Assembly (NCBI GenBank): GCA_016763645.1
Contig: JAESTK010000092.1
Coordinates: 1-40,838, forward strand
Source: Flavobacteriales bacterium
Lineage (GTDB): Bacteria > Bacteroidota > Bacteroidia > Flavobacteriales_G > NORP312
Direction of reading: 5' to 3'
DNA: 40,838 bases
In this document: positions 1 to 40,838 of the stretch, in pieces
How the letters are laid out: every line of letters starts with the position of its first letter
Position numbering within the stretch: position 1 is the stretch's first letter
Translations under genes and position numbers: made by a program
Notes under the pieces: model-generated
Seen by the model: the letters and a program-made list of their open reading frames with translations, nothing else
What the model was told of the DNA's origin: nothing
The model's database searches: none

Positions 1-29
1 CTTAGAAAAGGGAGTTAGAGGGATTGATA
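1..29. repeat. REP/MITE-like palindromic repeat (family A), truncated by the window edge
   Basis: CTTAGAAAAGGGAGTTAGAGGGATTGATA is 28/29 identical to 17402-17430. Confidence 0.75.
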
Positions 30-70
30 AAATGTAACTTATTAAAAATAAGCTAATTAAGAATCGAACT

Positions 71-119
71 CAGGTTAGTACATTTCGAGGATGAAATTTT
101 TGCGCTTCATACTAACCTG
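71..119. repeat. Perfect 10-bp inverted repeat CAGGTTAGTA/TACTAACCTG with a 29-nt spacer
   Basis: 71-80 is the exact reverse complement of 110-119. Confidence 0.6.
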
Positions 120-121
120 CA

Positions 122-217
122 TTGGGAATACTCAAACGGGCTATCATAGGCCAATATCATCGAATTGAAAATTCCTTTCTTTAGCTATACGTTGATGAAC
201 TATGTTTCAAATACAAC
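122..217 (+). pseudogene. IS1595-family transposase C-terminal remnant
   Basis: Translates LGILKRAIIGQYHRIENSFL*LYVDELCFKYN, resembling the IS1595 LKR.I.G.YH..S..HL..Y..EF.FRYN motif; in-frame TAG at 182-184; no N-terminal part. Confidence 0.7.
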
Positions 218-296
218 TCAGAGAGGATGAAGATAGGGGCTATAATACACTACTTGACAATCTCTTAAACCAACACCTTGCCAAATTCTAGGAAAT

Positions 297-344
297 CACC
301 TTTTAAGGAGGGGTGTTCGCGCTAAAAGCGTGAGCGGGGTGGTC
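297..344. repeat. REP-like palindromic element (family B) downstream of gltX
   Basis: CCTTTTAAGGAGGGGTG-[GTTCGCGCT-AAA-AGCGTGAGC hairpin]-GGGGTGGTC; same architecture as 18413-18454. Confidence 0.55.
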
Positions 345-374
345 AAAAACAGAAACAAAGAAAAGAGGTGGTAA

Positions 375-1877
375 TTACCCCAAAACCTCAATACCTTTTT
401 TCATTCGACTTAACGACTCTTCTTTACCAATAATTTCCATTATTTCGAAAAGGTTTGGGCCACCACCAACACCAGTGATGGTAAGACGAATAGCAACCAT
501 GGCAATGCCAAAACCTAGTTCGTTATCTTCAACGTATTTCTTAAACGCAATTTCAAGCGCCTCTGAATTAAATGCAGCAACGCCACCAAAAACAGAAACT
601 AAATCGGTAACAATTGATGGAGATTTCTCTTTCCATTTTTTCTTCACCATTTTCTCATCATAAGAGGTTGGCGCGGTAAAAAAGTATGAACCAGCATTAG
701 GGATGTCTTTAGCAAAAGTTACCCGTTCTTTCATTTGATTACAGACCAAGGTCAAAAGGTTAAAGTCAAAAGAAGAGTCTCCTATAAATTCAGCCAATTG
801 GCTGCCTGATTTTGCTTTTAAATATTCTTGATTAAACAATCTTGCTTTATCGGGATCAAATTTCGCACCTGCCTTCCCTACCCTATCGAGCGAAAAAGCA
901 GCAATTAGTTCTTTGATAGAAAAAATCTCTTGTTCTGTGCCTGGATTCCAGCCTAAAAAGGCGAGCATGTTGACAAATGCATCAGGGAAATACCCTTCTT
1001 CTTTATATCCCGTTGAAATATCTCCGCTTTTTGGGTCTTTCCATTCTAGCGGAAAAACAGGAAAGCCTAGTCGATCGCCATCGCGCTTACTTAATTTGCC
1101 AGGGCCATCAGGCTTTAAAATCAAAGGCAAGTGAGAGAAAGAAGGCATAGCATCTTCCCAGCCTAAAAAGCGATATAATAACACGTGGAGAGGTGCCGAA
1201 GGCAACCACTCTTCACCACGAATAACGTGGGTGATTTTCATGGCATAATCGTCAACTACATTTGCTAAATGGTAGGTTGGCATTCCGTCAGATTTGAAAA
1301 TTACCTTATCGTCCATTGTGTTGGTTTGCACGGAAACAGAGCCACGAATTTCATCGGTAAACTTCACTTCTTCATTAGCAGGAACCAATAAGCGAATAAC
1401 ATAGTTCTCTCCTTCACTTAGTTTTGCATCAATTTCATCTTTTGATAGGGTGAGCGAATTATTCAATGTGTCTCTATTTGAAGAATCATAAGAAAAGGTC
1501 TTTTTCTCAGCCTCATATTGCTTACGTAAGGCGTTTAATTCGTCTAGTGTGTCAAATGCATAGTAAGCGTTGCCTGATGCGATTAATTGCTCTGCAAATT
1601 GCGCGTACGAAGCTTTTCTTTCCGATTGTCGATAAGGACCATACTCCCCTCCTACTCTAGGGCTTTCGTCTGGGGTTAATCCACACCACTCTAAAGCGTC
1701 TAACACGTAGTCTTCGGCTCCTTCTACAAAACGGGTTTGGTCAGTGTCTTCAATTCTCAGGATAAAATCTCCTCCATGTTTTTTGGCATATAAATAATTA
1801 TATAAAGCAGTTCTAACACCACCAATATGTAAAGGACCAGTTGGGCTTGGGGCAAATCTTACGCGTACTTTCGACAT
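375..1877 (-). CDS. gltX: Glutamate--tRNA ligase
   Basis: RFAPSPTG-LHIGG (HIGH motif), LRIEDTD, KLSKR (KMSKS equivalent). Confidence 0.98.
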   Translation of the reverse strand: MSKVRVRFAPSPTGPLHIGGVRTALYNYLYAKKHGGDFILRIEDTDQTRFVEGAEDYVLDALEWCGLTPDESPRVGGEYGPYRQSERKASYAQFAEQLIASGNAYYAFDTLDELNALRKQYEAEKKTFSYDSSNRDTLNNSLTLSKDEIDAKLSEGENYVIRLLVPANEEVKFTDEIRGSVSVQTNTMDDKVIFKSDGMPTYHLANVVDDYAMKITHVIRGEEWLPSAPLHVLLYRFLGWEDAMPSFSHLPLILKPDGPGKLSKRDGDRLGFPVFPLEWKDPKSGDISTGYKEEGYFPDAFVNMLAFLGWNPGTEQEIFSIKELIAAFSLDRVGKAGAKFDPDKARLFNQEYLKAKSGSQLAEFIGDSSFDFNLLTLVCNQMKERVTFAKDIPNAGSYFFTAPTSYDEKMVKKKWKEKSPSIVTDLVSVFGGVAAFNSEALEIAFKKYVEDNELGFGIAMVAIRLTITGVGGGPNLFEIMEIIGKEESLSRMKKGIEVLG

Positions 1878-1907
1878 CTTTTAAAATTTTGCGCAAAGAT
1901 AGGAAAG
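1856..1907 (-). repeat. Direct repeat copy 1: gltX promoter and first 7 codons
   Basis: 1856-1877 is identical (22 bp) to 14038-14059; 1892-1907 matches 14072-14087 at 15/16; contains the -7 element TATCTTTG (minus, 1894-1901). Confidence 0.85.
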
Positions 1908-2036
1908 GCGCTAGAAAAAAACGAGTGATTCTTACAATTGGATAGAGAATTTAATTCCGTTAGCATTGCTGTAGTAAGCAAACATTATGAGGATTTATGT
2001 ATTGAGAGAACAATGCTTGTTTGTTAAAGAGTATGC

Positions 2037-2044
2037 TATTTTTG
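2037..2044 (+). promoter_or_regulatory. Bacteroidota -7 promoter element TATTTTTG, 5 nt before the ATG at 2050
   Basis: Matches TAnnTTTG. Confidence 0.55.
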
Positions 2045-2049
2045 CTTAA

Positions 2050-3600
2050 ATGTTTGATTTGACAACAAAAAAATCCAGAATCTTAAAGCTTGCTCTATTC
2101 GCAACAGGATTATCGGGGATAGTTGCTGAGTACATCCTCTCCACTCTTGCTACCTATTTTCTTGGAGATTCCATTTTTCAATGGACTATGATATTATCTA
2201 TCATGCTGTTTTCTATGGGTGTAGGAAGTAGAATTAGTGCTTCGTTTACAGACAAGATTCTAGAGAAATTTTTAATGGCAGAATTCGCTTTATCGTTGCT
2301 TACCTCAACGGCTGCTCTAGGCTGTTATGTAATGATGGGTTACACTAGTTATATCGGGGTAATAATTTATGGGTTTTCAATCGCAATAGGGCTTTTAATA
2401 GGCATGGAAATCCCCTTAGTGATCAGAATAAATGAGGAAAATGAAGATTTAAGAACAAACATTGCTGGAGTAATGGAAAATGATTATTACGGCAGTTTAA
2501 TTGGAGGATTGTTCTTTGTCTTTGTTGGATTACCATATTTAGGACTAACCCATACTCCTTTTCTGCTTGGGGGAATCAATTTCTTGGTTGCCATACTTCT
2601 GTTTTGGAAATTGAAACATCATATTGGAAGTGGCTTCAGGAAAATATGTATGGGGGTTATACCATTGCTTTTTCTCACACTGCTTTTTCTTGGGGTTGGA
2701 GCAGATCAAATTGTTTTACATGGTGAACAAAAGCGGTATGGAGATAAAGTCATTTTCTCAAAGCAAACCCGGTATCAAAAAATAACGATAACGCAATATC
2801 AAGAACACTATTGGCTATACCTCAATGGCAGTAAACAACTATGTACATTTGATGAGTGGCTATATCACGAACCGCTTGTACACCCAGTTATGCATTTAAG
2901 TAAAGATCCTCGGTCTGTATTAATTTTAGGCGCTGGAGATGGGTGTGCTATTCGAGAAGTTCTTAAATACAAAGGAGTTGAGCAAATTACGTTGGTGGAC
3001 ATAGACCCAGAAATGACCAAAATAGGAATGTCAAACCCCATATTTACCCAACTGAATGATAGCGCGTACTACGACCCAAAAGTCAAGGTGGTTAACCAAG
3101 ATGCTTTTCAATATTTAATGGAAACCGATCAATTTTTTGACGTGATGATCCTCGACTTTCCTGACCCAAAAAGTATTGACATTAATCGAGTTTACACCAA
3201 AGAATTTTACCAGCTTTGCAATAAGAAGTTAAGAAACAATGGAGTTCTCGTTACGCAAGCAGTTAGTCCATACTACACTACTAAAGCATATCGATCAATA
3301 GAGAAAACTGTTGCTGCGGCAGGATTTAATTCTTTGGCAATTCACAACCACGTTTATTCATTTGGTGAATGGGGCTGGGTAATTGGTTCAAAAACACTAA
3401 CGTCTGATGAGATTAAAGCAGAGCTGCAAGCCACCTCTTTTGACGATATTGAAACACAGTGGATGACACCAGAATCTATAATATTAATGACCTCTTTTGG
3501 AAAAGATTTACAAGATGCAGATTCGGTGGAAGTTAACACAATTCAAAATCCAGTTCTCTATCGTTACTATCTGGATGGAGTTTGGGCTAGGTATATGTGA
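2050..3600 (+). CDS. speE: Membrane-anchored polyamine aminopropyltransferase (spermidine synthase-like), paralog 1
   Basis: ~7 N-terminal TM helices, then TRYQKI, LYLNG, YHEPLVHP, LILGAGDG, LVDIDP, ILDFPDP, SFGEWG. Confidence 0.9.
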   Translation: MFDLTTKKSRILKLALFATGLSGIVAEYILSTLATYFLGDSIFQWTMILSIMLFSMGVGSRISASFTDKILEKFLMAEFALSLLTSTAALGCYVMMGYTSYIGVIIYGFSIAIGLLIGMEIPLVIRINEENEDLRTNIAGVMENDYYGSLIGGLFFVFVGLPYLGLTHTPFLLGGINFLVAILLFWKLKHHIGSGFRKICMGVIPLLFLTLLFLGVGADQIVLHGEQKRYGDKVIFSKQTRYQKITITQYQEHYWLYLNGSKQLCTFDEWLYHEPLVHPVMHLSKDPRSVLILGAGDGCAIREVLKYKGVEQITLVDIDPEMTKIGMSNPIFTQLNDSAYYDPKVKVVNQDAFQYLMETDQFFDVMILDFPDPKSIDINRVYTKEFYQLCNKKLRNNGVLVTQAVSPYYTTKAYRSIEKTVAAAGFNSLAIHNHVYSFGEWGWVIGSKTLTSDEIKAELQATSFDDIETQWMTPESIILMTSFGKDLQDADSVEVNTIQNPVLYRYYLDGVWARYM

Positions 3601-4661
3601 TGTGGTTATTCGGACGAAATCTAGATTTACTAGCCCTTTTCATCCCAGTGTGGGTAATCTGGGCACTTCTTTTTTGTCTACCGGTAGAAACGCTTGATAC
3701 GGAAATTCCTCTTTGGGCCTGGGTAGTTGGTGTTTTAATGATTGATGTTGCCCATGTTTGGAGCACTACTTTTCGAACTTATTTCGATAAAGAAGAGTTT
3801 TCAAATCACAAGCAGCTTCTCGGGCTTACGCCTATCATTTGTTTTGTAATTCTGTTTACGCTAGCAAGCGAGTCGGTTGAGTGGTTTTGGCGGCTACTGG
3901 CATATTTGGCACTGTTTCATTTTATAAAGCAGCAATATGGGTTTTTTGCCTTGTATTCTGTAAAATCGGGAGCAATAAAAGTAAAACGCTACATTTCCGA
4001 CAAACTCACAATCTATTTATCGATGCTCTATCCTGTTTTATTCTGGCACCTCAATGTCCGAAAATTTAGTTGGTTTGTAGAAGGCGATTTTTTTCAATTT
4101 CACGTAGATTCAGCGCTCGTCTGGTCAGTATTAAATTACGTTTATTGGCTAATTATTTCGGGGTGGTTGGTGGATGAGATTAGATTAATAAAACAGCAGA
4201 AGATTCATTTTTCAACGGGCCGAATCTTATGGTTGTTTACGACAGCTTTCAACTGGTACTTGGGGATCATCTATTTCAATTCAGATCTTGCTTTTACCTT
4301 AACCAATGTTGTCGCCCATGGCATTCCGTATATAGCTTTGGTTATTTACTATCAAGCGACAAAAGAAACACGGACTTCTTCCAATAAGCGACCTTCAATT
4401 TTGATTATCGGATGTGTGATCATAATTGGATCCTTACTATTTGCGTTTGGAGAAGAGTACCTATGGGATCTCTTTCTCAATCAAGACAAACAGGAATTGT
4501 TCGGCTCGTGGATTTCGTATCCTGAAATATCAAACCCCAGACTTCAAGCTATTGCCTTAGCGTTGCTTTCGTTACCACAAGTTGTACATTACGTGCTTGA
4601 TGGCTTTATTTGGAAAATGAATGATACGAACCCTCACCTTAGAAATATGATGAATGAATAG
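3597..4661 (+). CDS. Polytopic membrane protein with four His motifs (putative membrane metalloenzyme)
   Basis: ~8 TM segments; DVAHVWST, LFHFIKQQYG, VAHGIPY, VVHYVLDGFIW; start overlaps the upstream stop. Confidence 0.75.
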   Translation: MMWLFGRNLDLLALFIPVWVIWALLFCLPVETLDTEIPLWAWVVGVLMIDVAHVWSTTFRTYFDKEEFSNHKQLLGLTPIICFVILFTLASESVEWFWRLLAYLALFHFIKQQYGFFALYSVKSGAIKVKRYISDKLTIYLSMLYPVLFWHLNVRKFSWFVEGDFFQFHVDSALVWSVLNYVYWLIISGWLVDEIRLIKQQKIHFSTGRILWLFTTAFNWYLGIIYFNSDLAFTLTNVVAHGIPYIALVIYYQATKETRTSSNKRPSILIIGCVIIIGSLLFAFGEEYLWDLFLNQDKQELFGSWISYPEISNPRLQAIALALLSLPQVVHYVLDGFIWKMNDTNPHLRNMMNE

Positions 4662-6153
4662 AAGAGCATTCATAAAAATAGGGACACTTGTTTTTGCTGT
4701 TGGCGTTGGTTGTAGATCAGAAAAATCAAGGGAACATTCAAGTAGCTACGCGATTACGATTGACTCAAACCGATCGATTGGTCACCTTGCTCGGAATTCA
4801 TTTCTCCATAGTGTCTCAGAAGAAATAAAAACTGATGTTCTTGTGGTCGGGGCGGGAATTGCAGGTATGGCTGCGGCATGTTCTCTACAGCATAGGGAGG
4901 TTATTGTCTGCGACTTAAACCCTAGGCTTGGAGGCACTTCTGGGGCAGTTACCATTGGAAATCAACAATTTTCTCAAGGAGCGTATTACGACATGTCTTA
5001 TCCTGGATACTATGGGAGTGATGGACTTAAACTATTAGAATCTCTAAAGGTAATAACGTATAACAAAACCTTAGATCGATGGGATTTTATAGAGAAACAA
5101 CACCTGATTAGTTTAACAGCAGAGGAACGGTGCTATCGAAATGGCGGGCTCGATGCATCGGTATTAATGGATTCCGAATTGAAGCAAAACTTTCTAGATT
5201 TGTTGCGCCCGTATTCTGGAAAAATGGTACTCCCTTCAAGCGAAATAGGGTTGGATAGTATACGATTAGATCATTTAACTTTTTCTGAATATTTAAACAA
5301 ATACCTTCCTGTAAATTCTGATTTTATGGAGGCAATCGATTACCAAATGATGGACGATTACGGAGGAAAAAGTGATCAAGTATCTGCTTTAGCGGGAATT
5401 CACTATTACCGCTGTCGTCCGTATTACCAGAAACCAGAACCAGAAATACTTTCACCCACCGAAGGCAACTATTATTTCATAAATAAAATGGTAAACCAGT
5501 TGAGTTTGGAACAAATTAAACTAGACAGCCTTGTAGTTGGAATGGAAAAACTAAAACAAGGATGGGGTGTTGATGTCTGGGAAGTAGCAAACGATAGAAA
5601 AGTTAGATACAAGTGTAACAACGTAATATACGCAGGTCAAAAACACCTCTTAAAGTATTTGCATCCAGAATCATACAAGACCTTTAGCGATGTAAAATAC
5701 GCCCCTTGGATTGTCATAAACATTGAGTTGCAAGGAGAGTCTATCGACAATGATTTTTGGCAAAACGATTACCTTTCTACAAATGCTCAGTTTCTTGGAT
5801 TTGTGAACTCACGAGCGCAAACCAAAGAGGGCAACCGTGTATTAACAGCGTATTATTGTTATCCTGACATCTACCACCATATGGTGCAGGATTTGGAAAA
5901 CGGAGCACGTGAAATCGTAGAACAAACAATTGGATTTATCAATACTTATTTCAAAAAGGACCTTGAACCTTTTATCAAACACGTTTACGTGAAATTACTG
6001 GGCCACGCGATGCCGGTTCCTGTGCCCAGATATCTAAGCAAGAAAAGGCAATTAGAACAAAATGGACTTTCGTTTGCCGGGGCAGACACAGGAAGGTTAC
6101 CACTGATGTTTGACGCCTTAGATTCGGGTATTCAAGCAGCTAAGAGAATTTAA
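4654..6153 (+). CDS. FAD-dependent oxidoreductase (amine oxidase-like) with Tat/lipoprotein signal
   Basis: MNRRAFIK twin-Arg, VGVGC lipobox-like motif, VLVVGAGIAG dinucleotide-binding motif, RLGG, GHAMPVP, FAGAD. Confidence 0.85.
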   Translation: MNRRAFIKIGTLVFAVGVGCRSEKSREHSSSYAITIDSNRSIGHLARNSFLHSVSEEIKTDVLVVGAGIAGMAAACSLQHREVIVCDLNPRLGGTSGAVTIGNQQFSQGAYYDMSYPGYYGSDGLKLLESLKVITYNKTLDRWDFIEKQHLISLTAEERCYRNGGLDASVLMDSELKQNFLDLLRPYSGKMVLPSSEIGLDSIRLDHLTFSEYLNKYLPVNSDFMEAIDYQMMDDYGGKSDQVSALAGIHYYRCRPYYQKPEPEILSPTEGNYYFINKMVNQLSLEQIKLDSLVVGMEKLKQGWGVDVWEVANDRKVRYKCNNVIYAGQKHLLKYLHPESYKTFSDVKYAPWIVINIELQGESIDNDFWQNDYLSTNAQFLGFVNSRAQTKEGNRVLTAYYCYPDIYHHMVQDLENGAREIVEQTIGFINTYFKKDLEPFIKHVYVKLLGHAMPVPVPRYLSKKRQLEQNGLSFAGADTGRLPLMFDALDSGIQAAKRI

Positions 6154-7682
6154 TAAAGATCCCAATTTGCGTTGAGTTGATACCGATAGAGCACAGGATC
6201 ATTAATTGTATTGATTTTGATCTCACTAGTATCAGCTAATGGCTTTCCAAAAGATAACATCATATCAACCGATTCTAAATTAAGCCAGCGTGTATTAACT
6301 TTTGGAAAATCAGGATCATGTAACAAGTGCGTCATTTCTTCTACCGTGAAACGCTTTGAACCAAGTATCCAGCCCCATTCACCCATCGAAGGAATTTGAT
6401 TGTGCAGTTTCAATGTTTCGAAACCAGAACTTTTCATTGTTTTATTGATGCATTCATACGCCCGCGTTGCGTAATACGGACTACCTGCTTGAGTTATTAT
6501 GTGGCCATTTGGTCTTAAATGTAAGTGGGCCATGGCGTAGAACTCCCTCGTATACAGCTTGTTCAAATCAACACCTTTTGCATCAGGTAAATCGACAATA
6601 ATAACATCGTAAAAGTCCTTTGTATTCTGTACGTAAACGAAGCCATCTTCGTTTAGAACGCGAACCCGAGCGTTATGTAATGATGAGTCATTTGCAAGTA
6701 CAACGGGTAGGTAACCTTTCCCAATTGAAGTCATTTCTGGATCGAGATCAACTATGGTTATACTTTCTACATCATCATATTTCAAAAGCTCCTTGACATT
6801 AAAACCATCACCACCCCCAATAATCAAAATATCTTTGCGCTCTTTGCTAATTTGCATGATTGGATGGATCATTGGTTCGTGATAAAGAAACTCATCTATG
6901 GTGCTCAATTGCAGATTTCCATTAATGTAGAGCCAATAACTATCCAACCAAGTAGTAATCACTATTTTCTGATATTTAGATTCCTTTACAAAAACGATCT
7001 TGTCTTTGTATCTATTTTGCTCTCCGTAAAGCATTATCTGATCTGATTTCAAGAATCCGAATCCAAGTATAAAAACAACTAGAACTCCAATTCCAAGAAT
7101 CCACGATTTGTTCTGCTTTTGTTCTTTCCAATAGGATAAGAGGAGCAGTGTTGCAGCCAAAAAGTTTAGCAAACCAAACAGAAATGCAGTATTCTTAATT
7201 CCCAAATGAGGAAGGCCCCAAAAAGCGAATGCAAGACCCCCAACTAAGCTCCCAACATAATCCCAAGATAACACACTCGACACATTGGTATTGATGTCTT
7301 CAAACTCTTCGTTTAATCTGGTAACTAATGGTATTTCGAATCCAATACACAATCCGATTAAAGCACTTAATCCGTATACCACGATGTGAATATATTGAGT
7401 GTATCCAGCTATACTATAAACAACTAATGGAGAGATACAGATAAGAACGGATAAACCAAATTCAATTAATAGAAACGTCTGTAATACATTGCCTTTGATG
7501 TATCTACTTAGTTGACTGCCTATCCCCATCGTAAAGAGCATAACGGAAAGAACGATCGTCCATTGAACAATTGTGTCTCCGATAAAATAAGAAGCTAGAG
7601 TTGATAATATAAACTCAGAAACTATACCTGAGATGCCCGTTGCAAATATTGCTGTTTTTAAAAAATACGAACGGAGTTTCAA
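6150..7682 (-). CDS. speE: Membrane-anchored polyamine aminopropyltransferase, paralog 2
   Basis: Same architecture as 2050-3600: SKYQKI, LYINGNLQ, YHEPMIHP, LIIGGGDG, IVDLDP, IVDLPD, SMGEWG. Confidence 0.9.
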   Translation of the reverse strand: MKLRSYFLKTAIFATGISGIVSEFILSTLASYFIGDTIVQWTIVLSVMLFTMGIGSQLSRYIKGNVLQTFLLIEFGLSVLICISPLVVYSIAGYTQYIHIVVYGLSALIGLCIGFEIPLVTRLNEEFEDINTNVSSVLSWDYVGSLVGGLAFAFWGLPHLGIKNTAFLFGLLNFLAATLLLLSYWKEQKQNKSWILGIGVLVVFILGFGFLKSDQIMLYGEQNRYKDKIVFVKESKYQKIVITTWLDSYWLYINGNLQLSTIDEFLYHEPMIHPIMQISKERKDILIIGGGDGFNVKELLKYDDVESITIVDLDPEMTSIGKGYLPVVLANDSSLHNARVRVLNEDGFVYVQNTKDFYDVIIVDLPDAKGVDLNKLYTREFYAMAHLHLRPNGHIITQAGSPYYATRAYECINKTMKSSGFETLKLHNQIPSMGEWGWILGSKRFTVEEMTHLLHDPDFPKVNTRWLNLESVDMMLSFGKPLADTSEIKINTINDPVLYRYQLNANWDLY

Positions 7683-7683
7683 G

Positions 7684-8547
7684 TTACGAGAAACTCATGC
7701 AAATCAACATCGCACCACCAACATAACCAAAAGCCTCAATTACTCCAGCTCCGACATTTGGTTTTTCCTGATTAACAATTTCGTCTGTAAGTTTTCTCCC
7801 GGGTAATAAAATCTTATCGGTAAGTACACGTGCCAACGGCAGCATCAATAGACCGATCCCAGTTTCCATACCAAGATTTTCAACTACTTGTATCCAAGAT
7901 TCAGCATCAATCTGGGCGCCATGGCGAATCAATATAGCTATAGCAACCATAGCTCCGGCATAGCCTACTCCTACGGCAACGTTGTCTTTTTCGATGTGTT
8001 CATGAATGTCGTAAGGCGTAATCCAATTGTAAACGATTGACACCAACAATAAAAAAACCTGAGACACCCCCCATAGACCGATAATGCCAAGGTAATTGTC
8101 TGGATTTTCTGCCATTACACCGTGAATAATTAAACCATTTGCAACACAAATAGCTCCCTCGATTACTCCAGTTCCAACGTTTTGATCTTCTATAATTTCT
8201 TTCCGAAGATCAAATTTTCGAAGAATAAATTTATCTGTAATAAATATGGAAACGTTAAGAAGAACAATTGCCAATAGACCAAATGTCATTATTTCAATAA
8301 GGTTGTCGACAATGTGACCAATGTCATCGCCCTCATATAAGCTGGCAATTGCTATTAACAACCCAATGTAGTATCCTACGTTTGCAAACGCAAACGCTAG
8401 GTTATCTTTTTCAACCAATTCGTGGTCAATGTCAATTTTCTTGTTGACTAGTTTATAAAAATACTTCCCGATAAAAAATAGCGCAAAACTCGCTAATAAA
8501 TAAATGAGTGCAGTAAGTACCCCGTCTAATGTCGCTAGAATATCCAT
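7684..8547 (-). CDS. DUF350 (YjfL-like) membrane protein, tandem-domain form
   Basis: Four repeats EKDNLAFA, EDQNVGTG, EKDNVAVG, EKPNVGAG, each between TM helices. Confidence 0.8.
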   Translation of the reverse strand: MDILATLDGVLTALIYLLASFALFFIGKYFYKLVNKKIDIDHELVEKDNLAFAFANVGYYIGLLIAIASLYEGDDIGHIVDNLIEIMTFGLLAIVLLNVSIFITDKFILRKFDLRKEIIEDQNVGTGVIEGAICVANGLIIHGVMAENPDNYLGIIGLWGVSQVFLLLVSIVYNWITPYDIHEHIEKDNVAVGVGYAGAMVAIAILIRHGAQIDAESWIQVVENLGMETGIGLLMLPLARVLTDKILLPGRKLTDEIVNQEKPNVGAGVIEAFGYVGGAMLICMSFS

Positions 8548-8561
8548 GTTTTACTTTTTAT

Positions 8562-9251
8562 TTATTTACCAAATCCTGAACTTCTTCCTGAATGCCCTGA
8601 TCTGCCCCGGCTACCACTCCAACCAGACCTTGATGACTTTCTCGCAAAGAAATCTGGGCGTGATTTTCGCGTTCCAGCAGAACTGGTTCCATACTTCGAT
8701 TTTCCGCCCGTTTTAGGGCCATAATACCCCTTGCTTCCATAATACCCACCACGGTACGAGGAATAATCACTGCGGTATATTGGTCGGTGCATCATTCCAA
8801 ACATTTGGGACATAAACATATATTGTCCATAAAATGCCCAAAAAGAAGTGCCATTGTTGTTTCTCCACTCTCCATATCTTCCATTACCAACATACTGATA
8901 ACCTGGAGGAGAGACATTTTTTTCTAATTTTCCGTCCTTTTTATAACAAAGAGTCATGCCCAAATTTTCTTCGTTGGCCCAGAAAAACTTTTCATCAACT
9001 TCTTTCCAAGCACTTTTTGTTTCAACGGGAGTTCCTTCCGAATCTTCAAGTATAACCTTGTACTGATGTTTGTAGGTTTTAAAAAATCTCCCCTCAACAT
9101 CCATATTCTCTAATATAATTGCAAAGTTCTGTTGATCAGAATACTGACTTATATAGTCGTCAACTGGAGATTTTACGAACGCTCGTCCTCCACAGCTAAC
9201 GAAAACCATTGCAGCGAAAACTAGAACCGAAATATTTAAGATCTTATTCAT
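8562..9251 (-). CDS. Lipoprotein with Gly/Ser/Arg/Tyr low-complexity C-terminal tail
   Basis: Lipobox VFVSC; YGEW..NNGTSFWAFYGQY motif; tail ...SRGRSGHSGRSSGFGK. Confidence 0.8.
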   Translation of the reverse strand: MNKILNISVLVFAAMVFVSCGGRAFVKSPVDDYISQYSDQQNFAIILENMDVEGRFFKTYKHQYKVILEDSEGTPVETKSAWKEVDEKFFWANEENLGMTLCYKKDGKLEKNVSPPGYQYVGNGRYGEWRNNNGTSFWAFYGQYMFMSQMFGMMHRPIYRSDYSSYRGGYYGSKGYYGPKTGGKSKYGTSSAGTRKSRPDFFARKSSRSGWSGSRGRSGHSGRSSGFGK

Positions 9252-9272
9252 GTTATTACTCGTTAATTACGT

Positions 9273-9803
9273 TTATCTAGGCAATATGTTTGAGAATTCT
9301 ATCTCTTTAACATAGCTTCCTTTGGCCGCTGAAAAATCTTCTTCACCCCATCTGTCTATGGAGATAAAATTTTCCCCATTTTCAAACATCCAATTTACAA
9401 ATTTAGCATAATCTTCTTCATTATCGCGTTCTTCTCCACAGTGTCCTTGACCAGAGGAAGTCCTTGTGTATGTAATGTTCTGGTGAACTATTTGTTGCGG
9501 TGCGTCATCCTGATCTACAATCTGTTTAACCAGACCAGCATCAATGTCGCGTATCTCGATCTTCTGTGAGAGCGAGCAGACCAATTTGTCTTCATCTTCT
9601 ACATGAAGATAGTACGTTTCTTTACCTGAGTCTAAAAGGTATTCTCTCGTTTCAAGGTTGTTTCCCCAGTCGTACAGGTAAACTTTTTTTACTTCCCATG
9701 TTTCCATGAAATAGTCGACCATATAACCGACTCCAAGCTCGTTAACAGTATAATTTATCTGCGCTTCTTTTGTCTTTTTTTTAAATCTATCGAATAAACC
9801 CAT
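9273..9803 (-). CDS. DUF4178-like protein
   Basis: Acidic beta-rich 176 aa protein with W.V...Y.W...REY.L pattern; amphipathic N-terminus MGLFDRFKKK; operon context. Confidence 0.65.
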   Translation of the reverse strand: MGLFDRFKKKTKEAQINYTVNELGVGYMVDYFMETWEVKKVYLYDWGNNLETREYLLDSGKETYYLHVEDEDKLVCSLSQKIEIRDIDAGLVKQIVDQDDAPQQIVHQNITYTRTSSGQGHCGEERDNEEDYAKFVNWMFENGENFISIDRWGEEDFSAAKGSYVKEIEFSNILPR

Positions 9804-9810
9804 AGTATTA

Positions 9811-10647
9811 TTATTTGTGAATTTTTTGGCCGCAATGGTCGCATGTTAGATCGTGCGATTCCGGCTCATCGTTTTGTTTATCATTATCAGTTGGTTTTTC
9901 GATTACCTTACCGAATCCATTTGCTAAAATTCCGGCAGGTAAAGCAAACAAACCAACGCCAAGAATTGCCATTATTCCTCCAATAAATTTACCTAAAGAA
10001 GTTATAGGATATACATCGCCATAACCAACAGTTGTTAGCGTTGCAACTCCCCACCACATGGTAGCAGGAATACTCGAAAAGGCTTCTGGTTGGTCATCGT
10101 GCTCTATGTAGTACATTAAACAAGAAGAAATTACAAGCAGCATTAATACACCACATAAAGATATCACCAACTCTTCTTTAGCACCGTTCATAACTTGCCT
10201 AATCTGACTAAAGGCTTTATTGTACCTCGATAATTTCAATAGTCTAAAAAGCCTAAGTACTCGAATTCCTCGAATTACTCGTGAGTCTACGGTAATCAAA
10301 AGAGGAATGTACGCAGGAATAACAGCCGCTAAATCGATTAAGCTGTAAAAAGAGAACATATATTTTAACCGACCACGAAATGGAGGGGAATACTTTTCTT
10401 TCTCAGTAATTGACCAAATTCTCAACAAGTATTCAACGGAAAAGAAAATGATAGAAAATGTTTCTATATTTGAGAAAAGTAGTCCGTAATCTTCTCTCAT
10501 CCATTGGACTGATTCTAGAATTACAGCCACAATATTCAACAGTATAAGGAGGATTATAAAAATGTCGACCCGCTTGCTCCAGGTGTCGTTTTCCTGGCCT
10601 TTTTCAAGAATCTCGTAGGTGCGTCTTTTAATATTTTGATAACTCAT
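9811..10647 (-). CDS. Voltage-gated-type potassium channel (6TM)
   Basis: TTVGYGD selectivity filter; S4-like IRGIRVLRLFRLLKLSRY; C-terminal CDHC. Confidence 0.92.
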   Translation of the reverse strand: MSYQNIKRRTYEILEKGQENDTWSKRVDIFIILLILLNIVAVILESVQWMREDYGLLFSNIETFSIIFFSVEYLLRIWSITEKEKYSPPFRGRLKYMFSFYSLIDLAAVIPAYIPLLITVDSRVIRGIRVLRLFRLLKLSRYNKAFSQIRQVMNGAKEELVISLCGVLMLLVISSCLMYYIEHDDQPEAFSSIPATMWWGVATLTTVGYGDVYPITSLGKFIGGIMAILGVGLFALPAGILANGFGKVIEKPTDNDKQNDEPESHDLTCDHCGQKIHK

Positions 10648-11011
10648 GCCCCGCTTCTTTAAATTGAAGATTCCCTCTCTTTATGGTCTGGTAACTATGG
10701 GTGTTTGATTTCAATTTTAGGACTAGCAGATTATATGCTTGGTTATAGTCCATATCCTGATTGCAGGTGAAAAAGTCAACTGCAGCGTAGCCGTGCTCCG
10801 GCCACGTGTGGATTGCTAAGTGACTTTCTGAGACTACTATTACGCCTGTTATCCCTTGCGGGGAGAACTTATGAAAAACTGATTTGATTATTGTTGCTTT
10901 CGAAACTAAGGCTGCATCGTTCATGGTTTGCTTGATCTCCTCTAGATCGTCAAGCGTTTTTGAGGGGCAGTCATGAAACTCCATTAAAATGTGCAATCCC
11001 AATCCTTCCAT
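10628..11011 (-). CDS. speD: S-adenosylmethionine decarboxylase proenzyme
   Basis: HKFSPQGITGV, SESH pyruvoyl cleavage site, HTWPE, DFFTC; start placed at ATG 11011 (MEGLGLH) rather than 11059. Confidence 0.95.
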   Translation of the reverse strand: MEGLGLHILMEFHDCPSKTLDDLEEIKQTMNDAALVSKATIIKSVFHKFSPQGITGVIVVSESHLAIHTWPEHGYAAVDFFTCNQDMDYNQAYNLLVLKLKSNTHSYQTIKRGNLQFKEAGHELSKY

Positions 11012-11015
11012 GAAA

Positions 11016-11216
11016 TTAATCCTTAGATCTAAAAAATTTGTACCAAATGTATACCCCAATTAATATTATCGCAATTGGAAGTATGAATTTTAGCGCTAAT
11101 TTGAATAACCACCAAGCCACCGTGAGGAGCCCTACTACGAATATGATCTGTATAATCGTTGATTTTTTCACTCGAATCTTACTTTTAATTATTGGAGGAA
11201 GATCGCCTTCCTCCAA
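11016..11216 (-). CDS. Small two-TM membrane protein (start may be GTG at 11171)
   Basis: Hydrophobic hairpin with basic ends; fills the gap between pspA and speD. Confidence 0.7.
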   Translation of the reverse strand: MEEGDLPPIIKSKIRVKKSTIIQIIFVVGLLTVAWWLFKLALKFILPIAIILIGVYIWYKFFRSKD

Positions 11217-11234
11217 TGTGTGGATATAAAGTTT

Positions 11235-11948
11235 CTAAGCCTCTTTGGATTTACTCATTTTAGCTTTAAGTGCGGCTAGACTATCAGATGCTGCAACAGT
11301 GGTACTTCCTCCAATTGCTTTATCAATTTCATCATCAAGCGATTTGCTTTCATTTGCTATGTCCCCGTAGGCGTCAGCCAATGCTTCTTCTTGCTCCACC
11401 TTCTCTTTCATTCTTTCGAGCATCGAAATTGTGTCACTCGAATCAATTGAAGCCATTTGTTTGTTGAGGTTTTTGGTAGCGGTAGCAACTTTGACTCTTG
11501 CCTTAAGTGTTTTAAGCTCATTTTCCCAAGAGCTAATTTTAGAGCGTAACGTTTTTACGTTTACTTCTAACTTACTAACGTTTTGGTCAAATTGAGTTTG
11601 CTCTCCTGAAGCTCTTTCAACATGAGTTTCACATTCCACTTTTTTGTTTAAAGCCTCAGTAGCCAAACGATCAGCCTCTGCGCTATCCATTTGCCCTGAT
11701 TCAGCTTTTTGAAGTAACAACATGGCCTTTTTTTCATAATCAACCCCTCTTTCTTGTTGTTCTCTAATTTCGTTGCGGGATCTAATAGCAAGGGCTTTTA
11801 CTTCTGCCATCGCTTTCAAACAACCTTCAAGATCTTTTTTCATATCTCTAATGCCTTGCTCAGTCATTTTTATTGGGTCTTCTAATTTATCTACCACCGC
11901 ATTAGCTTCGGCTTTTCCCAATGTGAATAATCTTTTAAATAAACTCAT
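11235..11948 (-). CDS. pspA: PspA/IM30 family protein (bacterial ESCRT-III-like)
   Basis: MSLFKRL amphipathic helix, LEDP.KM.EQ.IRDM, LA.EAL, long coiled coil, LAALKAKM C-terminus. Confidence 0.93.
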   Translation of the reverse strand: MSLFKRLFTLGKAEANAVVDKLEDPIKMTEQGIRDMKKDLEGCLKAMAEVKALAIRSRNEIREQQERGVDYEKKAMLLLQKAESGQMDSAEADRLATEALNKKVECETHVERASGEQTQFDQNVSKLEVNVKTLRSKISSWENELKTLKARVKVATATKNLNKQMASIDSSDTISMLERMKEKVEQEEALADAYGDIANESKSLDDEIDKAIGGSTTVAASDSLAALKAKMSKSKEA

Positions 11949-11961
11949 TTTTTTGTCCTCC

Positions 11962-12357
11962 TTATTTTTTTGAAAATTTGATTAGCTCATCAGCGTACTC
12001 TGTTAAAAGTAAGCTCAACGAATTCAATGATCCTTCTATTTCGTTCATGTCTAGGTTCTCAATTTGAAGAGTATCTCTGAATATTACCTTCGTTCCAGTT
12101 TCGTCTAGAACAAATGCGCCATGAATAATATCACGGTTTTTCATTAACAAGCTTCGAAATACTTCACCTGAATCGCCATTGAGCTCCAGAATGTGTTGTT
12201 CCATAATTAAGATGGGGTCAGCACAGCCAATCGCGCAATTTTTGATTCCAGACGACTCGTCTTCTATAATGATTATCTGATCCTCTTCATTAGCAGCAGT
12301 AATCGTATATCCCAAGTCTAAAACGTAGTTTTTAACGATGTTGAAATTATCTTTCAT
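11962..12357 (-). CDS. CesT/YbjN-like chaperone-fold protein
   Basis: Acidic 131 aa; LL.KN....HGAF.LD....VIFRDTLQ.ENLD pattern; first gene of the pspA operon. Confidence 0.7.
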   Translation of the reverse strand: MKDNFNIVKNYVLDLGYTITAANEEDQIIIIEDESSGIKNCAIGCADPILIMEQHILELNGDSGEVFRSLLMKNRDIIHGAFVLDETGTKVIFRDTLQIENLDMNEIEGSLNSLSLLLTEYADELIKFSKK

Positions 12358-12391
12358 TGAATTGTAATTTTAAATTTTCGATTTACTTCTT

Positions 12392-12399
12392 CAAAAGTA
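12392..12399 (-). promoter_or_regulatory. -7 promoter element TACTTTTG for the pspA operon (second candidate TATGTTTG at 12512-12519)
   Basis: TAnnTTTG matches on the minus strand. Confidence 0.45.
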
Positions 12400-12519
12400 A
12401 TTATTTACACGAAATAATAAGGCCCTGAGGTTCAGTAAACCGAAATGCTAAATCATTATTTTCGTTGGTTAATATTAGTTTGAATTATTTTGTTTTTATC
12501 AATCGACAGGACAAACATA

Positions 12520-12583
12520 CTAAAAATATTAGCACAAACTAATTTATTTGGCTAATTATTTTATTTATTGCAAAATATTTTAG
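12520..12583. promoter_or_regulatory. Four CTAA-N5-TTAG palindromes, putative XRE operators
   Basis: CTAAAAATATTAG 12520, CTAATTTATTTGG 12539, CTAATTATTTTAT 12552, CAAAATATTTTAG 12571; spacing 19/13/19. Confidence 0.55.
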
Positions 12584-12613
12584 TAATTTGTCATTATTCA
12601 CAACAGGTTATGC

Positions 12614-13339
12614 ATGTCTAAAATAGGGTCTAATATTCGTAAAATACGCTTAGTTAAAGGACTTAGCCAATCTGCTTTTGGCAATTTGTTTAATCTGAAG
12701 AGAGCTAATATTGGTGCATATGAGGAACTTCGTGCAGAACCGAAGATAGATGTAGTAATCGAAATTGCTAAATATTTTAGTGTTCCGTTAAGTGATATTT
12801 TCACAAAAGATTTGACGGTAAATCAATTGACGAAGTTTAGTGCTGCTGAAGATATGAAATCAACTCAGCGGCAAGAAAAAACAGAAAATTACTTTTCGTT
12901 AGGTCATATTAGCGCAGAATTATTGATGAATCGTATTAAACTTTTTGAACAACTAGAAAAAGATAACATTCACCAAATACAATTCCCAAAAGTTGTTGAC
13001 CATGCAGATAAATTCTTTGAAATCAAGGGGGTACTAATTCTTGGTGCCAAGAATCAGCAATATCATGGGCTTATTTGTTCAAGTATCAGGCAGGGGGTTA
13101 AAAGCATGATTGTGCTTGTGTTGTCTGATAAAAGGATTGCTCTTGGAGAATATTTAGGAGGTAAAGAAAAGGTAACAATTAAACTTCAAGACTCGCAAGA
13201 GGAGACTATAATTGAAGATGTGAGGCAGTTGTTTGAAGTTAAATTAATGGTTTCTCAGCCAGGTACTCAATCAACCAATATTGCACAAAGATTATTGACC
13301 ATTGAAAAGCGCGTTAACAATCTCGAAGGAAAAAGCTAG
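12614..13339 (+). CDS. XRE-family HTH transcriptional regulator
   Basis: NIRKIR..KGLSQ..F..L....R..IGAYEE.RAEP HTH; divergent from the pspA operon. Confidence 0.9.
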   Translation: MSKIGSNIRKIRLVKGLSQSAFGNLFNLKRANIGAYEELRAEPKIDVVIEIAKYFSVPLSDIFTKDLTVNQLTKFSAAEDMKSTQRQEKTENYFSLGHISAELLMNRIKLFEQLEKDNIHQIQFPKVVDHADKFFEIKGVLILGAKNQQYHGLICSSIRQGVKSMIVLVLSDKRIALGEYLGGKEKVTIKLQDSQEETIIEDVRQLFEVKLMVSQPGTQSTNIAQRLLTIEKRVNNLEGKS

Positions 13340-13905
13340 TCTTTATCCGTGTTAAATAGGTAGCCAAGAGCCCCTCCACAAAGTCCCCCGAAAATATGTC
13401 CAAATTGAGAGATGTTGTCAATTGAAAAGCTGTTATAGATCTCTTTCCCTAAATAAATTACTACTATAAAGATAAAGGTAAGGGGAACTTCTTTGGCCCT
13501 CATATTTACTATTGAAGATAAAATGATGAACATAAACACGATTCCGCTAGCTCCGATTATGCCACTATTGAAGAGCAGTGCATTAAGTAGGCCCGTTGAT
13601 ACAGCCGTTATAACTGTCATTAAAGCAAGATTTTTAGCACCATATTTTTCTTCCAAAATAGGCCCAAGCATCAATAAATAAAAGAAATTCCCTAAGAGGT
13701 GGTCAAAATTAGCGTGACAAAAAATGTAGGTTACTAGCCTATAAATCTGACTAGTTTGAATAACAGGATTTAAAGAAAAAAGATGATTTATTAAGCCGCC
13801 AAACGCCAAGTTTAGAATTAACATTGCAAACGATATGAGACAAAAACTCAAAGTAAATTTTGCGTTATAGGTAATCGACCAACTTTTAAAAGAATTGATT
13901 TGCAT
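13336..13905 (-). CDS. Rhomboid intramembrane serine protease
   Basis: YRLVTY.F.H, HLLGN, GASG (catalytic Ser), GHIFG (catalytic His). Confidence 0.92.
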   Translation of the reverse strand: MQINSFKSWSITYNAKFTLSFCLISFAMLILNLAFGGLINHLFSLNPVIQTSQIYRLVTYIFCHANFDHLLGNFFYLLMLGPILEEKYGAKNLALMTVITAVSTGLLNALLFNSGIIGASGIVFMFIILSSIVNMRAKEVPLTFIFIVVIYLGKEIYNSFSIDNISQFGHIFGGLCGGALGYLFNTDKD

Positions 13906-14037
13906 GCTTTTCCGTTGAAGTTATTTGTTCATGGTTTTGTCTTTGTTGCGGTTGCAAGTTAAGAATAACTTGACGTGTAAATTTCGGTTTGATTGGGACC
14001 TTGTGCGATCAATATATGATCTACGTAGTTTGGGACC

Positions 14038-14087
14038 ATCTTACGCGTACTTTCGACATTACTCAAATTTTCGCAAAGAAAGGAAAG
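14038..14087 (-). repeat. Direct repeat copy 2: vestigial gltX 5' end (MSKVRVR then WSQTT*) with a decayed -7 element
   Basis: 22-bp identity to 1856-1877 plus a CGCAAAGA.AGGAAAG match; mini-ORF 14059-14021. Confidence 0.85.
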
Positions 14088-14098
14088 ACATCGTGAGT

Positions 14099-14581
14099 TC
14101 ACGACTTGTTTAGCATCCCCTTCTTGTTAGCCCACCAACCAAACCAAAATATAAGACTGGTTGCTAAAACCATAAAAGCAATTCCGCCCAACCTTTTATT
14201 TCTTTTGGTGTTTTTGTAAGGAATTATGATAGTGTCATTAACAGAAACTTGGACGCATTCGAATTCGTTCGAAGCCTTATGCTTTATAGAACCGTAGACA
14301 GTAATTTTTGACTTGGCGGAAAGCTTATTTAACATGTAAGAGTTGACTCGTAGCGCTCCGAGAAAAGGTTTATAAATAAGGCTATCATTCTCTAATTTAA
14401 TAGAAATGAATTTCTTCTTAGGTTCATCAATTATTTCAGCGGTTGAAATTATGCCCGAACGAATTTCATAATCCTCTACTGTCATTAGTGAGTCGTGGAA
14501 AAATGACAGACCTAAAAGAAGCCAAACGAGCCCAATCGCAAAAACAAGCAATACGGCAATGATATTTTTCAAAAGCGTCAT
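14099..14581 (-). CDS. Hypothetical membrane protein (two TM helices flanking a soluble domain)
   Basis: 160 aa ORF; start overlaps the SSS gene stop. Confidence 0.7.
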   Translation of the reverse strand: MTLLKNIIAVLLVFAIGLVWLLLGLSFFHDSLMTVEDYEIRSGIISTAEIIDEPKKKFISIKLENDSLIYKPFLGALRVNSYMLNKLSAKSKITVYGSIKHKASNEFECVQVSVNDTIIIPYKNTKRNKRLGGIAFMVLATSLIFWFGWWANKKGMLNKS

Positions 14582-16254
14582 TTCGGCACTCTTATCTCCC
14601 TCACTAAATCAATAACATGTTGAGGTGGTGCAGGCGTAAAATAAGAAACCACACCCGTTACTAAAAAGTTAATGAGCATACCTAACGTGCCAATTCCTTC
14701 TGGCGAAATGCCTAACCACCAATGTTCGGCAGAGTTATTTTCGGGAGAAACGAACTTAAAATATACGATATACGCAATGGTAAATAGTAGGCCCGAAAGT
14801 ATACCAGCAATCGCTCCTTCCTTGTTAATTCGAGTAGAGAAAATGCCCATTACAATGGCAGGGAAGAAAGAAGCAGCGGCTAACCCAAAAGCCAAGGCAA
14901 CCACTTGAGCCACATACCCGGGAGGGTTTATACCGAAATATCCTGCAACTAAAACAGCTCCGCCCGCAGCGATTCTCGCTAAGCGTAATTCTTGTTTTTC
15001 GGTAATATCTGGTTTTATCTGTTTCTTCACTAAATCGTGAGCCACAGCAGTAGAAACAACCAAGAGTAAACCAGCCGCAGTTGAAAGCGCTGCAGCTAAC
15101 CCTCCAGCAGCGACTAAACCAATAACCCAATTAGGCAGTTTGGCTATTTCTGGATTAGCTAAAACTATAATGTCACGATCTATCGTTACTTCGTTTTGCC
15201 CAGCATCTTTTACATATTGAATTATGCCATCGTTGTTCTTGTCTTCGATTTTAATTAGTCCTGTTGTTTCCCAGTTTTTCACCCATGTAGGGCGTTTTTC
15301 GTATTCAACTTCACTTACTGACTGCATCATGTTTAATCGTGCGAAAGCGGCTATGGCAGGCGCTGTTGTGTAAAGAATAGCAATAAAAATTAAAGCATAA
15401 CCCGCAGAAACTCGGGCATCACGCACTTTAGGTACGGTAAAAAACCGAACAATTACGTGTGGCAATCCCGCTGTGCCGACCATCAGCGCAGCAGTAATAA
15501 AAAAGACATCAATAGTAGATTTTGTACCATCTGTGTAGGTTCCAAAACCTAATTCTTCTGACAGCCCATCTAGCTTATCGAGCAAGAATGTACCGGGTTC
15601 ATTTATGAGTTCTGAGCCAAAACCAATTTGCGGAATTGGGTTGCCCGTCATCATTATTGAAATATAAATCGCAGGGACGAGAAAGGCGAAAATCAAAACG
15701 CAATATTGTGCCACTTGGGTATAGGTAATACCCTTCATCCCTCCTATTACGGCATAAAAGAAAACGATAGCCATTCCGATAATTACTCCGATGTGTATGG
15801 GAACATCCAAAAACCGAGAAAACACGACCCCTACTCCACGCATTTGTCCTGCTACGTATGTAAACGAGATGAAAATTACACAGACAACGGCAATAAATCG
15901 AGCGACTTCAGAATAGTATCTATCTCCGATAAAATCGGGCACGGTAAACTTCCCGAATTTTCTGAGATAAGGAGCAAGTAATAACGCTAAAAGAACATAG
16001 CCTCCAGTCCAACCCATTAGGTAAACTGAGCCATCTCTGCCAGAAAAGGAGATGATACCAGCCATAGAAATAAACGATGCTGCCGACATCCAATCTGCCG
16101 CAGTTGCTAATCCATTCGCTAAGGGAGAAACTTGACCATGAGCGACATAAAAGTCTTTAGTAGATGAGGCTTTCGACCAAATGGCAATTCCAATATAAAC
16201 AGCGAAACTGAGCCCCACCAAAATAAATGTCCATGTTTGAATGCTCCAATCCAT
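14578..16254 (-). CDS. Sodium:solute symporter, ActP/VC_2705-like cation:acetate symporter
   Basis: NGLATAADWMSAASF, GGMKGITYTQVAQY, GTAGLPHV, AALST; paired with a DUF4212 gene. Confidence 0.93.
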   Translation of the reverse strand: MDWSIQTWTFILVGLSFAVYIGIAIWSKASSTKDFYVAHGQVSPLANGLATAADWMSAASFISMAGIISFSGRDGSVYLMGWTGGYVLLALLLAPYLRKFGKFTVPDFIGDRYYSEVARFIAVVCVIFISFTYVAGQMRGVGVVFSRFLDVPIHIGVIIGMAIVFFYAVIGGMKGITYTQVAQYCVLIFAFLVPAIYISIMMTGNPIPQIGFGSELINEPGTFLLDKLDGLSEELGFGTYTDGTKSTIDVFFITAALMVGTAGLPHVIVRFFTVPKVRDARVSAGYALIFIAILYTTAPAIAAFARLNMMQSVSEVEYEKRPTWVKNWETTGLIKIEDKNNDGIIQYVKDAGQNEVTIDRDIIVLANPEIAKLPNWVIGLVAAGGLAAALSTAAGLLLVVSTAVAHDLVKKQIKPDITEKQELRLARIAAGGAVLVAGYFGINPPGYVAQVVALAFGLAAASFFPAIVMGIFSTRINKEGAIAGILSGLLFTIAYIVYFKFVSPENNSAEHWWLGISPEGIGTLGMLINFLVTGVVSYFTPAPPQHVIDLVREIRVPK

Positions 16255-16505
16255 TATTCGTCAACGTTATGTTTTTTATCGAGGCGGTTCATCAAGTAAA
16301 CATACACGAAAATGAGTGCCACAAAAACATAAATAGATCCTTGTTGTGCAAACCAAAATCCAAGTTTGAAGCCTCCAATTCTAATGGTGTCGAGTTCGTC
16401 AACAAAGAGAATTCCACAACCAAACGAAACAGCAAACCAGACAATAAGAAGCACCAGAAGATACTTTAAGTTGGTTTTCCAATATTGTTGCGCGGTGTTG
16501 CTCAT
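16254..16505 (-). CDS. DUF4212 small membrane partner of the SSS transporter
   Basis: YWKTNL...LLIVWFAVSFG, GFKLGFWFAQQGSI. Confidence 0.9.
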   Translation of the reverse strand: MSNTAQQYWKTNLKYLLVLLIVWFAVSFGCGILFVDELDTIRIGGFKLGFWFAQQGSIYVFVALIFVYVYLMNRLDKKHNVDE

Positions 16506-16529
16506 TCAGGTTGTGAATGTAAGAAATTT
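16446..16529 (-). repeat. Direct repeat copy A: DUF4212 5' end and upstream DNA
   Basis: 16446-16505 vs 17235-17294: 49/60 identical; similarity continues ~25 nt upstream of both ATGs. Confidence 0.85.
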
Positions 16530-16541
16530 AGTAGAGGGAAA

Positions 16542-17294
16542 TTAAATTGACCAATTAGCCATTAAACCGAACGCCTGTGTTTGACTTGGTATATCGTAGC
16601 TTCCGAAATTATATTCATGTCGAAATATTACTGTTAAATTAAATTTTTCAAACGTTTCCCACTTCACCCCCGCTTCGTATCTGTAAAAATTAATGAACCC
16701 AGAGTTGGCGGCTTGTTTAAATATTTCAAAAGAGGTGTACGGTTTCAGTTTTTGTTTAAAATTGTAAGCGACTTTAATTCTGTTTCTCCAAAACGCTCTA
16801 CTCACGAAAATATATTGATAGTTTTCATCCTCTAGCCTAGAGCGGAACTGGACACGTATTGGAATGTTTTCTTTGTGCCAAACATAGTAACCAGCAACGT
16901 GAAGCCGAAAGAATAAACGTGAGAATTTTTCTTGAGACACGGTTGTGTATTTAGTTTGTGTAAATCGAAAAGCCGATTTTAGCGAAATACGGTTATTTAA
17001 CTTTACTTTTATTCCAGACTCTAGCATAATTGCGCTTAAAGAACTAAATTGATTCATTACGCGAGTCTGCTGGTTAAGTTCACCTTTTAATCTATCTGTG
17101 AATTTTTTGGAAATTGTGCCTTGAAAAATCAGGCCCCAGTCATTCGTATTAAGAGGAACAGGGTCGCAATGGAAACACGTAGGCAAATTTTGGTAGTTCT
17201 GCCCAACAGCCGTAAAATCCATAACCCAAAATACAAGAAGTATCACGAGATACTTCAGGTTAGTTTCCCAATATTGCCGTGCGGTGTTGCTCAT
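16542..17294 (-). CDS. DUF2490-like outer-membrane beta-barrel protein with a DUF4212-derived N-terminus
   Basis: Alternating beta-strand pattern, RSRLE, WRNRIK, PYTSFEIF, RYEAG, aromatic C-terminus; start placed at ATG 17294 by homology with the duplicated start. Confidence 0.72.
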   Translation of the reverse strand: MSNTARQYWETNLKYLVILLVFWVMDFTAVGQNYQNLPTCFHCDPVPLNTNDWGLIFQGTISKKFTDRLKGELNQQTRVMNQFSSLSAIMLESGIKVKLNNRISLKSAFRFTQTKYTTVSQEKFSRLFFRLHVAGYYVWHKENIPIRVQFRSRLEDENYQYIFVSRAFWRNRIKVAYNFKQKLKPYTSFEIFKQAANSGFINFYRYEAGVKWETFEKFNLTVIFRHEYNFGSYDIPSQTQAFGLMANWSI

Positions 17295-17320
17295 TTCAGG
17301 TCGTGAATGTATGAAAATTT
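17235..17320 (-). repeat. Direct repeat copy B of the DUF4212 5' end
   Basis: Encodes MSNTARQYWETNLKYLVILL vs MSNTAQQYWKTNLKYLLVLL (16/20 aa). Confidence 0.85.
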
Positions 17321-17349
17321 GAGAGGTAATTGCTAAAGAAGAGTTGTTC

Positions 17350-17430
17350 AATCTCCCTAGCCAGTCCGAATATATTCGGAGTATCCAAGAAGGATTTCTC
17401 CCTTAGAAAAGGGAGTTAGTGGGATTGATA
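17350..17430. repeat. REP/MITE-like palindromic element (family A)
   Basis: Outer imperfect IR AATCTCCCTAGC/GTTAGTGGGATT; inner hairpins TCCGAA-TATA-TTCGGA and CTCCCTT-AGAA-AAGGGAG; right part repeated at 1-29. Confidence 0.7.
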
Positions 17431-18390
17431 TTAAGAAGAAATAAACGTCAGAACCCTTTCCTCCAACCAACTTTTTCCATGAAACGCTTTTTTCGAGAGA
17501 AAACCTAAATGCCCACCATGGTTTGGGACTTCTAAATAGAAGTTGGGATTGTTTTTGGCTTCCTCAACAGGGTAACAAGAATCGGAAAGAAATGGATCAT
17601 TTTTAGAATTAATTAACAACGTTGGAATCGAAATTTTTGATAAAAACTGTTTACTACTCGATTTGGACCAGTAATCGTAAACATCCCTAAAACCATGTGC
17701 AGGAGCAGTATAGAGATTATCAAATTCATGGAAATCATTTGCTACGAGAACTTTGGAAATCTTTAATTCAACTTCCGGATGTAATCTCTTTTTCTCCAGC
17801 GCCTCTACCTTCAAGGTTTTCAAAAAACGCATCATGTACAAGAAATTTTTAGGCTTTCTGAGTTCTTCAGCCGAACCTTCTAAATCACAAGGAGCAGAAA
17901 TTGCAGCACCGAAATTTATTTTAGAATCAAGTTGTTTTGCGTTTTCGCCTAAATATTTCAAAACTACATTTCCACCAAGGCTAAATCCGATTAGCGCAAT
18001 AGTTTTATAATCAGTTTTAACGTGGTTGATAACCAAATTTAAATCGTCAGTTTTTCCGCTGTGGTAAGATGAAAAAAGGCGGTTAGGCCCTCCACTGCAA
18101 CCACGCATATTCAAACAAACAATATTCCAGCCGTTAGCGTTGAACTCTTTTGTCATCCCTTGCATATAGGTAGATGCGGAACTTCCTTCAAGCCCATGGA
18201 CAAGAACAGCAATTTTATCACTATTGGTTTTGGGAAAATCTAAATCAAGGAAATCGTTGTCGGGGGTCGAAATTCGCTCTCGGACACAAGACACGCCTTC
18301 AACTTTTCGAAAAAACCTCGCGAGTATTGTACTAGTGTGTCCCCCACGAAAAAACAAGGAAGCTTTATATGAAGAACTAAGCACGGGCAT
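17431..18390 (-). CDS. YheT-like alpha/beta hydrolase
   Basis: HGLEGSS, GFSLGGN nucleophile elbow, NDPF, HGGHLGF. Confidence 0.9.
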   Translation of the reverse strand: MPVLSSSYKASLFFRGGHTSTILARFFRKVEGVSCVRERISTPDNDFLDLDFPKTNSDKIAVLVHGLEGSSASTYMQGMTKEFNANGWNIVCLNMRGCSGGPNRLFSSYHSGKTDDLNLVINHVKTDYKTIALIGFSLGGNVVLKYLGENAKQLDSKINFGAAISAPCDLEGSAEELRKPKNFLYMMRFLKTLKVEALEKKRLHPEVELKISKVLVANDFHEFDNLYTAPAHGFRDVYDYWSKSSSKQFLSKISIPTLLINSKNDPFLSDSCYPVEEAKNNPNFYLEVPNHGGHLGFLSKKAFHGKSWLEERVLTFISS

Positions 18391-18404
18391 TTTGTTAACT
18401 GCAA

Positions 18405-19682
18405 CTAAGTTTCCCCTCCTGTTTTAGGAGGGATGTCCGAAGGACGGGGCGGCCACTTCTTAAATCTACGTTTGTTTTTGTTAAACGATTTTTTACCTCC
18501 CCCACCATGGCGGCTTTTCTTTCTGAACGAAATATCCCATTTCGGCCCCTCACTAAATCCTTCTGGCAAAGGAGATTTAGGAACTTCAGACTCGATTAAT
18601 TCTTCGATTTTATGCATCTTGTACATGTCATCTTCGTTGACAAGGGTCAAAGCTACGCCAGTTGTGTTTGCTCTAGCGGTTCGCCCAACACGATGTACAT
18701 AATCTGGAGCATCGTTGGGGACATCGTAGTTTACCACAAGGTTGATGTCTTTAATGTCTATGCCCCTACTCACAACATCTGTAGCGACTAAAACGCGTAC
18801 ACGCTTAGAACGAAATCCTAAAAGAACTTCTTCTCGTTGTTTTTGTTCGTAATCAGAAGAAATTGCCGCAACGGTGTATTTTTTACCCCGAAAGGCATTC
18901 ATAATATCAGTAACTTTTCGTTTGGTTGAAGTAAAAATAATAATGCTTTCGTATTCAGGGTTTTTATCGATGAGCTCCGTTAATAAACGAGATTTTTGAT
19001 TGTCGTAAACCAAATACGCAGCTTGTAAAACTCCCGCAGCGGGTTTAGAAATCGCCATACTAATTTCTTCGTATTCTTTATTTAATATTTTAGAAGCAAA
19101 TTCCCGAATTTTTGTCGGCATGGTTGCACTAAAGAAAAGCGATTGACGCTCTTTGGGCATTGCTTTGATGATTTTAAGAATATCATCTACAAAACCCATG
19201 TCGAGCATTCTGTCGGCTTCATCCAAAATTAAATGTTCGATGTTCGAAAAATCGACATAACCCATATTAATGTGTGACATCAGTTTTCCAGGAGTAGCGA
19301 CAACAATATCGCACCCATCAGTCAATGCAGATTTTTGCGCTTCCCAGTTTGTGCCGTCTCCACCTCCGTATATGGCGAGCGAACTCGCGCCTGTGAAGTA
19401 TGAAAAACCTTGTATTTCTTGTTCAATTTGTATGGCAAGTTCTCGCGTAGGGCAAATAACCAATGTGTTTAAACCTTTGGTCGGTCTGCTTGCCAATTTA
19501 TGAAGAACGGGTAAAATAAAGGCAGCAGTTTTTCCTGTTCCTGTTTGGGCACAGCCGATTAAATCTTTGCCGGCTAATATCTTGGGCACTGCAGCTTCTT
19601 GAATTGGTGTTGCGTCTTCGAAGCCCATATAACCAAGCCCTTCAAGGAGTTGGTCGTGTAAATTAAATTCTGTAAATTTCAA
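18405..19682 (-). CDS. DEAD-box RNA helicase
   Basis: AQTGTGKT, PTRELA, TPG, DEAD, SAT, HRVGRTAR; TTG start. Confidence 0.96.
   Translation of the reverse strand: MKFTEFNLHDQLLEGLGYMGFEDATPIQEAAVPKILAGKDLIGCAQTGTGKTAAFILPVLHKLASRPTKGLNTLVICPTRELAIQIEQEIQGFSYFTGASSLAIYGGGDGTNWEAQKSALTDGCDIVVATPGKLMSHINMGYVDFSNIEHLILDEADRMLDMGFVDDILKIIKAMPKERQSLFFSATMPTKIREFASKILNKEYEEISMAISKPAAGVLQAAYLVYDNQKSRLLTELIDKNPEYESIIIFTSTKRKVTDIMNAFRGKKYTVAAISSDYEQKQREEVLLGFRSKRVRVLVATDVVSRGIDIKDINLVVNYDVPNDAPDYVHRVGRTARANTTGVALTLVNEDDMYKMHKIEELIESEVPKSPLPEGFSEGPKWDISFRKKSRHGGGGKKSFNKNKRRFKKWPPRPSDIPPKTGGET
18413..18454. repeat. REP-like element (family B) inside the helicase 3' end
   Basis: CCCCTCCT-GTTTT-AGGAGGG ATG TCC-GAA-GGA CGGGGCGGCC; related to 297-344. 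Confidence 0.65.
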
Positions 19683-20179
19683 ATGTTGTTGGTAATAGTT
19701 AGATCGAGATTCTTATAAAAACCCAAATCTTGATTGGTAAATAACTTTGTTAGTAGTGCAATTTGCCCTACATGATACGAATAATGTTCGACAACGTGAA
19801 TAATTATTCCTGTCCCCGATAATTCAAACCCTTGAACGAGCCTTTTTCGATTTAGTTCGGGTTCGGAAACCGTATTGATTATTTCTGTGGCTTTTTGAGT
19901 GCATTTTTTTATTCTAGAAAGCAATTCTGCTTTTGTTAAATTTTGGTTCTCAGTAAATTCTTCATTACGATTTCTGTTGTCTTTTTCTTCTCCCAACGAA
20001 GAATGAATATATTGCGTAATGTTGCCCTCTAAATGTAAAATGAGGTTGCCGATTGAGGTTATTTCTTGATTCGGGGGTTTCCAAATTAGCTCTTCGCTTA
20101 ACCTCCCAAGACAAACCCCTATCCGTTCCGTGTTTTCGTTTATCCGAAAAATTGATTGTTGTTTAAAGTCGGAGAGCAT
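19679..20179 (-). CDS. DinB/DUF1572-family protein
   Basis: SIGNLILHLEGN, RNRNEEF, HVVEHYSYHVGQI His triad. Confidence 0.88.
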   Translation of the reverse strand: MLSDFKQQSIFRINENTERIGVCLGRLSEELIWKPPNQEITSIGNLILHLEGNITQYIHSSLGEEKDNRNRNEEFTENQNLTKAELLSRIKKCTQKATEIINTVSEPELNRKRLVQGFELSGTGIIIHVVEHYSYHVGQIALLTKLFTNQDLGFYKNLDLTITNNI

Positions 20180-20184
20180 TCGTG

Positions 20185-21315
20185 CTAATCGTGCTTTAGG
20201 ATAAAGTCCGTGTAGTTATTTGGTGTAATCATCTGGGTGATCGCATCGGGATAGCTATTGGTAAAAGCGCGGGTTATTTTTCCTTTTCCGTTTGGATTCC
20301 ACTTAAACTCATAGGCGAAAAGCTGACCGTCTGTTTCCTCTAAATAATCAACTTCTTGTTGAGCAAGTGTTCGCCAGAAATATCGATTTACCCAACGCTT
20401 GTTGTAGTCGTTGAATTTCATTCGTTCAGAAATCATAAAATTTTCCCACAACGCTCCCATATCTTGGCGTAAATCAACATGCTGAAAATTCGCAATCAAA
20501 GCGTTTCGAATCCCGTTATCGTAGAAATAGACCTTCCTCGTTTTTTTAAGTTCTGTTCTTAAGTTCCGATTAAAGGTACCTAATCGAAACACGATATATG
20601 CCTGTTCTAGCAATTGAATATACGACTCAACGGTCGCGCTATCTAACCCTACGGTTTGACCAAGTTCGTTGTACGAAACTTGATTACCGACTTGAAAAGA
20701 AAGAGCCTTGAGTAGTTTTATGATTTTGTCACTTTTCTGAATTTTGTTCCACGTTAATAAATCTTTGTATAGATAACTATCTGAGAGCTGTTTTAGAACT
20801 TCTTTTTCGTTTCCTTCTGCGGTAACAACTTCAGGGTAATAGCCATAAACTAATCGATGATTTAATAATCTTTTTTCAGTCAATAGGCCATGATGGTTTA
20901 CCATTTCTTCAAAAGAAATAGGGTGCATTTTGTATTCCCACTTTCGACCAGTTAACGGTTCGTTAATTTCGTTTGCTAACTCGAAAGCAGAAGAGCCCGT
21001 TACGATTAGTTGGACATCTTTAATTTGGTCGGTGATTAACTTGAGCTTAACACCAATGTCTTTTATACGTTGCGCTTCGTCAATCACAAGAATTTTCGCG
21101 GAACCAAACTCCTTTTTTAAAAATGCTGAATTGGGGCTGCCGAATAAGGCTCTTACATCTTGTTCGTCTGCATTTAGCCAACGAAAATCATCATATTCAT
21201 TTGCAAAACGCTCTAAGAGGGTAGTTTTACCTACCTGCCTCGGACCAATTAGTACGATTACCTTACCGTCAAACAGTTTTTCTTTAATTATTGAATGTAA
21301 AACACGTGCAATCAT
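20185..21315 (-). CDS. AAA_14 ATPase with DUF4143 (PD-(D/E)xK-like) C-terminus
   Basis: GPRQVGKT, IDEAQ, TGSS, LTGR, KVYFYDNG, EVDY...AYEFK. Confidence 0.9.
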   Translation of the reverse strand: MIARVLHSIIKEKLFDGKVIVLIGPRQVGKTTLLERFANEYDDFRWLNADEQDVRALFGSPNSAFLKKEFGSAKILVIDEAQRIKDIGVKLKLITDQIKDVQLIVTGSSAFELANEINEPLTGRKWEYKMHPISFEEMVNHHGLLTEKRLLNHRLVYGYYPEVVTAEGNEKEVLKQLSDSYLYKDLLTWNKIQKSDKIIKLLKALSFQVGNQVSYNELGQTVGLDSATVESYIQLLEQAYIVFRLGTFNRNLRTELKKTRKVYFYDNGIRNALIANFQHVDLRQDMGALWENFMISERMKFNDYNKRWVNRYFWRTLAQQEVDYLEETDGQLFAYEFKWNPNGKGKITRAFTNSYPDAITQMITPNNYTDFILKHD

Positions 21316-21343
21316 TTATCAAAAGTAGAATAAATAATCCAAT

Positions 21344-21418
21344 AATAAGTAGTTATTTTCGGAATGAAATCGAAAAATAAGTAGTTATTTTCGGAATGAA
21401 ATCGAAAAATAAGTAGTT
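21344..21418. repeat. 32-bp tandem repeat, ~2.3 copies (AATAAGTAGTTATTTTCGGAATGAAATCGAAA)
   Basis: Units start at 21344, 21376 and 21408 (partial); the first two are identical. Confidence 0.9.
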
Positions 21419-21452
21419 TTTACTCAGAATAGACCCAACTTGTGGGGTAAAA

Positions 21453-22238
21453 TTATAGCATTAAGTTAAACCCTCGATCTTTGTTTTTTATCTTTTCCAA
21501 CTCATTTTCGTAAAACTTGATGTGCTGTTGACAGACAAAGTTTTGAAAAACTTCTGGATTCTCTTTGTCCTCAGTTTCGTTAAGCGCATCAATGTATTCT
21601 GCGCGGTCTTCGGTAAATATTTTAATAAGCGGTTCGTTGTGGTAAAACTGAATGTAGTTCATAAACAGGCGAGCAGCTCTTCCATTGCCATCACCGAAAG
21701 GATGGATATTAACCAAATTGTAGTGAACATCTGCTGACAGCTTCAAAATGTCGTTGCCAGAAACAGTGTCAATTTTGGCATTTGCACTTTCAATCAGTGA
21801 ATTTAGCAGCGGCTCAACTTTTTTAAAGTCTGGAAAATATTTTTTATCAACGTAAACCTGCGCCAAACGAATATCCCCACTCGAAGTATCAAAAGTTCCC
21901 GACATTGTATTTACTTCTCCACCGGTGTTTTTCATTACTAGACCTCCAATTTCTTTGACAAAATCGATAGATAACTTTCTTTTTTTTGTGGCTTCTTGCT
22001 TGAGAAAAAGTAATGCGGCAAAGTGGTCTTTAACCATTAAGTGGTCTGTTAAAGGCTTGCCTTTTGCAGTAATATCGTTTTGCAACAATACTTTGGTATC
22101 GCTTTCTGACAGCGAACAACCTTCAATTTTTGTAGAGTTATAAACGATAGAAATCATCGAAAACTTTTCGTAGTCAATTACCTCGCTTAAATTTAAGGCA
22201 AGGTATTTCTTTCGTAGCAGTTGCACTTTATTCCACAC
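21453..22238 (-). CDS. Fic family protein (class II, N-terminal inhibitory motif)
   Basis: HPFGDGNGRAAR catalytic motif; STKIEG inhibitory motif; GTG start. Confidence 0.92.
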   Translation of the reverse strand: MWNKVQLLRKKYLALNLSEVIDYEKFSMISIVYNSTKIEGCSLSESDTKVLLQNDITAKGKPLTDHLMVKDHFAALLFLKQEATKKRKLSIDFVKEIGGLVMKNTGGEVNTMSGTFDTSSGDIRLAQVYVDKKYFPDFKKVEPLLNSLIESANAKIDTVSGNDILKLSADVHYNLVNIHPFGDGNGRAARLFMNYIQFYHNEPLIKIFTEDRAEYIDALNETEDKENPEVFQNFVCQQHIKFYENELEKIKNKDRGFNLML

Positions 22239-22459
22239 AAGGCAAAGGTAAGAGATTTATTTTTTCTCGTATAACTTGCTCCGACCCCAGGGCAAACGCA
22301 TTTAAATTTTCAGGAGAGTTTCTAGGTAGAGATTATCCCATCCGCATTCCATTGCTCTTTACGTAAAACCCATAAACCACTCGGCACAATTTTTGCTAAA
22401 AACCAAGTTTATAATTCGCGCATTAGCGGCTAACATAATAAAAGTCTAATTTTGCTTTA

Positions 22460-25400
22460 GTGTCAAACGGTTCATCAACATATAGCGAGTTAATTTCCAA
22501 ACTCGATGAATTTATCCGTAGGTTTTACAAAAACCAACTGATAAAAGGCACGATATATTCGTTGGCTCTGCTCCTCTCCTATTTTCTGTTAACCGTATTG
22601 GTCGATTTTGTTGGCGAGTTCGAAACAACCCTCCGAACTGTTTTATTTTATGGGTTAATTTTAGCGTCAACAGCTACTGTTGTTAAATTTCTATTAGTTC
22701 CTGGGGCGAAATTATTCAACATGGGTGACGGACTTTCGCATGACGAAGCTGCAAAAATTATTGGCTCTCATTTTTCTTCTGTGCAAGACAAATTGTTAAA
22801 CGTACTTCAGTTAAAACAGCTTAGCGACACCAATAATTCTGAGTTGTTGTATGCGAGTATCGATCAAAAGGTAATGGAAATTAATCCTGTTCCTTTTGCT
22901 GCGGAAATCGATTTTTCGGAAAACAAAAAGTATTTACGTTTTGCCCTCCCTCCTGTTTTCGTCCTATTGTTGTTGTTTATTGTTACGCCAAACATTCTAA
23001 AACAAGGGACCGAAAGGTTGGTGAACCATACGCAACATTTTGCGCCAACTGCCCCGTTTACTTTTACAATAAGTAACGAAAGCCTCAGCGCAATTAAAGG
23101 AGAAAACTTTACAATTAATGTTTCCGTTAATGGGCAGGAATTACCCAACAACGCTTTTGTAGAAATAAATGGAAGTCAGTTTCGGTTAAAAAAAGTATCA
23201 AAAACAGAGTTCAGTTACACCATAAAAAACATTCAAGAAAATACCGACTTTAGAATTACAGCCGATGGATTTTATTCTGAAGCACAACAAATAAATGTTG
23301 TTCCTCAGCCCCTTTTGCTTGGGTTTAATATCAAATTGAATTATCCGAAGTACATCAAGCGAGAAAACAGTTCGCTAAACAACACCGGAGACATGGTTGT
23401 TCCCGAAGGAACGGAAGCCGTTTGGACGTTTACAACAAAAGACGCAGACAAATTGCGATTAACGTTTGCGGACACCTCTTTTGTTGTAGAACAGTCAGCA
23501 AAGGGAACTTACAAATACGTTGAACGGATAAGAAAAAGCAATAATTATTTTGTTTCAACGAGTAATGAATTTATGCGCAGTAAAGACTCTGTAATGTATT
23601 CCATAAGTGTTGTTCCAGATCAGTATCCATCAATCGAAGTTGAAGAACAAGTCGATTCGTTATCTAGTAAGCGAATCTATTTTAGGGGAAACATTAAGGA
23701 TGATTATGGGTTATCGAAAATGACGTTTAACTACAAGTTTAATGGCTCCGATTCCGTTTCGCCAAAGGAGTTGATTGTCGAACCTATTTTGGTAAATAAA
23801 ACTACGCAAGATTATTTTTTTCATTATTGGGATATTAGTGATTTGCCCGTTTCAGCGGGTGACCAAATTGAATATTATTTCGAGGTGTGGGACAATGATG
23901 GGATTAATGGAAGCAAATCTACTAAGTCAACGAAAATGATTTTTAAAGCTCCAACGCTTGATCAGTTAGCTGAGCAAAATGATAAAAGTAGCGAAGAAAT
24001 TAAAGAAAAACTGGAAGAAAGCTTGAAAGATGCGAAAGAAATTCAGGAAGATTTAGAGAAGTTTCAAAAGAAATTGTTGGAGAAAAAAGAGCTTTCATGG
24101 GAAGATAAAAAGCGGCTAGAAGAACTACTCGAAAAGCAAAAAAAGCTGGAGAAGAATATCGAAAAGGTAAAGCAAGAAAATCAGCAAATGCAAAACGAGC
24201 AAAGTGAATACAAAGAGCAAGAAGAACGGATTGTAGAAAAACAAAAACAGATTCAAGAACTGTTTGAACAGGTGATGACGGACGAAATGAAAGAAATGTT
24301 CAAAGAGTTGGAAGAAATGATGGAGAAACTCAACAAAGAAGAGTTGCAAGAAAAATTGCAAGAAATGAAGTTAACCAACAAAGACATCGAAAAAGAGCTG
24401 GACAGGACGTTGGAAACCTTCAAACAAATGGAATTTGAAATGAAGCTCGAAGAAACAATCGAGAAGTTAGATGAACTAGCCAAAGAGCAGAAAGAACTGG
24501 CTGAAGAAACAAAAGAGAAAGATGCAGATAAAGAAGATCTAAAAGAAAAGCAGCAAGAGATTAAAGAGAAGTTTGAGGAATTGCAAAAAGATATGGATGA
24601 GTTAGCTGAGAAAAATGAAGAGCTCGAAAATTCACACAAGATGCCCGATACAGAACAAGAAGAACAAGAAGCTAAAAAACAAATGGAAGAGAGCTCAGAA
24701 GAGTTGAGCGAAGGTAAAAAGAAGAAAGCTTCAGAAAGCCAACAAAGTGCTGGAGACGAAATGCAAAAGATGTCCGAAAAACTGCAAAACATGCAGCAAG
24801 AAATGCAAGAGAAACAAGCAGAAGACATAGAGGCATTGCGACAATTGCGTGACAACCTCATAGCCCTATCGTTCGATCAAGAACAACTGATGAAAGAAGT
24901 AAAAACGATAAAAAACCATAGTCCGTATTATGTCGAGTTGATTCAGCGGCAAAAAAAACTATCTGATGACGCAAAAATGGTTGAAGATTCATTGTTCGCG
25001 CTTAGCAAACGCCAACCCAAAATCCGATCGGTTGTAAACCGAGAAATGACTCAAATTAATGAGAACATCGAAAAATCTATCGATTTACTGAGTAACCACA
25101 ATCCACCAAAAAGATTTAATCAATATATTGCTGAGGCAGCAGGACGGGAGCAATACATCATGACCTCTCTAAACAATTTGGCACTGATGCTCGATGAGGC
25201 AATTCAGCAAATGCAGCAACAAATGTCTGAGCAAAAATTTGGAGATAAAAGTTGTTCTAAACCAGGAAACAGTAGCCAGCCTAAGCCAGGCAGCATGAAA
25301 AAAATGCAGAAAAGCTTGAGCAAGCAGATGGAGCAACTCAAAAAAGAAATGGAAGCAGGGAAAAAGCCAGGGCAAAAACCTAATGGCTCATCTCCAGGAG

Positions 25401-25852
25401 GAGGAATGAGTAAAAAGCTTGCTGAACTTGCTGCACAACAAGAAGCATTGCGAAACGAAGTTCAAAAGATTGCCGACAAAATGGGTAGAGAAGGAGAAAA
25501 CGAAGGCGAGGGAGAAGGGAAAGGAGGCAAAGGAAATCTCGAAAAACTAGCCGAGATGATGGAAGAAAACGAGAAAGACATCGTTAATAAAAATATTACG
25601 CAAGAAACAATTCGCAGACAAAGAGACATCATGACACGACTTTTAGAGCATGAAAAAGCCGAGCGAGAACGAGAGTTTGACGAGAAAAGACAATCGCAAG
25701 AAGCAAAAAATCAAGAAATTAGTAACCCTTCAGAATTTTTTGAGTATAACATCATGAAACAAAAGGAGGCAGAGCTGCTAAGAACAGTTCCGCCAACAAT
25801 GAACAGTTTCTACAAGAACAAGGTAAATGAGTATTTTAATCAAGTAGAGTAA
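22460..25852 (+). CDS. DUF4175-family membrane-anchored coiled-coil protein
   Basis: N-terminal TM helices, Ig-like middle, DDYGL, YYFEVWDNDG, long E/K/Q coiled coil, YK.KV..YF C-terminus. Confidence 0.85.
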   Translation: MSNGSSTYSELISKLDEFIRRFYKNQLIKGTIYSLALLLSYFLLTVLVDFVGEFETTLRTVLFYGLILASTATVVKFLLVPGAKLFNMGDGLSHDEAAKIIGSHFSSVQDKLLNVLQLKQLSDTNNSELLYASIDQKVMEINPVPFAAEIDFSENKKYLRFALPPVFVLLLLFIVTPNILKQGTERLVNHTQHFAPTAPFTFTISNESLSAIKGENFTINVSVNGQELPNNAFVEINGSQFRLKKVSKTEFSYTIKNIQENTDFRITADGFYSEAQQINVVPQPLLLGFNIKLNYPKYIKRENSSLNNTGDMVVPEGTEAVWTFTTKDADKLRLTFADTSFVVEQSAKGTYKYVERIRKSNNYFVSTSNEFMRSKDSVMYSISVVPDQYPSIEVEEQVDSLSSKRIYFRGNIKDDYGLSKMTFNYKFNGSDSVSPKELIVEPILVNKTTQDYFFHYWDISDLPVSAGDQIEYYFEVWDNDGINGSKSTKSTKMIFKAPTLDQLAEQNDKSSEEIKEKLEESLKDAKEIQEDLEKFQKKLLEKKELSWEDKKRLEELLEKQKKLEKNIEKVKQENQQMQNEQSEYKEQEERIVEKQKQIQELFEQVMTDEMKEMFKELEEMMEKLNKEELQEKLQEMKLTNKDIEKELDRTLETFKQMEFEMKLEETIEKLDELAKEQKELAEETKEKDADKEDLKEKQQEIKEKFEELQKDMDELAEKNEELENSHKMPDTEQEEQEAKKQMEESSEELSEGKKKKASESQQSAGDEMQKMSEKLQNMQQEMQEKQAEDIEALRQLRDNLIALSFDQEQLMKEVKTIKNHSPYYVELIQRQKKLSDDAKMVEDSLFALSKRQPKIRSVVNREMTQINENIEKSIDLLSNHNPPKRFNQYIAEAAGREQYIMTSLNNLALMLDEAIQQMQQQMSEQKFGDKSCSKPGNSSQPKPGSMKKMQKSLSKQMEQLKKEMEAGKKPGQKPNGSSPGGGMSKKLAELAAQQEALRNEVQKIADKMGREGENEGEGEGKGGKGNLEKLAEMMEENEKDIVNKNITQETIRRQRDIMTRLLEHEKAEREREFDEKRQSQEAKNQEISNPSEFFEYNIMKQKEAELLRTVPPTMNSFYKNKVNEYFNQVE

Positions 25853-25855
25853 GTC

Positions 25856-26272
25856 ATGATAGCAATGGAAACACAAGAAATTCAAATTAGCTCAAAAACA
25901 GAAAACTTAACTGTTGTTGAGGCCCTTGTTGACGAAGTTTGTGAGGAATTTAAAATTAATGAGGACTATTACGGAAATATTTTAATTGCTCTTACCGAAG
26001 CAGTAACTAACGCTATACAGCACGGGAATAAGTATGACCCGGAAAAGAGTATTGACCTTCAATTTGTGCCCAACGAAAAAGAATTAACGTTCACGGTGAA
26101 AGATCAAGGGGCAGGTTTCGATTTCGATAATTTACCCGACCCAACAGAGCCAGAAAATATTGAAAAACCACACGGTCGTGGAATTTATTTAATGAAACAC
26201 CTAGCTGATAAAGTTGAGTTTTCAGATAACGGCAGAGCTGTAGAATTGAATTTCGCTATCAGCGCAAACTAA
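25856..26272 (+). CDS. RsbW-like anti-sigma factor / Ser kinase (HATPase_c_2)
   Basis: EAVTNAIQHGN, VKDQGAGFD, GRGIYLM. Confidence 0.9.
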   Translation: MIAMETQEIQISSKTENLTVVEALVDEVCEEFKINEDYYGNILIALTEAVTNAIQHGNKYDPEKSIDLQFVPNEKELTFTVKDQGAGFDFDNLPDPTEPENIEKPHGRGIYLMKHLADKVEFSDNGRAVELNFAISAN

Positions 26273-26297
26273 ATATCAACCACCTTATTTTTTTACC

Positions 26298-26714
26298 GTG
26301 ATTCGCTTCCACTGCGAGGACATTTCCTACAACCTTCCCAATAAGATTGCAACTAGAAACTGGTTGTTGCAGCTAATTAAAAACGAGGGTTTTAAAAGTA
26401 ACGACATTAATTTTATTTTCACTTCTGACGAGTATCTCCTAGAGGTAAATAAGAAATACCTTAAACACGATTATTATACCGATGTAATTACGTTTGATTA
26501 TAGTGAGAATGGCCTCATTGGTGGGGATATTTTTTTGAGTTTAGATAGAATCAAAGAAAATGCCAAGACACTTAAAATCAATAAGTTAAACGAAATAAAT
26601 CGTGTTCTCGCTCACGGCACATTGCACTTGTGCGGATATAGAGACAAAACCAAACAAGACAAAGAGCAAATGACCGCCAAGGAAGATTATTACCTATCTT
26701 TGCGCACCTTTTAG
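26298..26714 (+). CDS. ybeY: rRNA maturation RNase YbeY
   Basis: TDVITF, GDIFLS, HGTLHLCGY. Confidence 0.93.
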   Translation: MIRFHCEDISYNLPNKIATRNWLLQLIKNEGFKSNDINFIFTSDEYLLEVNKKYLKHDYYTDVITFDYSENGLIGGDIFLSLDRIKENAKTLKINKLNEINRVLAHGTLHLCGYRDKTKQDKEQMTAKEDYYLSLRTF

Positions 26715-26720
26715 AAAAAA

Positions 26721-26736
26721 TGTTCCACGTGAAACA
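26721..26736. promoter_or_regulatory. parS centromere site TGTTCCACGTGAAACA
   Basis: Matches the parS consensus TGTTNCACGTGAAACA; lies between a -7 element (26695-26702) and the mnmG ATG. Confidence 0.9.
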
Positions 26737-26744
26737 AATATACA

Positions 26745-28619
26745 ATGCATAAAGAGTACGATGTCATAGTTGTTGGTGGAGGCCATGCTGGTTGCGAAGC
26801 AGCAGCAGCAGCAGCTCGACTAGGTTCGTCTGTGTTGTTGGTTACGATGGACATGGAGCGTTTCGCGCAGATGTCGTGCAACCCAGCAATGGGTGGCGTA
26901 GCAAAAGGACAAATCGTGCGGGAAATGGACGCATTAGGGGGTTATTCAGGTATTGTTAGTGACCGTTCGGCTATTCAGTTTAGAATGCTAAACAAATCTA
27001 AGGGCCCTGCGATGTGGAGCCCCAGAACACAAAATGATAGAAGGCTTTTCACAACTTACTGGAGAGATATGCTAGAGGCAACACCAAATCTTGATTTTTG
27101 GCAGGATATGGTTACTAGAATTATAGTTAAATCTGGCAAGGTAACTGGGGTAAAGACAGGACTTGGTATTGACATTAAAGCAAAAGCCGTAATTCTTACA
27201 AACGGAACATTTTTAAATGGGTTAATTCATATTGGTGACAAGCAGTTTGGGGGAGGAAGAATGGCTGAACGCGCTTCTACAGGAATTACAGAACAGCTTC
27301 GAGAACTTGGTTTCGAAAGTGGAAGAATGAAAACAGGAACACCACCAAGAGTTGACGGACGTTCGTTAGACTTCTCGAAAATGGAAGAACAACCTGGCGA
27401 CACGAAACCAGGAAAATTTTCGTATTCTACTATTACGCAACCTTTGTCAAAACAGCGAAGCTGTCACATTACATATACAAACACAACAACACACGAATTG
27501 CTCAAAGAAGGCTTTGATAGGTCGCCCATGTTTAACGGTACAATACAGAGCACGGGGCCAAGATATTGTCCCTCTGTGGAAGATAAAATTAACCGTTTTG
27601 CAGACAAGGACAGGCACCAAATATTTGTTGAGCCCGAGGGGTGGAATACATGTGAAATCTATGTCAATGGATTTTCCACCTCCCTTCCTGAGGAGGTTCA
27701 AGTTAAAGCCCTAAGATCAGTAAAAGGGTTCGAAAATGTTAAGTTTTTCAGACCAGGATATGCTATTGAGTATGATTATTTTCCACCAACGCAATTAAAG
27801 CTTTCTTTAGAAACAAAACTGGTTGATAATCTGTATTTTGCTGGTCAAATAAATGGAACAACAGGTTACGAAGAAGCGGGTGCGCAAGGATTAATGGCGG
27901 GCACAAACGCTTCCCTAAAACTACAAGAAAAAGACGAGCTTATTCTGAAAAGAGACGAGGCATATATAGGCGTTTTAATCGATGATTTAATTACCAAGGG
28001 CACAGAAGAGCCGTATCGTATGTTTACTTCTCGTGCGGAGTATAGAATCTTACTGAGACAAGATAACGCTGATATTCGTCTAACCGAAATCGCGCATAAT
28101 ATTGGGCTGGTTGATGATGAGCGTTTAAAAAGAACACAGAAAAAAATTGAAGGGACAAGCGAATTGATTTCGTTCTACAAGAAGCAAAGTGTTGAGCCAG
28201 TTCTTATGAACATAGTACTAAACAAATTAAATTCCGCGCCCATCAAACAAAAAACAAAAGCAATTAATATTTTGTCTCGCCCTACGGTGGTTTCTCAGCA
28301 CTTGTCCGAAGCTTCTTCAGAAATTGCGGTGTTTCAAAGAAAACATAATGGATTATCAGACGAGGTTGTTGAGCAGGCGGAAATTATCGTTAAATACAGT
28401 GGTTATATAGAAAAAGAACGGCAAAACGCAGATAAGCTTCAGCGGCTTGATAATATTAAGCTATCTGATAATTTCGATTACGCTAAGCTTAAGTCGTTGT
28501 CGCTTGAAGCTAGAGAGAAGTTAGGGGTGATAAAACCGAAAACTATATCACAGGCATCTCGAATAAGTGGCGTAACACCTGCCGATATTTCTGTTCTAAT
28601 GGTGTTTTTAGGTCGATAA
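26745..28619 (+). CDS. mnmG: tRNA uridine-5-carboxymethylaminomethyl(34) synthesis enzyme MnmG (GidA)
   Basis: [56 protein letters not shown]. Confidence 0.98.
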
Positions 28620-28635
28620 TGTTCCAGTTGAAACA
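28620..28635. promoter_or_regulatory. Degenerate parS site TGTTCCAGTTGAAACA
   Basis: 14/16 match to the site at 26721; immediately after the mnmG stop. Confidence 0.65.
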
Positions 28636-28643
28636 TAGTTGAG

Positions 28644-29534
28644 ATGGAAGAACTAGAGAGCTGTCCAATTTGCAAATCTTCAGAAAATCAACCTTTTTTA
28701 GAATGTACAGACTACACTGTTTCACGTGAAACATTTTCAATTGTAGAATGTTTAAGCTGTCGTTTTCGATACACAAACCCTCGCCCAAACGAGGAGGAAA
28801 TCAGCCCTTACTATAAAGCAGAAGCGTACATTTCTCATACAAACTCCGGAAAAGGACTTGTAAACTTTATTTATAAACAAGTTAGAAAATATACTCTTGG
28901 GCAGAAATTTAAGTTGATTTCTAATTTAGTTTCGGGCAACACTATTTTAGATTACGGGAGTGGAGCAGGCGCATTTTTAAATTATTGTAAGGAAAAGAAT
29001 TGGACAACAAAAGGGGTAGAGGCTGATAAAGAAACACGTGAAAAGGTCATTAAGGAATTCGGTCTGGAGGTTATTAGTCCTGCACAAATTTCTACTCTAG
29101 GAAAACAAGAGTTTGACGTTATTACTTTATGGCATGTGCTAGAACACGTTCATCAATTAAAGGAAACGTTGGGGGTTTTGATTAATAGCTTAAAGCAGGA
29201 TGGCGTGCTTATTATTGCAGTTCCAAATTGCGCGAGCCATGATGCAAAACACTATGGTAAGGAATGGGCAGCTTATGACGTACCGCGGCATTTATATCAT
29301 TTTCGTCCTGATGACATATCAAGTCTATTCAAAGAGTTCGACTTTAAAGTTGTTGATGTCTTGCCCATGATTTTTGATTCGTATTATGTAAGTATGTTAA
29401 GTGAAAAGCATAAAACGGGATCTACCGGCTTTTTCTCTGGAATGTGGAATGGTTTTCTTTCAAATTTAAAAGCGTACTCTAAAAAGTCATATTCTAGCCA
29501 AATTTACATTTTGAGGAAGAATAAAGCGCTTTAA
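28644..29534 (+). CDS. Class I SAM-dependent methyltransferase with N-terminal CxxC/CxxC
   Basis: CPIC...CLSC, LDYGSGAG, FDVITLWHVLEHV, PRHLYHF. Confidence 0.9.
   Translation: MEELESCPICKSSENQPFLECTDYTVSRETFSIVECLSCRFRYTNPRPNEEEISPYYKAEAYISHTNSGKGLVNFIYKQVRKYTLGQKFKLISNLVSGNTILDYGSGAGAFLNYCKEKNWTTKGVEADKETREKVIKEFGLEVISPAQISTLGKQEFDVITLWHVLEHVHQLKETLGVLINSLKQDGVLIIAVPNCASHDAKHYGKEWAAYDVPRHLYHFRPDDISSLFKEFDFKVVDVLPMIFDSYYVSMLSEKHKTGSTGFFSGMWNGFLSNLKAYSKKSYSSQIYILRKNKAL
28718..28733. promoter_or_regulatory. Perfect palindromic parS site TGTTTCACGTGAAACA inside a CDS
   Basis: 16-bp palindrome encoding VSRET in the methyltransferase. Confidence 0.9.
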
Positions 29535-29649
29535 GCAAGCGAGTAGATCCGCTAGTGTAGGGGGGTTAAATATTCAAGAAACAGGCTTAAATCCAAAGCG
29601 CTCACAATGTGCTGGCTGTGAGTGAATTAAGAAGAGAAATACAAAAAAG

Positions 29650-29723
29650 CGCACTCGGAAGGATTCGAACCCTCAACCATCGGAGCCGAAATCCGATATT
29701 CTATCCAGTTGAACTACGAGTGC
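29650..29723 (-). tRNA. tRNA-Arg (anticodon UCG), CCA not encoded
   Basis: Acceptor GCACTCG/CGAGTGC; D-arm with TGGATAG; anticodon arm TCGGA-TTTCGGC-TCCGA; GTTCGAATC T-loop; -7 element TATTTTTG at 29730-29737. Confidence 0.95.
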
Positions 29724-29821
29724 GTTTTGCAAAAATAGAAATTGTTATTTCTTAAAACAGGAAAACGAAAATATTTGTCAGATATAAACAACAAATGCAC
29801 AAATTTGCGTTTATGTCATTT

Positions 29822-32137
29822 ATGAAAAAAACTGTTTTAGCAAGTCTTGGGCTGTTTTTGAGCCTTATCTCTTTAGGCCAAAATTTAGGACTAGAAGAGT
29901 GGCAGTACCACATTCCTTATCAGAACGGCATTGCTGTATCAGATGCTGGAAATTTAGTCTATTGCGCGTCTTATGCAGGCATGTATTATTTCAATAAATC
30001 AGATAATAGCGTAAATAGGTTTACAAGAATACAAGGGCTTTCAGATATTGGGATTACCGATATAGTGTTCGCGGAAGAAACCGATATTTTGGTTGTTGGC
30101 TACGAAAATGGAAACATTGATTTGGTCCAATTAAATTCTGTAATAAATATATCGGGAATAAAAGACGCAAATTTTCCTGGGACTAAGAGGATTAATAAAA
30201 TTACAATTATAGACGAATTAGCGTATTTGTCATGTGGGTTTGGAATTGTTGTTGTCGATTTATTAAAACAGGAAATTCGCGATACTTATTACCTTAATTC
30301 AAGTCAAAACTTAGGCGTAAATGATATTGTCGTAAACGGCATCGGTATTTATGCCGCAACAAATAGCGGTTTGTTTTTTTCTGAATTTTCTAATAATCTA
30401 AGTGATCCCGAACAATGGAAAGTTGAGACCGACTTACCCGATTCAACATTTTCTAGATTGTTCTTTTTTCAGGAAAAACTGTACGCAAATTACAGCAACA
30501 ATGTGTTTAAATCAGACACACTTTTTTATCTAGAAAATGGAACTTGGAAAAAACAACAAGCAGTATACAATCAAGCAAATGCTTTTTTTGATGTGTTGGA
30601 AGATAGAGTTGTTGTTTGTCACACCTACAAGATCGTAGTGTATGATGGGAGTTGGAACACTATACAAGAGTTAACAACGTATGGTCAAATTGCTCCAGCG
30701 GCAAAGCAGGCTGTTTTTGATGAAAACGACCCCTCAGTTATTTGGGCCGCGGACTCCCGTAAAGGACTTATTAAAATTACAGGGGATAATCAATACGAAG
30801 CACATACAGTTTTAGGACCCCCTTCAAGAAACTCTCATGAAATTACTTCACACGGAAGTGATGTTTGGATTGCTTCTGGGTCAATATATGGAGGTCTATG
30901 GAGTAATACATACAATAAAGATGGAGTGTTTAAATTTTCAGAAAACGAATGGAAAATTTATAGCAAAGAAACATTAGATGGAATAGATTCTTTATTCGAT
31001 TTTCTCTCTGTTGCTATAGACCCAATAAATCAAGACAAAGTTTTTTTTGCCGTTCACGGAGATGGGATTGTAGAAGTTATAAACGATGTTCACACTGAAA
31101 CATACGGGCAAAGTAATAGTAGCGTTAGCCTTGTAGAAGGGGCTACACCAGATTATCAATATGCGGGAATGACAAGTCTAACTTTCGATGGAAATAATAT
31201 TTTATGGGGCGCAAACGCGAGGGCTAAAAGCGTATTATGTGCAAAAGATCAAGGCGAAAATTGGTATTCGTTCGATTTAAGTTCGGTTATGTCAAATAAA
31301 AGAACGGGCCGAATGATAGCAACATCGAACAATATTATATGGGTAGCTCTTCCAAAAAACGCAGGGATAGTTGTGTTGAATTACAACAACACAATAGCCG
31401 ATACAACTGACGATCAAATGATAGGGTTGACAACCACAAAAGGGGGACTTTCTAGCAATACGGTTCTCGATTTGGTAGAAGACCTTGATGGGGAAATATG
31501 GGTTGGTACAGCGGAAGGCGTAGTCGTTTTTCGATCTCCTTCAGATTTATTCGGAGAGAATCCTTCTGATGCAGAAAAAATTCTTATTCAACAAGATGGT
31601 TATACGGAGTATTTGTTAGAAACCCAAACCGTAACGGCCATTACTATCGATGGCGCAAATAGAAAATGGATTGGCACATCCTCCTCAGGGGTATACCTAA
31701 TCGCAGAAGACGGAACCGAAGAAATACTACATTTTACAGTAGAAAATAGCCCATTAATTTCTAACATCATACTAACAATTGGTGTAAATCACGAAACAGG
31801 AGAAGTTTTTTTTGGGACAGATCAGGGAGTTTGCTCATATAAATCCACAGCAACAGGAGGAACCATAGATTATAGCCAAGTATATGCCTACCCTAATCCC
31901 GTTACACCAGATTATTATGGGGATATTGCAATTAAAGGGCTTGTGACGAATTCCGAAATTAGAATTACAGATATTAATGGGTATTTAGTTTACAAAGGAG
32001 TCGCAAATGGAGGTCAAGCCATTTGGAATGGACAAACAACATCAGGAGATAGAGTGAAAACAGGGGTTTACTTAGTTTTTTGTGCCACACCAGACGGGTC
32101 GCAATCGGTTGCTACGAAAATTTTATTCATCAATTAG
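29822..32137 (+). CDS. porZ: T9SS PorZ-like beta-propeller protein with C-terminal CTD (ORF open from 29795; start uncertain)
   Basis: Signal peptide; repeated D..G.IWVGT..G blades, IDGANRKWIGT; CTD YAYPNPV, IWNG, GVYLV; adjacent to recO. Confidence 0.85.
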   Translation: MKKTVLASLGLFLSLISLGQNLGLEEWQYHIPYQNGIAVSDAGNLVYCASYAGMYYFNKSDNSVNRFTRIQGLSDIGITDIVFAEETDILVVGYENGNIDLVQLNSVINISGIKDANFPGTKRINKITIIDELAYLSCGFGIVVVDLLKQEIRDTYYLNSSQNLGVNDIVVNGIGIYAATNSGLFFSEFSNNLSDPEQWKVETDLPDSTFSRLFFFQEKLYANYSNNVFKSDTLFYLENGTWKKQQAVYNQANAFFDVLEDRVVVCHTYKIVVYDGSWNTIQELTTYGQIAPAAKQAVFDENDPSVIWAADSRKGLIKITGDNQYEAHTVLGPPSRNSHEITSHGSDVWIASGSIYGGLWSNTYNKDGVFKFSENEWKIYSKETLDGIDSLFDFLSVAIDPINQDKVFFAVHGDGIVEVINDVHTETYGQSNSSVSLVEGATPDYQYAGMTSLTFDGNNILWGANARAKSVLCAKDQGENWYSFDLSSVMSNKRTGRMIATSNNIIWVALPKNAGIVVLNYNNTIADTTDDQMIGLTTTKGGLSSNTVLDLVEDLDGEIWVGTAEGVVVFRSPSDLFGENPSDAEKILIQQDGYTEYLLETQTVTAITIDGANRKWIGTSSSGVYLIAEDGTEEILHFTVENSPLISNIILTIGVNHETGEVFFGTDQGVCSYKSTATGGTIDYSQVYAYPNPVTPDYYGDIAIKGLVTNSEIRITDINGYLVYKGVANGGQAIWNGQTTSGDRVKTGVYLVFCATPDGSQSVATKILFIN

Positions 32138-32155
32138 CCACAAACAATTGCGCGA

Positions 32156-32857
32156 ATGGCAAAATTTTCAGGAATAATTCTTCACAAGCTAAAGTATTCT
32201 GACACAAGTTTAATTGTCAAAATCCTTACCAGAGAACAAGGTCTTATTTCCGGAATCGCGAGAGGTGTACGTAAAAGTAAAAAAGGTGGATTTCTTTTTC
32301 AAACAGGAAATATTGTTGAGGTAGAGTGTTCAAAAAAAGCAACGAGTAGTTTATATTCTATTAAAGAATGTACAATTAGCAGACCTTACTTAAACGCCCT
32401 TGATGATATTTCGAAAAATATGATTATTATTTTTCTGTGTGAATACGTATTAAGATCTATTGAAGAAGAACACACTGATCCAGAGCTATATGATTTTGTG
32501 TTAGGCCAGTTTTTATCTTTAGATAGAGGTCAAAATCGAGAAAAAACAAAAGAGTTTCACCTAGTATTTTTAATTCAACTAACAAAATATTTAGGGTTTT
32601 ACCCCGAAAATAATTACCAAAAAGGAATGTCTTTTAACTTGTTGGCGGGGCAATTTTCACGCGAATCAGTGAACTACGACTTAACTACATCTAGCTGGCT
32701 TGCGGAGTTGATGGCACAAAAAGAAGATGCCGTAGTTTTCGACTCAAAAACAAAACGGAAAGAAGTGCTACACTTATTGGTTAAATATTACAAGATCCAC
32801 CTACTCGGCATGGGAGAAATTAAATCATTACAGGTTTTGGAAGCGTTAGCCCACTAA
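32156..32857 (+). CDS. recO: DNA repair protein RecO
   Basis: GIIL...KYSDTSLIV.ILT.E.G, ARGVRK, LTKYLGFYP, KSLQVL. Confidence 0.92.
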   Translation: MAKFSGIILHKLKYSDTSLIVKILTREQGLISGIARGVRKSKKGGFLFQTGNIVEVECSKKATSSLYSIKECTISRPYLNALDDISKNMIIIFLCEYVLRSIEEEHTDPELYDFVLGQFLSLDRGQNREKTKEFHLVFLIQLTKYLGFYPENNYQKGMSFNLLAGQFSRESVNYDLTTSSWLAELMAQKEDAVVFDSKTKRKEVLHLLVKYYKIHLLGMGEIKSLQVLEALAH

Positions 32858-32867
32858 AAGTCTTGGG

Positions 32868-33128
32868 TTACTTGAACATATCCTTTCCAGGAACAATTCC
32901 TTGAAGCATTTCTGCAGCAACAATATCGTTAATGTTTACAGGAGTTTTTAACGATGAATTCACCGCCCCTTTTGTTTTAATCCGGTTATAATTTTCAGAG
33001 CTTGAAAAATAATAGGTTTCTTTGAACTCATCACCTTCTTTCCACACCACACCATAAATATCTTTTCCAGACCGAAGCTTAAATTTGCATGGCCTGTCGT
33101 AGTATAGTTTTAATGATGTGTTATCCAT
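32868..33128 (-). CDS. Hypothetical protein (86 aa)
   Basis: ATG-started ORF with normal composition filling the intergenic space; no motif recognised. Confidence 0.65.
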   Translation of the reverse strand: MDNTSLKLYYDRPCKFKLRSGKDIYGVVWKEGDEFKETYYFSSSENYNRIKTKGAVNSSLKTPVNINDIVAAEMLQGIVPGKDMFK

Positions 33129-33277
33129 TTTACAGTCTATTAACGAACGAGCAAGTTCGGCATTTTACAGCAAAAAATACAGAGAAAAAGCGCCTACTTA
33201 TTAACAACTAATTGTTCGGAGGTTGATATTTTTACAAGAGGGTTTGTTTACTTTGGTGCCTATATGTAATTTGCACG

Positions 33278-34623
33278 TTGATAGAAGTGGTGTTTAAAAG
33301 AATAATATTGTTTTGTTTAGTGTTGATTTTATCGGCAAATGTTTGCTCTGCACAAAAAGGGAATAGAAAACAAAACCAAGATGCATTTTTAAAAAAAGAT
33401 AAAAAAGGGAAGCCAGAACAACATAAAGATTCGTTTTCTTCTAAGAAAAAAAAGCAGGCAAAAAATAAAAAAACGGATTCGTTTTCAAAAAAACAGAAAA
33501 AGAGTAAAGTCACGGTAACAAAAGATTCCTTCACAAAAAAAGAGGCAAGCCGACAAAAATTAGCCACAGAGATAGTTTTTCGGCTAAAGTTTCCAAGTCG
33601 AGCCCCACAAAAAATAAAGATTCGTTTAATAAACAAGTAAAACAAAAAAAGAGCCCTAAACATAAAGATGCTTTTCTTGCTAAATCTGCGAAAAAGAATA
33701 AGCTAGAGTTAAAAAGCTCGTTCACTAAAAAAGAAACAAAAAAAGGAACAGGGGAGGTATCTAGCGCATTTCTGAAAAAAAAGACAAAGCAGAAAAAGAC
33801 CAAAACTACGGACGCTTTTTCTGCAGAAAAGATGAAGGCCGATTTAGGGATGAAAGCAGACCACTTTACAAGGAAAACGGTTAAAAGAAAAAAAGCGAAG
33901 AAAGGGAGTACAGATTCTTTTTCATCTAAACTCACGAAGTCAAAATACGCAACAGATAGTGATGCTTTTGGTAAAAAGATATCAAAATCAAAGAAGAGAA
34001 AAGGCGATGGTCTGTCCGATTCTTTTTCATCAAAAATATACAAGCCAAAATATGCTACAGATGCCGATGCATTTGGTAAAAAGATAAGAAAATCTAAAAA
34101 AATTAAAGGTGATGGTTTGTCTGATTCTTTTTCATCAAAAATCATAAAAGTGAACACAGGGAAAAGCAAAGACGCTTTTGCGAGTAAGGTTAAAAAATCG
34201 AAAAGGCTTAAAAAAGGAAGTGACGGATTGGGAGACGGATTTACTTCTCCCGTTAAAATGGTTGGTGTAATTACTGATGCAGATGCCTTTTCTTCAAAGG
34301 TTCGAAGAACAAGGTTAAAGGGAAAAAAGGGACAAAAAGGATGGATGGCAGATTCTTTTTCATCAGGATTAAAAGATAGCCAATATACTGTTGATGGAGA
34401 TGCATTTAGCGGAGGAGGATCAAGAATTAAGCTATTAAAAATGAAGATAAAGGCTCGAAAAAAACGAGGAGGAATATTTGCTAAGCCGAAAAAAGAAGGC
34501 CCAAAAAGCAGTAAAAACAAGGAAGAGTTTACCATTAGCCCTAAAGCAAAGAAAAAGCAGCAAAAACGTAGAAGTTCAACAAACGAGACCGATTTATTTC
34601 CTCGCGGTGTTATGCCAAAATAG
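33278..34623 (+). CDS. Secreted Lys-rich D[SA]F-repeat protein (~448 aa) interrupted by a -1 frameshift at the A7 tract 33535-33541
   Basis: Signal peptide FKRIILFCLVLILSANVCSA-Q; D[SA]F..K repeats run in the 33278 frame to 33541, then continue without a stop in the -1 frame (RGKPTKISHRDSFSAK...) into ORF 33832-34623. Confidence 0.75.
33943..34143 (+). repeat. 105-bp (35 aa) internal tandem duplication
   Basis: KYATDSDAFGKKISKSKKRKGDGLSDSFSSKI at 33943 vs KYATDADAFGKKIRKSKKIKGDGLSDSFSSKI at 34048. Confidence 0.85.
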
Positions 34624-34755
34624 AAACTTTGGTATGGTTTTGGTTTATTGGCCGTGCAAAATGACGAACATTCTCCTAAAAAAGTATAACTTGCGCGGTT
34701 AAAGTAAACGGTAACAAATTTGTACAAACTACGTTTAGGAGCGTTGCTTAATTAA

Positions 34756-35295
34756 ATGAAAAAACTCATTGTTATATCAATTTTATTTGTTGGGATGCTG
34801 ACCAGTGCGGTTACATCGTACAAATCTGCTGTGAAGCAAAATTTTGATACTAACGCAAAAATGAAGGCTGTTTTTGTCTATAATTTTACTAGATACATAG
34901 AATGGCCAGACGAATATAAACAAGGCAACTTTATTATCGGGTTATTGGGAGAGACTTCAATTACAGATGAATTAAATAAAGTTGCAGCCACCAAGAAAGC
35001 AGTAAACCAAACGATAGAAATAAAGAAATTTAGCTCACTTAGTGATGTTTCTGAATGTCATATACTGTACGTGTCTTCCAAAAACTCAGGAGACCTTGCG
35101 TCTGCTTTGCAGAAAACAAAAGGAAGGAGTACGCTAGTAATTACTGAGCAAGAGGGGCTTGCAGCAAAGGGAGCAGGAATTTCATTTAAAATCGTTGCCA
35201 ATAGGCAGAAATTCGAGATTAATAAAGGAAGCATTGAAAAAAGGAAAATGACAGTAGGCTCAGCGCTACTTTCTTTAGCCATTGTGGTTGACTAA
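34756..35295 (+). CDS. yfiR: YfiR (DUF4154) family periplasmic protein
   Basis: Signal peptide; KAVFVYNFTRYIEWP, CHILYV, TLVITE, FEIN. Confidence 0.88.
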   Translation: MKKLIVISILFVGMLTSAVTSYKSAVKQNFDTNAKMKAVFVYNFTRYIEWPDEYKQGNFIIGLLGETSITDELNKVAATKKAVNQTIEIKKFSSLSDVSECHILYVSSKNSGDLASALQKTKGRSTLVITEQEGLAAKGAGISFKIVANRQKFEINKGSIEKRKMTVGSALLSLAIVVD

Positions 35296-36218
35296 TGACT
35301 TTTGAATTTAACATATCGACAAAAAGTAACGCAATTAAATTTGCGATGGTATTGCTTGTTATGCTTACCTGTGGGGATGTTTCTGCCCAGCAAAAAGCTG
35401 TTCGAGAAGCGCTAAAAGCGTTACAAACAGAAGATATGGCGACAGCAAAAGCTTATATAGACTCAGCCTCTGTTCATGTAGAAACTAAAGACTCATCGTC
35501 AACATGGTATTACAAAGGGTTTATCTATAAAAAGATATACAACAATCAAGAAAAGTCAAACAAAGAATCAAGCGCAAGAAACACTTCTGTTGAAGCATTT
35601 AAACGATTTTTTGAGATAGACAAAAAGAGTGAGCTGTATGAAACAGCCTATAAAAGCACGAAATATTTAGCCTCAACATACTACAATGATGCTGCCACAT
35701 CTCTAAACCCTAATGGCTATGTGTTGGCGATTAAAAACTTCGAGAAGCATAAAGAAACGATGCGTTTAATTGAACCCAACCATAATTTTGGTTCTTTAGA
35801 AATGCAATTTTATTTAGTGTTGGGGCAAGTATATAATCAACTGTATGAACAAGATAGAGTAGTAAACAAGTCGTTTTACCAAAAGACACAAGACGCTTAT
35901 TTAATTGTTTTAGGAGTTGATTCAAATAATTTAAGTGCAAATTACAATATCGCAATCCTGTATTATAATGAGGGGGTTAATATTATCAAAAACCTTGACT
36001 ATGATTTAGATTTGATTACCTTAGAATTAATACAAGATGAAGTCGTTCAATTATTTCAAATGGCGCTCCCATTCGCTGAAAAAGCATATCAATTAAATCC
36101 AAAAAGAAAAGAAACACTAATTATGCTGTCAGGGATTTATTTTAGTTTAAATGAAATGGAAAAATCTCAGGAAATTCAGAAGCAATTAGAAGAATTAGAA
36201 AACGCAGGAGCGGAATAG
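35295..36218 (+). CDS. Exported TPR-repeat protein
   Basis: Signal-like N-terminus; TWYYKGFIY, ANYNIAILYYN, EKAYQLNP helical repeats. Confidence 0.8.
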   Translation: MTFEFNISTKSNAIKFAMVLLVMLTCGDVSAQQKAVREALKALQTEDMATAKAYIDSASVHVETKDSSSTWYYKGFIYKKIYNNQEKSNKESSARNTSVEAFKRFFEIDKKSELYETAYKSTKYLASTYYNDAATSLNPNGYVLAIKNFEKHKETMRLIEPNHNFGSLEMQFYLVLGQVYNQLYEQDRVVNKSFYQKTQDAYLIVLGVDSNNLSANYNIAILYYNEGVNIIKNLDYDLDLITLELIQDEVVQLFQMALPFAEKAYQLNPKRKETLIMLSGIYFSLNEMEKSQEIQKQLEELENAGAE

Positions 36219-36243
36219 TTATACAAGACCTTAAGAGCAAAGA

Positions 36244-38019
36244 ATGAAATTTAAGTTTTCAATAGGAAAAAAAATAGGTCTAGGTTTTGGTCTGCTTTTG
36301 TTTTGTACGATTACAATTTTCTTATACACTAAAATTATATTAGACTCCAGTAAAACAATTAACAAACACAATACAGAAACATTATCGCCTTCTGTTGATG
36401 AGCTTCAAGAGTTGAAGATTCAAATTCTTGAATCTCAAATGCTCATTACAAATTGGGCGAATGTTCAAACGGCAGATGAGCACCCAGAAAAAGAAAAGCT
36501 TCGGAAACTTCTTCGAGAGCGATACCCGATTTTAAAAGGTGACATTGAAAAGTTGGCAAAAGACTGGTCTGCTGATGAAGTTGTATTAGCAAACGATACG
36601 TTGTTTCCTGAAATTACGGAGTTGTTTTCATATTACGACCAGGTAATGTCACAATTAGCGACATTTGAGGACTATGATGAACCGTCTATTCAGTTTGTAA
36701 TTAACTTTATGATTGGCGAAGGAGGCGATATTCCTTTCCAAGCGAGTCGAGTTATTTCTCATTTAAATACGTTGATATTAAGTCAAAGACAAAAGTCGAA
36801 AGCAGGTAATGACGATATGCTAGAAAGCTTTGATTTGCTCGACTTTTTGGTCAAGAATGTAGGAGTTGCACTTTTCTTAGGAGGAATAATTATTGCTTTT
36901 CTGACAATAAGGACGATTGTTAAGCCTGTTCAAAAATTTAAAAAGTTGATACTACTACTAGGAAAGGGAATAATTCCGGAAGAAAAAATGAAACCCAGAA
37001 GTGATGAGATAGGAGAAATGGCGGTAGCATTTAATGATTTGGTAACAGGGTTTAAAAGAACAACAGAGTTCGCAAATGAAATAGGGTCAGGAAATTTTGA
37101 AACAGAGTACCAGCCACTTAGTGAAAGCGATGAATTAGGCCACTCTCTGTTAACGATGCGGAAAGATTTGTTCGGCTTAACAAGTAACCTTGAACAAAAA
37201 GTGAAGGAGCGTACAGAAGAGGTTATGCGTCAAAAGAAAGAAATTGAGGAGCTTTTAACAGAGGTTACCGATAGTATTAAATATGCTAAGCGAATTCAAA
37301 ATGCTATTCTTCCTCCGAAAGGATATATAAACAAAGTGCTTCCTAATTCTTTTATCTTATTTAAGCCGAAAGATATCGTGTCAGGAGATTTTTATTGGGT
37401 AGAAGATAAACAAGGAAAAACTGCCGTTGCAGCGGTTGATTGTACCGGGCATGGAGTTCCTGGCGCTTTGATGACCGTTGTTGGCTATAACAAGCTGCAC
37501 GAGGCAATGAGCGAGGCGAAAGAATATACTGCCGCTGCCATTCTTGACGGCCTTAACAAAGGAGTAATAAACACGTTTAGTCAGGGAAATGAAGAAACAG
37601 ACGTAAAAGACGGAATGGATGCCGCAATGTGCGTTGTTGACTATAAAACTCGAACAATTCAGTTTGCAGGAGCATACAACCCTCTTTATATTATTAAATC
37701 TGGGGCAGAAGAAATCGAACAAATTAAGGGGGATAAATTTCCTATTGGACCTTTTATTGGGGGAATTCAATCGTTTCAAAATCATACGATTCAATTAGAA
37801 TCGGGCGATACAGTTTACATTTTTTCTGATGGTTACGCTGATCAATTTGGAGGGGAAAAAGGCAAGAAATTCCGCTATAAGAACTTTAGAGAATTGCTTT
37901 TAGGTATGCAAGACAAAGAAATGCATGAGCAAAGAGACCTTCTAGACAGCACCATAGAATCTTGGAGAGGCCGCTTAGAGCAAGTTGACGATATTCTTGT
38001 TATAGGGATTAGGGTATAA
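36244..38019 (+). CDS. Membrane sensor with HAMP and SpoIIE/PP2C Ser phosphatase domains (RsbU-like)
   Basis: Two TM helices around a helical periplasmic domain; DEIGEMA HAMP; VSGDFY, DCTGHGVPGA, SDGYADQFGG, DDI. Confidence 0.92.
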   Translation: MKFKFSIGKKIGLGFGLLLFCTITIFLYTKIILDSSKTINKHNTETLSPSVDELQELKIQILESQMLITNWANVQTADEHPEKEKLRKLLRERYPILKGDIEKLAKDWSADEVVLANDTLFPEITELFSYYDQVMSQLATFEDYDEPSIQFVINFMIGEGGDIPFQASRVISHLNTLILSQRQKSKAGNDDMLESFDLLDFLVKNVGVALFLGGIIIAFLTIRTIVKPVQKFKKLILLLGKGIIPEEKMKPRSDEIGEMAVAFNDLVTGFKRTTEFANEIGSGNFETEYQPLSESDELGHSLLTMRKDLFGLTSNLEQKVKERTEEVMRQKKEIEELLTEVTDSIKYAKRIQNAILPPKGYINKVLPNSFILFKPKDIVSGDFYWVEDKQGKTAVAAVDCTGHGVPGALMTVVGYNKLHEAMSEAKEYTAAAILDGLNKGVINTFSQGNEETDVKDGMDAAMCVVDYKTRTIQFAGAYNPLYIIKSGAEEIEQIKGDKFPIGPFIGGIQSFQNHTIQLESGDTVYIFSDGYADQFGGEKGKKFRYKNFRELLLGMQDKEMHEQRDLLDSTIESWRGRLEQVDDILVIGIRV

Positions 38020-38044
38020 ACCCAGTAGCTTTACAAAACTACAG

Positions 38045-39820
38045 ATGGACATTTTTAAAAGCATATTTCAAAATATTGCGGTTTCTTTTTGTCTTTTCAC
38101 AATTGCGCTATTAGTTTGGAGTCTTGATAAAGGCTTTGACTTAAGTGATGAGGGCTACTACTTGATGTGTTTAAAATTTCCTTCAGAATACTTCGCTGCG
38201 AATCAGTGGGGGAACAGCATTTTAGGCTCAGTTTTCGGCTGGTTAAATCCAGGAATTATTTTTTATCGAGTTGTTCGGTTAATTTCTACAGTTCTTTCTT
38301 CTGTGTATTTAGCCCATCATTTATCGAAACTTATAAAAGCCCAGATTACAAATCGAGAATCAGGAATAAGCATCATTATTGTTTTTGCAGTGGTATTTTC
38401 CGGAGCAGTATTAAGTTATTCAATATACCCTACAACAATTTCGTACAATAGTATAACAGTTATTTTATTACAATTAATTGTGGGACAAATAATCTGTATC
38501 ATCAACACAAGTACGCCAAAGAGAGCAGCCATTAACGCTTCTTTTTTTGGTTTAGGAGTGTTATTAATGATGTTGTTTGTCGCAAAAATAAGTACTGGAA
38601 TTTTTATGTCATTTCTTATTTTGGTAACCATAAACTTTAGAAGTGTATTGTTAAAACCTTCTTATAGGGTCTTCTTAACAGAAATTAGTTTTATGCTGAT
38701 CGGAGCAGTTATATTTTCGATCATCCTTTCCTTTATTGATCGGCCCATTTTTTCGAGATTTGAACTTATTTTAGAAGAGTTGAAGTTGAGGACAGGCGAA
38801 AAAATGGCGGGCTATATTTCTGGTTATTATGTTTCGCTGTCAGACTCATTAGCAAGAATTCGCATGAAGGCCTTTTGGGTTCCGTTACTCTTATTTTGTG
38901 TGGGCTTGCTAAGTAAAAAGAACAATAGTAGGTCACAGTTAATTTTACAAACAAGCATCATTCTTACATCGCTGGGTTACATTATATACCTAGCAATAAA
39001 GGAAGACTATTTCAGTAATATGTACACAATGCTGAACCCATACATAATGATATTATTGGCGGCCATTGGACTTGTTGCAGGAGCCATTGTGGCAAACTTC
39101 CCTAAAAACCTCGAAGAAGTCAATAAAAAGAAAATAGCAAGATTAATATTCGGTTTAGGAATTTTATTTATTATCCCCATTATTGGAACAATTGGAACGA
39201 ACAACCCACTGACTATTCAAGCAATTTTGTTTTTGTTTTCTTGGAGTTCACTTGTTCTTTTGCTTTTGCTAATTTTCACTGAGCTTACGGGAAACCGAAT
39301 AGGGTTATACATAATGCTGATGTCGGTTTTTGTTATTGCAACTCTTCAACTTTATATTGGAATGGTTGAGCATCCATATAGAATATCACAGCCTTTAGAT
39401 AAATTATCAAAAAAATTACCTAGACAAAATGTTTACGTTGATGATAAGACATACAATTGCGTAAATGAAATCACGAACCTTTTAAAACAAAAGATAGTAT
39501 TAGAAGACAACCACCCAATGCTTGATATAAATACTCTACCGGGGCTAGTTTATATTTTAAACGGAAAGAGCCCAGGGGTTATATGGAGTCGTAAGAGTAT
39601 AAATTCGTGGAGGAGCCAAAGACTTGCGCAAACCCCAATGCTGGGACTTGAAAAATTAATTTTGTTTGTTCCCAAAAGCGGAATAAGTAAAAACTATGTT
39701 TCGATACTAAACGAAAAAGGGGTTTTGTACCCACAGAACTACTCATCGATTGGAGAAGTGAAACACCCCCTATACAATTACAAACTGTCGATTATGGTGC
39801 CAAATTCGCTTTTGCGTTAG
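38045..39820 (+). CDS. Polytopic membrane protein, GT-C glycosyltransferase-like
   Basis: >10 TM segments; acidic DKGFDLSDEGYY loop after TM1; soluble C-terminal domain. Confidence 0.6.
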   Translation: MDIFKSIFQNIAVSFCLFTIALLVWSLDKGFDLSDEGYYLMCLKFPSEYFAANQWGNSILGSVFGWLNPGIIFYRVVRLISTVLSSVYLAHHLSKLIKAQITNRESGISIIIVFAVVFSGAVLSYSIYPTTISYNSITVILLQLIVGQIICIINTSTPKRAAINASFFGLGVLLMMLFVAKISTGIFMSFLILVTINFRSVLLKPSYRVFLTEISFMLIGAVIFSIILSFIDRPIFSRFELILEELKLRTGEKMAGYISGYYVSLSDSLARIRMKAFWVPLLLFCVGLLSKKNNSRSQLILQTSIILTSLGYIIYLAIKEDYFSNMYTMLNPYIMILLAAIGLVAGAIVANFPKNLEEVNKKKIARLIFGLGILFIIPIIGTIGTNNPLTIQAILFLFSWSSLVLLLLLIFTELTGNRIGLYIMLMSVFVIATLQLYIGMVEHPYRISQPLDKLSKKLPRQNVYVDDKTYNCVNEITNLLKQKIVLEDNHPMLDINTLPGLVYILNGKSPGVIWSRKSINSWRSQRLAQTPMLGLEKLILFVPKSGISKNYVSILNEKGVLYPQNYSSIGEVKHPLYNYKLSIMVPNSLLR

Positions 39821-40700
39821 TCTTTAGCTTTAACAGTAATGAGGTAAGAAAAAATAACACCTCACCAACTAAAAACCAGAGTCTTGTTGTAATAGTTAGG
39901 CTTATTATTTCGCTACTGTTCCAGCTTAAGGACGAGAGAAAATAACTTAAGAAGCCCTCCCTAATGCCAATTCCTCCAGGCGAAAATAAAGCTAACACCC
40001 CGGCTACCATAGATGACGGGTAAAACAAAGAGTCATTTATTAACAAAGAACACCCCTTTAAGCTATTCGCGAGTAGCCAGAACCCAAAAGCGTAGCTAAA
40101 CCAAAACAAGAAGAAGGAATAACTGATAGGTAAAAACTCGGAGAAACGAATCGTAGGAATTGTAACAGTTTTTTTGAACCACCTTTTGAAGATGAAAACC
40201 AGAAAAACGGAAAAAACAGGTGAAAAACACACTAAAAATAAGGAAACAAAGCACGCTAAAAATAAGAGAATAAACCAACTGTTTAATTGCCAAAACTGGA
40301 CACAAACAAGACCGATGACACACCCTGTAAGTAAATTTAACAATTGTGAATATAGACTTATCACCCCAACATCTTTAACAGAAAACCCTTGAGTTTTATT
40401 CAAATAGACCGACCGACTGACTACAATCATTATTTTGCCAGGAATATATTTTGTAAAAACAGACAGCCCAGAAGCTATAATAGCCTCTCTATATGAGAGC
40501 TGAAACCCTTTAATGCGCAATAAGCTCTTCCAAGCAAAAGCCTCGAGGAGAAAGCCACCTAACAAAAAAACAAAGGAAACAAATGGAAGCCAATAGGAGG
40601 TTATTTTTGGTATTCGAAAATAATCCCCATTGTATAGAGCAATAAACAGAAAAATAAAGGAGGCGTATAGCAGAATATTGAACCAATGCTTTTTTTTCAC
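39792..40700 (-). CDS. Lysylphosphatidylglycerol synthase TM / UPF0104 flippase-like protein
   Basis: KYIPGK, PGGIGIREG, RLW motifs. Confidence 0.85.
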   Translation of the reverse strand: MKKKHWFNILLYASFIFLFIALYNGDYFRIPKITSYWLPFVSFVFLLGGFLLEAFAWKSLLRIKGFQLSYREAIIASGLSVFTKYIPGKIMIVVSRSVYLNKTQGFSVKDVGVISLYSQLLNLLTGCVIGLVCVQFWQLNSWFILLFLACFVSLFLVCFSPVFSVFLVFIFKRWFKKTVTIPTIRFSEFLPISYSFFLFWFSYAFGFWLLANSLKGCSLLINDSLFYPSSMVAGVLALFSPGGIGIREGFLSYFLSSLSWNSSEIISLTITTRLWFLVGEVLFFLTSLLLKLKTNAKANLAP

Positions 40701-40741
40701 ATCATCAGAGTTATTGTGCTTTTTTCATTTTACCTTAAGAA

Positions 40742-40838
40742 ACCACCTGCTTTGCAGGTGGTAATGTAATTGAGGCTATGCCTATATTTGTGAAGTATGA
40801 GCAAATATAAAAAACAATCGCATGTGATATATAAATGC
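40742..40838 (+). mobile_element. Left end of an IS200/IS605-family element (continues beyond the window)
   Basis: Hairpin ACCACCTGC-TTT-GCAGGTGGT (40742-40762), -7 element TATATTTG (40783-40790), then a tnpA-like start. Confidence 0.72.
40797..40838 (+). CDS. tnpA: IS200/IS605 Y1 transposase TnpA, first 14 codons (partial)
   Basis: MSKYKKQSHVIYKC resembles the TnpA N-terminus that precedes YHIVW.PKYR; too short for the ORF track. Confidence 0.7.
   Translation, partial: MSKYKKQSHVIYKC

Follow-up and report, generated by a model that had tools for sequence, protein, structure and literature searches.

In an uncultured Flavobacteriales bacterium (assembly GCA_016763645.1; hereafter G000), a 13-gene block of 12,130 bp lies directly upstream of the glutamyl-tRNA synthetase gene gltX, bracketed by two copies of the promoter and first codons of that gene. 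We consider it probable that the block was acquired horizontally and was inserted on the gltX promoter and start without a recombinase, as an insertion with long target duplication. The window analyzed here is the whole of contig JAESTK010000092.1, 40,838 nt in length.

The target gene, gltX (positions 375-1877, minus strand; 500 aa; Pfam tRNA-synt_1c, 1.7e-89, and Anticodon_2), has a single match in the assembly. Its first 22 nt occur identically at 1856-1877 and 14038-14059, as stated in the preliminary description, and 0 of 100 dinucleotide shuffles yielded two matches. These are the only two copies of the 22-mer in the 3.31-Mb, 361-contig assembly with up to 3 mismatches allowed, and the reversed-pattern control gave none; a scan of genome contigs for the exact core returned no match. 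The full duplicate (1856-1907 versus 14038-14087) covers 52 columns in the BLASTN alignment, of which 46 are identical (88.5%), and spans gltX positions -30 to +22, the two copies being spaced by 12,182 bp. On the promoter side, the local alignment score is 36, compared to 13.1 +/- 2.1 for shuffled sequences (0 of 2000 as high), and this alignment takes in the stretch with 15 of 16 matches that had been pointed out upstream of the core. Similarity does not continue past the core toward the gene body (score 12 versus 13.7 +/- 2.3, equalled by 1742 of 2000 shuffles), where the duplicate has a sharp end. Rfam searches gave nothing at either junction.

The proximal copy (1856-1907, minus strand) consists of gltX codons 1-7 plus 1 nt (1856-1877), followed by positions -1 to -30. 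Its -7 box is intact (TATCTTTG at 1894-1901, minus strand), and this copy serves gltX. In the distal, orphan copy (14038-14087, minus strand), the same 22 nt are followed by positions -1 to -28, with a 1-nt deletion. The decayed -7 box and the stop after 12 residues that had been ascribed to this copy are both found: the box reads TTTCTTTG at 14074-14081, and the 12-codon stub ORF (14021-14059, minus strand) encodes MSKVRVRWSQTT and then stops.

The empty-site comparison comprises two relatives, both of which lack the block and have the segment in single copy. In G002, a genome of the same genus (gltX 89% identical at the amino acid level), the gene order is abhydrolase, DUF4212, sodium:solute symporter (SSS), a 573-aa gene and gltX. 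In the metagenome contig L046 (gltX 90% identical), the SSS gene is followed by a 130-aa YycE/glyoxalase gene and gltX. The proposal that the block was inserted into the 5' end of gltX, with an intact promoter and start kept on the gene side, holds. G002 and L046 are ~90% identical to each other and ~81-82% to G000 at the nucleotide level, and the outer flanks of the contig are collinear with G002 on both sides. The SSS gene (14578-16254, minus strand; Pfam SSF; 94% amino acid identity to G002 and 95% to L046) is the conserved left anchor of a slot that holds a different gene in each of the three genomes. In G000, this slot contains, outside the insert, an orphan gene for a 160-aa protein with two TM segments (14099-14581, minus strand), the start of which overlaps the SSS stop codon (ATGA); the protein was found in 1 of the 68 genomes of the order, namely G000, and in 0 of the 67 others. 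Thus, the expectation that relatives would have both genes directly upstream of gltX held for SSS, which occupies that side without the block in G002 and L046, but not for the 14099-14581 gene, which is present in neither. A third indel relative to G002 (19859-22444) has no flanking repeat.

Both copies of the segment align to the lone L046 segment from the same starting point (L046 1971/1972), the proximal copy within an alignment covering L046 1971-2972. The proximal copy matches the L046 empty site in 47 of 52 columns (hand count from the alignment), and the distal copy is identical to L046 1972-2022 at 48 of 51 positions. The 5'-UTR variant TTTGAGT is common to the distal copy and L046; the proximal copy carries a clustered 9-nt difference (TTTTAAAAG) and is identical to L046 in the promoter box region. 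The two copies are thus not simply decayed twins. A mismatch-heterogeneity test (0/22 versus 10/34, Fisher p = 0.004) was set aside, because the differences fall into ~3 clustered events. The promoter 21-mer common to the proximal copy and L046 also precedes unrelated genes in 4 distant Bacteroidota records, so that the resemblance of the promoters is in part a matter of generic consensus; the argument for a duplication rests on the 22-mer and its fixed register to the promoter stretch. Because neither upstream flank resembles L046 or G002, the flanks give no indication of which copy is native.

The inserted block (1908-14037) was annotated using Pfam and NCBIfam, with leads from Atlas. It starts on the plus strand with a 7TM-fused polyamine aminopropyltransferase (2050-3600), a conserved unknown protein (3597-4661) and an FAD oxidoreductase (4654-6153). 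These are followed on the minus strand by a second 7TM-fused polyamine aminopropyltransferase (6150-7682), DUF350 (7684-8547; Pfam 9.4e-56), a lipoprotein-like protein (8562-9251), DUF4178 (9273-9803; 1.4e-20), a K-channel-like Ion_trans protein (9811-10647), an AdoMet decarboxylase (10628-11059), PspA (11235-11948; PspA_IM30, 4.8e-45) and the adjacent CesT_Tir_1 (11962-12357; 8.4e-54), the latter two genes together occupying 11235-12357. An HTH_3 regulator (12614-13339, plus strand) and a rhomboid protein (13336-13905, minus strand) complete the block. The two aminopropyltransferases match PRK03612 with 557 and 534 bits (cut-off 472). The lipoprotein-like protein (229 aa) has no Pfam or NCBIfam match, and its name is a lead only, taken from Atlas neighbours named lipoprotein family (0.97). 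The block thus encodes a membrane-stress system of the PspA/CesT-Tir type, together with polyamine enzymes, a channel, a regulator and a rhomboid protease. There is no canonical TAnnTTTG box between the stub and the rhomboid start, and the orphan distal promoter may feed transcription into the rhomboid gene.

CesT/Tir-PspA operons with a 7TM-spermine/spermidine synthase, DUF350, a lipoprotein and DUF4178 have been described, along with variants containing AdoMet decarboxylase, polyamine oxidase and a K channel (Ravi et al. 2024, PMC11237479). Compared to the operons in the available text of that study, the block is a near gene-for-gene match in content, but differs in that two synthase paralogues, the HTH_3 regulator and the rhomboid protein travel along as a 13-gene unit. 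The mobility of the operons is not treated in that portion of the text.

The distribution of the unit points to a foreign origin. PspA was found in 0 of the 3 other genomes of the family (G001, G002 and G003), in 8 of 40 relatives and in 16 of 400 sampled genomes of the class. In G102, which belongs to another order, all 13 genes are collinear with window positions 2055-13887 (75.3% nucleotide and 68-89% amino acid identity), and its gltX is 58% identical to that of G000. The same gene order, minus Ion_trans, is present in G023. In G102, G023 and G000 alike, the unit begins and ends at the same genes, next to neighbours that are unrelated from one genome to the next. Furthermore, in the identity matrices, the G000 PspA is 76% identical to those of G034 and G023, as close as those two are to each other, whereas the G000 GltX is an equidistant outgroup (58-62%). 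Because the relatives are empty and the unit recurs at unrelated loci, the block is a horizontal acquisition that came to rest on the start of gltX. Neither flanking repeats nor, with up to 5 mismatches allowed, a gltX-like fragment accompany the block in G102 and G023; the duplicated segment is thus local rather than part of the block. No integrase was found among the flanking ORFs scanned in these two genomes. The contrast in composition between the inside and the outside of the block that might have been expected did not materialize: GC3 is 0.349 in the block and 0.331-0.354 in the flanking genes, and an equal or larger codon distance was reached in 11% of random gene sets. The best known match to the block is 75% identical at the nucleotide level, and no near-identical donor is known.

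The PspA-polyamine system lies between the two copies and, consistent with the preliminary description, none of the 13 ORFs scanned there belongs to a recombinase family (Pfam, NCBIfam); restriction and methyltransferase families were likewise missing from these ORFs. There are 14 PF00589 (tyrosine recombinase) matches in the genome and 0 on the 40.8-kb contig, and the only tRNA is 15 kb distant. No transposase family was found in the block (Pfam), and the block ends have neither terminal inverted repeats (score 17 versus 15.4 +/- 2.2 for shuffles) nor extra direct repeats. A DNA transposon was rejected for lack of inverted ends and a transposase, and because the duplication is 52 bp rather than short. 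Judging from the gene content, the insertion would have proceeded without a recombinase. The locus illustrates how a complete 13-gene stress system can move between Bacteroidota orders and settle before an essential gene without an integrase, a transposase or a tRNA site.

Insertion with long target duplication was reportedly described in the journal Gene by Nobusato and colleagues in 2000. In the available text of a survey of restriction-modification cargo (Furuta, Abe & Kobayashi 2010, PMC2853133), the class is defined by an insert <20 kb, a duplication >30 bp, the absence of mobile genes and repeats that align to the empty site; the target repeats often span the translation start, and the R and M genes are the scope of the survey, not part of the structural definition. 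As so defined, the structure at gltX belongs to this published class (PMC2853133): the insert measures 12,130 bp, the duplication extends over 52 columns (46 identical), both repeats align to the single L046 copy, with a single copy in G002 too, and the 13 of 13 ORFs, the contig without PF00589 and the lack of inverted ends leave no mobility gene. The gltX repeat also spans the translation start, as in that class, so that the target gene is intact. However, the cargo is a PspA/polyamine system rather than restriction-modification, and therefore the idea advanced in the survey that the cargo's own DNA breakage drives insertion is inapplicable here. The host, an uncultured Bacteroidota lineage, and the divergence of the copies (46/52) also set the locus apart from the cases presented in that text. 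The locus extends insertion with long target duplication past restriction-modification cargo and is a clean, datable example in which the insertion left gltX unsilenced. The practical value is modest: annotators are cautioned that islands flanked by duplicated gene starts but without an integrase do exist.

We infer the molecular route as follows. A ready-made accessory block would enter the slot, rapidly changing in content, that separates the SSS transporter operon from gltX, with two chromosome joints 52 bp apart, at approximately -30 and +22 of gltX, so that the 52-bp stretch would come to flank the insert at either end. As an essential gene, gltX would tolerate only outcomes in which promoter, start codon and gene stayed contiguous; the gene-side copy would be held by selection and the far copy would persist as a decaying orphan. 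One-step capture, in which the recipient's own target is copied by template switching or through staggered illegitimate joints, has in our estimate slightly less than an even chance of being the route. A Campbell-type single crossover, for which a close relative already bearing both block and segment would have supplied a circularised fragment, is a considerably weaker candidate. Campbell-type integration, in laboratory use as insertion-duplication, yields a truncated 5' end at the far side and an entire gene at the near side, each with a promoter. The outcome at gltX is identical, sharp duplicate ends included, but this route needs a circular donor already bearing the 52-bp gltX segment, and neither such a donor nor an intermediate was found. 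Perfect identity over 22 bp is at the lower limit for RecA-type exchange. A proximal promoter derived from another allele, whether by Campbell-type integration or by later allelic replacement, would fit the differences between the copies more easily than one-step duplication followed by point mutation. The locus is a test case for finding the insertion mechanism.

A second, older event of the same design is located 2.4 kb away, where two copies of the start of the DUF4212 gene (16254-16505) accompany a DUF2490 gene (16542-17294, minus strand) that is not at this site in G002. The gene-side copy of the DUF4212 start region (16434-16521, minus strand) is 78-86% identical to the upstream copy (17226-17317, minus strand), which is 79% identical to G002 15075-15165. 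The first ~24 codons of DUF2490 are the upstream copy of the DUF4212 start, and the event thus produced a chimeric protein start. Two insertions with long target duplication lie side by side here, and the ~0.7-kb insert of the second is far too small to have brought an integrase. A genome-wide screen for further repeats that duplicate gene starts returned 82 same-strand pairs 200-40,000 bp apart; this screen is insensitive, its 16-nt seed having overlooked the DUF4212 pair. The two candidates inspected besides the gltX pair were rejected, C217 being tandem paralogues and C73 an intergenic repeat. More speculatively, and with the odds rather against it, the region upstream of gltX in this genus might be an accretion zone of repeated recombinase-free insertions landing on gene starts, each copying the downstream gene's promoter along with its first codons, with orphan copies being reused as, possibly, a rhomboid promoter and the N-terminal membrane/signal segment of DUF2490.

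Site-specific elements also enter housekeeping genes at their 5' ends: SXT/R391 elements integrate at the 5' end of prfC with their own tyrosine integrase and excise as circles. Likewise, dusA-specific genomic islands integrate into a housekeeping gene 5' end, restore the start and leave a short identical core at both junctions, and in the available text of their description they always have their own tyrosine integrase by the junction, and their excision yields circles (Farrugia et al. 2015, PMC4482086). The gltX block resembles both in its target, the restored start and the identical core, but has no integrase and shows no recurrent targeting of gltX in relatives. It could be the cargo remnant of such an element, which brought a replacement promoter and start and whose integrase has since been deleted or acts in trans on a cis-mobilisable block; we consider this improbable. 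The exact 22-bp core at both junctions with less similar sequence around it would fit an element of this kind, as would a gene-side copy that restores promoter and start at a housekeeping gene, a proximal 5'-UTR unlike that of the empty-site relative, as if element-borne, and the tyrosine-recombinase matches elsewhere in the genome. The perfect 22-mer beside a diverged stretch has an att-like look, which we count against the reading of a recombinase-free insertion. However, a recombinase is absent from both the block and the contig; the collinear blocks of G102 and G023 have neither flanking repeats nor a gltX fragment, and the flanking ORFs scanned there include no integrase; and the DUF2490 event nearby shows this design with a much smaller insert. 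Moreover, the nearest gene upstream of gltX was scanned at 24 of 29 loci in the order, leaving out 5 short ORFs, and it encodes a recombinase at 0 of these 24. Accordingly, of the two modes of integration proposed in the preliminary description, the att-like one finds no support, and a short-homology or other recombinase-free insertion stands as the best reading.

Slightly less probable still are two further explanations. The block and repeats could be ancestral to the genus, a deletion between the repeats having removed the block in the common ancestor of G002 and L046, or the distal copy could be an independent small duplication of the gltX promoter recruited for the rhomboid gene. Given that G002 and L046 are sister lineages, a single loss would suffice, and the composition of the block equals that of its flanks; yet PspA was not found in G001, G002 or G003, the nearest copy of the block is in another order, and the PspA relationships are incongruent with those of GltX. 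An independent promoter duplication would be consistent with the missing TAnnTTTG box, since the orphan promoter could then be used by the rhomboid gene, but would make it a coincidence that the repeats bracket precisely the gene set that moves as a unit elsewhere.

An assembly artefact, namely a false join of the metagenome bin through the shared 22-mer, is very unlikely: the window is an entire contig of a 361-contig, 92%-complete assembly and begins within a dispersed repeat, but the distal junction is spanned, without differences, by a Logan contig from run X1 (12460-14139), depth is flat over both junctions, final k-mers usually exceed the 22-bp repeat in length, and both outer flanks follow G002. 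The X1 support is not independent, because X1 may be the source sample. In the assembled Logan contigs of 4 runs, which drop rare forms, no junction intermediate, no 1877-to-14059 joint of an empty site and no back-joint of an excised circle was listed; the proximal junction is likewise missing from the contig pieces listed. In run X2, a contig of low depth connects 13973 with 14062, the two lying on opposite strands.

An exact 22-mer occurs at positions 1856-1877 and 14038-14059 and, even with up to 3 mismatches allowed, has only these two copies in the whole 3.31-Mb assembly, of which the window is one entire contig (C35); none of 100 dinucleotide shuffles contained two matches. The 22-mer comprises codons 1-7 of gltX plus one base, gltX being a 500-aa ORF on the reverse strand (375-1877). 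BLASTN lengthened the pair to 1856-1907 (the proximal copy, on the gltX side) and 14038-14087 (the distal, orphan copy), with 46 of 52 alignment columns identical. Local alignment on the promoter side scored 36, compared with 13.1 +/- 2.1 for shuffles (reached by 0 of 2000), and the likeness there is, judging from these scores, real. On the gene-body side beyond the core, no likeness was found (score 12 vs 13.7 +/- 2.3 for shuffles). Given the promoter-side likeness and the abrupt gene-body end, the duplicated unit therefore corresponds to gltX positions -30 to +22. The proximal -7 box, of the Bacteroidota type (1894-1901), is TATCTTTG, and the distal one (14074-14081) reads TTTCTTTG; the distal copy lacks one base, and its start codon opens a 12-codon stub ORF, MSKVRVRWSQTT. 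Thus, the existence of the duplicated segment and of a block between its copies is confirmed, and the preliminary description of the 22-mer, the -7 boxes and the stub was accurate in every detail. A 21-nt stretch from the promoter of the proximal copy also lies, as an exact match, before unrelated genes in distant Bacteroidota records (L055-L058), e.g., ahead of response-regulator-like starts, and has the look of a generic, strong promoter module of Bacteroidota.

The distal junction is bridged with zero differences by a Logan contig (12460-14139) from sequencing run X1, which may be the source sample, so that this support is not independent. Depth is even over both junctions, and the outer flanks of the block are collinear with the same-genus genome G002. 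An empty site or a circle was found on no Logan contig, which says little, because such contigs drop rare forms. A low-depth Logan contig (depth 2.8) from another run, X2, joins 13973 to 14062 on opposite strands; the joint adjoins a hairpin with a 7-bp stem (13956-13973), and the contig may be a chimeric unitig.

The block itself (1908-14037; 12,130 bp) is tiled by 13 genes, encoding two membrane-fused polyamine aminopropyltransferases (PRK03612, 557 and 534 bits, cut-off 472), a conserved protein of unknown family, an FAD oxidoreductase, a DUF350 protein, a lipoprotein candidate (the name, from Atlas neighbours, is a lead only), a DUF4178 protein, a K-channel-like Ion_trans protein, an AdoMet decarboxylase, PspA, a CesT_Tir_1 protein, an HTH_3 regulator and a rhomboid protease. 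It belongs to the CesT/Tir-PspA operons with polyamine genes that Ravi et al. 2024 (PMC11237479) reported. Neither recombinase families among the 13 genes nor inverted or additional direct repeats at the block ends were found, and the sole tRNA in the window is at 29649-29723.

At the corresponding locus of G002, the gene order is abhydrolase, DUF4212, SSS symporter, a 573-aa pentapeptide/ion-channel protein and gltX (89% aa identity over the 253 residues present on its contig), with no block genes. Within the metagenome collection, the core has a single exact match, on contig L046, which carries SSS (95% aa), a 130-aa YycE/glyoxalase-like gene and gltX (90% aa). The 52-bp segment is present in one copy in each of the two. 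The distal copy matches L046 (1972-2022) at 48 of 51 positions and the proximal copy at 47 of 52 columns, counted by hand on the alignment; from 1971 onward, L046 aligns with the proximal copy and gltX. In these genes, G002 and L046 share ~90% identity, compared with ~81-82% between either of them and the source genome, and they therefore count as one sister lineage. The proposed insertion at the gltX start is supported. The expected synteny was borne out as regards SSS upstream of gltX without the block, but the 160-aa gene filling this interval in the window was found in 0 of 67 other genomes of the order. All three sequences part company just after the SSS residues RVPK and meet again at about -30 of gltX, and the SSS-to-gltX interval is, on this comparison, a variable slot that each genome fills differently. 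The slot opens inside the last SSS codons: RVPK is followed by a stop in the window (14578-14581), where the next gene starts on an overlapping ATGA, by AKQ in G002 (contig L033, 17021-17033) and by GRE in L046 (1296-1308).

PspA was not found in the 3 other genomes of the family (82-94% complete); 8 of 40 relatives have it, as do 16 of 400 genomes sampled from the class, the latter tally including one unpublished genome that no other result depends on. By far the best match to the block is in G102, a 69% complete genome from another order, with 13/13 genes in the same order and orientation and a single BLASTN stretch of 11,888 columns at 75.3% identity (window 2055-13887), limited by the first and last start codons of the block. 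The block proteins of G102 are 68-89% identical, whereas its gltX is merely 58% identical. Within the order, G023 shows the same gene order minus the channel, and a shorter version occurs in G034 (41-81% aa). PspA of the source genome is 76% identical to those of G034 and G023, as these are to each other; in GltX, the source genome is an equidistant outgroup (58-62%). The genes beside the block differ from genome to genome: G102 has a PLP decarboxylase plus hypothetical genes there, and G023 has a PALP enzyme plus a glucosaminidase. By these comparisons, the block has a foreign origin and travels as one unit. Composition is of no help in this respect: the anticipated GC and codon contrast is absent (block GC3 0.349 vs 0.331-0.354 in flanking genes), and codon usage is unremarkable. 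Beside the block in other carriers, neither a gltX-like fragment (<=5 mismatches) nor flanking repeats were found; the 52-bp segment is therefore a local product, outside the travelling unit.

The locus has the structure of an 'insertion with long target duplication': an insert below 20 kb, repeats above 30 bp that align to the empty site, and no mobility genes. According to Furuta et al. (PMC2853133), whose reference list includes Nobusato et al. 2000, such repeats often cover the translation start, leaving the target gene intact. The structural class is thus already known; what is well documented here is that an entire PspA/polyamine system passed between orders as its cargo. We favour a single-step insertion, in which the two chromosome joints would have been placed 52 bp apart, because the segment is absent from other carriers, both copies go back to an L046-like sequence, and 2.4 kb away there is a second event of the same design. 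One observation argues against this: the 5'-UTR variant TTTGAGT is common to the distal copy and L046, and the proximal copy instead has TTTTAAAAG, which fits a promoter brought in as a different allele by a Campbell-type crossover in the 22-mer or by later allelic replacement. An integrase since lost or acting in trans may have been involved, but it finds no positive support, nor does the att-like mechanism suggested earlier: of the nearest gltX-upstream neighbours, 24 were scanned (24 of 29 loci; 5 short ORFs dropped) and none is a recombinase, and none of the 14 PF00589 matches in the genome lies on this contig. We infer a recombinase-free route for the insertion.

The second event involves the DUF4212 start region, of which ~90 bp are duplicated (16434-16521 and 17226-17317; copies 78-86% alike) around a DUF2490 gene (16542-17294) absent at the corresponding site in G002. 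Its first ~24 codons (MSNTARQYWETNLKYLVILLVFWV) are the upstream copy of the DUF4212 start, and alignment with DUF2490 relatives begins only at about residue 19-59; the DUF4212-derived N-terminus perhaps serves as a signal or membrane segment. This ~0.7-kb insert is too small to have housed an integrase.

Among the 24 relatives from the order that were scanned, 9 have a divergent DUF4175 gene as the nearest gltX-upstream gene. The window has this gene at 22460-25852, and 20.6 kb separate it from the gltX start (1877), compared with 6.9 kb in G002; the interval thus grew by gene gain, which suggests long-term accretion upstream of gltX. The genes filling it are mostly co-oriented with gltX, and no more relic copies of the 52-bp segment were found. 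A third difference from G002 (19859-22444), between a DinB-like gene and the DUF4175 gene, comprises genes for an AAA_14/DUF4143 ATPase and a Fic-domain protein; no flanking repeat was found around it. Finally, the assembly contains 9 copies (<=5 mismatches) of a dispersed 29-nt repeat, at 1-29 and 17402-17430 in the window and on contigs C34, C45, C70, C115, C192, C293 and C328. Several copies lie <100 nt from contig ends, one at the first base of the window contig, and the repeat is a probable cause of assembly breaks, with no relation to the gltX duplication.

Follow-up and report, generated by a model that had tools for sequence, protein, structure and literature searches.

A tightly packed Flavobacteriales locus joins PspA, two membrane-embedded spermidine synthase-like enzymes and a predicted exported amine oxidase-like flavoprotein

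Gene content and packing of the locus

We analyzed a 40,838-nucleotide window from a Flavobacteriales metagenome-assembled genome (361 contigs, 92.1% complete), in which 14 genes lie between positions 2,050 and 13,905. All 14 had been named in an earlier note on this DNA, and their identities and positions are borne out by open reading frames, Pfam, NCBIfam and translations. The cluster is real and tightly packed, and it joins PspA, two membrane-embedded spermidine synthase-like enzymes and a predicted exported amine oxidase-like enzyme. On the plus strand, SpeE_A (2050..3600, 516 aa) combines seven transmembrane (TM) segments with an aminopropyltransferase domain (PRK03612, 557 bits at a cut-off of 472; Pfam Spermine_synth at residues 271-447) and shows the motifs GAGDG, DIDPEM and LDFPDP. 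Its stop codon and the start of the next gene read ATGTGATG. This gene (3597..4661, plus strand) encodes a polytopic His/Asp/Glu-rich membrane protein of 354 aa and ~10 helices that belongs to no known family and probably starts at the ATG at 3600. It overlaps by 8 nt with the gene of a 499-aa flavoprotein of amine oxidase fold (4654..6153, plus strand; NAD_binding_8 and DAO in Pfam), whose stop codon overlaps that of SpeE_B, so that two operons converge without a spacer.

SpeE_B (6150..7682, minus strand, 510 aa; PRK03612, 534 bits) is a second 7-TM::aminopropyltransferase with 50% identity to SpeE_A. Upstream on the same strand lie a membrane protein of the YjfL type that carries two DUF350 repeats and ~8 TM segments (7684..8547; PF03994, 188 bits in two stretches), for which a simple hydropathy scan gives seven hydrophobic segments, and a predicted lipoprotein of 229 aa (8562..9251), with a signal peptide ending in VSC (Cys20), a Gly/Ser/Arg/Tyr-rich tail and no match in Pfam or NCBIfam. 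The following cytoplasmic DUF4178 protein (9273..9803, minus strand, 176 aa; PF13785, 74 bits) has no signal peptide in its translation, and its N terminus is a short PspA helix-like peptide of the MGLFDRFKKK type, found in 21/21 homologues. A voltage-gated-type K+ channel (9811..10647, minus strand, 278 aa; Ion_trans 112 bits, and Ion_trans_2) carries the filter motif TTVGYGD as well as an S4-like helix rich in Arg; its gene overlaps by 20 nt with speD (10628..11011, minus strand; AdoMet_dc, 132 bits), which encodes a class 1b SAM decarboxylase proenzyme of 127 aa with the motif SESH...HTWPE...FFTC. The speD ATG at 11011 begins 4 nt past the stop codon of a small 2-TM hairpin protein (11016..11216, minus strand, 66 aa), a hydrophobic reading frame after pspA that matched no family in profile searches. 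The PspA/IM30 protein itself (11235..11948, minus strand, 237 aa; PF04012, PspA_IM30, 154 bits) and a CesT/Tir-like chaperone-fold protein (11962..12357, minus strand, 131 aa; PF22550, CesT_Tir_1, 181.5 bits over its full length) complete this operon, whose other intergenic gaps measure 1-21 nt. Single copies of pspA and speD were found in the genome. An XRE-type helix-turn-helix regulator (12614..13339, plus strand, 241 aa; HTH_3) is divergent from cesT-pspA, and a rhomboid gene (13336-13905) flanks it. The latter had been counted as a member of the system, a view that does not hold up: it is present in 4/80 loci, three of which are Flavobacteriales records near this genome.

Three modules and their distribution across genomes

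The block is composed of three separable modules lying side by side. Module 1 comprises the CesT-like/PspA pair, the small 2-TM protein and the divergent XRE regulator; module 2 the DUF4178 protein, the lipoprotein, the 8-TM DUF350 protein and SpeE_B; and module 3, the triad, SpeE_A, the His/Asp-rich membrane protein and the flavoprotein. The earlier note took these genes to form one self-contained system, which an even sample of 300 Bacteroidota genomes contradicts. There, pspA adjoins 22/22 strong CesT genes, but module 2 lies beside only two of these and the triad beside none, and the five genomes encoding the His-rich protein all have SpeE and flavoprotein genes adjacent and PspA nearby in no case. 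Two genomes (G022 and G271) contain both CesT-PspA and the triad, on different contigs. Membrane SpeEs scoring above the cut-off occur in only 12 of the 300 genomes.

At least six phyla share the conserved triad, which often occurs where PspA is missing; its loci are found in Bacteroidota, Melainabacteria/Cyanobacteriota, Myxococcota, Planctomycetota, Acidobacteriota and one Pseudomonadota record. Of the loci retrieved through the His-rich protein, 54 are full, reaching 5 kb or more to either side of its gene; in these, both SpeE and flavoprotein genes are found in 37, speD in 30, two SpeEs in 16 and PspA in 13. In 14 loci, no other cluster gene is nearby, and in 5/5 genomes with such a stand-alone gene a PRK03612 SpeE is encoded elsewhere. 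The His-rich protein has at least 3921 homologues; none of 120 among the matches listed carries a Pfam domain. His-53, His-71, His-108, His-151, His-241, His-331 and many Asp/Glu residues are invariant in 30 sequences. Its AF2 model (pLDDT 85.2) matches only unnamed clusters in Atlas, and it has no PDB match by fold or sequence.

Within the other modules, the lipoprotein gene adjoins those of DUF350 and DUF4178 in 21/80 loci, and a hydrophobic reading frame of 47-56 aa follows pspA in 10/13 loci, to which a tblastn match in locus L018 is added. An XRE homologue is divergent beside cesT in 10/80 loci and in 2/22 of the sampled CesT loci. The CesT-like protein is probably a partner of PspA: complex prediction yielded a score of 0.60 versus 0.01 for the best control, with runs agreeing in at least 89% of contacts and a partner pLDDT of at least 86, which lends the pairing weak support.

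As the modules are usually apart, their adjacency here may carry no functional meaning. They may be three independent neighboring systems, with CesT-PspA a generic membrane stress unit, each SpeE module running its own chemistry and only the dcSAM supply in common. We regard this as a possible but less probable reading, favored by the separate distributions described above. Against it, the repeated and independent coupling of PspA-CesT to polyamine genes is reported in PMC11237479, and where modules co-occur they do so repeatedly in one convergent layout: in 16 loci from two orders, Flavobacteriales and Cytophagales, the flavoprotein gene and a SpeE gene converge. The arrangement is not due to chance: large parts of it are found in other genomes, and the modules mostly occur separately. 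The speD-channel pair also speaks against independence, as it moves between modules 2 and 3 and is found inside either; speD directly adjoins the channel gene in 16/17 channel-bearing loci. This gene linkage is what would suggest a coupling to K+ flux.

The two SpeE paralogues follow their context. SpeE_A is a triad-type paralogue, grouping in a clade of nine rows made up exclusively of triad-context SpeEs (SH-aLRT 99), and SpeE_B is of the PspA-module type, in a clade of seven rows with DUF350-adjacent SpeEs (SH-aLRT 99). In a quick tree, the triad label requires four changes compared with a shuffled mean of 17.6, and none of 500 shuffles was as low.

Relation to published clusters

Li, Kurihara, Kim, Liang and Michael reportedly described in 2019 clusters of AdoMetDC, a membrane protein::SpdSyn-like fusion and DUF350, and are said to have proposed an acceptor other than putrescine. 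These clusters reportedly share with the window a class 1b speD that lies near DUF350 and a SpdSyn-like gene with a fused membrane part. The cluster type is already published, and the core operon of what the earlier note rated as a candidate undescribed system is described in PMC11237479 (mSystems 2024). Support extends to the earlier idea of a non-standard acceptor, to which the SpeE-like enzymes would transfer the aminopropyl group of dcSAM made by the clustered SpeD; PMC11237479 puts forward the same hypothesis, citing Li et al. 2019.

Module 2 corresponds to the second major group of CesT/Tir-PspA operons outlined there (example proteins AAN56744-AAN56747) and to the clusters of Li et al. 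Like the window, the second major group has a tight operon in which the CesT/Tir-like and PspA pair is joined by DUF4178, a lipoprotein, 8-TM YjfL/DUF350 and a 7-TM::SpeE-like fusion. Compared with the group as described there, the window adds speD and the Kv-type channel within the operon, the small 2-TM protein after pspA, and the convergent operon encoding the paralogous SpeE, the ~10-TM protein and the flavoprotein, and has an XRE regulator in place of an optional RHH regulator. The third group, of the Escherichia coli yjfIJKLMC type, again combines CesT-like (YjfI), PspA (YjfJ) and DUF350 (YjfL) proteins with enzymes related to polyamines and a K+ channel; AdoMetDC and a polyamine oxidase occur in some of its variants (PMC11237479). 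Its ATP-grasp glutathionylspermidine synthetase-like ligase, 4-TM DUF350, DUF1190 and DUF2491 proteins are absent from the window, where aminopropyltransferases take the place of the ligase. The yjfIJKL heat tolerance operon is up in heat-adapted E. coli (PMC12492005). In Pseudomonas aeruginosa, BacA (PA3732), a YjfI-family protein with a solved type III secretion chaperone fold, is encoded beside the PspA homologue BacB (PA3731), and PMC10948618 mentions a strong BacA-BacB interaction as unpublished. BacA belongs to DUF2170, whereas the window protein belongs to PF22550, and the bac operon, according to its authors, has no spermidine synthase-like gene.

Acceptor, product oxidation and proposed function

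We aligned 53 SpeEs, which yielded seven consensus TM segments. Lys and Arg residues cluster at the N terminus and in three loops (61-73, 126-137 and 187-200), and loops 38-45, 95-103 and 165-171 have almost none. Read by the positive-inside rule, with a home-made consensus of hydropathy as the only other basis for the topology, this pattern would place both catalytic domains outside the cytoplasmic membrane. Glu-27, Asp-40, Glu-78, Glu-120 and Asp-145 are 80-90% conserved. An outward-facing domain would require dcSAM outside the cytoplasm, for which we know of no precedent.

The flavoprotein N terminus is an MNRRAFIK...VGC signal, and the protein is probably Tat-exported and lipid-anchored. 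A Tat-type motif in 44/52 homologues supports the periplasmic location suggested earlier. Many homologues carry PF01593, which was missed in the flavoprotein itself at E ≤ 0.01. Its AF2 model (pLDDT 86.3) retrieved L-amino acid, monoamine, protoporphyrinogen, putrescine and polyamine oxidases and SpdH with Foldseek (E ~1e-21 to 1e-18). The two-domain FAD fold is common to the flavin amine oxidases (E 4.5e-21 to ~1e-18, TMq/TMt 0.55-0.72), at only 13-18% sequence identity, and protoporphyrinogen oxidases match it equally well, so that the two classes are not separable by fold. Unlike the amine oxidases compared, the window protein has predicted Tat export and a lipid anchor.

The block has no putrescine or agmatine synthesis gene, as previously noted. 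Arginine/ornithine decarboxylases of three fold types were not found in the 92.1%-complete genome: the alanine racemase fold is represented by a LysA-like gene only, and neither an AAT-fold decarboxylase nor a pyruvoyl ArgDC was detected. Agmatine deiminase and soluble SpeE were not found in the genome either, which encodes four or five SpeE-like genes. With 361 contigs, the missing decarboxylases may be unassembled, and a polyamine route might still be provided by two arginase-fold genes and a saccharopine dehydrogenase-like fragment that lies at the end of a contig. On such a reading, the SpeEs would convert putrescine or agmatine, imported or from an unrecognized source, to spermidine or to a polyamine that is longer or branched, with the flavoprotein as a catabolic polyamine oxidase. 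Both catalytic domains indeed keep the dcSAM and catalytic Asp motifs, their closest solved structures by sequence are polyamine aminopropyltransferases (7xif, 1iy9, 3anx/1uir and the thermospermine synthase 6bq2), and polyamine and putrescine oxidases and spermidine dehydrogenase are among the flavoprotein fold matches. We nevertheless consider such ordinary polyamine synthesis improbable, given the missing decarboxylases and the predicted outward catalytic domain and exported oxidase, which are ill-suited to cytoplasmic polyamine supply. In the 2019 study by Li et al., an E. coli speE mutant was reportedly not complemented by such membrane::SpdSyn-like fusions, and spermidine is said to be lacking in the organisms that carry them, which likewise argues against it.

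It is very unlikely that the SpeD homologue is a neofunctionalized pyruvoyl arginine/ornithine decarboxylase that supplies an amine instead of dcSAM. PMC10407285 reports anomalous SpeDs in genomes without canonical ADC/ODC, as is the case here, but those copies either lack an accompanying SpeE or are present in addition to another SpeD; ours is the sole homologue beside several SpeE-like genes that need dcSAM, and it scores 135.6 bits against the AdoMetDC equivalog TIGR03330 (cut-off 75.65). Phage or toxin defense, raised in the earlier note, can practically be dismissed: nothing favors it beyond the term phage shock protein and one PADLOC match, a weak one (62 bits) of the SpeE methyltransferase-like fold to mad2. 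The 10 proteins tested matched no PADLOC defense system architecture, and the neighboring genes have housekeeping roles (gltX, a gene for a solute symporter, mnmG and porZ).

We thus favor, with a probability of roughly 55%, three conserved modules brought together in one Flavobacteriales/Cytophagales lineage, probably sharing dcSAM and working as follows. Cytoplasmic dcSAM would be made by SpeD, whose gene is fixed beside that of the voltage-gated channel, and used by the two context-specific 7-TM::aminopropyltransferase paralogues, whose N termini would be inside and whose catalytic domains would lie at the outer surface of the cytoplasmic membrane. The conserved acidic residues within the SpeE helices would be compatible with a cationic substrate passing through, and the amine acceptor may be other than ordinary cytoplasmic putrescine. 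SpeE_A would be partnered by the lipid-anchored flavoprotein and the ~10-TM His/Asp-rich protein, which may oxidize and handle its product, and SpeE_B by the DUF350 protein, the lipoprotein and the DUF4178 protein. PspA, as guard of the inner membrane, may be held or regulated by the CesT-like protein, with the XRE gene as putative regulator of the cesT-pspA operon; a functional link between PspA and this chemistry is conceivable. We infer that the cluster most likely serves to transfer aminopropyl groups from dcSAM to an acceptor other than putrescine, on the outer side of the inner membrane, and then to oxidize what is formed.

Gene content and packing of the block

All genes named in the earlier note, which had read two converging operons and their flank as one self-contained envelope system, are present in the window, as judged from ORFs, Pfam and NCBIfam matches and translations. 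The rightward operon (+ strand) opens with SpeE_A (2050-3600; 516 aa), a fusion of a 7-TM domain and an aminopropyltransferase (PRK03612, 557 bits versus a cut-off of 472; Spermine_synth at residues 271-447). It is followed by a polytopic 354-aa protein that belongs to no family (3597/3600-4661) and by a 499-aa flavoprotein with the N-terminus MNRRAFIK...VGC (4654-6153). The leftward operon (- strand) encodes, in transcription order, a CesT_Tir_1 protein (11962-12357; PF22550, 181.5 bits), PspA (11235-11948; PF04012, 154.3 bits), a small 2-TM protein of 66 aa (11016-11216), a class 1b AdoMet decarboxylase, speD (10628-11011; TIGR03330, 135.6 bits, cut-off 75.65), a K+ channel (9811-10647; Ion_trans, TTVGYGD filter), a DUF4178 protein (9273-9803; PF13785, 74.2 bits), a predicted lipoprotein whose signal peptide ends in Cys20 in the translation (8562-9251), a 287-aa double-DUF350 protein (7684-8547; PF03994, 188 bits in two stretches) and, as the last gene, SpeE_B (6150-7682; PRK03612, 534 bits). 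An HTH_3 gene of the XRE type (12614-13339, +) is divergent from cesT, and its 3' end is overlapped by 4 nt by a rhomboid gene (13336-13905, -). Next to the latter lies a 160-aa 2-TM ORF matching no family (14099-14581, -).

The genes are tightly packed. ORF coordinates place cesT and pspA 13 nt apart, and direct reading of the junctions shows that the SpeE_A and 354-aa genes have the sequence ATGTGATG in common and that the 354-aa and flavoprotein genes overlap by 8 nt. The stop codons of the flavoprotein and SpeE_B genes overlap, and thus the two operons converge without a spacer. The start of speD is most likely the ATG at 11011, 4 nt past the stop codon of the small protein, rather than the upstream TTG chosen by ORF calling. 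A promoter and terminator scan gave no excess over shuffled sequence (40 versus 39.6 and 11 versus 8.7, respectively); the σ-70 consensus differs from that of Bacteroidota. No Pfam family for PspB, PspC, or PspF of the classical PspF-ABC system was found in the scanned ORFs of 375-16254. A role in phage or toxin defense, which had also been suggested, found no backing in PADLOC, where the 10 proteins tested gave generic fold or HTH matches only. Elsewhere on the contig, an ORF of 1130 aa that matches DUF4175 (22460-25852, +) covers a stretch whose strand composition is extreme, with an AT skew of 0.50 and a GC skew of 0.28 at 24-25 kb, and a PorZ-type component of type IX secretion (29795-32137, +; PF21544, 131.7 bits) suits a Bacteroidota origin of the contig.

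Three modules with separate distributions

We compared the block with published gene clusters. According to Li et al. (2019), membrane-fused spermidine synthase-like genes reportedly occur with speD, DUF350, DUF4178, and often PspA in thousands of bacterial genomes, including those of pathogens. The clustered AdoMet decarboxylases are said to be active, the hosts to be without spermidine, and the fusion protein to fail in complementing an Escherichia coli speE mutant. The spread of membrane-fused spermidine synthase-like/PspA gene clusters is described in PMC11237479 (mSystems 2024), and its "second major group" of CesT/Tir-PspA operons holds a 7-TM::spermine/spermidine synthase-like fusion, an 8-TM YjfL/DUF350 protein, a novel lipoprotein, and DUF4178. 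The core of our leftward operon matches this group: cesT and pspA are adjacent, and the 7-TM fusion SpeE_B, an 8-TM DUF350 protein, and DUF4178 are all present. At the gene position expected for the "Ctha_1186"-type lipoprotein, the window encodes a candidate that has a signal peptide with Cys20. The leftward operon thus cannot be called undescribed, as the earlier note had it, and the proposed aminopropylation of a non-standard acceptor stands as a published hypothesis. Among the titles and abstracts listed for aminopropyltransferases of the membrane or periplasm and for DUF350/DUF4178, none gave an experimental solution. As for related operons, yjfIJKL expression is raised in E. coli lines adapted to heat (PMC12492005).

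We took a neighborhood census with the 354-aa protein, which has at least 3921 homologues, as the probe. A scan of one genome per species returned 582 relatives, the best 80 loci among these were fetched, and tblastn searches with the window's proteins were counted over the 54 loci that extend 5 kb or more to both sides of the 354-aa homologue. SpeE and flavoprotein genes occur together in 37 of the 54, and speD in 30. DUF350 is found in 20 loci, the lipoprotein and DUF4178 in 19 each, the K+ channel in 16, PspA in 13, CesT in 12, and XRE in 9; two SpeE genes are present in 16, and in 14 the 354-aa homologue stands without any other block gene. Around such "lone" copies (L026, L054, and L080) we found HMG-CoA reductase, GNAT, TGT-like, and PQQ-propeller genes and no common theme. 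The triad of SpeE, 354-aa-type membrane protein, and exported flavoprotein comes in two gene orders among 107 loci examined, both headed by the SpeE gene: the flavoprotein gene is last in 30 (Flavobacteriales and Cytophagales), and the membrane protein gene is last in 20 (Sphingobacteriales, Chitinophagaceae, Melainabacteria, Myxococcota, Planctomycetota, and Acidobacteriota). The rhomboid gene was counted in 4/54 census loci and accompanies the cluster in 4/80 fetched loci, three of them from close Flavobacteriales relatives; it is thus probably not a member of the block that it had been assigned to.

The reverse test used an even draw of 300 Bacteroidota genomes. Excluding the window's own genome, 22 gave strong CesT matches (14 further matches were weak), and pspA adjoins the strong CesT gene in all 22. 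The DUF4178-lipoprotein-DUF350-SpeE module lies beside cesT in two of these (L104 and L107), and the triad in none of the 22. Five of the 300 genomes encode a protein that matches the 354-aa one over its full length, every time with adjacent SpeE and flavoprotein genes; speD lies within the fetched stretch in three of the five, and PspA lies near none. Two genomes, G022 and G271, contain both the CesT-PspA unit and the triad on separate contigs. PRK03612-type SpeE exceeds the cut-off in only 12 of the 300 genomes, and the window's genome is alone among the searched set in having two copies. In each of five genomes with a detached 354-aa gene, a PRK03612 SpeE is encoded at another site. Together, these distributions show that the triad is a cross-phylum unit independent of PspA and speak against a single self-contained system. 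The complete layout of the block is therefore a lineage-specific juxtaposition; uncultured Flavobacteriales have it, and a rearranged form occurs in Ekhidna, Cyclobacteriaceae, Reichenbachiella, and one Vicinamibacterales record.

The two SpeE proteins mirror this partition. They share 50% identity over their full length, and in a quick maximum-likelihood tree built from the C-terminal 300 residues of 66 SpeEs (5'-cut ORFs and those <390 aa left out), the SpeE_A clade has nine members, all in triad context, and the SpeE_B clade has seven, all adjacent to DUF350 (SH-aLRT 99 for each). The context label changes four times on the tree, compared with 17.6 times when shuffled. These context-faithful clades and few label changes indicate that SpeE_A and SpeE_B are old paralogues rather than a recent duplication. 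Some triad SpeEs are only ~400-420 aa long (L020, 8787-9992, +, and its relatives L023, L030, L028, and L032, from Ekhidna and some Cyclobacteriaceae); they have a shorter membrane domain of ~5 hydrophobic segments and form a long-branched clade of their own. The speD-channel pair is mobile between the operons: speD directly adjoins the channel gene in 16 of 17 channel-bearing loci and shares its strand in 15. Flavobacteriales have the pair in the PspA-side operon; in Cytophagales, it belongs to the triad operon.

Properties of the encoded proteins

Complex prediction, which had been proposed as a check, gave weak support for the CesT-like/PspA pair. Co-folding from alignments of 22 and 26 sequences yielded a complex score of 0.60 versus 0.01 for the best control, graded weak support by the tool; its mark is reached by 58/80 solved complexes and 2/110 mismatched pairs, and only 7 of these 80 solved complexes pass at ≤0.60. 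The runs agreed in at least 89% of contacts, with a partner pLDDT of at least 86. Given this model score and the adjacency in 22/22 genomes, it is likely, though unproven, that the CesT-like protein binds PspA. PMC10948618 describes Pseudomonas aeruginosa BacA, a member of the YjfI family with a type III secretion chaperone fold that adjoins a PspA homologue, and mentions a strong interaction of the two as unpublished. The small 2-TM gene is real, because a hydrophobic ORF of 47-56 aa recurs after pspA in 10/13 loci, with a tblastn match in L018 in addition. We considered its product as a Lys-terminal microprotein acceptor and rejected this idea: the C-termini of the small protein and its positional counterparts vary (KD, SI, RN, GF, IE, FR, TE, DK, and TS), and both of its ends look cytoplasmic. 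DUF4178 proteins start with a short hydrophobic-then-Lys-rich peptide in 21/21 homologues (the window and loci L011-L086). It reads MGLFDRFKKK in the window and MSFFKRLFG in L045 and resembles the amphipathic N-terminal helix of the adjacent PspA (MSLFKRLF); it may act as an inner-leaflet tether or compete for a PspA-binding site.

Both SpeE domains retain a glycine-rich GDG motif, DIDPEM, and D-x-x-D (LDFPDP and VDLPDA), which we take to be dcSAM-selective and catalytic motifs. Their closest solved sequences are broad or long-chain polyamine aminopropyltransferases (7xif, 1uir/3anx, and the thermospermine synthase 6bq2). We analyzed the membrane topology in an alignment of 53 full-length SpeEs of 490-540 aa (SpeE_A numbering), which has seven consensus hydrophobic segments. 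The N-terminus and loops 61-73, 126-137, and 187-200 are rich in Lys and Arg, and loops 38-45, 95-103, and 165-171 contain almost none. By the positive-inside rule, this distribution predicts a cytoplasmic N-terminus and an extracytoplasmic catalytic domain. Five acidic residues (E27, D40, E78, E120, and D145) are conserved at 80-90%.

The flavoprotein is likely exported: 44/52 homologues have a Tat-type motif, and at least 28 have a Cys after the signal. Its AF2 model (pLDDT 86.3) matches L-amino-acid oxidase (7eme), MAO A/B, putrescine oxidase (2yg6), maize polyamine oxidase (3l1r), and spermidine dehydrogenase (7d9i) at E values of 4.5e-21 to about 1e-18 and 13-18% identity, and it matches protoporphyrinogen oxidases equally well. 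The window protein falls below the PF01593 threshold (E ≤ 0.01), and many homologues carry this domain. An exported flavoprotein and an extracytoplasmic lipoprotein would fit chemistry at the outer face of the membrane. The translations of SpeD, DUF4178, PspA, and the CesT-like protein lack signal peptides.

The 354-aa protein represents a conserved, unnamed membrane family whose main genomic partners are the membrane SpeE and the exported oxidase. In 30 homologues, H53, H71, H108, H151, H241, and H331 are invariant, and a KQQ motif and many Asp/Glu residues are shared. Its AF2 model has about ten long helices (pLDDT 85.2, pTM 0.83). Foldseek found no match in the PDB at E ≤ 0.001, the top Z from VIA-align over 48,161 chains was 6.4, inside the stated noise for helical models, and the family profile had no hit among PDB sequences at E ≤ 10. 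Pfam gave a single spurious match at E ≤ 10, and no Pfam domain occurs in 120 homologues among the matches listed from the 3921 or more. In the ESM Atlas, only unnamed clusters match at 0.96, and the top named cluster scores 0.77. Distant paralogues of ~390-450 aa, matching only the first 150-260 positions with 45-61 bits, are encoded by 24 of the 300 sampled Bacteroidota; two of them (L091, 5389-6567, and L092, 5078-6379) have no Pfam domains and uninformative neighbors.

We next turn to the polyamine genes of the genome, a 3.31-Mb MAG of 361 contigs estimated to be 92.1% complete, of which the window is one entire contig. It contains a single pspA and a single speD. The speD product scores above the TIGR03330 cut-off and has a Glu-Ser site, a His at +5, and a Cys at +20, so that by sequence it is an AdoMet decarboxylase; we presume the known SpeD roles for these residues. 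One decarboxylase gene is thus set against four or five dcSAM-type transferases: besides the two in the window, there are fused MFS/SpdSyn genes on contigs C282 (2411-4000, -) and C104 (24371-25993, -) (NF037959, 131.6 and 151.1 bits) and a 187-aa fragment at the end of C268. A soluble SpeE was not found in the MAG, the fully readable SpeE-like genes (the window's two and those on C282 and C104) being membrane fusions. The one alanine racemase-fold decarboxylase is LysA-like (218 bits, below the 297.9 cut-off; 48 bits for speA and 35 for nspC), and no ADC/ODC was recognized in the 92.1%-complete assembly, nor were an AAT-fold decarboxylase, a pyruvoyl ArgDC, or an agmatine deiminase found there. 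Two arginase-fold genes and a saccharopine dehydrogenase-like fragment at a contig end are present. Without a soluble SpeE or ADC/ODC, ordinary spermidine synthesis is unsupported by the assembled sequence, absence not being provable from a MAG.

Interpretation of the locus

The best description of the locus is a hybrid variant within a published but functionally unsolved class: a CesT-PspA pair, the DUF4178/lipoprotein/DUF350/SpeE module, the triad, and a mobile speD-Kv pair have come to lie side by side. Most likely, its enzymes would carry out dcSAM-dependent aminopropylation of an acceptor other than putrescine at the outer face of the inner membrane, the product would be processed oxidatively, and PspA would guard the membrane. 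A more specific reading, to which we give roughly one chance in five, places aminopropyl transfer outside the cytoplasm onto a molecule of the envelope. Here, the acidic 7-TM domain would pass cytoplasmic dcSAM to an outward-facing catalytic domain, which would covalently aminopropylate the head group of a lipid, a lipoprotein, or some other amine of the periplasm. The new amine would then be oxidized to a reactive aldehyde, or removed, by the Tat-exported flavoenzyme, the ~10-TM His/Asp-rich 354-aa protein would represent a new family of membrane enzymes or transporters dedicated to such chemistry, and PspA may be recruited since the modification would alter membrane charge or integrity.

This copy is of interest mainly for how cleanly the system divides into three modules that have SpeE paralogues of their own. 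Taken together, the charge distribution of the SpeEs and the modularity focus the search for an acceptor on the outer face of the inner membrane, and a minimal set of four genes, encoding SpeD, SpeE, the membrane protein, and the oxidase, is now defined. If it were demonstrated, extracytoplasmic aminopropylation would count as a new form of envelope modification.
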